Of a stretch of DNA of 64,000 bases, positions 1 through 64,000 are shown piece by piece. The notes beneath the pieces were generated by a model. It was not told the origin of the DNA. It saw only the letters and a list, made by a program, of their open reading frames with translations, and made no database searches. This stretch comes from Octopus vulgaris. Its lineage: Eukaryota. The stretch's first letter is position 1. Every line of letters starts with the position of its first letter. Where the stretch lies: the NCBI GenBank assembly GCA_951406725.2, contig OX597814.1, forward strand, positions 74,648,001-74,712,000. The letters are read 5' to 3'. Made by a program: the position numbers and the translations under genes.

Positions 1-3000
1 GACTGTTTTTCTCCGTTACAAGAATGTTATTTTGCTTTCGGAAAAATCGTTACGATTTTATTACCCAAAAAATTACTTATTTATGTCTTTGAATCACGAT
101 TTAAGTCCAAATTTCTTCCAAAAATAGAATAGATTTGTTTAAGCTATACCAGAGATTTGTTTGTTAGAATCGAGCTGCGCAAATAACTTAAACAGAGAAT
201 TTTGTTCGCTAAAAACATGACTAGCCTTCAGCAAAATTGTAACCAAATATCATTTCAATAAAATTGATGCAAGGTATTACATAGCAGTTTTCTGAGTGGC
301 ACTAACTAATTATGCTGCAAAGTAAAAGAAAACGAACGTGATTTTATCTTTAGTGTATATACCGTTATCAAAATTAGTGGTTTCTTTTCATGTAGACAAT
401 AAGGAGACAAAATATGATATAAGATGTTAGGAAAATAGGTTAAATGAGAGCGTAAACCGGGACACAGACTCAGTTTACTGAAGATTACTTCAAGTTCTTT
501 GTTGTAAGGCAATAACAACAAGAACGCCTCATATTCACACATAGTTGTAAGAAAAATATCGTTAATTGAGTGGATCCTAGCCTTTATTTTATCAGAGATA
601 AACGTCGCTGGAAAGAGTTAATTATTGTTAGACAATAATTAAATACGACGGTTTATAGTAGTATCTGTTATTTCATTAACCTGTTTGGATGATATTCAAC
701 TCGGTTTATGGTTCGAACGAACGGTCATATAATGAATAGTATCATACTGAAGCTACTGTGCTATCCAAGCAATAGTAAAAGCAACCTGGAGTTTCTAGTA
801 ACTGTGTCGTGCTTATAATAATTCTTTCTTTCTGTTATAGGCACAAGGCCTAAAACTTGGTGGGAGAGGGGCAGTCAATTATAACGACCTCAGTGCTCAC
901 CGCCTTTGTCATGCTTATAATGATATAAGAAAAATGTGATTCAGATATATTACAATCTTTATAGATGACAATTTTTGACTAATGACATCAAAATTAGATT
1001 TGTTGATGAACATTTTAGCAACCGAGATATTATGGTTCTTCTATCGTAGATGATCGCTATATTGATTATTTCCTGATAGATATCAAATAGATATCATTTA
1101 TGATGAGATGTGCAAAACAGAGGCAGAATTCTATCGGCGGTAAAAGAGGTTTGATAATTAGACTGTTGAAATTAGTAGAAACACTAGTTCATAGTTAAGT
1201 TCACTTTCAAGCTTGAGATATTTCGATTTGGGAAAATCGGGGTTCTATTTGTTACTTCAGTATGATTATGGAGCATACTAGTGTGAAGACCTCAAGTTTC
1301 AGACTACAGCTTCTTAAAGTAAAAAAAAAAACCTTGCCTTTAAAAACAAAGTAAACTACAACAGCGACAGCAAACTTATGCATGGATCTTGGCAGTTCTC
1401 ATATATATAAAGTGGGAAGATCTAAATACAATACTGCAGAAAACTAGAGATGAGTTAGCAATTCTTTTCCACGGAGCCAGTTTGACGAAAATGAGAGTGA
1501 AATACAAAAGCTATCTCTCACAGTCAAGGCAGCACATGGAGAAGCCTGTCTTAAAAAAGTAATGAACAGAACTTATAGCCTGAATGTAACGGTTTGCTGA
1601 TTTGGGGCGATTCGTGCTCCTTCTATCAGTAACTGCAAGGAACTGAGAAGGAGTTTATGGTTGAGGGCAGAACAAGATGTGACATGTGTGGTGCTGAAGG
1701 CTACTTCAGAGCTTTCTTTCCTCACCAAAAGACAGAGGAGAGGAGGTCTCCACTGCTGCCAATACTACAGCACCAACAACAGCGGCGTACAGCAGTATCA
1801 TCAGTGACAGAAAGATCAGCTATGGCAACAACGAACTAACAACAACAAATCCAAATCCCGTCACCCCGGAAAATATCTAACCTAATTCACTCTCTCTCTT
1901 TTTCTCTCTCTCTCTCTTATTTCCCCCTCTCCCCACTCCTTCAAGCAAACACACACACATGAACACATATGAAAACATACTAAATATCATCTTGTGAGGA
2001 GGTGGAGCAACACCCAACAAAGAAAGACAAAAAGTTTTTAAAAAAAAAGTTACTCTCTCAGCGAACTACAAAATCTCGACAGCATTATCCATAAATCCAC
2101 ACCACCATCTCCAACAGCCATCTTAACAAAAGGAAGGCACACATAGGAGTAGAACCAGCAAAGAGACACGCTGACAACAACAACAATAACAACAAAATCT
2201 GTGGTATTGAGCAGAACATTTGCTGTAGCTCATCTTTTGTACCGTGACAAAACATGCACATATGTGATGCACGCTGTAAAGGCTTTTGTTGTAAGAGAAT
2301 TTCAACGATGTATGAGACTTTCACTAATATTAGTATGTGAGTTTACAAAGTCGATTCCAAAGCTCCAGGAAAAAGCAACAAAGAAAATATCGATAGTAAT
2401 AAAAAAAGAAGAAAAGGAAGAAAGAAAGGCAGAAAAAAGGTAAAGCGGAAGTATATGAAAACGAATCAAGAAAAACTGAAGAGAAGAATAAACTTGGGGT
2501 TGTATCTAACGGAAATAGTTTTTACGAAGACCCTGTGAGATCTCTGACAACAGGGTGCTGTCCACTCTCACAGAATCAAACAGAGCAAGACCGAGAGCTC
2601 TGAAAGGTAAAATAATAATAACAAAAGTATTCAGAGAACGCAAACCTCCGCCAAGGCAACACCAATGTCATCTCAACGATTAGCCAGAAGTGATTTTTAA
2701 AATGAGAATATCTGAAATAAACTGGACTGCTCTTACAAATGAGAATACTAAAAATGAATCCGACCGCTCTCAAATAGAAAAATAATCCAAATATACTATA
2801 TTGAGTGAGAGGTGAAAAACTTATACAGTGAAGAGAGAAGTAGTGAGAGTAATAGCTATGACTTGGAGGGAGTGAGTGAAAGTAACCACAATGAGAAAGA
2901 CGAAGCGGAGTTGCAAAGAGAGTGTCGTATGAATGAGAAAGGAAATGGTGATAGCTGAATAACGAAAGGAATGAAAAAGCTGATAAATGACGTTTGGAGT

Positions 3001-3149
3001 GTGTGTAAAAGAGAGGTATGTTTGCGTGCGTGTGTGTGTATACAATGGAAATAGATGGAAATGTTCAACGCTGAAAATGTGTGAATATATGCGTGTGTGT
3101 ACGTGCGTGTACAAAAGAACTATGTGAAACTTTGCATATACATGTAAAG

Positions 3150-3313
3150 AAAATATTTTAAAAATCGGAAAAATAATCCAGGATCCTTGTCTGGGACTGG
3201 ATCGATCCCAAAATCTAATAAGAATCTTTCCAGCGGTTCTTGAGATATCTTGTCCACGGACAAATAAACAAACAAACACGGTTGAAAACAATACCTCCGC
3301 CTTCGCTAAGGCG

Positions 3314-3318
<5 letters not shown>
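3150..3318. mobile_element. Helentron/DINE-like non-autonomous element fragment
   Basis: acggacaaataaacaaacaaacacggttgaaaacaatacctccgccttcgctaaggcgtggtaat: short tandem (AAAC) tract next to a GC stem-loop terminus, as in HINE/DINE-type ends (family knowledge). Confidence 0.4.
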
Positions 3319-3390
<72 letters not shown>

Positions 3391-3687
3391 TAAAGTCGAG
3401 AAATATGACAGGCTAACTTGGTAAGTTAAGCAGTTTTGGTCAATGAAAAAGGTAGTGGTAGTACCAATAATTGTCGGAGCCCTGGGAACAATGAGCAAAA
3501 ATCTCGAGAAGTACGTGGAAAATATAGGGGCTGCAATAAGGGTGCAGCACTTGCAGAAAATAGCACTGCTTAGAACTGCTCGAATAATCTGGAAGGTGCT
3601 TGAAATATAAGAGGTGTTATCTTAGTTCACTGGTAGTGAACAGCTGACATTGTAGTTTATCTCCAGCGTTAGAAGCTGTGCAAAGGC

Positions 3688-3760
<73 letters not shown>
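3317..3760 (+). mobile_element. 5'-truncated R4/Dong-clade non-LTR retrotransposon 3' end (3389-3688) inserted in an (AAT)n microsatellite
   Basis: Translates KVEKYDRLTW*VKQFWSMKKVVVVPIIVGALGTMSKNLEKYVENIG...LQKIALLRTARIIWKVLE, resembling the C-terminus of a restriction-like endonuclease; (AAT)n on both sides, the known Dong target. Confidence 0.8.
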
Positions 3761-3761
<1 letters not shown>

Positions 3762-3794
3762 TGATTTTGCCACAAGTGCAGCAATGTTGCGGGA

Positions 3795-4295
3795 GGGGAT
3801 TAGTCGATTACATCGACCCCAGTGTTCAACTGGTACTTATTTTATCGACCTCGAAAGGATGAAAGGCAAAAACGACTAAATCTTTTTACTATAGGCACAA
3901 AGTGTGAAATTTTAGTTGAAGGCAGTAGTCGATTACATCGACCCTAGTGCTTGAATGTACTTTATTTTATCGACAGTGGAAGGATGAAAAGCAAAGTTGA
4001 CCACGAATTATTTTAAGACACAAAGTAAAGAGCGCAGAACAAATACGGTAGAGCATCCTAATGAACGATTCTCTCAGACTAATATTCCCTTCTAATATAG
4101 GCACAATGCCTGAAATTTTGCTCAGCAAGTGCTTAACTGGTACTTATTTTAACGACCCCGAAAGGATGAAAGGCAAAATCGACCTTGGTGGAATAATTCT
4201 TTTACTATCAGCGCAAGGTTTGAAATTTCAGGACGAAAAGAAGGACGAAATACCGCTAAGCATTTCGTCCAGCGTGCAAACGATCCTGCCAGCTC
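3795..4295 (-). mobile_element. Cluster of tRNA-derived SINE fragments (octopus OK-like)
   Basis: Three partial copies of gtcgattacatcgaccccagtg...actggtacttattttatcgaccccgaaaggatgaaaggcaaa; the same family is full length at 9383-9611. Confidence 0.75.
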
Positions 4296-6556
4296 CCCAT
4301 CTTTTTATCAGAAATAACAATAATCGGTTCTTCATTGTCATAATGCCTACCATGCCTAACAAATATAATTGAGGAATGGCAAGATGCATTTAAATGTAGG
4401 ATTGTGTGCATTCTATAATATATAAAGCTGTTGATTCACCGGCTTGGAGCCATCACAGAGGGAGAGTTTTCTTACATGCATCAATGCAAGTCAGAGTGTA
4501 ACAAAACAACAATCCTAAATACGAAAACACTGTAGCAACAAATATCACACTGATAAAATGATGCTATTAATTTGGATGCCTGTATATCCTTCAAGATAAA
4601 TCAAATCGAATTGAACTTTTGAGATACATACATCGTGGTTTTCAGATTTCTGATATATGTTTCTTTTTGTCTTCTATAAATTCTTTCACCGGCGCTCTTT
4701 TGTGCTGGAAAAACTCTTTTGATAAATATAGGTTTCTTTTTTTCTTATCTTTCTTCTATTTGTATGTATATTAAATAAAGTGTCACAAATTCATTTATTT
4801 TTCTACTTTTACGTTACCTGTTACGTAACGGTATTTTTTTGTGAAACCATAAACGTGCTCACTACCGACAATACATTTCTAATATTTGGAACAATATTTA
4901 AGAAACGGATCTATTGTCTCTTTGAATGAAAGAGTGATTATTCAATTTGAAGAGTTTTTAAAAACTTTTCCATTAAAGATTGGTTTTTTAAAATTTTTTG
5001 CGACGTTCTTTTGTATTAGCACTCTTTTGTCGCTCGTTCTATCTCTAATACGTTCTTTTGTCTAACTCGCTTATTTCAATGTAATCATTTGCCCTAGTCA
5101 TGATTGTTATTCTCACCCAGCTTTCAACAAATTTATTGAAAAGCAACACCTTCCTCTCCATCCCCACCTTCCAAAAAGTCAGGGGGATGGTCTAAGAAGA
5201 AAGAAATATTCAGTCTTTTTCGTGGCTCTCATCATGTTTTCGTCATAGTAAAAAATACATAGGAAAACCACCCTCTTTTACCTGTTCAAAAGAAGCTGGT
5301 GGGCAATCTTCATTATGTACTTAGCAGATAAACAAATCCCTCCTACACAAAACAACAACTGTTCGACAAAATACCACAAGACAACTGGAGCAAACGATTG
5401 CGTGCACAACAGTGTATCGTGCTCTCTGCGCAGAGATTTTGGTAGCAGATGGACCGCCTGACTTGTAGAACACAATATTTCCACAAAAAGTAAAAGAGCA
5501 AACTTTCTGATCTTGTTAGGCGAGAACTGAGGCAAGTTATGACAGTGAAGCTGAAATATATAGCTGGACTGAGCCAAACCCCAAGCAACATAACTTGTCC
5601 GTCGGTCCATCGCCTTATATTAAATATGTTGTACTGCCAAGCTAGTTCACTATAAATACCACCAACATTTTCGGTTGATCTTTCTTTTTTCTTTTCAAAA
5701 GCCGTTTTTGTGTTGTTTAAGTATACGTAATATAAAGAAAGGAATCTAGCGCCTTACATGGAGTTCTTACTCTCGTTTCACCAACTTAATTGGCGTAACC
5801 CCACCAATCTACCCAGCTTCATACAGTTTTAAAAAGCTACTAACCGTCTTGATATTCGTTATGTGCAGCACATTATAGTGACTTCGTCTGCATACACCGA
5901 CAAGTGTTTCACAAGTCCCAGATCAAAAAGGAAACTTATGAATATCTGCAATACCAATGGCTCCTGAGTCAGAACAAACAGAAGAACAGAGAAAGAGCAT
6001 CCTTGATAGTCCGAGCGTGTGATTCGATAAGTGACCATATAATCTGGCCATCGCAGATATGCCGTTGTACATTGAGGTCATTCATTCTCAGAAAACGAGA
6101 CTGAGATTCTTTTCTCTGAGGAGAGGTACACTCTAACGATTATCAAATAGCGAAGCTTGCCATTGATCAAAATTTATCAAGGCCCCACCGAAATCAGCTT
6201 TGTTATTTGCCCTTTCTATCATGTATCGCATGAGGTAAAATTATCGTAGAGATTTTCCTGAGCTCCAATGTCTGCTGCATTCCAGTCATCCACTGACGAC
6301 TGGTAACTGATGGTTTTGGGGTCTTGTTGTTTGTAACTTTTGGTGAGCCATGGTGCAACCAACAACATGGTAAAAATCCTTGCCATTAATTTGGTGTGGA
6401 TGGGTAATATCAAATAATTCAATCAGAACATATACTTAAATTAAACATGAAAAAATTGAAATATTATCTTTTAGTATTTTATAAGGTAAAATCTTAGATT
6501 ATTAATTGACTCGTTATTAATTATCTTATAACAGCGATGCCTGGAAAAATCATGGA

Positions 6557-7069
6557 TTACATGGAAAAATGCGAGCATGAAAAGTCAAATTCTTCGGATT
6601 ATAAATCTGGAAATGTACAGGATAAGTTATTACACCTGTAAAAGTATAGGACAAGTTATTATTTCTAGTAAAGTAAAGAATAAGAAACTTTTTACTTAAA
6701 ATATTGCAGCTAAAATTAAAATTTGAATATTAAAACTTATTTTATTATAGTTTATAAATAACACTATACTTATTTAAGTAGAATTTGGCTAATTTACTAC
6801 CTTAAATACAGGAAAAAGTGACTAATTAGACAAACTTACAAATTAGCTGAACAGTTTTATACAATAAATTTAAAAGATGAGAACTGTAAAGAGTGATAAA
6901 TTAGAAGAAATGGCATTCTTAATATTTTAAGTAAACAGTTTCTTATTCGTTACTTTACTAGAAGTAATAGCTTGTCCTATACTTTTACAGGTGTAATAAC
7001 TTGTCCTGTACTTTTCCAGGTTTATAATCTTAAGAATATGATTTTTTGTGCTCGCATTTTCCCATGTAA
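6557..7069. mobile_element. Foldback/MITE-like element with ~150-bp imperfect inverted arms
   Basis: ttacatggaaaaatgcgagca...ttacacctgtaaaagtataggacaag...ttacttaaaatatt is mirrored by aatattttaagtaa...cttgtcctatacttttacaggtgtaa...tgctcgcattttcccatgtaa. Confidence 0.75.
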
Positions 7070-8640
7070 ATAATTTTCTCGGTTATATATCTGCTGGCCA
7101 GCAACTATTCTAGAAATACATAATATACCCACAATTAAATTTATTTACTTTAATATAAACCTTGTAAAGTCATAGGAAATGAATGCGATATTAAAAGAAT
7201 ATCATGGTAACTCTGAAAAACAAAGAACATAATCCAACTTTAAACCTCTTTTAAACATTTTAAACATTTTTCTACAATTTTTCTTGAACAAGTGAATAAC
7301 AAAATCAGGATCAGCGTGAAAAATTACATCAAAATATCGAATTTGAAAATTTCTACTAAATTTTAAAATTTCAAAAACTGTGACAGCAACAACATATCCG
7401 TTAAAATCCAAATTGAATGCGGAAACAGTATGAAAGTAACCAACTTGAGGACAGCATCACTAATAAGGTATGGAGCAGGAGCTATATCATGCATAAAGAA
7501 TTAGGCGAATTTTTTGTTCAGTTTGTTCACTTTATATGTTAATTGTTTGCTTCAATGATTCGTTTCTTTAGAAACTATTGCAGCAAGAAGTGTAAAAGTG
7601 TAAATAATAACAAAACAAAAGAAAATTGTGTATTTTGAAAAGTTTGTAATTTTATCTCATCAGAACGCTATTCCATTTCTTTTCAGAGTAAAAGATACTT
7701 ATTGAGCCATGACTATCCTTAAAAAGATGTTAACAAAAAGAACAGCTGACGAAATGCGTTTATGTCAATTAATTTTAAATATTAATGAGTTACGATACTT
7801 AATAGGGCAAAGTAAAACGTGAAGAGTAATGCCCTGATTTCATTTGGTAATATTTCGTTTATTTCTTCAGCTTTTGTGAAGAAATGAGAAAGTGAGGTGC
7901 ACATTAAATGTAACACTACTTTATATCCTTTTAAGCAGAAAAAAACACAGATTTTAAAAAAGGAAAAGGAAGAGAAAAACAGCTTTGAATGGTCGGAATG
8001 CACCGGAGAAGCTAAAGTAAAAGAATAAGGTAAAGTAAACAGATTCAATTATCCACATGCTTTATAGCACACCACCTGTCCAATGGATATTTTTAGAGAA
8101 ATATACTCCCTTGTAAGCATTCAGGCCAGGTCTTCAGACCGACTCGAACTTCCTCATTGTCGCCAGTCTTGTTGGCCTTGATGTAGGACAAAGGCGGTGT
8201 TGTTTCTCTCCTGATGATAACATAAAAATGCGCATTATTTATAAGGTTTTTTGATATATTGCCATTTGTACAGGACTTTAACAAGACAGTCGGTAAGCAG
8301 CTGTTTATATATATATACAATTGATTTGTAGCATGTAGCAATCAACTTGACATCTGTCATTTGAACTCTAACTTCCCGCTTGTTTTCTTTATGTTACTGC
8401 CTCTATAATGTGAAGTGTCTACTGACAATTAGCAAGGTAATATAATCTGAAACTGAATATGTAGTCAAAATAAATAGCTATGGATGAAAGATAGAGCAAC
8501 AAAAGGTGCTCTGTTATTAAGATGATAAACTGGAAGTAATAAAAAAAAACATGAAAGTGATGGCGACAAAACAAGAATAGAGGCGAACCTTAAGAGTGAC
8601 TGAAGTCAACAGTGTGAACAGTTAAAAGAAATATAGATGA

Positions 8641-9026
8641 CTAGCAGTATCGCCCGGCGTTGCTCAGGTTTGTAAGGGAAATAACTATAAAGCATTTTTA
8701 GAGAGTTATAGCCAAAAAATAGCAAAAAAATGGAAAAAAATGATGGTAAATTTTTTTTTGAGAGTAAAAAAAGGTTGAGTTGCGTCCCCTAGACAGTCTG
8801 TGGTTTGTTTCTTTTGATTCTGGACCCCATGTCGAATTTATCGATTTTTTTCAGAACTGGGGGAACTTTTCAAAATTTTCGCTGCGTTAGTTTTGAATTA
8901 TGACATTGGGCTATGTGTGTGTCAAGTTTCATCAGAATCGGTTGAAAGCCGTGGTCAGGGTGAGGGTACGAGAAAACAGACACACAGAAACACGCACAGA
9001 CAAACTGCCGTTTATATAGAGAGAGA
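8641..9026 (-). mobile_element. Non-autonomous Helitron
   Basis: Minus strand begins TC(tctctatataaacggcagtttgtctgtg) and ends with hairpin cctgagcaacgccggg plus CTAG; inserted between A and T with no TSD. Confidence 0.75.
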
Positions 9027-9382
9027 TTATTAGGATGTTTAAAAAAATGATCAAAAATAGAAGTTAGAACAAATATTCAGTGTTGATGAAACAGACCTAT
9101 TTCCGAAAAGAATATCTCCAGAAACATTTTATTTTCGTCTAAGAAAGTAAACCTCACAACACTGTTTGGGAGGAAATATTAAAGGTGACTTTAAATTAAA
9201 ACCTCAATGTATGTGTCCGCACACAGAACACTATTTAAAGGCTAAAATAAGCAATCTCTTTCATTATTTAGGCATTGTACCAAGAAAGAATGATTTCTCC
9301 AAAGTACTTTTTAAACACTGGTGACAGAAACATTTTGAAAAGCGAAAGATGTTTGAGAATTTTATTAATTTTACATAATACC

Positions 9383-9611
9383 TATTTCTTTATTACCCAC
9401 AAGGGCTAAACACAGAGGGGACAAACAAGGACAGACATAGGTATTAAGTCGATTACATCGACCCCAGTGCGTAACTGGTACTTAATTTATCGACCCCGAA
9501 AGGATGAAAGGCAAAGTCGACCTCGGCGGAATTTGAACTCACAACGTAACGCAGACGAAATACCGCTAAGCATTTCGCCCGGCGTGCTAACGTTTCTGCC
9601 AGCTCGCCGCC
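9383..9611 (-). mobile_element. Full-length tRNA-derived SINE with a Tx1-LINE-type 3' tail; 17-bp TSD
   Basis: Minus strand ggcggcgagctggcagaaacgttag (A box)...gagttcaaattcc (B box)...tgtcccctctgtgtttagcccttgtgggtaataaagaaata; direct repeat taattttacataatacc at 9366-9382 and 9644-9660. Confidence 0.85.
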
Positions 9612-10273
9612 TTTCAATTTAATTAATACCGATAATTTTACTATAATTTTACATAATACCGATGGTCATCTGACTGCACTGAGTAATTAGCACGAAAATG
9701 TTAAAATCGTTTTATACCCTCAATACGACAGCCCTTTTACAAACAATAGACCAAAGGGTGATCACAGCTTTTAAGTTTTATTTTTAAGAAAGAACTCATT
9801 ACACAAGCAAATAAGTTACGATTGATTTGAGTGAAATTCTGGTGGCTGAATACTGGAAATAATTAAATATAAGAGACATCATTGAAAATATTCATGAGTC
9901 ATATGATTTATTTGGAAGCTCATCATATGAGTTATTTGGAAGCATGTTTTATCTCATATTAATGTTTTGTTTATTTCTCACTTTCGTAAAATCAATGAAA
10001 TGCTTTACTCATTTTCCATATCAATCTGCAGCCATCCTATATAAATTTTCCCTTCACAGCGTCAATTCTCTGTCAAACATGCATACGCCATATCAATAAG
10101 TAAAAGGCGCACGAAAATATAGCATTTATCCCCATACAAATGGTATGTTGTTCTTAGTGAAGCCGGGTATCGACCCCAGAAGGTCAAAAATTTAAAGTTG
10201 ACATTGGTGAGATATAAATCTATAACGTAGAGCGTTGCTCCTTTGTTGTGACGATGCCAGCTCTATAATAATT

Positions 10274-10318
<45 letters not shown>

Positions 10319-10569
10319 TTATCTACCTACCATTTTAATGTGGCCAAATTAGTGGATCATTCATTCTTCTCCATGAATGGATGTTGTTTTCACGGCGATA
10401 ATGCTCTTCTCAGTACACGAACCGTTCCAGTTAACACGATTTTTTGCACTTCCAGTAGGGATGGTAAGCCTGGTATCATTTTCAAATAGGTGTCAGTACC
10501 TTTTTTTATCATTCCCAGAGCTGCCACATTTTTCAATTTCTATTAGCAAGTCTTTATATTTACTGATCT

Positions 10570-10714
10570 TTATTATTATTATTATTATTATTATTGTTAT
10601 TATTATTATTATTGTTATTATTATTATTATTACTATTATTATTCAAGTCACTACCTGGAATCGAACTCGGAATCTTGGGGTTAGTAGCCCGGGTTCTTAA
10701 CCACTACGCCATAT
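10570..10714 (-). mobile_element. tRNA-like SINE head followed by (AAT)n
   Basis: Minus strand tggcgtagtggttaagaacccgggctactaaccccaagattccgagttcgattcc has A and B boxes, then an (AAT)n tail. Confidence 0.6.
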
Positions 10715-11149
10715 GTCCGTGGGCATTTTAGATTTTGTTGGAGTCTCTTTCTATCATCATCTCTGGTTATTTTCCTAAGTAATAAAGATAACCTCTCTTT
10801 GATTTCGTTATTTAGATGTTAAGAGCGCGGGCTACTAACCACAACATTATCGACCATACATTCTTATTGTACATGCGTAATGTGTTTGCCGGTAGGTTGC
10901 GATTTTATGTGATGGCGATAACTCTCTCAAACCGCGGGTACTAAAGCACCCGAAAGTCATGGATAGGATCGGCGGGACAACTCACACCGAATCCCATTCA
11001 GGAATGATGGACATCGATGTTTCAGCATTTTTGTGGCTTATTAACATCACGTACCCGAACCGAATAGGAGGTGAATCATACCGCCATTCCAGGGGTTATA
11101 TTTATGTAGTGTAAAAACTTAAGTCGATGATATACATACATCATATATA

Positions 11150-11196
<47 letters not shown>

Positions 11197-11395
11197 TATG
11201 GTGAGGTGCGTGAGTGCGTGTCTTTGTGTCTGTGACTGTCTGCCACCACCGCTTGACAACCGGTGTTGGAGTGTTCACAACTCCGTAACTTAGCGGTTCG
11301 GCAAAAGACACTGACATAATAAGTACTAAGCTTTAAAAAAAGCAAAATAAGTACTGAGTACTGAGTCTAATGACTGAAACAGATAAAAGATAAAG
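11150..11395 (+). mobile_element. SINE 3' part with (GT)n
   Basis: ccaccaccgcttgacaaccggtgttgg...cgtaacttagcggttcggcaaaaga; related copies at ~25085-25355, 44505-44765, 53155-53530 and (minus strand) 57295-57725. Confidence 0.65.
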
Positions 11396-12539
11396 CAATG
11401 CTGAAATTAAGGAAATAAGTAATAGAGCAAAAGATATTTTACTTTATATCTTTTTTTTTCTGTTATAGAACTTTATATACAGCATTCCACAAACAAGAAA
11501 TTTTAACGATCAAACAGTCTTCTTTAATTTAACATTTTCATAATTGTAACTCCTGCGCATCCTCATCGTGCTGCAAATTGACTTTGATCAGCAAATGCCT
11601 TTATATGTGAAGTCTGGAGTCAATATAAACGACTAACAGCCTCCCCATTGTGCTTTTGTTAGGAACAATTATTTAAGACTGGTGGATTTGCAGAATCGTT
11701 TAATCGAGGAACAAAATGCCTTGCGGAGTTCATTCCGGCTCTTTACGTGTTGAGTTCAAATCCAGTCAAAGTAAACTTTGCTTTTTATCTCCCCGAAGTC
11801 AAAAAAGTAAAGTATCAGCCATGCACTGGATTCGATAATATCGGCTTATACCCTCGCCCCAAATATAACTGACCTTTTGCCCATTTCAGAAACATTTATT
11901 ATTACTTTTACAGCAAAAGTGTGGCTTTGACATTTCTACTGACTCTACCTCCGACACACGAAGTCGGAGCTATTTACCTTATCTTACTACTGTGACCAGT
12001 ATGGCGGACTTGTGATAGGGGCAAATATAGAGATTTAGACACTTCTGCACTGATTGTTAAATATTACAATGGAATATGTGACAGTTAAATATACAGCATT
12101 GTCGTCAGACTACAAGATCGTCCTGTGCATGCTGAATTACAAATGCGTCACGAAAAGATTAGATCAGACGAATAAATGCTATTATGCAATTGCCTGTTTA
12201 TATAATGACACTGCAATGTAGCTTGCTTCATTGCTGACATTGTAGTTATTCGAGAGCAAGTATGATAGCCCGGAAAATTATCTTTTTCTTATATACAATT
12301 TGTCTCAGTAATAATGCAAGTATGCTTTATCCATTGAACACCATGTTTCAGTGCATATTCCTATGTATGTTTCTGGATCATTTACTTATATCATTTACTA
12401 ATTGAACTGTCAAAAAGTTGCATCAAAAGCAGTTTAAGTTCTACATTACTTATAAAATGACAGAATCTGATTTAAATACATGAATGGGATTTAAATACCA
12501 GTAAAATGCCAGAATTTAAAGTTAAATGACAGCAATTAT

Positions 12540-12582
12540 ACTACTACTACTACTGCTTCTACTGCTGCTGCAGCTGCTGCTT

Positions 12583-12662
<80 letters not shown>

Positions 12663-12687
12663 ACTACTACTACCACCACTACTACTG
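12540..12687. repeat. (CTA)n/(CTG)n microsatellite
   Basis: Direct reading; explains the spurious poly-Leu ORF. Confidence 0.95.
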
Positions 12688-14789
12688 TATAAAGAGCGTA
12701 TAAAAACAATAAATTTTACTACCTTATTCGTAATTTGGGGAAATCTGTAAAAAAGATAGTAGAATCTACTATTACTTGCTCATGAACAACCTTCAAACTA
12801 AAACTACTCATTTGCAAAAGTACCCAACATACACCCATCTACCCGCACTGACAGTTCGATTATGGGACAGTTTATTAAATCCTGAAGACTGTAACCAAAC
12901 TACAACCAACAGAAACAGGTCGTTTGTTACAGTGATCGAAGTATTCACATCGAAAATAACCATGCCTGGTGGGGAGGATGTTAGTCCGGATAAACTTTAA
13001 CCACAGTAGTTACCATTGACCCAATACGAAGTCATGGCTGTATTTTGCGACAATCACTTTAGGAAATATATAAAAAGGGACACTATATTATTCTAGACTT
13101 AATGATATTTTGCATTATTTTTACAAATCAGCTGTCTGTCTCATCTTCACACTCCCGACTTTGAAAGTTTCCAAAATGTAGACTAGGACTTATTTCATTT
13201 ACAATAACATAACCTTTAGGTGCTTTGATTTGATAATATCATGGCAAAGGTTATCAAACTACCTCAGTTCATTTCTGTGTGTAGTGAGGCAATAATACCC
13301 TTGATTTTACTATTAAACATTTCTCATTCCAACCATAATTGTATTCTCTTGTGTTGTATCAATGAGTATGAAAATTCACTTTACTAGTGTAGTCTCCCTG
13401 TTTAACACAATATTATGGATGAGATGTATCATGGAGGTTGTTCTCAAGACTGTCTGCACACTTTAATTTGCGCTCTTTTTCATTTCAGTTACGTTGATAG
13501 GGAACAACAGATAACGAAAATTAAGAAAACTTTTTAACAGTGCCTATTTTCTCGATATTTAATAAACATTAATTCTGTTAGTGGGTGGAGAATTTTTTAT
13601 TTTAAAGATCTGTATTTAATTCAAGCAGTTTTATTTCGAGTACTAGGCATATATTTGTTGATATGATGCACTAAAATTAAGCCTATAGTTTAAAGTTATA
13701 TGCCAATAGTAACTGTATTTATAGTTTTAAACAGACTGGACATAGATTGAAAAAACATAACAGTATACTTTTTAAAAAAAAGCGCTAACCCTCACGCTGC
13801 TTTCGTTTACTATTCTTTCTTTTCGTGTCATCTCTGTCACATAAGCAGAGCAAAACCTTTCAAAGATACACTTGGGGAGTAGTTGAACTAAGAGCTTCTA
13901 ACTAACGGACCCGTTGTCAAAATTATTGTTACGCTGGTGTTAAAGCGGTGAGTTTTTTTTTTTTCCTCAACAGCAATATTTATTTTCAAATAGGTAGCGC
14001 AACCTATTAGAGATGAATTATTCAGTGCCAAGATATAAACTACCGCATTTTCGGAGGGTTATTCGGCCTTATACTCTCAACTGCCAACGATTCTTTTCTA
14101 TTGTTGTTATGCAATGGAAGGCTATAACATTTTGTTGTTTGTAAAAATTTATTTGCATAATTCTGTTTAATATCGAGAAACACATAAAAATCAAACTCTG
14201 AAAGGTACTAGGCATGCATTAATATAGGCAAATTAAATATGTAAATATATTCTCTGAGGAATCACAATTTGAATTTATTTGATAATTTTCTTATTCATTA
14301 ATATATTTCCCTGTGATTTATTATGAAATATATTTTCTGTGATTATTCAATTAATCAATAACTGCGGGTTACCTTAATGGAAATTTATGAAAGCATACTT
14401 TAAAAAAATCAATCTACATAATTTTGTTCAATTCGAGGACACATAGTAAACCAAGCTGTTACAGAGTGACTTCACTTTAAGGTTTGATATTACGGCCATT
14501 AATGTCATTGTTTTCATCGTCAATCTGATAAAAATACACAAGTGTTATGAACGACCTAAAATACTCGGTATCGCTCAGATTAAAGACTCCGGAAAAGAGT
14601 ATTAATACTAAGAATACTAACGTCTAAAAGTAATCTACATAAATTATACTAAAGCTTTTTGATAGAAAATGAGCAAAAGTCTGGACGAAGCAGCTCTGTA
14701 GTATTTTTCCATTTCTTTTTTTTTGGAAAAACAGGTTAGCTGACATGGGAGGACTGGAAGTTATCTGAATATTGGGAAAGAGTTAACTG

Positions 14790-15873
14790 TATCACTTCAA
14801 ATATCAAATTGCCAGCATCATGACTGCTGCTCAGTTTTTTGGTGAACACTATAAAGACTGTAAGACGTGATATGGACAGCATCAACGGAAATTACGAAGC
14901 TGTGGCCAGCAGGGAAGGACACAGCAAGTGTTCTGAGTGCGTTCACGCGCCAGAATTCATCATCCAACTGCAGGACAAAGTGATAGAAGATCTGAGCAAG
15001 GGAATCAGGGCTTTGGCAAGGAAGGTGGGTGTTCGAGTCGTCACTATGAAACTGTCCCTGAATGAGGACCTTCTCTACCACTTGTACAAGAAGTGCAAGG
15101 AAAAGATTATGACAGCCAAGGAGAATCGCTTGACGAAGGCAAAGAATCGCCTGTAAAAGTTGAGGCATCCCGTTGAGCCGGGGATGATCTGGTTCTTCTC
15201 AGGTAAAAGAACTTCTGTCAGGACCAGTTGCACATCACTCAGTAAAACAGGTAGCATGCCTACAATCTATGTCATGTCCCACGTGTCTTGAAAACCAAGT
15301 TCTCCAAAGTGTGATGGCCTTCGAGTGTGTGTCCAGTGAGGGTGACGTCATGCTGCCCCACATCTTTGAACAGGGGCTTAGGCTCAAATTAGACAGATAT
15401 GTGTAGCTGATGGAGACTGTGATCAAATCCTGGCTGGAGCGAGTTGCTGCTAGAGGACCAAATGTGCGACAGCACGATTCGTCTGCTTGCCATCCCTCCA
15501 CGAAGCATCAGAAATGGCTGTCGGAGAAGTTTTGCGACTTTAGCCCCAGTTTTGAGCCTACATATTGTCCCGATTGTAATCCCATGGATTACTATGAATG
15601 GGGTGCAGTTGATGAAGATACCAACTGTTCTGCGTGCAACATGAAGGCCAAGATCAAGGTGTTCGAAGTTCTTCCCGAGGAATGCATGTACCAGGTTCCG
15701 GAGACCTATTGCGGCCGTGGTGGAAACTGAGAGTAGTTACTTTGAGCAAACTATTATCTCCCGGTCATATTCTAGATGTATTTTTGATTTTTTTTAGATA
15801 CTTTATTTTTGGATGGCACATTGTATTCTCTTTTCCTCTTGTACAAACTGTAAAATTTAGCCCGAACACCCTG
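14790..15873 (+). mobile_element. Decayed Tc1/mariner (maT/DD37D-like) transposon
   Basis: Fragments IRALARKVGV (HTH), VMAFECVSSEG, QHDSSACH and PDCNPMDYYEWG; 3' TIR-like end aaaatttagcccgaacaccctg. Confidence 0.75.
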
Positions 15874-16078
15874 ATATATATATAATATATATCCCGTATC
15901 TCCCATCCTCTATCTCTCATTAACCAGATACATAACGAACACTGTGAAAGTGACCGTGCTTTATCAGTAAGTTATCAGGTATAAACCATTCGTTTTATTA
16001 TCCAATATCTAATAATAATAACAACAACAACAACAACAACAACAACAATAATAATAATAATGATTATAATAATAATAA

Positions 16079-16129
<51 letters not shown>

Positions 16130-18660
16130 ACACACATGCATATACATATAAACTAGCATTTATCTTTTTTTTATAAGCGTCGAAATGTGTATTGTACGAT
16201 ACAAATAAGATATTTTTCGAACGCAGAACTGTCGTTAGAACAGCAGAAATACTGGGTAAATTACCCTTAAAGAGTGGAAAAAATTGTCATTTATGTTGTT
16301 GTTGCTATGGCTAATTCGCTTTAGATCAGCCTCGGTCGAGTAGGTCTATCGCATAATTCCATCATTCTTTCAGATACTGTGTATTTAGGACTACATTATC
16401 TTATACATGCATGCCTTTTTATAGTGGTGCGTAATATGAGGGCGATTTGGCTATTATTTGTAGCTGGTCGAGCTTCTACGCAGAGGCTCCCCTCATTGAC
16501 TGTGTATATGTATGTGCGTATGTATACCTGATTGTTGTCAATGATTAACATGTCCATGCATTACAGTATTATTTATTGTGTGTGTGTCTGTTTGAGAGAG
16601 AGTGTGTGTGTGTGTGTAACAGTATCTGTTTATACGTATATCATAAACTGAAAACCGTTAGCTGTGAAAGGAAATTATAAAAGTATAAATACATTCCTTG
16701 TATGCATTCGATGTACGATCATCAGAAGAGGCATATTCCATTTCTTTCCCCGATTGATAGCATTGTGTGTGTGTATGTGTGTGTTTGGGGGTGAATAGTG
16801 GGTCAGTAGCTACGTAGGGACTACTGTTCATTTTCCACAGTAACTCCGTTTCAAATTGTTAAATTTGTATTTTTCATCTGGTTTAAAACCTCTATGCCAT
16901 TCTTTCTTGAAGCGGCGTGTATTTCGTTCAAACACTCACCTACCTCCCTCTAATTTCATGCTTTAGAGCTGAACTGTCAATTCTTATTTTCTAAGTATTA
17001 AGGTAATAAATATTTCAGAGAATCATTTTTATGCTATACACATTTTTCTGAACGCCTAAGTAATGATTCATCCGCAAAAATGTAATTAGATTTGCAATAC
17101 ATTTCTAAAAGCACTTAAATAACAACGATTACTGTATAATACCTCTACGATATCATTTAGAAAAACGGTATAACAAGGCATTTTAAATTCTGTTGTAACA
17201 GCACTTAACTAAATGTCTGTATTTCTAACTTGAAGACCCACGCATTTAAATTTGGACGATTTTTCCGACAGTCTTTCTGTTCTCTTTGCTCACCTTCCTT
17301 ACTATGGTAACATGTTGAATCGTTAGAGAACATTCATGTGTTTAACCCATTAAAAATAGAGGGCCAGTGTAAAATTAATTTACATAAAACAATTCAATAC
17401 TCTATTTTCTACCCCATATAGAATATAAGGCAAGCCTCCAGCAGGTCCAGGGCCAAGCTTCAACTCTTGGTTGTATCTCTTTTCATTTCCTCTCTTTATA
17501 ATGGATATGAATATCACATCTGCTATTTCTGAATGCTAAAACATTTCAGGAGTCATTCCTACTTGGAGATAACAACTTGAAACCGTCTAGTAAGCTTTAA
17601 TAGTCAATTTCATTGTCTAACTGCAAGTTACGTGTAGAATCGAATAAACTATTAAAAAGAGAAGAAATTCATAATTAAGATATCAGATTCAGTTCCTCGT
17701 ATCTGATTATCATCACATCAAGGTTATTGTCTGATTAAGAATTCTGTCCATTCAGATCCATTTTTTAATCCCCATTTTTGAAGTTATATGGCGTTATTGA
17801 TAATATTTACCACCAAAACATGGCGTTTTTCGGATTATAAAAATCATTTCACGATTAAAGTGGATTCTCAGTTTCTAGACAAACATTGACCGTTAAATAG
17901 ATATTTTTTATAGATTAGTGCCAATATCATTGAATAATTTATGGTAGAGTGAATGTAATGAACCAACCTAAAGCTTTGCCATATCAAGTTATGTATTTGT
18001 ACGTTGTGAGTTAAAACTCAGCTTGATTTGATACTATTGAGTTCAAATCAAATCGAGGTTAACTTTGCATTTCATTCCTTTGGGGGTCGGTAAAATAAAG
18101 TAACAGTCGAGTACAAAGGTTGATTTAATCAGCTACTCCACTGCAATTTTTGTCTACGTTAGAAATAGGGTGGTTGTTTGTCAGAACTGTTAAAGCATCG
18201 GAGAAAACATATGTGGTATTTGTTTTAACTTTTATATATACTTCATTTAAGATATGTAGTTCATGATTAGATTATGCTTTCTTGAGGAAGTCTAATAAAG
18301 CCAGAACATGTTTGATATTATCATCATGCTGCTCAAGATCATCAGATTTCCTTCACACCGCATTAATATTTAATATTTCGATTAATTTAAATGTTGAGGT
18401 TATCTCTGTTATATTTTTTCAGAATTATCTTTAGTAAAATTTTAAATAATTAAAATCTCATAGTCTATTTCATCAAGTATTCTAGCAACGACTTTATCAC
18501 ACTGCGTAGGGCTGACTTCGCCTTTCATTATGTGGATCAGTAAAATAGATATCAGTAGAATGGATTATCATAAAAAACGTTAATATTGTTTCCTCTGTAT
18601 TCCAAAGAAGACCCCCTCCCCACCAAACGTAGTGTACTTCAATTAATCATAAACCCACTT

Positions 18661-19149
18661 GATAGTATGTTATCAACTTAATGTGACAGTCTCATGAAAG
18701 GGAAGAATGCTACTGTTATTTAGCCCTAGGAAACACCGTTTCTTGTTGGACTTGACACATTTCCTGTGTCCTTATGTTTTCAAAGTGGAGATAAGCACCT
18801 CCACCCAGCAAAGCCAGTACCCAGAGACTAGTTTCAGAGTCATTGCTCATCATCAGTCTGGAGTAGCATGGCCTGCTAGCTGTCGATGCCTATCCGCTTT
18901 TGAAAATATACATATTTCAAGTGAAGTACATTCACTGATTTTTTAAAACAGAAATAATACTTTGAAAACGTAAGGACACAGGAAATGTTTCAAGTCCAAC
19001 AGGAAACAGTGTTTCCTAGGGCTAAATAACAGTAGCCTTCTTCCCTTTCATGGGACTATCACATTAAGTTGACAACATACTGTCACTTTATCATGCTGCT
19101 ACTGCATAAATCACGCTGAGAGATTTAGAAATGTATTATTTCTATTTTT
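18661..19149. mobile_element. Palindromic (Penelope-like) element: ~125-bp inverted arms, central hammerhead motif, 12-bp flanking direct repeat
   Basis: Arms at 18660-18786 and 18959-19085; ataaacccactt at 18649-18660 and 19150-19161. Confidence 0.7.
18821..18861 (-). ncRNA. Minimal type I hammerhead ribozyme-like motif
   Basis: Minus strand ccaga-CTGATGA-tgagcaatgactct-GAAA-cta-GTC-tctgg: stem I ccaga/tctgg, conserved core, short palindromic stem III. Confidence 0.6.
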
Positions 19150-19439
19150 ATAAACCCACTTATTTGAAAACATTTAATTAGAAGGACCAAATGCTGTAAA
19201 TTCTACTTTTCATTTCTATCTACAAATTCACTTAATGCAAGCAACTCAACTAACATACATATTGCAATCCAAATGAACGAAACTTGATTGTCATGAGGGA
19301 TTTCATGAACTATGGTATTGATGACGATATAAATGAATATAAGTATTTTTCATTCCATTAGATGTGATGCATTTATCATAAAGCATTAGAGAAACTTTAA
19401 ACTAATTTTGTAATGTCCGGGAGAAAAGGTCAAATAATC

Positions 19440-19512
<73 letters not shown>

Positions 19513-20163
19513 CGCGCGTGTATGCATATATAAATATATACATACATATATATATATATACACACACATTGTGTAGATATTCCAATGAATTAACTGTACA
19601 TGCTGTACATGTTACGCATGTATCTAACCATTAAACAAATCAGTCAATAGCAAATTATACTTACTCTATCGGTCAGAAAGGGGACAGTTAAAATCTACAC
19701 GTTAGTTTTTGACACCTTTTTCTGAAACCCAAACAGTTTACACTGTCTATCAAGTGATCTGGTAGACACTTGCTGATTTATGTAAATACATTTTATCTGA
19801 AACTCGTTATACAATATGAGGTGCGCGATTCCAGTATTTCAAATCTTTGTCTATGCAGTATCCACATAAGCCTTTGTGCATCCATCATGTGTATACGCAG
19901 GATCAATTTCATTATAAAATTTTGTCACCGTAACCCACAAATCAAGAATAACTGAAAAAACTGAAAAATACCTTTTATTTCCTTGTTAGTAACAAACGGT
20001 AACTAAACACTGCTTTATATACTTCGTCTTTTTGGATAGGAAAAAATGGAATCAACCAGACCAGCTTGAATATTTAGTTGTGAATTCATTTGCAAACGAA
20101 CACCATCTTCAAATGTCCATGGGAAGGAACTACTGCTTATAAACCCATTATTGTTAAACGCTT

Positions 20164-23100
20164 GATTTCTTTTATTGGCCACACAGGGTCCAACACGGAG
20201 GAGACATTACAAGGACAGACAAGCGAATATGCACAGTGTGATTACAATGAAAATGACAAATATAATGAAATCGGATGGGTATTTAAAAATTTTACAGAAA
20301 TCGTTAAAAATTAAAAATTCCTATTGTGTATATACATCACCGGGTTAAGCCACCGCTGTTATCCGACGTATCCTTTTGTCGCTGAATGGCTACTCTTAGC
20401 CATTTCCATTCACTCGCAACTTTCTTACGACTGTCGTCCATCTTTTATTAAACGTACTATGCAACAGGTATTTCATCTCTAGCCGGATACTTTGGAGGTG
20501 GTTGTTGAAATAACTAACCAGCCCCTCCGGCCAGAGATGAGGGTACCTGTCGCGAACCCTTTCACACGTGTTCTCAATACCGTCTCTTTCAGTATGGCCA
20601 CTACGCAGAGAAAAGAAGCCCTCCTCTCTCTGTTCAGGGAGGAGGGTAGAACAATCTTAAATAATAGATTCAGCTGATAGCTGTACTCTTTCTGTCGTTG
20701 ATAACAGCTGTTCGATATAGGTTGTCAATTCCCTAATTTTCGCACACTGTACGAAGGCATGCAGGACAGTTTCACTGTCCCACCCGTATCTCAAACAGGT
20801 CGGTGGGATGGCACAACTGTGCCTTGACAACCTCTCTCGAACAGGTAAGGCTGATTGGTAACACAACTAGGTCAGGGATTTCTGGTAATTATCCAGATAC
20901 CCCGACCCGAACGTTTTTTCGATCTGGTTGGTTAACTGATTTCTATCGAAGCCCAGAGTCTCCTCCAGGGCATTCTCTGACATGAACTTACCCTCTATAG
21001 AAGTCCGCGGTGGAACCCCAGCTGCCGCGGTATTGCCCGCCCGGGAAAGTAGCGTGAGTGCCTGTCAGCACTCTAGCTGTCAATCACCCAGTCTGGGTCT
21101 CTGCTTGATCCAAGGACTTAACTCCCGGAGGGAGGTCAGTTGCGGTAAGAAAAACTTCACGAGCGGTGACCACACTTGCTCACTATCCAGGTTGAGCTAG
21201 ATGTACCTAAGCCTTAGCGCAAACTTGTGCATCTTCAACCATGGCATCCCTAGCCCACCCTTTAACGGTTTTTGGCAGCAGATATAGAGCGCCGTACAAG
21301 TGGTGTCCCTCTCCACAAAAAGCGGAAGAGGAAACGCTCCAACTTGCTCAGGCCCAAATCGGGCAAGGTACGATGGTCAGGCGGTAGGTGATAACGTCCT
21401 TCCAAACCAAATCTGGGTGAGGACAGTCACCTTACTTGTGACCTCACTCCAATTCTTCTCTACCTGGAGTTCCGGACCAAACCAGACCTCTAGCATCTTA
21501 AGCGGACCTTCCGTCAAACGTCCCACGGCGTTATTGGACGGCATCGACTTACCCCCTCCAGGTGTCGAGTTGCAAGCCGACTAACTTATCCTGGTTAATT
21601 TTTGCTACTGCCACTGTTTCGTATCTTCTGATGGCGTTTTCTTGACAAAGTAGCTGCCGGTCATCCGACACGATGATGGTGATGGTGGTGTCATCCAAAT
21701 GCGCGGTCGCAGTTCTTCCACAGTTTAGATCACGCGAAATGCCCCCTAAAGTCTCCAACATTCGCAGCAATGGCTCAAGAGCCAACACATACAAAAGCGG
21801 AGACAGGGGACATCCCTGGCGAAGAGAGCGCTTAATGTCGAACGGTTTCGAAAAGAAACCGCCCACTCGGACGATAGACTCGATGTTGCACTACAGAGCA
21901 GCGATCTAGCCGCGGAATGTTGGGCCCAGCCCGCCCACCCGAGAACCGCCGCCAGGTACCGATGTCAGCCCTATCGAATGCTTTAGACTGGTCTAAATGT
22001 ACCAGTGCCCCACCTTTGCCAGAAATTTTAACCACCCGCTCTAAGGTGTGGTGTATGAGGTGGAGATTGTCGCGTATCGTACTGCTGGAGGTGGCACACG
22101 TTTGTGTTTCCCCAACAAGGCTACCCACGACCCGCGCCAATCTCTTTGCTAGCACCTTGGCCAAAATCTTTAACTCTGTGTTTAACAGATTAATGGGCCT
22201 AAAGTTACTAATAATGTTACCCTTTTTAGGGTCCTTTCTGATCAGCGTCATCCCACACCGGCTCACATCCTTTGAAATTCTCCCATTCTGCTGCTAGTTG
22301 GAATAAACGCTGGCCAGTAGGTGCCCGAACAAGTCTGGCATATTTTTGAAAAACTCATAGGGCAGACCATCAAATCCCGGCGACTTTTCCCGGGGGCACT
22401 TGGACAGTACCTCCATGACTTCCTTAGCCGTGATCGGTCCTTCGCAAACTCAGCCTCTTGTGCCGAGACACGCGGGCCACCACCCAGGAGTCCTGAAGGG
22501 GCTCACCATTGTCCAGTGCCTCACTCCTCCCGAACAACTCGGCAAAGTGCTTGTAAAAGACCTCACACATCTTGTCCTTGATCAAACACTCCTGTTCATT
22601 GACTAAAGACCCAATTGCAGTATTATTGCCGTTCTGGGTCTCTACAGTGTGGGCTCACCCGGCAACAACGATTTTCTCGCTGCCTAACTCTACATCCCAC
22701 GTGTTTGGCTTTAAGGAGTTGCTCCAATGCCGATCTCTCTGTCAAAGCTTGGGATGCAGAGCCCAACCGTAATGCCTCTTCTAAGTCCTTGACTAGATCC
22801 CTTTCTACTCTAGTCTTATCTGAACTTAGCTTCTGGCTAAATCTAATCGACTCAAATCGAATGGCTCGTTTGAGGGCAAACCACCACATGTTATTCAACA
22901 TGGTGCCGGTTAATGCCCTCAGGACTAACTCCTTAACCCGACTACGGTATGCCTCACAAGACAAAATAGTCATTTTAGCTTCCAGTAGCCAGATCCCTGT
23001 CTATATACTGTATCTATGTTCATCCTACACGTCACTAGCTTGTGATCCGTGTAGGAGACCAGAACAAACTGTGGACAATTAAAGCTAGACCTATCTCTAG

Positions 23101-23331
23101 TACGAACTATTATTCTATCTAAATAAGACCTGAACAGCCCGTCGCCATTACTCCTGGTCCACGCTGGGACGCTCGGGTGATCAAGTCTGTAACGATCTCC
23201 CAGCTAAAACCGCTTAAGCAGATCGATGAGGCGTAAGTTTTCTTCCTATTAACTGAGCCAACACAATCCTGGTGTGCATTCAGGATAGCGTGTAAAATCT
23301 CATAACATCACTAATGTCTTCGATGTCACAC
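20164..23331 (-). mobile_element. 5'-truncated, decayed Tx1/L1-clade LINE (ORF2 pseudogene), paralog of the element at 36577-41824
   Basis: Minus-strand fragments NFRPINLLNTELKILAKVLAKRL, LDQSKAFDR, RQGCPLSPLLYVLALEPLL and WWFALKRAIRFESIR; 3' tail tgtctcctccgtgttggaccctgtgtggccaataaaagaaatc; candidate TSD tattgttaaacgctt (20149-20163) / tattactaaacgctt (23332-23346). Confidence 0.93.
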
Positions 23332-24224
23332 TATTACTAAACGCTTACGTAAATCGGAGAGTCTCATTTGCATTTGTAATAGTTTCCCCTCTCAAAGAAG
23401 GAAAATGGATGACCTGATCAATATATTTTAGCTAAAGGAAAAGAATGTTGCCCACTGGTTAAAAGAAATTAAAACATTAAACCTTCTGAATTATCATTTA
23501 AAAAAAATATATAACAGAAGTTACATGGAAGACACTGAAACTGTGAAACTGAAAAGTTTTTGATATTCGGAAAATTCAGAACATATAAATATATTCTTAA
23601 TTATAGTTAAACATAGAAATAAATGAAAAAGAATTATGAAGAAATATTCAGAAGAAATTAAATATAAATTAAGTATCGATTAAACTACCAATATATTCTT
23701 AATGCGTTTTTAAGGTATGTGTGCACGTAAACGTATTTGCATAAAATGAAGGAGTTTTGACGTGGCATTATTAAACAATGAATTTATCAAAAATACATTT
23801 GTAATTTGTTGAAAATTTAGAACTAATCCATTTTAAGTGTAAAATGCCTTTACAGAATATCAACTTAAATAAATATTTCAAAGTGTCATAGCGAAACACT
23901 AAATCTGTTGTGAACTTCATGCAGGTATAGCATGGATTCGATCCTCGATAGCCAAATTTCACTCAACAGTTCAACAGCACTTTTCTCACGGTAAAACATT
24001 AGCTTTTCTGTGAATGACAGCAGTTACATTTGCCAGATGCATTCACTAAGCAGAATAATGTCTTTGCCACTTGGCCCTTCTAACTTCTTCTGTTTCACCA
24101 ATAGCTAGAATAAAGATATCGCAGATCTCCAACGAAATCTATTGTTCCCAACAATATGTCTCTCATTCTAGCTGGTTTTGGATAGCAATAAAAACAAGCA
24201 CTCCGCAAGCCTCTCATCACCCTC

Positions 24225-24480
24225 ATAATTTAACAGCCACTTTACATGCTCGCATGGGTTGGACGGTTTGACATGAAGGTTGCTGTCCAGACTCCAACTG
24301 TCTATTGTAGCATGGTGTCTACGGCTTCCACTTCCTAATGCCAACCACTTAACAACCTAATGCTCTTCCTAACGCCAACCACTTAGAGTGTGATGGGTGT
24401 TCCTTATGAGCCATCGATACGGGTGTATTTACGCAGCACCAGCACAGGTGTATCAATGCAGCACTGGCACAGGTGCTTTA
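24225..24480. repeat. Interspersed repeat fragment, possibly an RTE-related 3' end
   Basis: tttaacagccactttacatgct...catgggttggacgg...cttcctaacgccaaccac with an internal duplication; family assignment is inference. Confidence 0.35.
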
Positions 24481-25914
24481 TCAGTGAGTGTGAACGGACA
24501 ATTAGAATCATGGCCACAAGCAGGCAGCCACTAGAGACCAAACGGCCAGAGGGAGAAAGTTACAATCAGTGACTACGCGAGTCAATTTCTCCCGATTCTC
24601 ACTTTCACTAACTCATTTTCTTTTCTCTGTAATATTACCACATCTCTCTCTATAAACTATTATGAGATCGTATATGCACATACAGGCCGAAATTAACTCT
24701 TTTTTCCTCACATGCTTTTCCATTTACTAACTATACATACTAACTCGTCATGGTTTTGGAAATATACAAAGTAATGGCAAATATATATCTCTTTACAACT
24801 TCAATCGCTCTTCATCTTTCATCTTGCATACTGGCAACCAACACCTTAACAACAACAACCGTTACAATTGGTGACGACTCCGACGTTCCATCCTATCGTT
24901 TATCAATTATTGTTTAACCGCTATAAATCTATCAGCAATTTATTTTTACACGTGGATTATTTTTTTAAAAAACATTTCAAAGTGTCATTGCCAAACAATA
25001 TATCAGTCGTTTGAGATATATTCATTCAATGTTATGATGAATAGATCGCCAACCGGGAGGTTTTCTCCTACTTTATGTAACAGTGGCTGTGTAGTTTAAG
25101 AGGTTTGCTAGGCGCAGGGATGACGTTGTGTTTAAGAAGTTCGGGTTTTCAAGCACGTGATTTCGGGTTCAGTACTATAGCACTGCACTTTGGGAAAATG
25201 CATTCTACTATAGCCCCTCTATGAGGGAATTGGGTAAAAGAAAACCTTGTGTGTGTGTGCGCGCGCCAGTGTATGCATCTTTGAAGTTGTTCTACTCACC
25301 GTTTGACAGCCAATGTTTGTTTACGTTACTGGTTTGACGAAAAGCGACCGATAAAATCATTTACTTACGTTAATGACTCCCTTAAGAAAGGCACTTAAAA
25401 TGGAAATTCTCTATTTTCTTTTCCTCCCCCTTTTAAATTTAGTGTCGTTGTGCTCACTCAAAACTACGACAAAGTAATTTTTTTAATTCATCATTACAAA
25501 AAGTCGATCAGATAGAAAACTGCATTCCTTGAGCCATCAATTTCTGATAGTATAAAAGATGCGGCATCTTGATATACAAGGTACCTTGGATACTTTATAC
25601 ACCCAATTAGTCATATACTATCCCCAGGAAAGAGCACAAGCCAATTTCTACCTAAGAGAAAGAAAGTAGTTAAGGAAAAAGCCGTTCCCAATACTAGATT
25701 AGTTCTTTACTGACTCAGGAAGATTGAAAAGCAAAGTTTACATTAAATAGAGCATTCTTCCGCAAGCTGCACTGATTAAATGTGACTTTCTTGCATTAAT
25801 AAAGGTTGCGAACGCTTAAGTTCATGAATAATATTTGCTTTATAGTCATTTATCTCCTCTAATTATTTGTTTCGCCATTATTTTTCCGCAAATGTCAACT
25901 ATGAGAGAAAGGGA

Positions 25915-25915
25915 A

Positions 25916-25981
<66 letters not shown>
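25915..25981. repeat. (GA)n microsatellite
   Basis: Direct reading. Confidence 0.95.
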
Positions 25982-26890
25982 TAAATAAAAGAGATTAAAA
26001 TTCGTGCTGTATCCTCAGGAAGTACTTCTGCAAATACTTGTTATCAAATGTCTATCTGTAAATGGTTTATCTTCAAGAAGCAAACTATGCAGAGAATCTG
26101 AAATTCTGCGTCAAGTATAATGGTTGCTGAGTATATCAAAAACTGGAATTCATGGTGTTATCTTTAATTCTGTAATTGCAATTATTTCAATAGAACGTGA
26201 GAAATCCATTTTATGAGCATAAATATCCCCGTTAATATCAATATAATAAATTCATAATCTTTATATATATATAAAACTGAGAATGTGTGTCTGTCTGTCT
26301 GCCTGTCTGTGTGTTTCCCTAAAACTTGAGAACTACACAACTAATTTCATTCAAATTTTACAGATGCCTTACTTATGGTCCGGGGAGTGTCATCGGCAAA
26401 ACAATTAACTTTTTGCCTAGGGCGAACCAACAGCAATATCATATCTTCTCCACTACGATTCCCTAAACTCGAGAACTACACAACCAATTTCATTCAAATT
26501 TTACACATGCCTTACTTAGGGTCCATGTAATTTCATGGGCAAAAAAATGTTCAACTTCTTGCCTAGAGCGAGCCCATTGCAATATCATATCTTCTCCACT
26601 ATTTCAGTATTACGTGTTAAAAGTGAAACAAAAACATTTCTCTATTTTATGTCAGATACTTTCACTTTAACAATAAAAATAATAACAATTGAATTATATG
26701 TAGTAAGTAATAATTAAAATCAAACTAAAGTATAATAAACTCGTAACATAAAAAAAGTAAAAATAGCAATTGGCATAAAATTGCATCAATGACTTGAACT
26801 TGAATAAGTGGTTTCACATGAATGGGAATAAATCAAAAATAAAATTAGCGTGCAGAAATGGAATAGTCCAGATGGATAATAAAAAATTAA

Positions 26891-26942
26891 ATTAAAGAAA
26901 AGACTATTGTCTATAAAGTATACAATGTAGAGGAAAAAAGGT
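26891..26942 (+). pseudogene. Left half of the decayed LINE ORF1 fragment (insertion target)
   Basis: Translates IKEKTIVYKVYNVEEKR, aligning with KRTITYRTWCVESKK, KRTISYRVFANERKR and NRRIIYKTFSITNRA in the neighbouring ORF1s. Confidence 0.65.
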
Positions 26943-28728
26943 TGCGTTTTTTTCGGCTCCCGTGTTTTTTTGAGTTAGTTAGTTAGAGTTATTCTGGTGT
27001 GTTTATTCTGGTGTGTTTATTTCGAGTAAAGAGGTTGTGAGTTCGAGTTCGTTGGAGGACGTGGAAAAATTTTTTCTTGAAAATGCAAGAGCAGACTTAC
27101 GCGCGAGCGGCAGGCAGAGGCCTGGTTGCCGGTGAACTGGAAATGGAGGAGGTGATGGTCGAACAGAAGACTTTACAGAAGTATTTCGACAGTTTAAAGA
27201 GGGAGGGTGACTGTGTGATAGTCACACCGTCCGAGGAGGAGGAAAGCAGTGCAGAGAAGCGTACTATAACGTACAGGACGTGGTGCGTGGAGTCGAAGAA
27301 GATTGAAGTAGCGGAAATGGAAGAAGTGGAAAGGTGTCTGAAGGAAATTGAGGGTGAACCAGCATTTTTTAAAAGAGGAAGGAAGTATGCCACGGTAGTG
27401 GTGTATTTTAAAACAGAAGAGGAGGCAAAAAAGAACGCTACAAGAATTTTGAAATCGGATAAGTGGACTTTGCTACCAAGTTACTGCGGAAGGAGAGCAG
27501 TGAGGATGAGAATCAATAGAATCTCACCCGAATTTAATATGGAAAGGTTGCTGGCAGCAGTGCTGTTTAACTGCAAGGATGATGTGGAGGTACTGAAGGT
27601 GGAGAAGTCAGCAGAGGTGAAGTGGTGGGGATATACGGCACACATAACCGTGCGAGACCTGTACAACATCCCGGAGGAGTTGGTCTACCCTGACGAAACA
27701 CGGCTCCGAGTTGTGGTAGAGGGAAGACCCCCAATTTGCTATAACTGTAAATCGAGGGGCCACATGAAGGATGTGTGCCCGCGAGAAAAAACAAAAGCAC
27801 CAGAGGTTGTGATAGAGGAGTGTAAAGAAGCGTGTGTGGAGGAAGCGAAAGCGGAGGAAACACAAATGGAGGAGCAGTTAAATGAGGAAGAACGAGCAAG
27901 TGCAGAAGAGGAAAAAACAGAAGACAAGAAGAGATCAAGGGTGGAATCACCACCGAAAGATATAAAAAAGAAAAAAATCAAAAGCAAGATAGCAGAAGAG
28001 AGAGAAGAGAAAAAAGAACAGGAAGTAAAAGAAAAGGTGAGAGAGCGACCAAGGACAGAGTTTGAACAAGAATGGGAGACAAGAGTGAACGAACAATTGG
28101 AATCGTGTAAATATGGAAGAAGGCCTACAGGAAAAAACTTGAAGGCAGTTGTGATGTATATCAAGAATACAGAAGTGGAAAAGAGACTTGTAGGTAAGAA
28201 AGGGTTGGTCAGGGTGAAGGTGAACCCAAAACTGTATGGTGAAGATGTAAAAGGCGTCATTATAGACAAGGAGACATACACAAAATTAAAAAAGATATAT
28301 CATGCTATGCATATAATGCATTATGTACGGTATGATAAATTACCAGATGTAATAGATCAAACGGACCTATTGGATTATATGACGGACGAGTGTCTAATGT
28401 AAAAGAATTAGAATTGTTACTTGTAAAATTATTTGATGTAAAGTTGTGTTTTTGAACAGGAATATATGTAATGTTAACATGTAAAATTGTAAAATTATTG
28501 TACTGTGAACTGGAATATATGTAACTGTAAAATTGTATTTTGAACTGGAATATATGAAATGTATAATTGTATTTTAAACGGAACTGCGAGTTGGGGGTTC
28601 GTAAGCCGTTCCATCTCATTACATATAAATTCATCTTTTACTTCATATTTTATTTTTACTTTATGTACCCCATGTCCCGTCTTGTAATGTCCCCCTCTTC
28701 GTGGCCCCTTGTGGGTAATAAAAAAATC
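26943..28728 (+). mobile_element. ORF1-only retroelement, unit A
   Basis: Starts gcgtttttttcggctc; single ORF; ends tgtccccctcttcgtggccccttgtgggtaataaaaaaatc. Confidence 0.85.
27083..28402 (+). CDS. LINE ORF1p-like protein (RRM-like region, CCHC zinc knuckle, charged linker), 439 aa from the first ATG
   Basis: Open frame; VEGRPPICYNCKSRGHMKDVC (CX2CX4HX4C); LLPSY.GRR motif shared with ORF1 of the autonomous LINE. Confidence 0.88.
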   Translation: MQEQTYARAAGRGLVAGELEMEEVMVEQKTLQKYFDSLKREGDCVIVTPSEEEESSAEKRTITYRTWCVESKKIEVAEMEEVERCLKEIEGEPAFFKRGRKYATVVVYFKTEEEAKKNATRILKSDKWTLLPSYCGRRAVRMRINRISPEFNMERLLAAVLFNCKDDVEVLKVEKSAEVKWWGYTAHITVRDLYNIPEELVYPDETRLRVVVEGRPPICYNCKSRGHMKDVCPREKTKAPEVVIEECKEACVEEAKAEETQMEEQLNEEERASAEEEKTEDKKRSRVESPPKDIKKKKIKSKIAEEREEKKEQEVKEKVRERPRTEFEQEWETRVNEQLESCKYGRRPTGKNLKAVVMYIKNTEVEKRLVGKKGLVRVKVNPKLYGEDVKGVIIDKETYTKLKKIYHAMHIMHYVRYDKLPDVIDQTDLLDYMTDECLM

Positions 28729-30403
28729 GCGTTTTTTTCGGCTCTGTGTTTTTTGCTCTCTGTGGAATTCGGTAAAAAGAAAAAAGAACAAAAAGTGAAT
28801 GGTTGTTGTTGTAAAATTTTGAACATAGTTGATGCGGTTTCGCGTCTCACTGGTTCTGCGCGTTACACTTTTTCGGTTCGGGAGGCCGTTTCTCGGCCGG
28901 AGGCGACTATGAGCCGCCTCCATCAAGCGGAGGAGATGGAAGGGAGATTTTACTCTGAAATTTCGACGGAAGTATCGACATCTGAGGAGGAGTTGGCGGT
29001 GAAAAAGATGGAAGGCACCTACGCAGGTGTAACGAAGAAGTCAACGGAAAGAGAGATAGACTTGGCTAAGTTGGCGGGCCTCCAGGAGTTTGTGAAGGAG
29101 GACGAGAACGGTGAAGTCGAGCTGCTGCATCCAGTAGGGCGCGGAGACTGGTTCCATCGTAGAACCATTAAATATAAAGTATTTATGAATGGAGGTAGAA
29201 AGATGGAAGTAATCAACATGGAAGCAATTGAAGAGGCTCTCAAGCAGACAGGAGAGGAAATTGTGTACATGACAAAAGGATTACAATACGGAACGATAAC
29301 GGTGCAATTTAAAAGCGAAAAAGCAGCCAGGAATGTAGCAGCCAAGGTGGTGAGTACAGAAAAGATTTACTTGTTACCCTCGTATCTGAATAGGCGGACA
29401 ACTAGAATTAGGGTGGAGGGAATACCTCCACACCTAGAGGGCGAATTAATAACGGCTGCGGTTATAAAAGGAAATGAAGATAAAGTGGACATCCTCCACG
29501 CCATTATGAAGTATGAAGGCGTGAGAGGTGCCACACTAGTTATGAACATTCAAGCGGAGGCGGATGTTATAGAGAGGATTACGGACAGCATAAAAACTGG
29601 AAATATTATTATGAGAGTGTGGGTGGAGGGTAGGGCGCCCAGGTGCTACAAGTGTGGCCAAAGGGGTCACATAAGAGCCTACTGCCCTCCCCCACCAAAG
29701 GAAAAAGAAAAGGAAAGCGTTGAGGAAGCCTCGGGAGAGGAAGAAAATAAACAGAAACAAACAGAGAAGGAAACGACAGAAGAAGAGGAGATGCAACAAG
29801 AGTGGAAAGAAGCGGGAACAAAGAGAAAAAGAAGGAAAAAGAAAAACTGTGCGAAGCCCCAACCCACCCCGACACCACCCATACCCTTGGAGTCCCATCC
29901 TTCCCCTGCAAACAGTAATTCCACCCACTCCCCGCCTACAAGAAAAATAAAAACAGACACACAGAGCAAAGAAAGTCCCAAGACCCATTTTTTATGTGTT
30001 ATACATGGGAAAGACATACAAAACGTTAAAAAACTGGTGTTAACCAAGTGGTACGAACACGAAGATTGGAGCTACACGGCTGTGGATAGTGATGATACGG
30101 GTATATTGGCGACAAGGTTAGAGGAAGAGGGTGTGTGTTGGAAGTCAGTGGAAATGAAAGATGAATGGATAGAGAGGGCTAAAAGAAAAACGAATGTTGT
30201 GATAGGTGAAACAGGAATACTAATTGGAAATGGGTGAAGAAGGACAGACAAGTGATGCTGGCGGATGGGGCCGTCGGTATCACTCTCATATATCATTTTT
30301 CATATTCCATTTTGCTCATATATATGTAATTGTGATGTTCCATGTCCCCATGTCTTGTAATGTCCCCCTCTTCGTTGGCCCCTTGTGGGTAATAAAGAAT
30401 CAT
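28729..30403 (+). mobile_element. ORF1-only retroelement, unit B
   Basis: Same 5' gcgtttttttcggctc and 3' ggccccttgtgggtaataaagaatc termini. Confidence 0.85.
28909..30237 (+). CDS. LINE ORF1p-like zinc-knuckle protein, ~442 aa
   Basis: First ATG inside the unit at 28909 (the ORF track's 28567 start runs through the previous unit's tail); VEGRAPRCYKCGQRGHIRAYC. Confidence 0.87.
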   Translation: MSRLHQAEEMEGRFYSEISTEVSTSEEELAVKKMEGTYAGVTKKSTEREIDLAKLAGLQEFVKEDENGEVELLHPVGRGDWFHRRTIKYKVFMNGGRKMEVINMEAIEEALKQTGEEIVYMTKGLQYGTITVQFKSEKAARNVAAKVVSTEKIYLLPSYLNRRTTRIRVEGIPPHLEGELITAAVIKGNEDKVDILHAIMKYEGVRGATLVMNIQAEADVIERITDSIKTGNIIMRVWVEGRAPRCYKCGQRGHIRAYCPPPPKEKEKESVEEASGEEENKQKQTEKETTEEEEMQQEWKEAGTKRKRRKKKNCAKPQPTPTPPIPLESHPSPANSNSTHSPPTRKIKTDTQSKESPKTHFLCVIHGKDIQNVKKLVLTKWYEHEDWSYTAVDSDDTGILATRLEEEGVCWKSVEMKDEWIERAKRKTNVVIGETGILIGNG

Positions 30404-32138
30404 GCGTTTTTTCGGCTCCTGAAAATTCGGTAAAAAAGAACAAAAAGCGTTGTTGTTGTTGTGGAAATTCTGAACGGCGTTGACGCGGTTTCGCGTTTCG
30501 CTCGTTCAGCGCGTTACACTTTTTCTGTTTTGGCGGCCGTTCTCGGTCTGTCAGACAGAAGGAAATGGACTATGAGTCTCTAACAGACTTGTCCACGACA
30601 GATGAGGAACTGGAACAGGCAATTGCAATGAAGCTGATGGAAGAAAAGGCTGGAATTTTCGAGTCTTTATCAGACCTGCCTACGTCTGAGAAAGAGCTAG
30701 AAATGGCAGCAAGGAATTTGGAAGAGAAGCTGGGTTATACCTATGCCGGTGTAACCAAGAAGGCGGAAGAGAAAGGGGTAGACATGGCCAAGTTGCCAAG
30801 TTACCAGAAATACATGAAAAAGGAAAGCGGTGAGGTGGAACTATCACCGACACCCAGGAGAAAAGAATGGTATGATAAGAGGACCATTAGTTACAGGGTG
30901 TTCGCAAACGAAAGGAAGAGGGCAGAAGTTGTAACCATGGAATGGATAGAGGAGGCCCTGCGAAGAACTGAGGAGGAAATAAATTTTCTGACTCGAGGAT
31001 CCAAGTACGGTACCGTAGTTGTGCATTTCAAAACTGAGTCTGCAGCGAGGAAGATGGCGGCGAAGCCGGTGAAGTCAGAAAAGGTAACCCTATTACCTAC
31101 GTATTTAAACAGGAGGATTACACGAATAAGGGTGGAGGGAGTGCCACCAAACGTGGAGGCAGAATGGATTGTGGCGGCTGTGATCAGCGGCCACGAGGAC
31201 GAAGTGGATATTCTCCATGCCTCGGTTAAGTCCGAGGGCTGGAGAGGCGTAACGGTGGAGCTGAACGTACAGGCAGAGACCGAGGTACTGGTGGACCTGA
31301 CGGAAAGCATCAGACTGGGAGACGTGATCATGAGAGTGTGGGTGGAGGGCAGGGCTCCACGTTGTTACAAGTGTGGCCTGAGGGGTCACATAAGAGCCTT
31401 CTGCCCTCCCCCAGGGAAAGAAATGGATTCCGAACCAGAGAGAGAGAAGCAGAAACCAGAGGAGAAGGAAACAGAGGAAGAGAATACACAGAAATGGAAG
31501 GAAGTTGGAAGTAAGAGGAAGAGAAGAATACGTGGAAAAAAAGAAAATAATATGGAACTCCAATCTCCCCAAAACCTCCCACACCCTCTGAGTCCCACCC
31601 TATCCATGCAGACATTGAACCCACCCGCTCCCCACCAACAAGAAAACAAAAGAAAAAAAAGAATACACACACACAAGAGATTGAAATCGAACCCAGGCCG
31701 TACATTTGTACTATGACTGAACAGAGGGAAGTTAAAAGTCTAATGGAAGAGTATAAACGGTATGATGTTGGAGAGACTAGGTATGCTGTGATTGAAAAAA
31801 AGAACATAGGTGAGTTTATGGGGAGGTGTGAAAAGGAAAATTGGGAGGTGAAAGATATAAGAATGAGCGATGAATTCGTGGAAAATATGAATGAGTATTT
31901 CGGAGTAAGAATGGATATGGAATTTATTCATATTGGCAAAGAACATTCAAGTGACTATGAAAAACAAAGGACAGGTAAGTGATGCTGACGGACGGGGCCG
32001 TTGGTATCGCTTTCATTTTATCATTTTTTTTTCGTTTAACAATTCATGTTCATAAAGTTTAATTATAATGTTCTATGTCCCCATGTTTTGTGATGTCCGC
32101 CATTCTTCGTAGCCCCTTAGTGGGTAATAAAGAAATAC
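30404..32138 (+). mobile_element. ORF1-only retroelement, unit C
   Basis: Same termini; near-identical to unit E. Confidence 0.87.
30565..31982 (+). CDS. LINE ORF1p-like zinc-knuckle protein with frameshift(s) near 31565-31640 (ORFs 30565-31716 and 31713-31982 are one gene)
   Basis: CYKCGLRGHIRAFC; comparison with B and E shows the frame should continue STPKPPTPSESHP...YICTMTEQ...QRTGK*; the indels lie in or next to C/A runs. Confidence 0.8.
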
Positions 32139-34819
32139 GCGTTTTTTTGCGCTCTGTAAAATTCGGTAAAAAAGAACAAAAAGCGTTGTTGTTGTTGTGG
32201 AAATTCTGAACGGCGTTGATGCGGTATCGCGTTTCGCTCGTTCTGCGCGTTACACTTTTTCTGTTTTGGCGGCCGTTTTCGGTCTGTCAGACAGAAGGAA
32301 ATGGACTATGAGTCTCTAACAGACTTGTCCACGACAGATGAGGAACTGGAACAGGCAATTACAATGAAGCTGATGGAAGAAAAGGCTGGAGTTTTCGAGT
32401 CTTTATCAGACTTGTCTACGTCTGAGAAGGAGCTAGAAATGGCAGCAAGGAAATTGGAAGAGAAGCTGGGATATACCTACGCCGGTGTAACCAAGAAGGC
32501 GGAAGAGAAAGGGGTCGACATGGCCAAGCTGCCAAGTTACCAGAAATACATGAAAAAGGAAAGCGGTGAGGTGGAACTATCACCGACACCCAGGAGAAAA
32601 GAATGGTATGATAAGAGGACCATTGTTTACAGGGTGTTCGCAAACGAAAGGAAGAGGGTAGAAGTTGTAACCATGGAATGGATAGAGGAAGCCCTGAGAA
32701 GAACTGAGGAGGAAATAAATTTTCTGACTCGAGGATCCAAGTACGGTACCGTTGTGGTACATTTTAAAAGTGAATCTGCAGCGAGGAAGATGGCGGCGAA
32801 GGCGGTGAAGTCAGAAAAGGTAACACTGTTACCTACGTATTTAAACAGGAGGATTACACGAATAAGGGTGGAGGGAGTGCCACCAAACGTGGAGGCAGAG
32901 TGGATTGTGGCGGCTGTGATCAGCGGCCACGAGGTGATTTTTTATTACCCACTAAGGGGCGACACAGAGGGGGACAACAAAAGACATGGGGACATAGAAC
33001 ATTATAATTAAACTTTATGAACATGTATTGTTAAACGAAAAAAAATGATAAAATGAAAGCGATACCAACGGCCCCGTCCGTCAGCATCACTTACCTGTCC
33101 TTTGTTTTTCATAGTCACTTGAATGTTCTTTGCCAATACGAATAAATTCCATATCCATTCTTACTCCGAAATACTCATTCATATTTTCCACGAATTCATC
33201 GCTCATTCTTATATCTTTCACCTCCCAATTCTCCCTTTCACACCTCCCCATAAACTCACCTATGTTCTTCTTTTCAATCACAGCATACCTAGTCTCTCCA
33301 ACATCATACCATTTATACTCTTCCATTAGACTTTTAACTTCCTCTGTTCAGTCATAGTACAAATGTACGGCCTGGGTTCGATTTCAATCTCTTGTGTGTG
33401 TGTATTCTTTTTTTTCTTTTGTTTTCTTGTTGGGGGGAGCGGGTGGGTTCAATGTCTGCATGGATAGGGTGGGACTCAGAGGGTGTGGGAGGTTTTGGGG
33501 TAGATTGGAGTTCCATATTATTTTCTTTTTTCCACATATTCTTCTCTTCCTCTTACTTCCAGCTTCCTTCCATTTCTGTGTATTCTCTTCCTCTGTTTCC
33601 TTCTCCTCTGGTTTCTGCTTCTCTCTCTCTGGTTCGGGATCCATTTCTTTCCCTGGGGAGGGCAGAAGGCTCTTATGTGACCCCTCAGGCCACACTTGTA
33701 ACAACGTGGAGCCCTGCCCTCCACCCACACTCTCATGATCACTTCTCCCAGTCTGATGCTTTCCGTCAGGTCCACCAGTACCTCGGTCTCTGCCTGTACG
33801 TTCAGCTCCACTGTTACGCCTCTCCAGCCCTCGGACTTAACCGAGGCATGGAGAATATCCACTTCGTCCTCGTGGCCGAAGTGGATATTCTCCATGCCTC
33901 GGTTAAGTCCGAGGGCTGGAGAGGCGTAACAGTGGAGCTGAACGTACAGGCAGAGACCGAGGTACTGGTGGACCTGACGGAAAGCATCAGACTGGGAGAA
34001 GTGATCATGAGAGTGTGGGTGGAGGGCAGGGCTCCACGTTGTTACAAGTGTGGCCTGAGGGGTCACATAAGAGCCTTCTGCCCTCCCCCAGGGAAAGAAA
34101 TGGATTCCGAACCACAGAGAGAGAAGCAGAAACCAGAGGAGAAGGAGACAGTAGAAGAGGAAGAGAATACACAGAAATGGAAGGAAGTTGGAAATAAGAG
34201 GAAGAGAAGAATGCGAGAAAAAAAAAAGAAAATAACATGGAACACCAATCTACCCCAAAACCACCCACACCCTCTGAGTCCCACCCTATCCATGCAGACA
34301 TTGAACCCACCCGCTCCCCCCAACAAGAAAACAAAAGAAAAAAGAGAATACATACAGACAAGAGATTGAAGTTGATATCAGGCCGTACATTTGTACTATG
34401 ACTGAACAGAAAGAAGTTAAAAGTCTAATGGAAGAGTATAAATGGTATGAAGTTGGTGAGACTAGGTATGCTGTGATTGAAAAGAAGAACATAGGTGAGT
34501 TTATGGGGAGGTGTGAAAGGGAGAATTGGGAGGTGAAAGATATAAGAATGAGCGATGAATTCGTGGAAAATATGGATGAGTATTTCGGAGTAAGAATGGA
34601 TATGGAATTTATTCGTATTGGCAAAGAACATTCAAGGGACGATGAAAAACAAAGGACAGGTAAGTGATGCTGACGGATGGGGCCGCTGGTATCGCTTTCA
34701 TAATATCATTTTCTTTCACTTAACAATTCATTTTTCATAAATTTTAATTATAATGTTCTATGTCCCCATGTCTTTTGGTGTCCCCCTCTGTGTCGCCCCT
34801 AGTGGGTAATAAAGAAATA
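32139..34819 (+). mobile_element. ORF1-only unit D: forward 5' part (32139-32934), inverted 3' half (32935-33877), forward 3' half (33878-34819)
   Basis: ORF 32301 breaks at ...VISGHE into tgatttttttattacccactaagggg (reverse-complement tail); palindrome centre ccacttcg-tcctcgtggc-cgaagtgg. Confidence 0.9.
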
Positions 34820-34850
34820 CTATAAAGTATACAATGTAGAGAAAAAAGGT
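34820..34850 (+). repeat. Right copy of the 31-32 bp target-site duplication (left copy 26911-26942)
   Basis: ctataaagtatacaatgtagag(g)aaaaaaggt at both positions, differing by a single G indel. Confidence 0.9.
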
Positions 34851-36564
34851 CGTGTTTTTTTCGGCTCCTGAAATTCGGTAAAAAAGAACAAAAAGCGTTG
34901 TTGTTGTTGTGGAAATTCTGAACGGCGTTGACGCGGTTTCGCGTTTCGCTCGTTCAGCGCGTTACACTTTTTCTGTTTTGGCGGCCGTTCTCGGTCTGTC
35001 AGACAGAAGGAAATGGACTATGAGTCTCTAACAGACTTGTCCACGACAGATGAGGAACTGGAACAGGCAATTGCAATGAAGCTGATGGAAGAAAAGGCTG
35101 GAATTTTCGAGTCTTTATCAGACCTGCCTACGTCTGAGAAAGAGCTAGAAATGGCAGCAAGGAATTTGGAAGAGAAGCTGGGTTATACCTATGCCGGTGT
35201 AACCAAGAAGGCGGAAGAGAAAGGGGTAGACATGGCCAAGTTGCCAAGTTACCAGAAATACATGAAAAAGGAAAGCGGTGAGGTGGAACTATCACCGACA
35301 CCCAGGAGAAAAGAATGGTATGATAAGAGGACCATTAGTTACAGGGTGTTCGCAAACGAAAGGAAGAGGGCAGAAGTTGTAACCATGGAATGGATAGAGG
35401 AGGCCCTGCGAAGAACTGAGGAGGAAATAAATTTTCTGACTCGAGGATCCAAGTACGGTACCGTAGTTGTGCATTTCAAAACTGAGTCTGCAGCGAGGAA
35501 GATGGCGGCGAAGCCGGTGAAGTCAGAAAAGGTAACCCTATTACCTACGTATTTAAACAGGAGGATTACACGAATAAGGGTGGAGGGAGTGCCACCAAAC
35601 GTGGAGGCAGAATGGATTGTGGCGGCTGTGATCAGCGGCCACGAGGACGAAGTGGATATTCTCCATGCCTCGGTTAAGTCCGAGGGCTGGAGAGGCGTAA
35701 CAGTGGAGCTGAACGTACAGGCAGAGACCGAGGTACTGGTGGACCTGACGGAAAGCATCAGACTGGGAGACGTGATCATGAGAGTGTGGGTGGAGGGCAG
35801 GGCTCCACGTTGTTACAAGTGTGGCCTGAGGGGTCACATAAGAGCCTTCTGCCCTCCCCCAGGGAAAGAAATGGATTCCGAACCAGAGGAGAAGGAAACA
35901 GAGGAAGAGAATACACAGAAATGGAAGGAAGTTGGAAGTAAGAGGAAGAGAAGAATACGTGGAAAAAAAGAAAATAATATGGAACTCCAATCTACCCCAA
36001 AACCACCCACACCCTCTGAGTCCCACCCTATCCATGCAGACATTGAGCCCACCCGCTCCCCCCCCAACAAGAAAACAAAAGAAAAAAAAGAATACACACA
36101 CACAAGAGATTGAAAGCGAACCCAGGCCGTACATTTGTACTATGACTGAACAGAAAGAAGTTAAAAGTCTAATGGAAGAGTATAAATGGTATGATGTTGG
36201 AGAGACTAGGTATGCTGTGATTGAAAAGAAGAACATAGGTGAGTTTATGGGGAGGTGGGAAAGGGAGAATTGGGAGGTGAAAGATATAAGAATGAGCGAT
36301 GAATTCGTGGAAAATATGGATGAGTATTTCGGAGTAAGAATGGATATGGAATTTATTCGTGTTGGCAAAGAACATTCAAGTGACTATGAAAAACAAAGGA
36401 CAAGTAAGTGATGCTGACGGACGGGGCCGTTGGTATCGCTTTCATTTTATCATTTTTTTCGTTTAACAATTCATGTTCATAAAGTTTAATTATAATGTTC
36501 TATGTCCCCATGTTTTGTTATGTCCGCCATTCTTCGTAGCCCCTTAGTGGGTAATAAAGAAATC
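34851..36564 (+). mobile_element. ORF1-only retroelement, unit E
   Basis: Same termini; ORF1 matches unit C over the N-terminal ~290 aa, with a 21-bp deletion (REKQKPE). Confidence 0.87.
35013..36411 (+). CDS. LINE ORF1p-like zinc-knuckle protein, frameshifted in a poly-C run at ~36058-36065
   Basis: ORFs 35013-36113 and 35932-36411 join at the homopolymer; this may be a sequencing error or a real indel. Confidence 0.8.
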
Positions 36565-36795
36565 ACATGGAGGAAATCAATTTTTTGCGTTAGTAGTAAG
36601 TTGATATATATTTTTGCTCTCATACTACTTATCTCTGTTATTATATACTGTTGGTCTACCTTTTTTTGTCCATTGTTGTCGAACTGACGAAGTCAACCTT
36701 CGCGCGAAGACTTCGCGTTGGTGTTCCCCCCTCAGTGGGGGAAAACTACAATTAATTTAGATTTACCAAAGGCTTGTTAAAGCCATTTGTTCAAG

Positions 36796-38173
36796 ATGGA
36801 GTCCCCCATCACTTATTCGCCCGTGACGAGCGAGGATGAATACCCGGCGTTGTCGCCAAGTAAAAAAGAGGCGTTGTCGCCAAGAAAAAAGGGCGCTGTC
36901 GCCGAAGAAAAAAGAGGCGGCGTCGCCCAAGAAAATGGAAAAATCAGTACCAGCATCAACTCCAGCAAAAAAATTCGCTGAAGTGGCTGGGAAGAAAATT
37001 AAAAAAATTAACGTGGACAACCTGGGAAAACATGCGGACTGTGTGTCAAAAGAGGGCACGGAAGTAACCGTGGCTTCAAACGCCCAAATACAGGAGGATA
37101 TTTCGAATAGGAGAATAATCTATAAGACATTCAGTATAACAAACAGAGCAATCCAAAAAATAGAGGAGAAAAAGATTGAAAACTGCTTAAAGCCAATAAT
37201 GGATAAAATTACGTATATCAATCGAGGGAAGAAATACGGCACAGTGGAGGTGAGATTCACGTCAGAGGAGGTAGCGAAGAAGCTATCCATGGAACCCATA
37301 AAAGCGGAGGATATTGTTCTCCTACCCCTGTATAAAGGCAAGAGAACTTCCAAGATCACAATGAACAACATCCCGCCAGAAGCGGATGCCGAAGTCCTAG
37401 TGGCAGCAGTTATGGTAGGCCTGGAGGAAAAAATAAACATCCTCCAGGCCACCGTAGAAGAAGAAGAATTCTGGAAAGGGCAAAAGATAATAATAGCCAT
37501 ACGAGCAGAAGTACAAACCCTGGAAGAGATCCCAGAGACTCTAAGGATAAGCGAAGATGAAAGAGTCACAGTCTTCGTAGAGGGCAGAAAGCCGAGGTGC
37601 TTCGGCTGCGGTAAGAAGGGGCATGTAAGGGCGGAATGCCAGCCCCAACCCAAACCGCAGGAAGCACCTAAGCCAAAAGAAAAAGAAGACAATGTGTCAC
37701 CAGAAGCAGCGTCAGACGGCCCAGAAGGGAAGACTGAAGGTGTGGAGGTGATGGTAACAGCAGAACCAGCGGCGGAGAAAAAAAAGAGCGAGGAAAAGAT
37801 AAATGAGGAGGGGTGGGCAAAAATTATCGGAAAAAAAAAAAGAAAAACGGAAACCACCCCTCCCAGAGTAATTTTAAAAAAGAAAAAAGAGTCAATGAAC
37901 TCATATATGGCCGTAAAAGCATCAAATAGCAGACTCGGAAACGTGTTGGCAGCCATGGCCAAAGTGAAGAAAGTAGAGAAAAAAAATGACTTTGTAATTT
38001 ACAAAATAGACCGGAAGGATTACGGGCGGATAAAGTCAGAATTCTTCCATGACGTAGGCCCACTTAGGTTGGATGTAACATCTCCACATATATTCGAGGG
38101 CCTACGTCAGACTCCCCCACGAGGCCCAGAAAAAGAGAAGGAAGAAGAAGAAAAAACCGAACCACTGATATAA
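36796..38173 (+). CDS. ORF1p (gag-like, CCHC zinc knuckle); probable true start 36796 with a frameshift in a 24-bp repeat at ~36890
   Basis: MESPITYSPVTSEDEYPALSPSKKEALSPRKK joins ALSPKKKEAASPKKMEK...; VEGRKPRCFGCGKKGHVRAEC. Confidence 0.88.
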
Positions 38174-38182
38174 AGGTAAGTA

Positions 38183-41100
38183 ATGGATTACATTTATGTT
38201 GGTTGTTTAAATGTGCGCGGCCTGGGAGCAGGCTGGAAGCAAGGTCGCTTCCTGCATGATATCAGGTCGCGTAATTTAGATGTTATTGTTGCTACAGAAA
38301 CCCGGTTAGAGGGGCCAAGAGGTCTACTCCCGCTGTTTGACGGCTACGAGAGTTTTTTCTCTCCTGGCAGTCCTACAGGCGGGAGTGGGGTGTTGGTCCT
38401 ATTAAAAAGAAACCGGGTTTCTGAGAAAAAGTTAATTTTTGCAGATCCAGAAGGTAGGCTGGTCGTCATGGATTTGACGTTCAGTAATGGTAAAGTTATC
38501 AGACTGGTTGCAATTTACGCACCCAACCATACAGGGCAAAGTGATTATTTTCGTGAACTAGAAAACTTTCTTGGTACTTCGCATTCATTAGTGGTGCTAG
38601 GAGACTTTAACACAATTTGCAAAGCGGATGTAGATTATGTTGGCTCGTGTCCAGATAGAAAAGGCAACAGTGGCTTCATGGAACTGCTAAGCCGCTTTGA
38701 GCTAGCAGATCCTTATAGGCTGGAATTTCCGAACGCTCCATTGTGGACATGGTCAAACAGCGACGGATCTTCCAGGTCATATCTAGATAGAATACTAATT
38801 AGAAAAGTAGACAGTAAAATAGCTAAGTGTCCACAGTTTTACCCGATCAGCTACAGTGATCATAAAATGGTCACTTGTAAGCTTGACATAGATAAGGTTA
38901 AAAATAGAGGATCCGGTTACTGGAAACTTAATACGTCCCTTTTGGCGATTAAGGAGTACAAAGACCGGATTAGGAATATAATTCAGAGGGCACTATCTGG
39001 TACCATCATTAATAACAAATGGTGGTACGCCCTCAAACGAGCCATCAAGTTTGAGTCTATTAGATATAGCATAGGAGTAGTGGCTAGAGAGGCTAGAAGG
39101 GAAACTACTCTAGTTAAGGAATTAGAGGAAGCCATGAAAACTGGCTCTGCGGCTCAGGTGGCGGCCAAGAGACTGGTGTTAAACCAGCACCTCGAGGCCA
39201 AACACATGGGCTGCATTGTCAGGGCTAGAATCCGTCATATGGGATGTGAAGGAATCAACGCCGTGAGATGGGCCCGAGTGGTGGAAGCTCAGCATGGTAA
39301 CGATGCCACGATTCGATCTTTGACGAACCAACAAGGTGAGTTGATAAACGAACCCGAGGAGATGTGTGAGGCCTTTCAGGAGCACTTCGCTCAGCTTTTC
39401 GGTGAGTGCGGCGGACTGGATAGGAGGAGGGCCTTTACGGACCTACTCGACGGTCTGCCGCGCTTATCGGGGCGAGATGCGGAGGGCTGTGAAGGGCCAA
39501 TCACGCCTGAGGAGGTGGTTGAGGCAATGGCGGACTGCGGCGCGGGCAAGGCGCCGGGTTTGGATGGTCTACCCTATGAGTTATATAAGAGTATGCCAGA
39601 CTTGTTCGGGCACCTACTGGCGGAGGTCTACGCGAACTGGCAGCAGAACGGGCTTATACCCAGATCTGTGCGCCGGGGAGTAGTGACTCTCGTCAGAAAG
39701 GACCCGAGCAAGGGGGAGTGCATTGATAATTTCAGGCCCATCACTCTGCTAAACACAGAGTTGAAGATTTTGGCCAAAGTGTTATCGAAAAGATTGGCGC
39801 GTGTCGCGGATGGTCTGATCGGAGGGGCACAGACATGTGCCGTTCCGGGCAGATCCATTCAGGATAATCTCCATCTAATGCGGTACACTATAGAGGGGTT
39901 TAATAGTGATTCTGGCAAGGGTGGGGCACTGGTCCATTTAGACCAATCTAAAGCTTTTGATAGGGTCGACCATCGTTACCTGGTATCTGCCCTGGCACAG
40001 TTCGGGCTGAGCCTTGGATTCCTCAGGTGGATTATCGAAATTTATGATAACATCGACTCGGTAGTTCGGGTGAACGGCTTCTTGTCGAAGCCGTTCAAAA
40101 TCAAACGCTCGGTTCGTCAAGGGTGTCCGCTCTCCCCGCTTTTGTACGTGATGGCTCTTGAGCCATTACTGCGAAAACTGAGCGGCATCCCGAGACAGCC
40201 AGGTAATGGAAAATCAGTGTCAGCGTACGCGGATGACATCACCATCATCGTAACCGAAATGGACCACCTATGTAAAGTAGGCAAGGCCATAGAGGTGTAC
40301 GAGACGGTGACAGGAGCAAAAGTTAATCGCGAAAAGTCAGTCGGCTTGCAACTCGGCACCTGGAGAGGCAAGTCGATGCCTCCTGACAGCGTCGTGGGAC
40401 GTTGGACGGAGGGTCCGATTAAACTGCTAGGGGTCTGGTTCGGTCCAGACCTCCAAATAGAGAAGAATTGGGGCGAGGTAACGAGCAAGGTGGCTGCAGT
40501 AGCCAAGACCTGGTCTTGGCGGTGGCTATCCCTGAAAGGGAGGGCGGAGGTGGCCAATGTGTTTATCGCATCGGTTATCACCTACCGCCTTTCCGTCGTT
40601 CCTTGCCCTGATTCGTGGTTGATCAAGTTGGAAAGACAGCTCTTCTACTTCTTGTGGAAGGGCGGGAAACCACTTGTGAAACGCTCTACTTGCTGTCAAC
40701 AACCGTTAAAGGGTGGGCTAGGGATGCCTTGGCTGATGATGCGCAGACATGCGCTGAGGTTAAGACATCTGTGGCTCTACCTGGATGGTGAACGGGTGTG
40801 GTCTTCGCTAGCAAAACTGATGTTTCCCAAGTTCACTAGTTTCGGTGGATGGGAAACCTGGCTGAATCGTAGATCGAAACTTGGTACTTGGTACACGGAG
40901 TGTCGCAAGGCTCTCCTGCTATTCCGTCGCTCGGGCAACGCCTGCGGTGGGGGTTCCACCACATTCTTCTATAGAGGGTTGGTAGAGGCGGAATGTGAAG
41001 ATACCTTGGGGGAAACCCTAGGTCTCGACGATAATCAGCTGGCCAGTCTGTTCCGACGTACGTTCGAGCCAAGGACACTGGACAACTTCCAGAAGTCTCT

Positions 41101-41578
41101 GGCATGGCAATGCTACAGAGGAGCTCTACCTGTTCGGGATAAACTCGCAAGGCACGGTGGCCAAGACAGTCCGATATGTCCAAGATGCGGGCGGGATAGG
41201 GAAACCGTCCCGCACGCGATTGTTCATTGTCCGGACGTGTCTGAGGTGTGGGTTTATGCCGAACACCTGTTGTCAGGTACACGAAGAGTACAGCTGTCGA
41301 CTGAGTCGATTACAAAAATTGACCCACCGGATTTCCTCGTGAATGAAGGTAAGTTTCGTTTTCTCGTTGTAGTAGCAATCGCGAAAGAGGTGATATGGAA
41401 GACGAGAATGAAAGGTTTACAGTCAGGCAAGTTCATCTCCGGCCCTGGTTTGATGAATTATTTCATCTTTCACCTGAAAAGGAAGATAGGGCTGGAGAGA
41501 ATATGCCTGACTAGGAGAGCGTATGAAGAACGATGGAAGGATGTAGCACGGAAGTTGCGAATGAAAGTTACAACATAA
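38183..41578 (+). CDS. ORF2p: APE endonuclease, reverse transcriptase and C-terminal zinc finger (1131 aa, intact)
   Basis: EN motifs NVRGL, TET, IYAP, GDFN, YLD, SDH; RT motifs PGLDG, FRPITLLN, LDQSKAFDRV, RQGCPLSP, YADD; GGLG; CPRC...H...C; GYWKLN linker typical of L1/Tx1. Confidence 0.97.
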   Translation: MDYIYVGCLNVRGLGAGWKQGRFLHDIRSRNLDVIVATETRLEGPRGLLPLFDGYESFFSPGSPTGGSGVLVLLKRNRVSEKKLIFADPEGRLVVMDLTFSNGKVIRLVAIYAPNHTGQSDYFRELENFLGTSHSLVVLGDFNTICKADVDYVGSCPDRKGNSGFMELLSRFELADPYRLEFPNAPLWTWSNSDGSSRSYLDRILIRKVDSKIAKCPQFYPISYSDHKMVTCKLDIDKVKNRGSGYWKLNTSLLAIKEYKDRIRNIIQRALSGTIINNKWWYALKRAIKFESIRYSIGVVAREARRETTLVKELEEAMKTGSAAQVAAKRLVLNQHLEAKHMGCIVRARIRHMGCEGINAVRWARVVEAQHGNDATIRSLTNQQGELINEPEEMCEAFQEHFAQLFGECGGLDRRRAFTDLLDGLPRLSGRDAEGCEGPITPEEVVEAMADCGAGKAPGLDGLPYELYKSMPDLFGHLLAEVYANWQQNGLIPRSVRRGVVTLVRKDPSKGECIDNFRPITLLNTELKILAKVLSKRLARVADGLIGGAQTCAVPGRSIQDNLHLMRYTIEGFNSDSGKGGALVHLDQSKAFDRVDHRYLVSALAQFGLSLGFLRWIIEIYDNIDSVVRVNGFLSKPFKIKRSVRQGCPLSPLLYVMALEPLLRKLSGIPRQPGNGKSVSAYADDITIIVTEMDHLCKVGKAIEVYETVTGAKVNREKSVGLQLGTWRGKSMPPDSVVGRWTEGPIKLLGVWFGPDLQIEKNWGEVTSKVAAVAKTWSWRWLSLKGRAEVANVFIASVITYRLSVVPCPDSWLIKLERQLFYFLWKGGKPLVKRSTCCQQPLKGGLGMPWLMMRRHALRLRHLWLYLDGERVWSSLAKLMFPKFTSFGGWETWLNRRSKLGTWYTECRKALLLFRRSGNACGGGSTTFFYRGLVEAECEDTLGETLGLDDNQLASLFRRTFEPRTLDNFQKSLAWQCYRGALPVRDKLARHGGQDSPICPRCGRDRETVPHAIVHCPDVSEVWVYAEHLLSGTRRVQLSTESITKIDPPDFLVNEGKFRFLVVVAIAKEVIWKTRMKGLQSGKFISGPGLMNYFIFHLKRKIGLERICLTRRAYEERWKDVARKLRMKVTT

Positions 41579-41824
41579 ATGTAATACCAAGTGCAACCAA
41601 AAGTATCAGTGGGGAGGCGGGGCTCGTGGGGTCCGAGCTAAACCCGCACCCACTCCACCCGTAATGTCTTCCGGTCTGTCCTATCACTCGATTTCTGTCC
41701 ATTTATTGTTATTCATGAAAATTTTTAAACCCGATTTATTGTAAAAACCCATTCGTTTGTCTGACCCCATCATCAGATTGTATTGTCCCATCTGTGTTCG
41801 CCCCTTGTGGGTAATAATAAAACA

Positions 41825-42145
41825 ACATGGAGGAAAGCACCTTCGAAAAGTGTCTTGGTGCGACTATGAAAGTTATCTAATCAGAGGCGGTAAACTCGCC
41901 ACAATAGAAGCAAGGTTCGAGTCAACGGAGCGTGCAAAGGAGTACTCGACTCGAACTTGTAAAGTGGAAATATTCTATTTCTACCTTTATATCTGGGACG
42001 TAGGACGTCCCGGAAAAAATTTAAAATGCCCCCCCCCCCCCCCGAAGTAGAGGTAGGTTGGATTGTAGCCACACTTCTATACAAGAGGGAGGACAAGATA
42101 CAATTGATCGAAATTACAAGAGACGGGCTAACAATTCCAGTCTGT
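41825..42145 (+). pseudogene. Right half of the decayed LINE ORF1 fragment (insertion target)
   Basis: Frameshifted MEESTFEKCL / SYLIRGGKLATIEARFESTERAKEYS / FLPLYLGRRTSR / PEVEVGWIVATLLYKREDKIQLIEI, collinear with the ORF1s of units A-F. Confidence 0.85.
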
Positions 42146-42589
42146 TATATATTTTGAGTATTGTTATCACTAGCGATATCAAGATATAACTTTGTATTTT
42201 GTATTTTATGTGTAGATGTATATACATAGATGTACATGTAATATGTACACATATATATACACATATATACATGCACTAGCACTATGACCCGGCAACGACG
42301 GGTCTTTAATGCTAGTATTATAATAACTATACATACATGGGTACTTACAACATGGATACTTACAAAATGTGTGTGAGCGTATATATGTATGTATGTATAA
42401 TATTTTAAGACTCCATTACTCAAATTCCATTCACAAAGCTTCAAAACTGTATTTATAGAAAATTAAATTGCATAAATATTACAAGCCGACCGTATTCTCA
42501 TTCCCTACCAATAACCTACACTTGCATATGCGGGAGTGGATCAGTTAGTGCATTTATGCATAATTTTTTCCGTTATTCCATTTTTAATA

Positions 42590-42809
42590 CGAGAAGGTGC
42601 TGAAAAGTTCCTGGCTTTAAGAGTATCACGAAAGGCCTGGTCGGAGGCCCAAACTTCCGAGTCCTTTTACAACAGAGCTTAGAAAAACTGAAGAACCGAT
42701 GCAATGAATGTGTGAATCTGAGAGAGGAATGTATTGAATAATATCATAATTAACTGATCCTCTTGTATTTCCTTTTTCCTTAAGCCAAGAACTTTTCAGC
42801 ACCCCTTCA
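42590..42809. mobile_element. Mariner-derived MITE
   Basis: TA|cgagaaggtgctgaaaagttcctggctt ... aagccaagaacttttcagcaccccttca|TA. Confidence 0.75.
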
Positions 42810-43524
42810 TATATCTCACTTTGTGAATTCATCTCCGAACAAATTGCTTTCATTCTCCATTTTAAATGGTTTTAAATACATCTGTGGTAATTCCATATTG
42901 GTGCGTATCGCTGATGACGTTTGAATTTTTTTTTTTGTCATTTTGCTTTGGTTTTTATTTTGTTACTATTTTAACCGACTTCATTCACATTACAGATGCT
43001 TCAATCTCGATATTCTGAAAAGCCCGAGAAAAAAATTATGAATATCCCGTAAATATAAGTTTATACCTTCCTACTCCACATTCAAGAAAGACCGTTTCAC
43101 ACTTCACAGGTTGTGTATTGAGTAATTTATATTCGTCAATAAGTCGTCTATTGAATAATTTCTATTCGTACATAGAGGGTTATTTACTTGCGCATTTATG
43201 GTACTCCTTGAAGTTTGTGGTACTTCTCTTAGCAAGTATGTAATATATTTATAGCAGTTTTATACTTTTATAAAATCAACCAGTTATGCCACGGGCAAAA
43301 TATTTTGTATTTTACACTATTAAAAAATAAAAATTACTGAGATACTCTTTGAGCAGGTCACGACGAAGATCATACTCAATAAAGGAACTGATTTATAATC
43401 ATCACCATTCAAAACTATCATTTTTTAGTTTCATGCGGTCGGTAAAAAAATATATTTTCTCGATTTTTCGAGACATTTTAAAAAAATTGAATATTGCTAC
43501 AAGTTAAATTTAAAATAAAATATA

Positions 43525-44326
43525 GGATCGTTACCTTTTGACCGACAAATTTAAAAAATAATTTTTTGTAACTAAACACTTTCAAACTGCGAACACTGGT
43601 AGAATGTGTCATACAAAACATGTTTTACTCGCAGAATTTTTGAGAAAAACTTATATTTACGAAGTTATTTCACGTTTAAGTTCTCGTATTTCGGTAATTT
43701 CAACCAATGACGTGTATTCAGTTGAATAAAATTACTGCCGTTGTTTGTCAACAACAACTGTCGGTGGTGTATTTTTCGTTTGTCACTGTTATTTATGACA
43801 TCGTTCGTGCGTTTGTACTGGTTTTAAGGTTTTGGGTTAGGGTTAGGGTTAGGGTTTTAGGGTTAGGGTTAGGGGTAGGGTTTTAGGTTTTAGGGTTAGG
43901 GTGTTAGGGTTAGGGTTTTAGGGTTAGGGTTAGGGTTAGGGTTTTAGGTTTTAGGGTTAGGGTGTTAGGTTAGGGTTTTAGGGTTAGGGTTAGGGTTATA
44001 AGGTCAGGGTTAGGGTTTTAGGGTAAGGGTTAGGGTTAGGGTTTTAGGGTTAGGGTTGTCATAAATAACAGTGACAAACGAAAAATACACCGCCAGAAGT
44101 TCTTGTTGACAAACAACGGCAGTAATTTTATTCAGCTGAATACACGTTGAAATTACCGAAATTTTACAACTTTAACGTGGAATAACTTCGTAAATATATG
44201 TTTTTCTCAAAAATGCTAAGAGTAAAACATGTTTTATATGACACATTCTACCAGTGTCCGAAGTTTGAAAGTGTTTAGTTACAAGAAATTATTTTTTTAA
44301 ATCTATAGGTCAAAAGGTAAAGATCC
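43525..44326. mobile_element. Foldback DNA element with ~275-bp TIRs, GGATC termini, 8-bp TSD and an internal telomeric repeat tract
   Basis: aaaatata|ggatcgttaccttttgacc...tgttatttatgaca / tgtcataaataaca...ggtcaaaaggtaaagatcc|aaaatata. Confidence 0.85.
43820..44057 (+). repeat. Interstitial (TTAGGG)n tract with TTTTAGGG variants
   Basis: Direct reading. Confidence 0.95.
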
Positions 44327-45149
44327 AAAATATATTCTAATTAGTTTGTATAAACAATGACTTATGGTTTCAGTAGCTTACTAAACTTTCATGAATAAAA
44401 ATCATGTTTATTACTTTTAGTTTTGTATTTACATATTATATGTATACATTCTTTACCTTCAATTACTATAGTTAAGATACGCTATCAATTCAATTAAATA
44501 CAAAACAGGTTGTGCGGTAAGTTGCTTCCCAACCATATAAAGAAGCCTGTCGTGTGTGTGTGTTTGTGTGTGTTTCTTTCCCACCACCACTTTACAACCG
44601 GTGTTCGCATGTTTTCGTTCCCGAAACTTAGCGGTTTGACAAAAGTATCTGACAGAATAAGTACGAGGTTTAAAAAAATTAGTACTAGGGTCGATTCGTT
44701 CGACTAAAATTCCTCAAGGCGATGTCCCAGTATGGCCGCGGTCTAATGACAAAAACGAGTAAAAGGTAAAACATAATAGATAAATAATGTCATTAATTGT
44801 GAATTTCTGAATAATACATTCTAATCCAATGAATATTTTTGATATAATTTAAATTCAAGACAACCTTGTTTGTTCACTCACCAAAAATTTACGATGAGTA
44901 TATAATGCTAACGAGTCGCCCTGTATTCTTTCATTAAATTTTGCGCAGTAAAGCTTCACGTCACGTCTGATATTTTGTCGAAAGAAGTCCCTCTAAGTTG
45001 CTTCATGTGTTATACTTTTCTAGTTTATCTGAGACCATGCAGCGAAACTTGAAATTAAATTGGAAATTAAAACAAGTTAGATAAAATCCAATAGTATGAG
45101 GCAAATATTGGTTTCAAGTTTTGGCTCAAGGCAAGCAGTTTCGTGGTAC

Positions 45150-45306
45150 GGGGTAAATTGATTACATCGACCCCATTTATCAACTGGTACTTATTTTATG
45201 AAAGGCAAAGTCGACCTCGGCGGAATTTGAGCTCAGAACATAAGACGGATGAAATGCCGCTAAGCATTTTGCCCGGAGTGCTAACGATTCTGCCAGCTCG
45301 CCGCCT
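45150..45306 (-). mobile_element. tRNA-derived SINE (same family as 9383-9611)
   Basis: gattacatcgacccc...gaaaggcaaagtcgacctcggcggaatttga...ctgccagctcgccgcc; further copies at 60636-60792, 60915-61040 (+) and 11680-11850 (+). Confidence 0.8.
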
Positions 45307-46666
45307 TTATGAAGGTAAATATTTTAGTAAAAAATAGGTTAATCTGAAATCATTCGGAGGGAAGGAGCCGATTTAGCTTTTCTACACAATTACGTGGTAT
45401 TTAAATCAAATTATGAAACATTGTGTTACTATTTTAATATGGCGGAATTTTTCGACACAGTTATTATTAAATTTTGGATTTGTGGAAATGTACAATCCAA
45501 AGTCTATTCTTTTGCAGGAAAAAATTGTAATAACCAGCAAATAATAATCTTAATGCTCGAATATGAAATAAACAAAATTCACTTGCGCCCTCTCGTTTTG
45601 AACTTTTAACGACCCCCCCATCCCACTGATTTGAAAAGCTTGTAAAAAAATTCGGAATAATGTAAATTTCATGCAAAACGTTTTAGGTATAGAATTCGCT
45701 TCACTAACGTGCACGTCAATTTCAATTATAAAACTTGCGATAAAAATAAAGGAGATTTGAGCTACGGCCGTAAATATTTGTTAGATACAGTGAGAATCTG
45801 TTTTCGCGCATATTCTAATGAATTATATGACAGGAATCATAATCTGTATCAGTGGCGACTCCGACACTCGGAGTATAAATTTAGTAAAGTGAACATGCAT
45901 TTGCAAGTTGATTTAATTTCTGCAAGCACTGACTTCAAACATGTAATTGCAGCCAATAACTCAGGCTCCTTTTATTGAGCCTTGGTCGCAGTTCATTTAT
46001 TTTCGTTCAGCGTCATTCATAGCAGACGTTCTCACGACATCGTTCACACACACCTCACTCGGACTCAGAAGTTACAGCCTGAGTTGTTATCTGTAATTGT
46101 AAAAATCAAAAGTAATCCAAATTCAATGTTTTATTAAAGCCATAAATTTCTCTAGAGATTAGGATTTAAATTCCAATCTATGAAAGGTTTCCATCCTACA
46201 ATATTTTTAAGGGAACGAAAATTTATCCAGCAACTCGGGCTTATACGAACGAGCCTGGTAGGTGTAAAAGACTAACTGGCATCTCTTGTCAAGAGTACGG
46301 GCGACAGTCAGATCACCGGTGTTTGTTGTGCACTCCGCTGTAGTTATTTCATTGCTGTTGTTCTGTGCGTCTGTGTAAAGATCAGTTGTGTTTTGCAGGG
46401 TTGCTTTATTTTCCCCTTAGCTTAGAAATGGAGAAAGACATATTAAAACTATATTTCTGTTTCATTGTTAAATTATCAGTGCACATATAAGTCTGCGGTG
46501 CGCATTATCACTCTTACCTTCTTTTATATATGTGTCTTATGCGAAATCTGTGGTGAGCTCGAGTGACGCTGATGACCTGGAGTCGCCTCTGATATATATG
46601 TGTACATATATGAATATATATCATGTATATACATACATATGTATGTATACACACACACATACACAT

Positions 46667-46941
46667 TAAAGGAAAACAAAACTATGGAAGGACGAGCATC
46701 TCAGGTCAGTGAATTCTTTTATATACTGTAAATTCCCTGTCTGGAACTTTCTTGCATATACACCTTGTCTCTGATGACGGAATACCCAGTGTATGGATAT
46801 ATTGATCCATCATCTGTGATATCCCAGAAACAGCTGTGAAGCATTAATTGTTTTTACTTCTCCATTTTTGATTCACCTTACTCTAATTAAATATTCTGAA
46901 TGACCTGAGATACTCATCCTGCCTTGGTTTTGTTTTCCATT
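46667..46941. mobile_element. Short palindromic element with a degenerate central hammerhead-like core
   Basis: Arms ggaaaacaaaactatggaaggacgagcatctcaggtca / tgacctgagatactcatcctgccttggttttgttttcc; CTGATGA at 46771 and GAAAcagctgt at 46827. Confidence 0.55.
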
Positions 46942-47082
46942 TCTTCTAAAATATACCAGCTGACTTGGAAGCCTACAACGGATCCCTAGCTCCAGCCTCA
47001 GCTGTGAGCTTGGAACCTAAATGATTACCAGTTATGGCATTTACGCAGTGTACCTATTGGTTCAGATCATCAGTGATATATA

Positions 47083-48279
47083 TAGGGTGTCCCCCCAAAA
47101 ATGTATATACACTTTAAATAATTGTAAAGTAGGTGTTTATTGAAATACATTTGATTTTCAAATTTTAATAGACTCTACATATATTATTTTATTGTTTTGT
47201 AAACGCCTTTTTTCTAACTGACGTTCGTTCTGGTCCAGTGGTCCAGACACAGCTGACAATGCGAAGCAATGGAATCGCAAACATCACGAAGCAATTTGTT
47301 TGCTATTTGTGTGCATTCTTGTTCAATGGCGTCTCTCAAATCAGCGACTGTTGCAGGTTTCATAGCATAGACTTTCTTTTAGGTATCCCCATAAAAACAG
47401 TCTAGTGGTGTGAGGTCTGATGAACGCGGAGGGTATTCAACGAAATCCCTTCGTCCAATCCACTTGTTTGACAAGATCTCATCAAGGAAACGCGATGGTA
47501 GTGTGGGGGTGCCCCATCTTGCTGATAATAACTCCTCATCTTCAGGGTCTTCTCTAATGCTTGGCATGACAGACTGTTGCAGCAAGTTCAAGTAAACGGG
47601 ACTAGTTACAATAGCATCAATAAAGAATGGCCCAATTAATCCTCTTGATGATAAGTCACACCACACTAAATTCTGGTAAATTAACATGGTGCTCCACCTA
47701 ACACGCGGATTCTTAGGTCCCCAGTAGGTGCAATTGTGATGGTTAATTGAACCAAGTTCCATCTGTAGTAAATCCTTCGCTCGATCTGATCATTTAATTA
47801 AAATACTGCACTCTTGGGTCTGAATCATCGTCATTAATAGTATTGACTAATCTTGGAACGTAACTTTTCCATTGAAAACGCTTCAAAATGCGCTGGACCG
47901 ACGATTTTGAAATAACTACCTCACGACTCGCTTGCCGCACAGATTTTCTTGGACTTTGGTGATACGTTTCCAGCACCCCTTCTTGCTTTGTTGGGGTTGT
48001 CGATATTCATGGTCTTGTGGACATTCTGAACAGTTCTATCGGGTTCAAACTTATCTCTAATTCGAGTGATGGTGGATCTGTTTGAAACTACCTTCTAAAC
48101 TGTCATTGCACTTCAACTGCGATTTCACACTTCCAGTAGCATTTTAGAATGAATTTCATGTGTTCAAAGCTTAGTCTGACTGCCATCATTAATTCTAATG
48201 GATTTAATCTGGAAAGTAAAAACATCAATTGAGTTATCAGCTACTAAAATGTGTATATATTTTTGGGAGGGACACCTTG
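47083..48279 (-). mobile_element. Decayed Tc1/mariner-superfamily transposon with TIRs
   Basis: TIRs agggtgtccccccaaaaatgtatatacact / tgtgtatatatttttgggagggacacct; [12 protein letters not shown]...[16 protein letters not shown] and [12 protein letters not shown] motifs. Confidence 0.85.
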
Positions 48280-48280
48280 T

Positions 48281-48339
<59 letters not shown>

Positions 48340-48364
48340 ATACATACATATATACATACATACA

Positions 48365-50690
48365 AGCTCTTTCATGAGAAGACATACTCCTTCTGGAGTA
48401 AAAATCTGGAGTGAAGAGAAGGAGTTTAACCAAGATGCTCTGTAGCTGGAAGAAATCCGAAGAAGTTATTCCTCCTTCGTTACATCCAAGTCATACAACA
48501 TTGATGTGAAATTCTTGCAACTGTGATCCAGAAACTCCAGAATGGAAAAGAACCTGGAAGAGACTTGATTATTGGATATTCTACCGACCATATCTTATCA
48601 ATCTGTACCAGCAAGCTCTCATTGGGAACAGTAGCATACCACACTGGTTAGCTCTGGCAGAGACAAAATTGATCCCCAAATGCCAAACCACCGACATGGC
48701 AAAAAAACTACCGGCCAGCTGTATGCCAGAACTTAATGTATAAGATATATACAGCATCTTTAAACCTCTTCCTCCAGGACCAGGAACAAGCAGCTGGGAA
48801 GAAGGGAGTCTGGGAATATGCCGAGCAATTGTTAATCAACAAAATTGTGACGTCAGAGTTGCGAGAGCATAGGAGAAACCTAGTTTCAATGTGGCTAGAC
48901 AACAAGAAAGCTTTTGACTCTGTTCCCCACTAATGGATGCCAGAAGCCCTTCAACTTGATAAAGTTCCAGTGAGAATAGTCAAAGCCATAGCTGACCTGA
49001 TTTCATCGTCGGCTACCATCTTGAAATTAAACACAAAGAGTGACTGTATTATAACCGATAGAATACAGTATCGCAAAGGCATACTCCACGGAGACAGCCT
49101 CTTTGTGATGTTTATACGTTCTGTAAACCCCTTGTCATTCATGTTAAGGAAGTCTGAAAAATATCTCACTGGTTCACAAGGAAACAGAAATACCAAAATT
49201 ACAGTTTCTTTGTGGATGACTTGAAACTTATGCAAAGAATATGCATGAGATGAAAAAGAGTTTTGGCCTAGTTACAACATTCTCAAAAGATGTAGGGTTG
49301 GGGCTTGGTCAGGATAAATGTTATCATATGGTTGTGAAAAGGGGGGGGGGACTATAAACCAGACTGGTAACATCTCCATCAATGATTTGACTGTTTCCCC
49401 TGTGTCTGACGAGGGACGAGGACTGTTACAGGTATCTAGAGGTGGATGAAAATATCTTACAATGGCACCGGTAACAAAACACGTGTCACTAAAGAATATT
49501 ACAGCCGAACACAGAAAATTTGTATCTCAGAACTGTTTGCATTCAATAAAACAGTAGCCAACCATGTTTTTGCAGTGCCAGCATTTGGGCTGCTTGATTG
49601 GACTCTTGATGTGATCCGAGCCATTGATATGAAAACCCGAAAAATACTAATAAGCACACATAATTTCCACATGAACAGTGACGTAGACCGCCCTTACCTA
49701 AAACGAAAACAAGGCAGCAGAGGCTTAACATCGATCCAATATGCCTTTGAATGTTATATCAAATCCCTTCGGCAAGATTTTTTAACCACCAAGTGTCGAA
49801 GTGCATCCCTTGACCAAGTTTGCATACATGAGGCTGATAACATCAAAAGACTTGGAAGGCTGCTCCTTGAGCAACATTCTTTGTCTAATAACCTAGAAAA
49901 CGTGCCCAAAGAAGTCGTATGACTCTACCGCAACGTAACATCAGATGATAGGATGAGCCTATATGCGCAGAAGACTATGCATAGTTATGTTAGTTGAAAG
50001 CTCCGAGATGATAGTAACATCGATCATGAAAGCAGTTTACCATGGACCAATAGCCGGATTACTACCTCCCACTTTGAAGGGTATGCGTTTGTAATCCAGG
50101 ATCAGGAAATATCCACCAAGTACCTGATGCATAAAAGAAATAGTAATGCAGGAAAAGCAGTAAAATTTGACAACCGATGCAGACTTTGTGGAGTTAACAC
50201 CGAAGATATCACCCATATTATAAGCAGCTGACAGAAAATATCATCACGGTATTATCTACCGATGAGTCATGACGTTGTAGCTAGGACACTCTATAATGAA
50301 GGATAACCCGGAAGATAAAGAAATAAGAGCCCACAGTATGGTAGAAGCCATAGCCATTCATAATAAAAAGGAGTACATCCGACTTGATAAAATGATTTGG
50401 AACAGAAAAGAGAAACTGTGCACTCTTGTGGAAATTAGCTGTCCAGCGGATGTTAACATAAAGCTGTGAGAAATACGCAGTTACTCCATCCAGATTACAA
50501 GTTCAAGTTTATATCTGTATTGTGGGGGCTCTGGGATATGCAACACACTGCCTAAATACCAATCTTGATAAATCAAGCTTCTCAAAACCAGAAAGGAGAA
50601 AGCTAATTCGAAGACTACAAATCCAGTTCATCACTGAAACTGTAATAATCAGTAAAACTTTCCAGAAGTTTATAATTTAATTATGAGCAT
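48365..50690 (+). mobile_element. Decayed R4/Dong-clade non-LTR retrotransposon (RT and RLE)
   Basis: WLDNKKAFDSVPH, KGILHGDSL, VDDLKL, RKQGSRGL, CRLCG, VEISCP and VGALG fragments with stops and frameshifts; flanked by (TACA)n. Confidence 0.85.
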
Positions 50691-51388
50691 GTTTACATAT
50701 GCAACTATATGCATGAGAATACATACATAAAGCAAAGTATACAAATCTGTTCATATACATACATACATACATACAAAAATACCCCGTTGTTGATGCTGAA
50801 ATTCCAATGAAGGAGCCTTGAATCTAGGTTAGAAACCGGCTCGTTCTCTATTCGCAAGAAATCTTGAATTAAAACTGAACAATGACATACACATTGACAC
50901 ATATGTTAGCATAAAGCTAAGGTTAGTGGTTTTCCAAACCTTAACTTTGAAGATATTTGACATCTTCTTTATACTCACTCAAATTTGACTATATTATTTT
51001 ACGTGTATTTAGGGTAAGACAGAATTTTCTTTGATACCCATATATGTGATAAGGAACTGGCGTTTAGTTATTGATTGATGTTGTTCGGATCTTTCTTTCA
51101 TGTAGTTTTCTCCATTTCTGAACAGCTCTTAGCTTATTTTGTCATCTATTTCTCTAATTGTGCATGTGAAAAAACAAGTCATTTTGAGTCCCTTAATTTG
51201 CTCTGTATCAGATTCAGAATTTTTATACTTGAAGAATTTTATGCTCGTTTTTATTCAATTACAAATCAGAGATTTGGCTAAAAGATACACATGGCGGTGC
51301 CCCAGCATGGCCACAGCTCATAAGCTGAAACTAGAATCAATCAATCAATCAATCAATCAATCATACATACATACATACACATGAACGC

Positions 51389-51424
<36 letters not shown>

Positions 51425-51434
51425 CATGAATTGA

Positions 51435-51481
51435 AATGCTACTGATGAAGCTCAATGACGCAGAAATGCGCATTTAGCGTT
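51435..51481 (+). ncRNA. Minimal hammerhead ribozyme-like motif
   Basis: aatgcta-CTGATGA-agctcaatgacgca-GAAA-tgcgca-tt-tagcgtt: stem I pairs, palindromic stem III, weak stem II. Confidence 0.5.
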
Positions 51482-51601
51482 CTGCTACAGATATTATGTG
51501 TTATTCAACAGCACCTTTATAAGAGATATTATTTCCGGTTGAATACCATAGTTAACTTGACTTTACGTCATACACACACATACACACACACACACACACA
51601 C

Positions 51602-51678
<77 letters not shown>
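51602..51678. repeat. (AGAT)n microsatellite
   Basis: Direct reading; another (ATCT)n at 63650-63718. Confidence 0.95.
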
Positions 51679-51679
<1 letters not shown>

Positions 51680-52769
51680 GAAAAATTGAAAATGGAGACA
51701 AACACTCAAGATGTTATTAAATCATTTATGTCTATATATCATCGACATATGTTTTCGATGGATGCATTCAAAAAACATCTGACAGGATAAATAATGTTGA
51801 GCAATGCATCAATCTTATTAGGGAAGATATAAACAACAGTGTTCATCAATAGACATTTTAACATATAAAAAACTCCGACATATGTGATGCCTATATATAT
51901 ATATAGAGGGAGTGTTTGTCCAGGATAGGACTACACAGCCACAGCAGGAAATGTATCAGGACATGAAATGTAAAAGCCGGACTGGACTATTTTATGCGCA
52001 ACTCCATTGTCTCCCGAGACAAAAAGGATGCCAACCAATATATATATATATATATACCTATATATATATATACACGTGTTCAGTCACACACTCCTACATA
52101 CATAAGCATACATACACATACCAACGCACAAGTACATACACACATCCATAAACATGTATATACATACTCATGCATACATACATACACATACTCACACATA
52201 CATAAGCACATTCATACATACATAAATGTACATGCATATACATTCAGGAACACCTACAAACATACACGTATATACATATATGGAAAGCGAAGTTGTGAAG
52301 GGAACGCTAAAAATTTGAAAATGTCGTTGAGGAAACAGACACCATAGGGCGAGAGAAGAAGAAAAGGATCAGAGGAAGAAAGAGGGAGTGAAAGAACAAA
52401 ATTAAAGAAGAAAGGGAGGAACGAGCAAGAAGAGAATAGAAGACAGATAGAAAATAAAAGATGAAGGGAAGAATATGGGTTATGGGAAGTAAGAATAAAG
52501 AATAACGATAAGTTGCAGAAATTGTTATTAGGTGAGGGGTAGATATTATTTGAAAAAGAAAGCGGAAGAGTGTTTTCTCCAATATAAACACCTGTAAGCT
52601 CGTTCATTAAATGTGTTTACCAGTTTATGTTTAGAAAAGAAGATAGATAGTTGCTCGTCCGTACAAAGAGGACAAAAGGATTTCCTTTTATCATAGGGGA
52701 ATGATCTGGATAAAATTTTCCAATCTAAAGAAAAAGTTTGTTGGAGTCTTTAAGGTGCCAAATTATATA

Positions 52770-52805
<36 letters not shown>

Positions 52806-52858
52806 TGTATGTATGTATGTATGTATGTATGTATGTGTGTGTATACATATATATGTGT

Positions 52859-53137
52859 GGAGGCACATGGCCTAGTGGTTAGAGCAGCGGACTCGCGATC
52901 GAGGGATCGGGGGTTCGAATTCAGACCGGGCGATGTGTATGTTTATGAACAAAACACCTAAGCTCCACGAGGCTCCAGCAGAAGGTAATGGCGAACTTCT
53001 GCTGACTCTTTCCTCCTGCATCTAGCTGCTCACCTGCGATGGCCCGGTGTCCCATCCGGGTGGGGAACCTATACGCCAATGAAACCGGGAAACCGGCCCT
53101 TATGAGCCAGGCATGGCTTGAGAAGGAACAAAACAAA
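52859..53137 (+). mobile_element. tRNA-derived SINE (second family)
   Basis: tggcctagtggttagagc (A box)...ggttcgaattc (B box), body, and A-rich end aacaaaacaaaaa. Confidence 0.75.
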
Positions 53138-53320
53138 AATACATATATATGTAGGCATAGGCGTGGTTGTGTGGTAAGAAGATACGTGGCTTACCTCCCT
53201 ACCACATGGTTCCGGGTTCAGTCCCATTGTGTGGGCACGTTAAGTGTCTTCTACTATAACCTCGGGTCAACCAAAGCCTTGTGAGTTGATTTAGTAGAGG
53301 GAAACTGAAAGAAGCCCGTC

Positions 53321-53382
<62 letters not shown>

Positions 53383-53688
53383 TTATGTATGCGTGTCCTT
53401 GTGTTTGGGTTTGTCCCCCCCCCCCCATCACTTGATGACCGATGTTGGTGCTTTTATGTCCCCATAACTTAAAAGTTCGGCTAAAGAAACCGATAGAGGC
53501 TTACATAAAATTAGTCCTGGGGTCGCTTTCTTGAAATATCCAGTAAAACTATAACTTTGTTTTGTTTACCTAATCTTTTTTGTACTTAACCTTATATCTT
53601 CACGTCGTTCCAGCCTTACCCAACAAGTCTCTTTAAAGTAATATCATACAATGCTTCACTAAAACTACTCTAGTTTAATATACATACA

Positions 53689-53744
<56 letters not shown>

Positions 53745-53943
53745 GTGTGTGTGAGTGTTTCGTTTTTGCATTTGGTTTACAAAATTCTTTATGTGAATTC
53801 GTGTGTTGAAGTATATTTTATTGTGTCTGAAGAGAGTAATTCTCTTTTAGTAAGTTATTATTTAGCACACTCACTGGTTCGATTCATATACATACATACA
53901 TACATACATACATACATAAATACATATATACATACATACATGC

Positions 53944-53991
<48 letters not shown>

Positions 53992-53994
<3 letters not shown>

Positions 53995-55523
53995 GGTGAT
54001 GTAAAATAACTTATTTCAAAAATTTGAAGACGCCCTCTAATTTTATTTAATTTAGTGCAAAAAAATTAACATGCAAAATTTCAGCAGAATTGAAAACATT
54101 TTAGAGGTTACTACCATCCACTGAACATTTTATATATTGTTATTTTTTCAGTTTGTAAATAAATACATTTATTTATTTTGCAGATTTCATCACTCTGAAC
54201 CTCTTTCCGTAAACCTTCTCATCCCTTTCATTACTATAGATACCGTGGCCGAACATTCTACAATCATTTCTTTGCTGCGTCAGTGTAAGTGCGGCGTCAC
54301 TGATTCAGTATCGTTGTTGCCTTCGCTGAGAGTGGTTGTATAGAACTATAGCTGTGGCTGATTTGCACTCATGGAGCGGCATACACGTCACAAAACAGCT
54401 GTTTGGTTTATAGGACATCCTATAGAGTCCTTAAAAAAACTCAGCTTCCATCTAAGAGGGAAACATTAGCATTGTTTATGAACTACAAGAACAACAAAAA
54501 GCAACAGGTGATAACAGCGACTTTGTCGACTGCGTGAAATGCTATGGAGGTGTGGGAAAAGGCACGCATCTCAACAATGTTGAAATGTCATGTCGTGGAG
54601 AGAGTAAAGAAACTTAACGAGTGGGAGAAACTAAAGAACAGAAATAATAATACGAAGCAATCATCTACAAAATTTCAAAAACTAGAGTGCTGGTAAAATG
54701 AATTGGAAGATCTGTTTGACTTTGCACATGCAAGTGCACTTGACATGATAAAAATAGATGAAGATCGTGAGTTTTTGATGCTGCAACGACAAAAAGGAAG
54801 AAAGCGCAAAATGGCTGGAGGGGATAAAGTTTTTTCACAAATGGAAGAGATTGCTAAAGAAAAGAAAACATTGCTTGAAAAGAAAAGAAAGAGGGAAACA
54901 GCCGTTTTCGAAACAGCAGTGCTCTTAGGTTCAAGTCCTTCAAATTTGAATCATGATAGTTCAACATCAGAAGAAGAATTTGTTGCTGACCCTCAGCAGA
55001 TCAACTGCGAGACAAAGTAGATCAAAGTCTAAGAGTGCAAAGCTTGTGGATTCTTCAGTGCTTGTACCTCATGATGCTGCAAAAGTAAGTGATAGAGCTG
55101 ATTCGCCAATCTTGATCCAAACAATCAATGCTCTTGGACAAAACCCTGAAGAATGCAGTGTTAGTTATTCATCGATACGAAGAGCAAGACGATAGAACCG
55201 CAAGACAATGGTAGAAAGTTTGAAGCAGGATTTTGAAAAAAAATTGCCCTCTCGAAATACATTGGGACAGCAAACTAACAGAAAATGTTGAACGGCTGCC
55301 AGTTCTAATTTCCGGCCAAGGAGTTAATCAGCTTTTTGGTATTCCCAAACCTGCTAGAGGAACTGGTCAAATCATTACAGATACTGTCCACCTGTTAGTA
55401 TTGGAGTGGAATATATCTGACCAAGTGAAGGGCATGCCTTTTGACACCACTGCTTCCAACACAGTTTCTAAGAGTAGAGCTTGTGTGTTACTAGAGCAAA
55501 GATTGGATACAGATATGCTGTGA
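53992..55523 (+). mobile_element. Sola2-like DNA transposon, 5' half (decayed transposase)
   Basis: End tagggtgatgtaaaa next to (TA)n; motifs QLPSKR, EDLFDFAH, IHWDSKL, VERLPVLISG and FDTTASNT...ACVLLEQ. Confidence 0.7.
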
Positions 55524-55973
55524 ATATTTTAAATCTCCCTCAAAATAAAATAGTTAGGAAACTTACATACCTACAGCTTTCGAACACAAAACCCTTTAAT
55601 ATCTACAACTACTGTGTGAATACTTATCCTTCCCTTTCCCCCTGAGTGTTCGAAATCATTCCCCTTTTTATTCTAAGAACACTACCATTTCTCTCTGTGC
55701 GGTCATACAAAAGACCATGTTTAGTAAATCTACAACTTGTTTTCTTTTATTTTTAATCTCCCTGAGTATTCGAAAAGGTAAACATCCTTTTCATTGTAAA
55801 AGTCCTACTTTATTCTCCAACTGGACAGACAAACGAACATCTCAAGAAAACTTTAAAACTTTAATATATTACCCAAATACGTAAACACACCTTTTATTGC
55901 AACAACACAACTGAATTCAGAAATTCAAAAATTCAACGACGTGAATATCAGTATATATGTGTGTGTGCATATA

Positions 55974-57248
55974 TCAGGTCATCCTATAAGTTCTGTCCGA
56001 ATTTTGAATAAAGAAAACAAGTGATCAAACGTTATATTTAATTGAAATTTAATCATCAATATATTTTTGCTGATTATCTATGACTTGTTTCCATCTATTT
56101 ACAAGCCTTTTAATCCCATCAATGTAAAACTCTTTTGGTTTCAAAGCGAACAACTCTGAAATGTCAGTTTCGACCTCCTCCTGGCTTGCGAAAGTTATGT
56201 CCCCCAAATGATTCTGTAAACTACGAAACAAATGGTATTCTGAAGGAGCAAGTTCGGGAGAATAAGGTAGCTGAAGAATTTTTTCCCACCCAAGCTCTTC
56301 GATTTTCTGTGGTGTTATTTTTGCAGTGTGGAGTCGCGCATTGTCCTGATGAAACATCATTCCTTTTCGATTCATTAAAGTGGGTCTTTTTTCTTCAAAG
56401 CTTGATTCAAACGCTCTAATTGCTGACAGTAGACTTGAGCATTAATTGTTGCTTTAGGTGGTAACAATTCAAAGTGAACTACTCCTTTACAATCCCCCCA
56501 GATTGAAAGAAGAACCTTTTTCCTATGAAGTTCCCTTCTCGGTTGTGGTTGAGCTTTTTCCCTTTTACCAAGCCAAAGTTTACGACGTTTAACATTTCGA
56601 TAGCAGATCCATTTTTCGTCACCAGTCTATCAAAAATGGGTGAAATGAGTTCGTGAGAATGGAGGGAAGAGCAGATATCAACTCGGGATTTGCGGTTGCT
56701 TTCGAACAATTCATGAGGCACCCATTTTCAAAGTGTAGGAACCTTTCCAGGTTGTTGAAGATGACGATGAACAGTTGTATGGCTTGAACTAAGCTTTATT
56801 TCCAATTCTTCAACTGAAAACGCAGAATTTTCTACAAGTAATACCTCATGGAGCTTATCATCAAACTCAACTGGACGTCCTGTTTGATCTTCAATTTCAA
56901 GGCTGAAATCTCCACTTCTGGATTTTGCAAACCATCTTCTGCAAGTTCTTTCATTCCAGCATTCTTTCCCATAAACTGAGTGTATGTTTCGAATCGTTTC
57001 GGCTGCAGAGTTTCCTTTTTCGTACTCATAAATCATTATGTGCCTCAAATGCTCTTTGGATACTTCTATGTTAGAAAGGGTTTTAATCAAAGAAACTTTA
57101 ACTGTATTATTCTGTAAAATAATATTTAATTAGTTTAAATGTACACAAATGCATTAAAATAATTTTAATTCCATTAGATATTCTAAAATACTATTAAATT
57201 TCCTTCAATTTAAAAAAAGGTAAAATCGAACAAAACTTATGGGATGAC

Positions 57249-57252
<4 letters not shown>
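55974..57252 (-). mobile_element. Full-length decayed mariner (DD34D) transposon
   Basis: TIRs tcaggtcatcctataagtt / aacttatgggatgacctga with TA flanks; HTH (ERTCRRWFAKSRSGDFSLE), PHEL, HQDNARLH and PYSPELAPSEYHLFRSL. Confidence 0.92.
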
Positions 57253-57287
<35 letters not shown>

Positions 57288-57294
57288 TCTTTTT

Positions 57295-58103
<809 letters not shown>

Positions 58104-58403
58104 GTATGTATGTGTGTGTGTGTGTGTGTATTTAGTAAATCTTAAAAATTTACTATCTGCAACTTGTTTTCTTCTCTTTTTGACTATCCCTGAGTATTCG
58201 AAAATGTGAACATTCATTGCAAAAGTCCTACAATTGGACAGACAAACGAACATCTCAAGAAAATTTTAAGACTTTAATGTATTACCCAAATGTGTAAACA
58301 CCTTTTATTGCAATAACACAAATGAATTCAGAAATTCAAAAATTCAGCTAAGTGAATATCAGTGTATATTTGTGTATACAGATTTTGTCTCTAATTTAAT
58401 ATA

Positions 58404-58453
<50 letters not shown>

Positions 58454-58906
58454 GTTTTTTCTACCTGTAATTACAAATAGTACAGATTGAATTGCTTCTT
58501 TTCAAGGCAGAGCACTCAGCAGCCACTGCTAGTAGTAAACACATTTGATCTCTGCTGACCCAAAGAGTGCAAAGATTCTTTTGGCTCTGTGGCTGACCTC
58601 TCCACCATCTGCCGAATCTATTTATAAACCTGTTGAATATGATCTATTTACCGAACTGCTGGCCAAGTATTTCCTCCAACAATGGTAGTGGTGATGATGG
58701 TGATAATGATAAAAATAAAAATAATAATTATATGCTGCAACTGCTGATACTAAATACTACTAATACTACAATAATACTACAACTACTACTATTATGATAG
58801 CGCAGGAATCTGAAGCCCAACTACCACCCTTACCACTAACCCCACCCCTGTTGCTGTTGCAACAATAATATCAGTGATATCAGTGATAATAATAATAATA
58901 ATAATG

Positions 58907-58942
<36 letters not shown>

Positions 58943-58946
<4 letters not shown>

Positions 58947-60530
58947 AAGGAAATGTGTGGCGCCTCCTCATGGGCTAATTAATGATACATCTAGTGATGG
59001 CGTTACAATAAAATCATTGGTAATTGCGCAACCTGATAATCGCTACCTCATATTAGTGACAATGAAAAAACAAAATATTGTGAATAACGGTGGTAATGAA
59101 ACTGAAGCCATTGATGGTAATAGTGTTAAACCCGGTAGGCTCAGCGATTCTGGTCCGGCTCCAGCCTGTCGATATCCAGAAAGGGACCACCACACACAGC
59201 GTAGATGGAGTGGTCATGGAGTGTTACTACCTGAGCAACCCGGTAGATGAAAATGGTGCTCAAATTAGGGTTTACCGACAACGTATGTATGATCATTGGA
59301 GATAAAGGGATTGTTTCAACTCACGGAACAGAGACTATGTGATCAAGCTGGAGCAATAAGAAAAATTTGTTGGTTCACAGAAGTAGAGCTCGAAGCTATC
59401 AAAAGACGGGTTATGGAAAATAGCAGCAGAGATAACAATGAAAATGCAGTTCTTACTAATAAGAGTAATCTCATAGCACAGGAAAGGAGTAGTGATTGTT
59501 TACTTGATGAGAGACATATAGATGATCTAAAAGAAGACAATAAAACTAGTGGCGACATGACAGATGAACAAAAGGTAATCTACGACAGAATAAAGGCAAG
59601 ACTACAGGAGAACGATAGCGACATTATTTGCAACCATAAAAAGGTTGATCGACGGAAATAGAACCAAGAAACGAAAAATGTCAAGAAAATTCTGAAATAC
59701 ATCAGAACAAACAACACAGAAACAAATAATTTGATCAAGGCAAGAAGTATTGTTGTAGCAGAAAACGTTGGTGTTGATATCAAGAAAAAGAAACATAATG
59801 GGAGTAACAAAAGAAAAGATCCATGGCGGAAAAGAAGAAACCAGCCGCTGTTAGACATGCTCTCGGAGGAAATATCTGTGTTACATCGAAAATAGAAAGG
59901 AGAGCTTAAAAGCAAACAAAAATACAGGGCGCTGAAAAGGAAGTATAATAATGAAAGGGCCTGAAAGTAGTAATGGAGGAACTGAAGCAGTACCTAGTTG
60001 CAAAGAAAGCAAACATGGTAAGATACGACCAAAGAATGAAGGGTTACCACCAAAACAGGTTATTCAGAGTAGATCAGAAGAGATTCTATAAAGAAATAAA
60101 CGGTGAGTGTACAGAGGAAAAGTTATACCAGATAGCATTGAAAGTCAAAGGTTTTGGAGTGACAACTGGAGCAAAGACAAGGAGCACAAAAAGGATGATG
60201 AATCGTTGCAAGAACTGAAACAAACAGTAGTCTGTCCAAAACAGGCAGAACTAGTCATTTCAATTAGGGAAGTGAAAGAAATCAGCAAAAAATGAGCAAC
60301 TGGAAGTTTCCGGGACCACATGGAGTTCAAGGATACTGGATCAAAAGATTCGGTGAATGTCATGCACAAATAGTTGCGCAACGTAACACCTTGTTACACC
60401 AGAGTGGTTGACATTGGGTAGGACATTAGTGTGCCTGAAAAACATCGAAAAAGGCAATACGATAGACAATTATATGCCGATATCCTTTGACTCTGTATCT
60501 TCTGGAGGAGTTACCTCAAGCCTTTATATA
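58943..60530 (+). mobile_element. Decayed R4/Dong element, 5' portion, in (AAT)n
   Basis: VMECYYLS..YRQRMYDHW, TEQRLCDQAGAIRK, QNRLFRVDQKRFYKEI, NWKFPGPHGVQGYWIK and [10 protein letters not shown]; (AAT)n on both sides. Confidence 0.8.
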
Positions 60531-60545
60531 TTAATAATAATGATA

Positions 60546-60589
<44 letters not shown>

Positions 60590-61095
60590 CTCAAATTTTG
60601 CCATAAGGGCAGTAATTTTGGAAAAGGAGATGAGTTGATTACATCGATCCCAGTGTTCAGCTGTTACTTAATTTATCGAACCCGAAAGAATGAAAGCTAA
60701 AGTTGATCTCGGCGAAATTTGAACTCAGAACTTAGCGAAATACTGCTAAGCATTTCGTCTAGCGTGCTAACTATTCTGCCAGCTCACCGCCTAATAATAA
60801 TAACGACGAGGGTCTCTGCTTGCTTGTGAAATTAACGTGCAAGTGGCTGAGCATTCCACAGACATGTAGTTCTCAAGGAGATTCAGCGTAACACAGATTG
60901 TAACACAGGTTGTTAGGACGCCGGGCAAAATGCTTAGTGCCATTTCGTTCTGAGCTCAAATTCCTCCAAGGTCGACTTTGCCTTTCATCCGTTTGGGCTC
61001 GATAAAATAAGTACCAGTCAAAATTCCTGACCTTGTGCCTAAATTAAAAATCAGTATTGTATATATATAAAAGTTCTGAACAGCTTTCCAAATGT

Positions 61096-61167
<72 letters not shown>

Positions 61168-61170
<3 letters not shown>

Positions 61171-62458
61171 GGTGATGCAAAAAAGGGGTTAAAAATTCTT
61201 TTTTTCAATTTACAGGGAGACACCCTCTTTTTGTATTAATATTCCTAAAAAAGAATTTTATGCGAAATTTGGTGTTGAAAAAGTGAAAATTAGCGGTTGC
61301 TACCAAGTTTTAAAAATAAATGTATATCAGTTTGTGCATAAAAATATTGTTTTGTTTATATTTTCGCCGGAACTGCTTTGATATGTACCTAGTTAACCTA
61401 GTTTGAAACGATGACATTCTAGGCTATAGTACGCAGTGAGGTACAGCATATAGCGCGTTAACTTTCTTTTTATGTGGAAGTTTCCCAAATAGGCATATCA
61501 TAACCACTTATGTAAGTTTATTTTTGTGTTTTGTGAAGTAAAAATGTTTTCTTGTTTTTGTTTGAGAGTGACGACCTGTAACTTTTAACAATTTGAAGAA
61601 GGCATTGTTTCTGCTCTTGATACACCTCTTTCTGCAATGTTGTTTACCCCTTTGAGTCCATATGCGATATCTCTTGCATTCGCACAACTTTCATCATCAT
61701 TCCATTCTTCAGCAACTTTTTCAAGAAAAGTGCAAGGCACCTCTAGGATTTCAAAGAATCTTTTTCTGTTGGCAGTAATGAAATCCTGCAGTTGTTTCTC
61801 CCCAGCTGATTCAGGATTTATTGATGCTCGTTCGCTCGGTTTTGAGTCAACTGGTTTCTGCAGAGTATACTTCATTTTGTTTTTTGTCTCATGCGAAAGC
61901 AGCCGAATCAAAAAATGCAAGCGCTACAAGCTTCTCAGAGAGGTACTACAAATGTCTCAAAAACTTATTGACTGTAGCACTTGTAAATTTGTCATCTTTT
62001 TCCTTGTAGAGCTTAAGACTTTGCACAAAATGCAAATCAGAATGCGGGGCGCATGAGGGTATGAATGCCAGGTACCACGATCTGATTTATATCGCGGCTG
62101 AAAAGTAGCAAACATCTCTCAGTCCTTTTTCATCTCTTTCAGTTAGTTTAAACTGAGATTTAAACATCCAAATTTTAATGCAGTACATTAGCTTGGCCAT
62201 CCATCGTGCTCTCTGGTAAGCTCCGGGTGCTTTAAAGCTGATTCTTGACTTAGGGGTACTACTGAGGTACATGAGCGTTAGCTCGAGAAATTCCTTGTAG
62301 TCATCACGAGGCTGCTGTTCATCAAACTGCGCTTGAGCAAATTGAATGATTTCGTCAGCATCTGCGATTTTCTCACTGTTAGGATCATCTGTTGCTATCT
62401 GGTAATTGTTTTTGCCAATTTCCACCCACTTTGCTTTGAATCTCTTAAACAGTAGAAG
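61168..62458 (-). mobile_element. Sola2-like DNA transposon, 3' half (inverted relative to the 5' half)
   Basis: Minus strand LLFKRFKAKW, PRDDYKEFLEL, APGAYQRARWMAKLMYCIKI and VNNIAERGV; end tagggtgatgcaaaa beside (TA)n. Confidence 0.7.
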
Positions 62459-62986
62459 ATGGCAAAGAGACAGAAACTGCAGCTTCTAACACTGTCCTGT
62501 CTTTTACTGTTTTTATCTTTATTTGTACTGTTTTTTAAAAATTTATTTGTGCTGCTTTTACGTCCTGTTCTTGTGACCTTTTTTTACCCCTCCGCAAATT
62601 TTTTTTATTTAATTCGCTTTGCGGGAAGGACTGTTTCAACGTAGTCGTGTTCTGCCCTTACCTTCGAAACACGCAATGAGTCGAAACAGGGGCAGCTGAA
62701 GAAGGGGAATGTTCCTTGTGTTGTTCGTCTTGTACTCTGTTTATTCGTTGTTAAAAAAGTCCGTTTCCTTGTTTTGTTTTTATGTTTTCGTTTCTCGTTG
62801 TGTTCTACGTTTTTGTGGTGTCCTGTACTCATATATGCATGTATATATACATATAGATATAGGTATGTACATATATGTATGTATGTATGTATGCATATGT
62901 TTTTATTTATTAAATTGTTATTATATGATCGAACGCCACGCGTCGTCTTCTTCCAAGTAAATTTTATTTATATATATATATACATA

Positions 62987-63386
62987 TATTTATATTAAGG
63001 GCATTGCTATCCATAAATGCCTCACGCTAGGAGGGACTCTTAAAGCCAAAACTACCATAATAAACGCATTGTACCGAACGCGAGAGAATGCGACTCTACG
63101 AAGCGAGCCTTTTAAAAACAGATTCAGCCGCAGATCATATGATTTCATAATTAGTACACATTTTTATGTCTTGATTATGTCTGCACTGACGATTAAAAAG
63201 TGCATTTTTGTGCGCTAATTATTAAATCATATGATCTGCGACTGAATCTGTTTTCAAAAGGCTAGCTTCGTAAAGTTGCATTCCTTCACGTTCAGTACAA
63301 TGTGTTTTTTTTTTATTGTAGTTTTGACTTTCAGAGTTCCTCCAAGCGTGAGGCGTTTATATATAGTAATGCCCTTAATATAAATA
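62987..63386. mobile_element. Foldback element with ~175-bp imperfect arms
   Basis: atttatattaagggcattgctat...cagattcagccgcagatcatatgattt mirrored by aaatcatatgatctgcgactgaatctg...gtaatgcccttaatataaat. Confidence 0.8.
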
Positions 63387-63647
63387 AATATGTTTAAAGG
63401 GAACAATTAATAATTTTTCCCTTTTGAGGTTTTTTCACGCTAACTACTTAATAAATTCTTATAAATATTTTATCCTATTGTATATATACGTACATATATA
63501 ATAATATATAATAATATAATAATAATGCAAACATTATCGATGACGCATACATCGTGTGTCTTCTTTCTATGCCCATTAGCCGCGAGATAGCGTCATGGTA
63601 AAAAGTCTCTTCACAACAGCGAGTTTTATAAAACTCTGCAAGTCTCA

Positions 63648-63718
<71 letters not shown>

Positions 63719-63734
63719 GTGTATATTTCTTTCT

Positions 63735-63771
<37 letters not shown>

Positions 63772-64000
63772 CACACACATACACACACACACACATATAT
63801 ATATTATTATATGTGTGTGTGTATTGTTATATTTGAGGATGGTCATCATTTTAGCTACTATAGTGTGTGTGATTAATTGCCAAAAAATAAAGAAAAGAAA
63901 AAGAGAAGAAGAATGACCATCCCCAAATATAACAATATCTGTTTCAACGCACGATACCACATCGAGAACCTTGCAAAACAGAATAAAATGGGAATATATA

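Follow-up and report, generated by a model that had tools for sequence, protein, structure and literature searches.

The window, a 64,000-nucleotide stretch of the Octopus vulgaris genome (NCBI GenBank assembly GCA_951406725.2, contig OX597814.1, positions 74,648,001 to 74,712,000, forward strand), contains an array of six head-to-tail LINE-type units, A to F, placed within one fragment of a decayed ORF1. On sequence grounds, this relic is part of a Helitron-like host element. The features, by position in the window and strand, are as follows:

26258..26869, +, Helitron-like 5' arm, starting with TC preceded by A; internal 145-nt duplication (26315-26455 / 26459-26601)
26870..26942, +, left portion of the cargo with the ORF1 relic, ORF1 homology from ~26894; TATA-like TATAAAG at 26912
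26943..28728, +, unit A, ORF1-only (ORF 27083-28399); doubled 5' end, in which 26944-26959 repeats the first 16 nt of B
28729..30403, +, unit B, ORF1-only (ORF 28909-30234); doubled 5' end
30404..32138, +, unit C, ORF1-only, frameshift close to the end of its ORF; 5' half matches E at 794/796 positions
32139..34819, +, unit D, ORF1-only, of the C/E family (~95% identical), interrupted by an inverted copy
32935..33878, -, 5'-truncated C/E-type copy, antisense in the ORF1 of D; 98.0% identical to C, 95.9% to D
34820..34850, +, the 31-nt second copy of the duplicated ORF1-coding stretch; TATA-like motif at 34821
34851..36563, +, unit E, ORF1-only; 5-7 nt of target lost on insertion
36564..36576, +, a host C and the 5' copy of the 12-nt target duplication of F
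36577..41824, +, unit F, full-length L1/Tx1-type LINE (ORF1 frame 36827-38170; ORF2 38183-41575)
41825..42130, +, right portion of the relic, with two frameshifts; the 3' copy of the duplication of F occupies 41825-41836
42131..42315, +, Helitron-like 3' arm, with a GACCCG/CGGGTC hairpin, then CTAG followed by T

Unit F has the APE, RT and zf-RVT domains of the L1 group in ORF2 (Pfam PF03372, PF00078 and PF13966), with human L1 ORF2p as the best PDB match (E 7e-65), and its ORF1 combines tandem RRMs with a CCHC knuckle that scores below the Pfam cut-off for zf-CCHC. The predicted structure of this ORF1 (pLDDT 81.7) adopts the RRM fold, and its best fold matches were tandem-RRM proteins (E ~3e-5, with a low whole-chain TM). 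F is 38% identical to the database entry 'Transposon TX1 ... 149 kDa protein' (P0088), which links it to Tx1 by name alone; 2 relatives of its ORF1, both named Octopus, were present among 916 database candidates, and searches of metagenome and viral contigs for exact patterns gave no match. Units A to E possess ORF1, lack ORF2 and end in the 3' tail of the autonomous LINE, an organization of the HAL1/TRE5-A.2 type, and this common tail suggests that an F-type ORF2 could mobilise them in trans. The doubled 5' end of B (28729-28744) equals the first 15 nt of C plus one extra T. The inverted copy in D breaks off, at its 5' end, where its sequence corresponds by homology to the site that it entered; an assembly fold-back was rejected as the source of this inversion because its two arms are 4% divergent and the inverted one terminates in a true 3' tail.

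The flanks of the array form a single frameshifted fragment of an L1/Tx1-type ORF1 from the tandem-RRM region (profile E 6e-10), and the coordinates and reading given in an earlier note, which had rejoined them into one collinear decayed ORF1, proved right. The left piece (26894-26940) is KEKTIVYKVYNVEEK, and the reading of the right piece (41827-42124) runs on across three frames. A first profile was built from the six resident ORF1s, and 1284 six-frame chunks were scored with the elements masked; the right piece matched at E 1.7e-8 (41957-42118) and 1e-3 (41871-41972), the left piece by itself weakly (E 0.4). When the halves were joined with an X at the gap, a gap-free alignment to profile positions 98-125 was obtained at 13.9 bits, a score reached by 0 of 3000 random joins (best 11.9), and a second ORF1 profile gave E values of 5.7e-10 and 1.1e-4. 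The relic is nearest to F-type ORF1 (61% DNA identity over 277 aligned bases; score 113.5, shuffled maximum 71.5), and a protein search for a donor with its longest frame returned 9 candidates, with 0 at E<=0.01. Both target duplications, as also claimed, are ORF1-coding: the first (26911-26942 / 34820-34850) has copies of 32 and 31 nt that are one indel apart, and the second (36565-36576 / 41825-41836) measures 12 nt.

The ORF1 origin of the target stood, but the relic is no decayed resident LINE: it belongs to a Helitron-like element that the earlier note had missed. It lies within an element spanning 26258-42315 and measuring ~1.2 kb (1.18 kb) without the insertions, which begins with TC after A, ends in CTAG before T with no target duplication, and bears a palindromic stem ending ~11 nt before its terminus. 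A 5'-TC, a CTAG-3' end, a subterminal palindrome and insertion between A and T are given as hallmarks of Helitrons (PMC4778049), and the host is, judged from these letters, a very abundant non-autonomous Helitron-like element with the relic as ~0.3 kb of its cargo. In contigs of run X1, its 5' arm was found in 39-118 contigs at variant positions and single relic positions in 83-111 contigs, and bins over the arms had summed depths of 4.8e5-7.8e5, a quantity that is not copy number. Both Helitron ends were linked to unique flanks at depths of 49.5 and 61.7, and no joint corresponding to a Helitron-free locus occurred among the joints listed (15 of 210, X1). Other X1 joints point to Helitron subfamilies that lack the ORF1 piece (26869->42131) or retain just its TATA-bearing left portion (26932->42127 and 34848->42128). 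The mid-ORF1 piece of 0.3 kb, which contains no LINE 3' end, was likely captured by the Helitron, or else was left there when a nested LINE was deleted, and would then have been amplified. Helibat elements provide a parallel in that they take up retrotransposon fragments and nested retro-insertions and multiply them; they differ in that the available part of that source (PMC4224331) describes no landing site made of captured LINE coding sequence and used by the lineage it came from.

The reconstructed empty site, whose search the earlier note had advised, is present in the X1 contigs. Joints 34848->41825, 34847->41824, 26940->41833 and 26937->41825 (among the 15 of 210 listed) cross the empty junction, and 32 contigs have a loose end before 41828 that agrees at 93%. 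The stretch left unaccounted for when the flanks are rejoined consists of 8 letters, ATTTGAAC, which restore collinearity. X1 is possibly the source sample, and certain junctions could represent other alleles of the array locus or copies of it spread by Helitrons. In raw-read runs X20-X22 the elements and Helitron arms were almost uncovered, and these runs were left out; a second contig alignment yielded only 10 (X1) and 6 (X7) partly fitting contigs and provides no census. Joint 41820->42130 (side 20, with 5 letters fitting both) was excluded from the insertion count because its probable cause is a stretch of host sequence near 26877 that resembles a tail.

The contention that a relative's ORF1 is targeted as a rule was not supported by the resident copies. 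The homologous codons are intact in all six units, with 38-54% DNA identity to the site and insertions in 0/6; those of B contain TATAAAG (29173) with no insertion there, and a live ORF1 was entered only once, by the inverted copy in D, in antisense and ~90 codons past the homologous site. Guidance to ORF1 by RNA-DNA homology was rejected because identity at the site is only 38-54%. Self-targeting of relatives' ORF1, with the Helitron having only amplified such a target, would accommodate the F-type ancestry of the site, the further insertion in D and the precedent of Zepp, which inserts into its own copies (PMC8226300); set against the insertion-free codons, the unused motif of B and the antisense insertion in another part of the gene, it is improbable. 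On present evidence the descent of the landing pad from ORF1 is probably incidental, and the earlier claim of ORF1 targeting is therefore weakened.

Clustering of the insertions, the other half of the claim of three insertions within a few tens of bp, was borne out, with 3' junctions spread across ~45 bp and no motif in common; the number was not, as there were probably six events rather than three. Units E and A have their 5' junctions at one and the same base, 31 nt past the first T of TATAAAG, the 3' junction of D is located on the TATA-like motif, and F departs from +31, with its 3' junction at +38 and its 5' junction at +49. TATAWAD lies 27-34 nt upstream of 155/13,244 control positions (1.2%), in a test that comprises one independent site picked after the fact. 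On balance, we lean towards a LINE that picks its spot by position beside a TATA-like motif in the Helitron-borne relic, and not by recognition of ORF1. The motif is spelled by the Tyr-Lys codons of the relic; the targeted position likely lies 31 nt behind it, with new copies stacking at the 5' junction. Tethering to a promoter complex would define the insertion window, and that complex may also drive transcription of the elements.

The 3' junctions of E and F, which coincide to within 1 nt, would also suit a classical Tx1-type specificity, in which the F endonuclease reads Helitron sequence at the 12-nt duplication and later units reuse the rebuilt site or anneal by an inherited 5' target. 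The same tail/target junction recurs in run X7 (which carries another organism label), where an E-like tail and the same 12-13 target letters precede a different 5' end (36582), and the empty sites include both length variants of the 32/31-nt duplication. Target choice of Tx1 elements is mainly set by the endonuclease, with transposons among the listed targets (Kojima 2015, PMC4494074), and 5' extensions in R2 yield uniform junctions with deletions or duplications (PMC3774820). The remaining 3' junctions, however, are placed 16 to 43 nt farther upstream, amid unrelated sequence, and the three head-to-tail junctions differ in sequence again, which makes such specificity unlikely. In X7, depth over the tail/12-nt/F-head junction was ~3,000, compared with 5,000-7,000 alongside, a weak hint only.

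Under the preferred positional choice, C, then B, then A would each have joined at the 5' boundary between host and element, and the repeats of 15-16 nt that B and A carry at their 5' ends would represent the preceding unit's head, duplicated as a hidden target site. One case in X7 also shows a doubled 5' end after a tail. The doubled ends may instead have come with the elements and not have arisen by duplication at the array locus. The proposal that the cluster was built at the ends of resident members gained support from this junction anatomy and from two more tail junctions, each in a single contig: a B-like tail meets the target 5 nt upstream of the 32-nt duplication (X1 joint 30402->34834), and an E-like tail meets it 20-21 nt upstream of an E-type 5' junction (36567). 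As both lie within the same 45-bp stretch, the site has likely been used repeatedly.

A sceptical account would grant little specificity at all, F having hit an abundant repeat by chance, A-D being one template-jumped cDNA and the recurrences being copies of a single old event, carried by Helitrons or present as alleles. Units A, B, C and D have no host duplication between them, a single one brackets the block, the Helitron is abundant and Helitrons spread nested retro-insertions (PMC4224331), and hitchhiking was a genuine concern for SINEU-3 (PMC4494074). Even with A-D taken as one event, three events remain in 45 bp out of the 1.18 kb of the element, more independent events are needed to explain the two further offsets seen in contig junctions, and the repeats at the 5' ends of A and B match, in each case, the head of the following unit; we regard this account as quite unlikely. 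The contig junctions comprise 3 at the relic site, 3 contigs into another target, and head-to-tail joins. Outside the relic-bearing Helitron, those three contigs hold E-like tails in other DNA, a SINE with the same tail lies at 9386-9615, and the old paralog at 20164-23331, correctly reported to sit in unrelated DNA, takes its place among the tails that enter such DNA.

HeT-A, a telomeric element of the Jockey clade, is an ORF1-only LINE derivative in head-to-tail arrays. Another, HAL1, resembles units A-E in being an ORF1-only non-autonomous LINE derivative, with no site specificity described in the available part of the source (PMC5753468). LINEs that target other transposons are already known, and the precedent of Tx1L cited in the earlier note is apt, with a Helitron as the targeted transposon here. 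A Tx1 family is considered target-specific when >20% of its flanks are one repeat type, and the examples include Tx1L in Tx1D (Xenopus), Tx1-Mar and SINEU-3 in Mariner-N4_AMi, and Tx1-9_AMi in Harbinger (PMC4494074). As far as that source describes them, these systems likewise bring an APE-type LINE and its dependants into a single region of a non-autonomous DNA transposon that is abundant, frequently as tandems around a duplication; in contrast, the present host is Helitron-like, the dependants encode ORF1, the landing stretch is LINE-derived and most units have no host duplication between them. Specificity was established there from flank counts (PMC4494074), whereas here one locus and a few contig junctions suggest it.

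Targeting by position is known too. TRE5-A.1 and TRE5-A.2 of Dictyostelium are, as here, an L1-like LINE and its ORF1-only derivative that share a positional window without a cut motif and build up in tandem without entering each other, as outlined in PMC5391098. TRE5-A inserts ~47 bp upstream of Pol III genes, whereas the present window covers a TATA-like motif of a transposon and the bases that follow it, in sense orientation; the binding of TBP by the TRE5-A ORF1 in vitro (PMC5391098) is the analogy from which promoter tethering is proposed here. Zepp/ZeppL of green algae are similar L1-clade elements that cluster by nesting at resident copies, but their arrays, according to the part of the report available, consist mostly of 5'-truncated 3' ends at centromeres (PMC8226300), unlike the full-length, several-family, Helitron-anchored array described here. 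A literature search, with most subscription papers and Repbase outside its scope, found no Helitron-borne ORF1 fragment as a LINE target and no target-specific octopus Tx1; the new element of the observation is the ORF1 origin of the landing site.

If the positional reading holds, an L1/Tx1-type LINE of an animal would exhibit promoter-linked targeting like that of TRE5-A, and the numerous Helitron copies, with and without insertions, would constitute a natural test set for whether cut sequence, TATA spacing or 5' annealing fixes the site. The ORF1-derived pad would illustrate that capture by one transposon can make the niche of another. A bolder version, which we hold to be rather doubtful, is that the Tyr-Lys codons of the relic spell a working TATA, that the Helitron spread promoter-bearing pads by the thousands across the genome, and that the LINE and its partners target them, are transcribed from them and stack there, in a safe harbour for the retrotransposon built out of its own gene by a different transposon.

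A second candidate ORF1 relic near 1490-1750 was weighed as a possible negative control; its N-terminal part was not significant against the null, and its zinc-knuckle part scored 10.7 bits against a null maximum of 5.1 (65 chunks).

Six related retrotransposon units lie head to tail on one strand (26943-41824) of microsatellite-rich animal DNA with 0 N, and a 3' tail is common to all of them:

26943-28728, unit A, ORF1-only
28729-30403, unit B, ORF1-only
30404-32138, unit C, ORF1-only
32139-34819, unit D, ORF1-only
between D and E, host duplication, 31 nt
34851-36563, unit E, ORF1-only
between E and F, host duplication, 12 nt
36577-41824, unit F, full LINE

The ORF2 of F contains APE, RT and zf-RVT domains, its best match being human L1 ORF2p, while the F ORF1 is predicted to fold as tandem RRMs with a CCHC knuckle; database relatives of this ORF1 amounted to two matches from 916 candidates, named Octopus sinensis and O. 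vulgaris only. ORF1 protein identity between families A, B, C/D/E and F is 31-56%; the 5' halves of C and E are identical at 794 of 796 bases, and D is approximately 95% identical to both. Within D, an antisense, 5'-truncated C/E-type copy (32935-33878, minus strand) creates a near-palindrome of 1.9 kb; its 5' end lies at most about 10 nt from the homologue of its own insertion site, and, as the copy inserted, its cDNA may have paired with the sense strand displaced from the target, a member of the same family. A>G is the most frequent change among contigs of the public run X1 (95 places), and its clusters in single X1 contigs of the C/D/E family (34067-34070, 35683-35693) may represent traces of RNA editing that became fixed in copies.

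The earlier note held that the sequences flanking this array are the halves of one ORF1 relic, and profile, joined-halves and contig evidence all agree; the left half reads at 26894-26940 and the right half at 41827-42124. Once the units had been masked, E-values against the ORF1 profile were 1.7e-8 and 1e-3 for the right flank and 0.4 for the left one by itself; joining the halves with X at the gap gave a gap-free alignment, the score of which was equaled in 0 of 3000 random joins. The relic DNA is closest to the F ORF1 (61% over 277 aligned bases); among the other five ORF1s, A alone exceeded the shuffled maximum, narrowly. Evidence from outside the window was drawn from public sequencing contigs aligned onto it, and a search of these recovered the uninterrupted, empty site in X1, with four kinds of joint (contigs linking two window positions) across the array and a consistent loose end at the empty site in 32 contigs. 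The window lacks eight letters of the empty site, the amount that collinearity requires for the left-copy variant; therefore, 5-7 nt were lost when E inserted, a duplication of 12 nt accompanied F, and 32/31 nt bracket the A-D block.

The relic does not represent a decayed LINE resident at this site: it is accompanied by neither an ORF2 nor a LINE 3' end. It sits within a Helitron-like element, overlooked in the earlier note, which runs from A|TC at 26258 to a hairpin followed by CTAG|T at 42315 and measures 1,182 bp when empty; such termini are described as Helitron hallmarks (PMC4778049). This element is very common in X1, where single relic positions are covered by 83-111 contigs and summed depth, which is not equivalent to copy number, reaches 4.8e5-7.8e5 over the element arms compared to 49.5 and 61.7 for the contigs that connect it with its unique flanks. 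Since depth at relic and arm positions is alike, the ORF1 piece appears to be present in most copies. This piece would have been captured by the Helitron, or would be the remnant of a nested LINE that underwent deletion before amplification; retrotransposon pieces carried by Helitrons have been described (PMC4224331). A few X1 joints bypass it fully or partly (26869 to 42131, 26932 to 42127, 34848 to 42128), and these minor variants, in which the piece is absent or lacks its right part, have a common right breakpoint at 42127-42131 and represent either pre-capture forms or deletion derivatives. Raw reads of runs X20-X22, filed under the same species label, hardly cover these high-copy repeats, which may point to an error in the label or the filtering.

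On the empty site, numbered from the first T of TATAAAG (+1 = 26912), the 3' junctions of D, E and F fall at approximately 0, +37 and +38. Further junctions, each known from single contigs, are those of a B-like tail near -5, of an E-like tail at +11, with an E-type 5' junction downstream of it, and, in X7 (a run with a different organism label), of an E-like tail that sits on the +37/+38 letters and precedes another 5' end; alleles or copies carried by Helitrons may account for some of them. To the right of all these junctions, the letters have no common motif. E and A share the position of their 5' junction, after +31, and that of F follows +49. Exclusive use of the site is argued against by three contigs linking E-like tails to sequence absent from the window, by a SINE-like element bearing the A-F tail in AT-rich DNA (9386-9615, minus strand, with an AT-rich duplication of 16-17 nt), and by an old paralog of F (20164-23331, minus strand), whose flank is, as previously reported, unrelated. 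This paralog is 5'-truncated, with a diverged tail and 66% DNA identity over ORF2. The element at 9386-9615, which we take to be a SINE resembling the abundant octopus tRNA-derived one, may have been mobilized by the A-F LINE lineage.

Targeting of a relative's ORF1 as such, which had been suggested, is probably not what occurs: all six resident ORF1s are uninterrupted at the homologous 78 positions, at which they are 38-54% identical to the relic, with B having TATAAAG in the corresponding Tyr-Lys codons. The sole insertion in a live ORF1, the antisense copy in D, lies approximately 90 codons downstream of the homologous site, and ORF1 self-targeting is considered highly improbable. The 5' ends of E and A are 31 nt after a TATA-like box, a motif found 27-34 nt upstream of 1.2% of control positions. 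Because the junction window is motif-free and this box precedes two 5' ends by 31 nt, we lean slightly toward tethering by a promoter complex at the box as setting the landing window, a reading based on one site and with a poor fit to the spacing of F. A precedent exists in TRE5-A, an L1-like element with an ORF1-only partner, a positional window and tandems, the ORF1 protein of which contacts TBP in vitro (PMC5391098). Sequence-specific cutting is unlikely, and chance combined with template jumping and hitchhiking is somewhat less likely still.

A, B, C and D follow one another with no host duplication between them. Alignment of 5' ends revealed that A and B each start with an extra 16-nt head, in which the next unit's initial bases are repeated, ahead of a second head of the family type. 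The simplest reading would be that units were added serially at the host/element boundary with duplication of the previous unit's head. Template jumping in a single event, with the double heads inherited, is possible, and a double head behind a tail was found in X7 too. The fixed 5' and variable 3' junctions are also consistent with 5' annealing by means of target sequence that the element carries, a mechanism put forward for some R2 elements (PMC3774820).

Non-autonomous DNA transposons as targets of Tx1-type LINEs (PMC4494074), ORF1-only LINE derivatives (HAL1; PMC5753468) and self-nesting L1s (Zepp; PMC8226300) have each been described. A 2026 paper on O. vulgaris repeats reported 13 recently active L1-Tx1 families, and its main text never uses the terms 'target', 'nested' or 'ORF1'; a Helitron-borne ORF1 fragment as landing site was not found in the literature searched, coverage of which was incomplete. 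New here are the derivation of the landing pad from ORF1, the confirmation of its empty site and a map of the junctions.

Elsewhere in the window, a weak second ORF1 relic (approximately 1490-1750, plus strand) has a zinc-knuckle-like stretch above the null; upstream of this stretch, at 1533, 9 nt match the target duplication, with no insertion there. At 43498-44350, inverted arms of approximately 300 nt (87% complementary) enclose an interstitial TTAGGG-like array, resembling a MITE- or foldback-like element with telomere-type repeats inside.

Follow-up and report, generated by a model that had tools for sequence, protein, structure and literature searches.

Head-to-tail arrays of ORF1-only, Tx1-like retrotransposon units at a fixed site within a Helitron-like repeat of Octopus vulgaris

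Introduction

Several described non-LTR retrotransposon systems resemble parts of the octopus locus presented here. Tx1-clade, target-specific elements are described from Xenopus, where Tx1 resides in Tx1D, and from crocodilians, where Tx1-Mar and SINEU-3 reside in Mariner-N4_AMi (PMC4494074). As in the octopus arrays, these systems combine a LINE encoding an APE endonuclease and a reverse transcriptase (RT), a preference for a single site within a non-autonomous DNA transposon, non-autonomous passengers, and tandem copies, whereas the octopus target is Helitron-like and its passengers encode ORF1. Moreover, the SINEU-3 tandems of that account sandwich a target site duplication (TSD), while most joints in the octopus arrays contain no target DNA (PMC4494074). 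HAL1 (half-L1) elements, described as non-autonomous, ORF1-only LINE derivatives of multiple origins, offer a second parallel, although the octopus units are Tx1-like, site-specific, without poly(A), chained, and divided into several families that are 25-35% alike in protein (PMC5753468). The Drosophila elements HeT-A, TART, and TAHRE make up head-to-tail, same-strand mixtures of ORF1-only and autonomous non-LTR elements, and flanking sequence is reported to enter the next RNA in HeT-A arrays in some cases; in contrast, the octopus arrays are interstitial, occur inside a repeat at no fewer than 60 loci, and show no telomere role (PMC5537684).

Two further systems concern the way in which such elements join to their target and to each other. 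In melanogaster-type R1, upstream target bases carried on the RNA are described as annealing to the target and producing a precise 9-bp target deletion, which parallels the loss of 8-11 bp at young octopus sites (PMC2718515). The target-deleting R1 types of that account form few tandems, and R1 tandems always retain a TSD (PMC2718515), whereas in the octopus deleting founders lead arrays that reach 15 units and contain no target DNA. The RT of R2 performs template jumps in vitro, and a junction class of tandem insertions has been defined in cells (PMC8857657, PMC11371274), although template jumping is also described as possibly dispensable physiologically (PMC8857657). No account of the octopus arrays was found in the literature, where supplements or Repbase may contain the families, and the excerpted text of the octopus repeat annotation lists active L1-Tx1 families with no mention of ORF1, nested or array (PMC13282606). 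The ingredients are individually precedented; their combination, chains of ORF1-only, Tx1-like elements at a fixed Helitron-like site, is real.

Array Anatomy in the Window

The window, meaning the whole 64,000-nt stretch OX597814.1:74648001-74712000 of the Octopus vulgaris assembly GCA_951406725.2 (genome ~2.8 Gb), contains an array that is flanked by the two halves of a host repeat (26258-26932 and 41825-42315; all features are on the plus strand except one inverted arm). The empty host repeat is ~1.2 kb long and begins with TC after an A. Its left half has the terminus ...GTAGAG, and its 3' end consists of a hairpin (42286-42304, z -2.6) and CTAG before a T. A 5' TC, a 3' hairpin with CTAG, and insertion between A and T are what we take to be the end signature of a non-autonomous Helitron, and by its ends the host repeat appears to be a non-autonomous, Helitron-like element.

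The array begins with three ORF1-only units, namely unit A (26943-28728; ORF 27083-28402, 439 aa, with a CCHC knuckle), unit B (28729-30403; ORF1 taken as 28909 to 30237, 442 aa), and unit C (30404-32138; ORF 30565-31716, 383 aa). Each of them matches copies elsewhere with 0 private changes, and the 5' half of unit C resembles founder-type copies while its 3' half corresponds to another subfamily. As the first-pass annotation of this window had described, the junctions at 28728/9, 30403/4, and 32138/9 pass from GGGTAATAA plus 7-8 nt directly into GCGTTTTT, for which 0 occurrences are expected in 100 shuffles. Unit D (32139-34819) is a composite of a 5' part (32139-32934), an inverted arm on the minus strand (32935-33878), and a 3' part (33879-34819). 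The inverted arm is a 944-bp, 5'-truncated C-family copy bearing its own tail; its closest copies are in other arrays (0-2 mismatches), and it is ~94% identical to the 3' arm of unit D, which belongs to a different subfamily. Contigs of four public runs contain the family and the uninterrupted form of unit D, whereas the two inversion joints are spanned by none among the contigs listed for these runs, a comparison in which contigs cannot show absence.

Unit E (34851-36564; ORF 35013-36113) is a founder-type, ORF1-only member of the C family, and its tail is joined to ACATGG. It is followed by a 12-bp duplication, ACATGGAGGAAA (36565-36576, with a second copy at 41825-41836), and by an intact, two-ORF, Tx1-like LINE, referred to as LINE F (36577-41824), with ORF1 at 36836-38173 and ORF2, which encodes the APE endonuclease, RT, and zf-RVT, at 38183-41578. 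The length of ORF1-only units is 1.7-1.8 kb. Units C, D, and E form one family at 92-98% identity, so the "four different units" of the first-pass annotation represent only three families (A, B, and C). The array also extends past its supposed boundary at 34850, continuing through unit E and LINE F to 41824 before the host repeat resumes at 41825.

The 31-32-bp repeat that had been read as a unique-site TSD bracketing the insertion is present in both copies, one G apart. The left copy (26911-26942, 32 nt) consists of 22 bp of host sequence and a unit leader (extra G, A run, and GGT), and the second (34820-34850, 31 nt) is an internal host copy with a founder-type leader before unit E. As part of the host repeat, the first 22 nt are found 1,986 times genome-wide at ≤1 mismatch (control 0), and 28 of the first 30 host copies have no insertion at the array site. 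Furthermore, the bracket sequence lies directly ahead of a unit head at 60 places genome-wide, a finding at unrelated loci that the annotation itself had named as contrary to its reading. The argument from one TSD fails because the bracket is a multicopy target that precedes units at these 60 places and because the array includes unit E and LINE F. The conclusion drawn from it may be correct although the argument is not; if the array represents one event, unit E is likely included too.

Genome-Wide Distribution, Unit Order, and Junctions

Exact junction searches returned 143 tail-head, 60 host-head, and 108 tail-target junctions. From these, 69 loci were examined, of which 63 are anchored in the left half of the host repeat; since the loci were chosen from junction listings, which covered 100 of the tail-head and 100 of the tail-target junctions, the sample is biased toward intact junctions. 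The 63 host-anchored arrays contain 1-15 units each, including 23 single-unit sites (one interrupted by an assembly gap), and many of them lack LINE F. Occupancy of the site is estimated at ~4% of host copies. The arrays are embedded in host repeats and occupy internal sites on many contigs, and thus not the telomeric position of HeT-A-type arrays. HeT-A, TART, and TAHRE belong to a different clade from these octopus elements.

Both the order and the number of units vary, with 29 orders among the 34 arrays of at least three units, which therefore excludes a fixed compound element, including the polycistronic, multi-ORF1 element that had been raised as an alternative. Such variation was anticipated for template jumping, although the single TSD that should have accompanied it was not borne out. 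Despite the variable order, the arrays show a strict polarity. The last ORF1-only unit before ACATGG is B2-type in 37 cases and C-type in 23, and never A (0/19) or B (0/38). Each of the 16 young A copies found lies within an array and has its full length, and none is the 3'-most unit.

The joints were classified from 250 tails. More than half (130) lead into a head without its first GGT and 60 into ACATGG, while 22 lead into a host segment followed by a full head and 2 into a full head alone. The remaining 36, at 21 loci, lead for the most part into heads that are shortened, units truncated at the 5' end, or a foreign leader, and these unusual joints often show 2-5 nt of microhomology as judged by eye. 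Four older single-unit sites show that the GGT belongs to the 5' end of the element itself and that the host was formerly nearly intact at this point. Double heads were considered as fresh TSDs and rejected by eye, as the first motif mismatches the head of the next unit in the cases inspected.

Young single-unit sites have a common left junction in which 8-11 bp of the target are missing, irrespective of the host variant. The same left junction is found at 17 of the 23 single-unit sites, though empty hosts vary there, and is as predicted if a leader anneals to the target, for which R1 provides the described precedent (PMC2718515). At the left junction, 21 of 40 multi-unit arrays have an additional G, compared to 0 of 23 single-unit sites, and this G accounts for the 31- and 32-bp versions of the repeat.

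ORF1-Only Units and Their Relationship to LINE F

Units A-E each encode a single ORF homologous to ORF1 of LINE F and have no ORF2; unit B, for example, is 35% identical to the ORF1 of LINE F over 251 aa (E 4e-42). Protein similarity is 25-35% across families and 25-31% between families that occur together in mixed arrays, and the CCHC knuckle is invariant in the ORF1 alignments. A protein search with the ORF1 of unit B returned no match at E 0.001. Although single-sequence structure prediction of ORF1 was poor, a model of the LINE F core based on a 12-sequence alignment (pLDDT 87) matched tandem RRM proteins (Foldseek E ~2e-5, low TM). RRM and ACT-like folds were tied in a wide structural search with the ORF1 model (best Z 8.7). 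The predicted core resembles tandem RRM proteins and has a CCHC knuckle at its end.

Comparisons between ORF1-only lineages indicate purifying selection on ORF1, with dN/dS values over ~180 codons of 0.014/0.187 (A and older A), 0.029/0.246 (B and B2), and 0.271/2.8 (B and C). An ORF of at least 420 aa is present in 8 of 19 A, 42 of 81 B, and 42 of 136 C copies, and many young copies carry shorter frames. The units and LINE F end alike, in a terminal CCCC..GTGGGTAATAA and mostly without poly(A); the 3' tails show no more folding than shuffled sequences do. The units are independently mobile, as evidenced by the 23 single-unit sites. Being ORF1-only, homologous to LINE F, and equipped with its terminal motif, they are HAL1-like, non-autonomous elements of a Tx1-like LINE. 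Their closest autonomous partner is the local Tx1-like ORF1 of LINE F and of a second autonomous element, H, which shares the head motif of the units, and they are not derived from mammalian L1.

LINE F itself is an L1/Tx1-type LINE, with ORF1 upstream of an ORF2 that contains the Pfam domains RVT_1, Exo_endo_phos, and zf-RVT. The only named homologue among 25 hits is a TX1-type protein (26% identity), and the designation Tx1-like is based on domain order, target preference, and this one named hit rather than on a tree. The preference for one multicopy target is apparent from the 108 exact tail-target junctions and 63 host-anchored arrays, whereas copies of H are mostly elsewhere.

Mechanism of Array Formation

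From the observed array anatomy, fixed site, variable order, founder/follower polarity, and junction classes, we infer a series of steps, and we lean toward the reading that the arrays were built mainly by homology-guided template switching of a borrowed LINE RT between unit RNAs. A founder RNA, the 3' end of which reads into ACATGG, would prime at the host site. If the RNAs of the units include a few bases of flanking sequence at both ends, the new cDNA could pair with the 3' end of the next RNA at the shared head motif, producing clean joints without GGT, or could switch by 2-5 nt of microhomology after a stall. The chain would stop once the leader of a cDNA derives from the host and pairs with the left flank, at the cost of 8-11 bp of target, and the 31-bp internal copy may be a leader or a local host copy kept at a switch. 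F and G elements insert separately, with 12-bp duplications. The homology-guided switch is needed because the 130 tails joined to GGT-less heads are not predicted by plain end-to-end jumping. Serial template jumping in a single event, as originally proposed for this window, thus loses its argument from a unique TSD, but the mechanism is favored by other genome-wide data.

Several observations point to chaining within one episode. A search for tails joined to a host segment, as at the joint between unit D and host sequence in the window, returned 20 matches, of which 8 were unrelated, equal to the control count (8), and all 12 genuine cases precede a unit head with none at an empty site. Since the segment exists in every host copy, independent priming there would strike empty copies ~96% of the time, and 12 of 12 before an occupied site has p ~1e-17 on the ~4% occupancy estimate. 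At two loci, a foreign leader meets two different tails at the identical base, the left junction at C10:55.3 Mb bears a tail-derived leader, and at four loci the internal host copy does not match the local flank. Also in favor of this reading are the variable order, the full-length young A copies that are never 3'-most, the left junction common to most single-unit sites, the truncated units joined within arrays, and the derivation of the two arms of unit D from different subfamilies.

The main rival is stepwise growth, in which followers recognize the head of a resident unit, nick there or close by, and insert ahead of it while the leader regenerates the left junction, as an interstitial counterpart of HeT-A addition or of R1/SINEU tandem insertion. 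We consider it rather unlikely as the main process, although it has described precedents (PMC4494074, PMC2718515) and would account for the strict polarity and for the extra G confined to multi-unit arrays. F and G elements do duplicate local target variants stepwise with 12-bp duplications, and at a different target older relatives of A occur in tandem, their heads resembling the target and the copies being separated by 17-19 bp duplications. The private variant of the locus recurs in the internal host copies at C14:65.4 Mb and C3:20.0 Mb, for which a later insertion that made a TSD is the simplest account, although the RT could also have copied target DNA of the locus. A rare host variant has 8 of its 16 copies at array left ends, where the leftmost units differ (p 3e-8), an enrichment that fits hot sites or repeated conversion and that stepwise growth would also explain; a test of whether long leaders had converted the left flank showed no gradient (18 empty and 59 occupied flanks). 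However, headless, truncated units are nonetheless preceded by units within arrays, founder and head sites share little sequence near the joint, and only one copy of H is at a head, whereas 10 others with a visible tail join other sequences at their 3' ends. Nor do the units show an age gradient. Once 9 loci had been excluded because their ends were unresolved or because they contained gaps or old copies, the founder was older than the leftmost unit in 13, younger in 14, and tied in 9 of 36 arrays, a test of low power at ~1 change per unit (within-array age clustering p 0.10), and a parallel count in 34 arrays (15/15/4) was again without gradient. Lone founders have more private changes than array founders (2.9 vs. 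1.3, p 0.045, including 4 older-type copies) and are therefore older, the opposite of accumulation over time. Repeated insertion, which had been listed as an alternative for this window, thus is shown for F and G elements and is likely at a few loci, but is not the favored builder of most arrays.

Retrotransposition of read-through transcripts as multi-unit blocks could explain why certain neighbors recur together, for instance a C follower in front of a B2 founder, and also the non-local internal host segments. It appears very unlikely given the 29 orders and the retention of its own tail by every unit, and two non-local internal variants searched for in this assembly were absent from the left ends of other arrays and had no source locus. 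Still less probable is an origin mainly by DNA-level processes (unequal exchange, tandem duplication, or conversion), although one array-private change is common to all 14 units at C2:138.7 Mb, with similar cases at C8:9.6 Mb and C4:70.0 Mb, and such long uniform runs were probably amplified or homogenized later. DNA-level change is insufficient for mixed arrays, which join such divergent families by precise tail-head joints, and units A, B, and C of the window lack the private changes of uniform runs; it is a secondary process in the latter. Finally, the ORF1 units upstream of a full LINE in the window would suit a compound element with several ORF1 genes ahead of ORF2, or an assembly artefact, but we regard this as the most improbable explanation in view of the single-unit sites, the variable order, the many arrays without LINE F, and the spread of the 143 tail-head junctions over many contigs.

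Significance

Template switching, the preferred reading, may extend to a broader one that we hold more tentatively and at slightly below an even chance, in which a guild of ORF1-only elements spreads by chained reverse transcription in vivo. One LINE RT would convert many different RNAs into a single insertion of up to ~25 kb by means of their terminal redundancy, with Helitron-derived homology at the beginning and end of the insertion, and an array would correspond to the RNA pool of one particle. In vitro, non-LTR RTs have been well shown to jump between templates, and such jumping is known mainly from the test tube. With at least 60 young natural arrays and a fixed start site, its role becomes testable by population genomes alone, which also has a bearing on multi-cargo insertion in retrotransposon-based genome writing. 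The system shows ORF1-only LINE parasites under selection, a Helitron-like repeat that serves as a safe harbour, and arrays resembling those of HeT-A at non-telomeric positions. If chained reverse transcription does occur in vivo, each array would be a record of the RNA pool in one retrotransposition particle.

Autonomous LINEs Related to the Arrays

A second autonomous LINE, LINE H, with both ORF1 and ORF2 intact, is present at 108.56 Mb on contig C1 of the same octopus genome (G000:C1; loci L160 and L150), where it occupies the follower position, in front of the unit joined to the target. Its head motif is that of units A-E, the head-to-tail, ORF1-only Tx1-like elements, and LINE H is a candidate partner of these non-autonomous units. 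Autonomous LINEs resembling LINE F, the intact two-ORF element at the 3' end of the window's array, also form tandem runs outside the Helitron-like host repeat (L237, G000:C10:76.66 Mb; L238, C27:32.96 Mb), and another repeated target recurs at the 3' joints of these runs.

Variation Among ORF1-Only Families

The 4-nt head tag of the units differs across many arrays (CGCG, CGTG, TGCG, CACG, CATG, and TACG), and these variants are consistent with CpG decay. Older relatives of unit A use a second repeated target (L258-L265 and L271; e.g., G000:C4:27.05-27.07 Mb and C4:97.90 Mb), where they form tandem runs with target-like heads; this amounts to a target switch inside one ORF1-only family. Two additional ORF1-only families, G and G2, are found at the same insertion site as the arrays (G000:C3:113.98 Mb, C4:70.04 Mb, and others), and their insertions have target-like spacers of 12 bp. 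The terminal GGGTAATAAAGAAATA of the units also occurs, with GGTA after it, in an abundant element (L102, L207, L275, L276, L284, and L289), which may be a SINE that exploits the same machinery as they do.

Other Repeats in the Window

The minus strand at 20409-23232 carries ORF2 of an older, decayed relative of LINE F (66% identity), the frame of which is interrupted by stops and frameshifts. An element with inverted repeats (43550-44300) contains a degenerate TTAGGG array at 43820-44055. Two further segments (56049-57036, minus strand, and 47379-47762) are Tc1/mariner-like transposase fragments, as judged by their motifs.

Follow-up and report, generated by a model that had tools for sequence, protein, structure and literature searches.

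Probable backward insertion of a sister copy behind a LINE-derived palindrome in Octopus vulgaris

How could one short LINE-derived unit come to carry its 3' half twice, in opposite directions, with both inner ends at nearly the same ORF1 position? We analysed this question in a 64,000-nucleotide window of Octopus vulgaris DNA (contig OX597814.1, positions 74,648,001 to 74,712,000), where an earlier note had described a near-perfect palindrome inside one unit (D below). Self-BLAST confirmed that the palindrome is real in the sequence, giving one minus-strand match at 32938-34816 (1892 columns, 94.4%, 2904 bits), far above chance.

The window DNA is microsatellite-rich and transposon-rich, and at 26944-42140 it holds a head-to-tail array of LINE-derived units in the order A, B, C, D, E, F and G, all of which share one kind of 3' end. 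Units A to E are ORF1-only, F is an intact two-ORF LINE, and G, at the end of the array, is a frameshifted ORF1 fragment. Apart from the antisense arm described below, the C/D/E-type units are full length, as are A, B and F. The units and repeats used for comparison were as follows.

26911..26942, plus strand: left copy of a TSD-like direct repeat of 31-32 bp flanking A-B-C-D, one base off the right copy, in a purine run
30404..32138, plus strand: unit C, an ORF1-only sister
34820..34850, plus strand: right copy of the direct repeat, directly 3' of D's tail
34852..36564, plus strand: unit E, an ORF1-only sister
36577..41824, plus strand: unit F, the intact two-ORF LINE (ORF1 36836-38173; ORF2 38183-41578)

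The 1131-aa ORF2 of F carries endonuclease, RT and C-terminal zf-RVT domains and its ORF1 a zinc knuckle, the domain set of the L1/Tx1 group; in Pfam, PF03372, PF00078 and PF13966 were above cut-off and the ORF1 zf-CCHC below it. The lead towards Tx1 goes by name alone, since one of 35 matches was Transposon TX1 149 kDa protein (26% identity) and most were unnamed. Proteins of Octopus sinensis and O. vulgaris matched F ORF1 with 59-65% identity. F is the type of element that would supply RT, and was presumably a helper. The ORFs of A to E proved homologous to F ORF1 (tblastn E 1e-22 to 1e-41; 31-36% identity) with an invariant CCHC knuckle; having a LINE-type ORF1 and 3' end without ORF2, these units are HAL1-like. 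Further family copies, as a means to polarise the GEVIM variant described below, were sought by a protein search with the E ORF1, which returned none at E<=0.001 among 3214 candidates, and by an Atlas search, which returned nothing beyond unnamed CCHC clusters at 0.90-0.91.

At the A/B, B/C and C/D junctions a 3' end meets a 5' end without a flanking repeat, and the A-B-C-D block has a single repeat pair, a pattern suggestive of template jumps from end to end or of a multi-ORF1 composite. F is flanked by its own 12-bp repeat (36565 and 41825). The right repeat copy directly follows D's tail, which links the sense arm of the palindrome to the original A-B-C-D insertion. Together with the antisense arm, the repeat around this block suggests that ORF1-only copies may have been dispersed and mobilised in trans. 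The ORF1 5' halves of D and E (32301-32934 and 35013-35646) differ at 25 of 634 nt (3.9%; 16 synonymous and 8 non-synonymous codons), and this synonymous excess suggests that selection may have acted on ORF1 in the source copies of the ORF1-only units. C and E were identical over 831 bp (30423-31253 and 34871-35701), yet 2.4% apart in the distal 3' half; the identity may reflect conversion, a mosaic source or polishing.

Other repeats were present around the array. The segments 26260-26910 and 42270-42315 resemble, by eye, the two ends of one non-autonomous rolling-circle element (on the right, a short GC hairpin followed by CTAG), inside which the array may be nested. An older LINE on the minus strand (20170-23232) is broken and 5'-truncated, is related to F ORF2 (66% nt identity) and has the same 3' terminus. 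At 43498-44350, inverted repeats of 304 bp (86.5%) flank a tract of degenerate telomere-like TTAGGG repeats about 240 bp long, and three further foldback or MITE-like inverted repeats lie at 6557-7069, 18660-19085 and 62979-63396. Mariner-type transposase fragments, for which PF01359 and PF17906 scored above cut-off, occur together with a weak Tc3-like HTH and another decayed RT fragment at 56052-57129 (minus), 47797-48006 (minus) and 48673-50228 (plus), and an almost pure (AT)n tract of about 390 bp lies at 57723-58111.

The palindrome itself was resolved into the following parts.

32139..32934, plus strand: 5' part of unit D, the probable insertion target, with 5' UTR and ORF1 nt 1-634; ATG at 32301; open frame; 3.9% from C/E
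32924..32934, plus strand: 11-nt overlap (ORF1 nt 624-634), whose reverse complement recurs at the antisense-arm inner end (33868-33878)
32935..33878, minus strand: antisense arm, the probable inserted piece, a 5'-truncated sister copy with C/E-like body and D/F-type tail
32935..32985, minus strand: native 3' terminus of the inserted copy, with a stem-like CCCC..GGG, AATAAA at 32941-32946, then AAATCA; 0-1 nt of microhomology to the target
33141..33146, plus strand: cryptic AATAAA in the antisense arm, candidate end of read-through before the tip
33655..33866, minus strand: left half of the central perfect stem, 212 bp ungapped, or 208 columns before the first gap in the global alignment
33867..33876, no strand assigned: 10-nt loop, antisense on the plus strand, closed by self-complementary CG/CG (33865-33866 with 33877-33878)
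33877..34819, plus strand: sense arm, the 3' half and tail of D itself; AATAAA at 34808; first ~230 nt unusually close to C, E and the antisense arm
34150..34155, plus strand: 6-bp insertion private to the sense arm, from the arm alignment

Aligned globally, the arms matched at 893 of 945 columns, with 37 substitutions and 6 indel events. The description near-perfect therefore suits the central stem of 208-212 bp, the figure depending on gap placement within a C run, but not the rest of the arms. As the earlier note had it, the 5' part of D ends at 32934 with GGCCACGAGG (32925-32934, ORF1 nt 625-634), and the GEVIM variant (33743/34000), the shared tail type and the 6-bp indel (34150-34155) were all recovered. 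The inner end of the antisense arm is equivalent to ORF1 nt 624, 11 nt past the break in D, and the sense arm restarts at nt 636, so one base of D, nt 635, is absent between the break and the restart; the CG dinucleotide at 33877-33878 is common to both arms. The inverted 11-nt overlap is of TSD size and may reflect a staggered cut. The junctions at 32934 and 33877 showed no direct repeat, hence no ordinary direct TSD, and no poly(A), and comparison of eight 3' junctions by eye revealed no common target-site motif.

To trace the two arms, we aligned four 3' halves, those of C, E, the antisense arm and the sense arm. The distal body of the antisense arm differed from C by 11/633 substitutions (1.7%) and from E by 12/612 (2.0%), compared with 35/634 (5.5%) from the sense arm. 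At 27 substitution sites it agreed with C and E against a base private to the sense arm, and three sites, one of them dependent on gap placement, grouped it with C. It also had five private substitutions and exactly matched neither C nor E. The two arms stood together against C and E at seven substitutions (one in GEVIM, six within the final 45 nt of the tail) and two indels. Diagnostic variants common to the arms are thus present, as had been claimed, but they are a minority beside the 27 sites that side with C and E. The common origin that they had been taken to imply found no support, the arms being of different lineages over the distal 650 bp. Since the arms have different sources, their divergence gives no date, and the arm alignment proposed for dating the event is unusable. 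A mirror duplication of D's own half as it stands is ruled out by the same 27-site pattern. Both pieces of D were distant from E (3.9% and 5.4%) and are enclosed by one TSD-like pair; the similar distances indicate that D is one interrupted unit and the antisense arm the newcomer. This newcomer is a mosaic of C/E body and D/F-type tail, and no such donor was seen in the window.

The outer end of the antisense arm was then compared with other tails. All eight (A, B, C, D, E, F, the antisense arm and the older LINE) had the same terminus shape and stopped about 6 nt past AATAAA without poly(A), and the AAATCA ending of the antisense arm recurred in E and the older LINE. This outer end differed from D's own end at three places in about 50 nt, and to judge from its letters it resembles an RNA-templated 3' junction. 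Over 59 nt, the antisense tail showed one substitution against the sense-arm tail and 7-8 against C/E. There were two tail types in the array, with C/E partly like A/B and both D arms like F, and tail type appears to assort independently of the body.

These observations can be joined in one account, towards which we lean slightly: a 5'-truncated sister copy in reverse orientation would have entered D at ORF1 nt 634 by target-primed reverse transcription (TPRT), splitting the unit, with fold-back and homology sealing the break. A LINE endonuclease would nick the plus strand after 32934, and the free end would prime on the tail of a sister ORF1-only RNA. The cDNA would halt on becoming homologous to its own target site, 11 nt beyond the position matching the cut, because there the cDNA could pair with the primer flap and the RNA with the other target strand. 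Its 3' end would then fold back on the 2-bp CG and prime a second strand of about 210-230 nt, which would anneal in register with D's own 3' half (about 95% identical). In a variant order, D's far broken end, with its 11-nt overhang, would fold back first and the cDNA would be joined afterwards by homology; the map would be the same, and the coincidence of the end with the cut would be explained without a stall. Under uniform truncation, the insert would end within 12 nt of the homologous coordinate with a probability of about 1.4%, which favours the fold-back account, with the reservation that a 1% coincidence can occur because this is a single event chosen after the fact.

The beginning of the sense arm bears on the fold-back step. 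Its first 231 nt had 1 difference from E, against 25/634 in the 5' half of D (Fisher P = 0.006), and the probability of any such window being as C/E-like was P = 0.008. Within the first 207 nt there was likewise 1 difference from E, and the perfect stem rests on this one informative site. The Poisson likelihood of the single difference was 0.065 at the donor-lineage rate and 0.002 at the D-lineage rate, conservation not yet being allowed for. The start of the sense arm thus looks overwritten from a C/E-like donor, and for the donor of the central 208-212 bp the evidence leans to the cDNA. Two findings count against overwriting: the same segment is better conserved between B and E (32/48 vs 27/63 identical codons, P = 0.02), and D-E differences thin out already within 100 nt before the breakpoint. 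Short-read polishing could also homogenise a palindrome centre.

The lineage and 3'-junction evidence would fit equally well an ordinary antisense insertion of a sister copy, with chance 5' truncation near the homologous position, a 2-nt microhomology join, one target nucleotide lost and no fold-back. The array shows these elements piling up in one place, and an E-like donor would differ at about one site in the first 207 nt regardless; but this route needs the coincidence of about 1.4% and leaves unexplained both why D is C/E-like exactly from the breakpoint and why the GEVIM base is shared, and we consider it unlikely. That a sister copy was inserted into D, by either of these routes, is probable. 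Somewhat less likely than ordinary insertion is a reverse duplication of D's 3' half, through template switching during replication, fold-back at a break or the RNA of D itself, with later gene conversion of the middle ~640 bp of the new arm by a C/E-like copy. The antisense arm is indeed D-like at either end (GEVIM and the tail), and the 831 bp identical in C and E make exchange between units plausible. Such a history requires two events, a DNA-level switch has no cause to hit the exact 3' terminus, and the antisense arm, with its five private substitutions, equals neither C nor E and departs from D's extreme end at three places. A single event, in which twin priming or template jumping produced the inverted piece while A-B-C-D was inserted, is suggested by the repeat-free 3'-to-5' joins at A/B, B/C and C/D, which look like end-to-end template jumps by this RT; we hold it extremely improbable, since both arms cover the same 3' half, differ in lineage and sit inside D. 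The overlap and separate lineages of the arms, together with an insert inside D without direct TSD, also uphold the earlier view that the geometry is not classic twin priming.

An artefact of assembly or library, whether a fold-back chimeric read, an amplification chimera or a haplotype misjoin, was weighed in the same way. Frameshifts occur in all four C/D/E-type 3' halves, mostly at homopolymer runs, whereas A, B and the two F ORFs are open. These frameshifts, like the 831 bp identical in C and E, hint at imperfect consensus in the repeats, and fine detail, the stem included, may owe something to leftover errors of sequencing or polishing. A mirrored read, however, would copy the sense arm, and this was correctly dismissed earlier, for the antisense arm shares 27 substitutions with C and E and lacks the 6-bp insertion. 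An artefact would also require two non-homologous junctions, one on an exact element terminus, and there is no adapter-like spacer at the palindrome and no N in the window. We therefore regard an artefact as very unlikely. The preferred reading remains that a sister copy inserted backwards and that fold-back and homology sealed the break; the product is probably a passive fossil in which D's ORF1 was destroyed.

To assess whether the palindrome could act through RNA, we examined its predicted folding and its matches within the array. As had been proposed, read-through RNA would fold into a long duplex, with 11 perfect runs of at least 21 bp (690 bp in total); 11 of the 37 arm mismatches become G-U pairs in RNA, and the predicted fold of the central 951 nt has -937 kcal/mol. 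The antisense 21-mers perfectly matched C in 570/923 cases and E in 535/923. The suggestion that silencing might extend through the shared tail failed, as 0/923 perfectly matched A, B, F, G or the older LINE; with up to three mismatches allowed, 104 of the 923 matched B, 7 A and 1 F. The longest word common to the antisense arm and F was 15 nt, and in the absence of a perfect 21-mer the hairpin would not target the RT source seen here. The cryptic AATAAA at 33141 and an ATTAAA at 33007, also on the plus strand before the hairpin tip, may terminate transcripts ahead of it, although the native ORF1 contains an AATAAA of its own, at 32714, so that termination need not follow from a hexamer by itself. 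Transcripts that did stop early would still be antisense to C and E.

Only transcription running through the palindrome would make it a substrate for ADAR or Dicer. A Pfam search for a host exon that could supply read-through took the 145 longest complex frames (all >=62 aa) beyond the two LINE regions and recognised none, giving transposase and RT fragments and weak sub-threshold matches only; short exons could escape this search. Rfam gave 0 matches in the window at gathering score. An editing imprint in the DNA was not apparent, A-to-G changes on the plus strand making up 4/27 sense-arm and 2/5 antisense-arm private substitutions, unclustered, in what is a weak test. According to the accessible text of PMC5625713, an exceptionally large fraction of octopus loci can form long duplexes, and hyper-editing in octopus is very high, so an edited hairpin here would be ordinary.

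That the locus serves as a hairpin silencer of the C/D/E subfamily, a role compatible with any real origin, is consequently quite doubtful. The 690 bp of perfect duplex, the predicted fold and D's 5' UTR in place upstream speak for it, as does maize Mu killer, which is proposed to act likewise (PMC3440606, in the part available). The hexamers at 33007 and 33141, the lack of a perfect 21-mer against RT-encoding F, the absence of any host exon recognised in the flanks, and the commonness and heavy editing of long duplexes in octopus (PMC5625713, same text) speak against it. Slightly more doubtful is a general route in which homology-arrested backward self-insertion would build hairpin traps in clustered LINE families, stopping at its own cut coordinate and always leaving a short-loop palindrome behind an intact promoter, with this locus silencing or editing the ORF1-only subfamily and sparing the RT helper. 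At present the locus is a lone fossil amid transposon-rich DNA, and nothing about it points to a function.

Its wider interest lies in insertion chemistry. The joining of the 5' end is described in accessible parts of PMC3215922 as a poorly understood step of TPRT, and the locus resembles a natural test of how a LINE insertion is completed on a target that is homologous to the cDNA but reversed. If the fold-back model is true, antisense self-insertions should end at the homologous coordinate above chance, in octopus or human assemblies; if transcribed, such palindromes would be ready-made triggers of small-RNA silencing or editing. Self-insertion of exactly this geometry had no report in the literature searched, which covers few subscription journals; it is a variation on known L1 break outcomes.

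Compared with known systems, the array units resemble HAL1 in being non-autonomous and ORF1-only with a LINE-like 3' end; HAL1 elements, however, are mammalian L1 derivatives, whereas A to E carry an F-related zinc-knuckle ORF1 and sit head to tail (PMC5753468, accessible text). A 2026 paper on octopus repeats names L1-Tx1 families that were recently active, and the portion of its main text available contains no mention of ORF1, palindrome or nested (PMC13282606). With Mu killer the palindrome shares a long inverted duplication of transposon coding sequence and a potential read-through hairpin; Mu killer derives from a DNA transposon and, as far as the accessible account goes, matches and silences the autonomous element, whereas the palindrome has no match to autonomous F, the only such element compared (PMC3440606). 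Inverted Alu pairs likewise place two related retro-copies head-to-head in a near-palindrome, but as two whole elements side by side, where here one lies inside the other with inner ends at the same coordinate (PMC3215922). Such pairs with spacers of <=24 bp are described there, in the available part, as unstable and depleted, and this depletion suggests that the octopus palindrome is young.

Twin priming shares the head-to-head junction, the short microhomology and the LINE-derived sequence, but uses non-overlapping parts of one RNA, whereas here the same 3' half occurs twice in two lineages. Its 5' segment is inverted and adjoins the target flank; it was reportedly described by Ostertag and Kazazian in 2001. 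The accessible text of PMC10191854 places the inversion within the insert body. The closest parallel, by analogy, is the break left by human L1 insertion, whose known outcomes of break foldback and homology-aided joining would be combined in the preferred account. L1 breaks yield inversions and inverted duplications, small hairpins with 2-bp homology and TSD-like overlaps (10.1101/2024.12.14.628481); 0.3% of somatic L1 insertions have a foldback duplication of ~52-220 bp beside them (PMC10191854); and homology of 50-150 bp favours joining of L1 cDNA to breaks (10.1101/2025.09.17.676864), as given in the available portions of these sources. The octopus locus shows a retro-insertion 3' end at the break (native terminus at 32935, without poly(A) like all eight tails), a small hairpin with about 2 bp of homology (CG/CG, 10-nt loop) and a TSD-sized breakpoint overlap, which at 11 nt is close to the 12-bp repeat flanking F but inverted. 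Its distal ~700 bp was not copied from the target, and its loop polarity, judging from a figure legend, is unlike that of a plain reciprocal-end inverted duplication. In the L1 cases, so far as those accounts extend, flanking genomic DNA unrelated to the cDNA is inverted, whereas this is a germline fossil in an invertebrate whose target was a sister element, so that insert and flank together form a palindrome with 0.94-kb arms.
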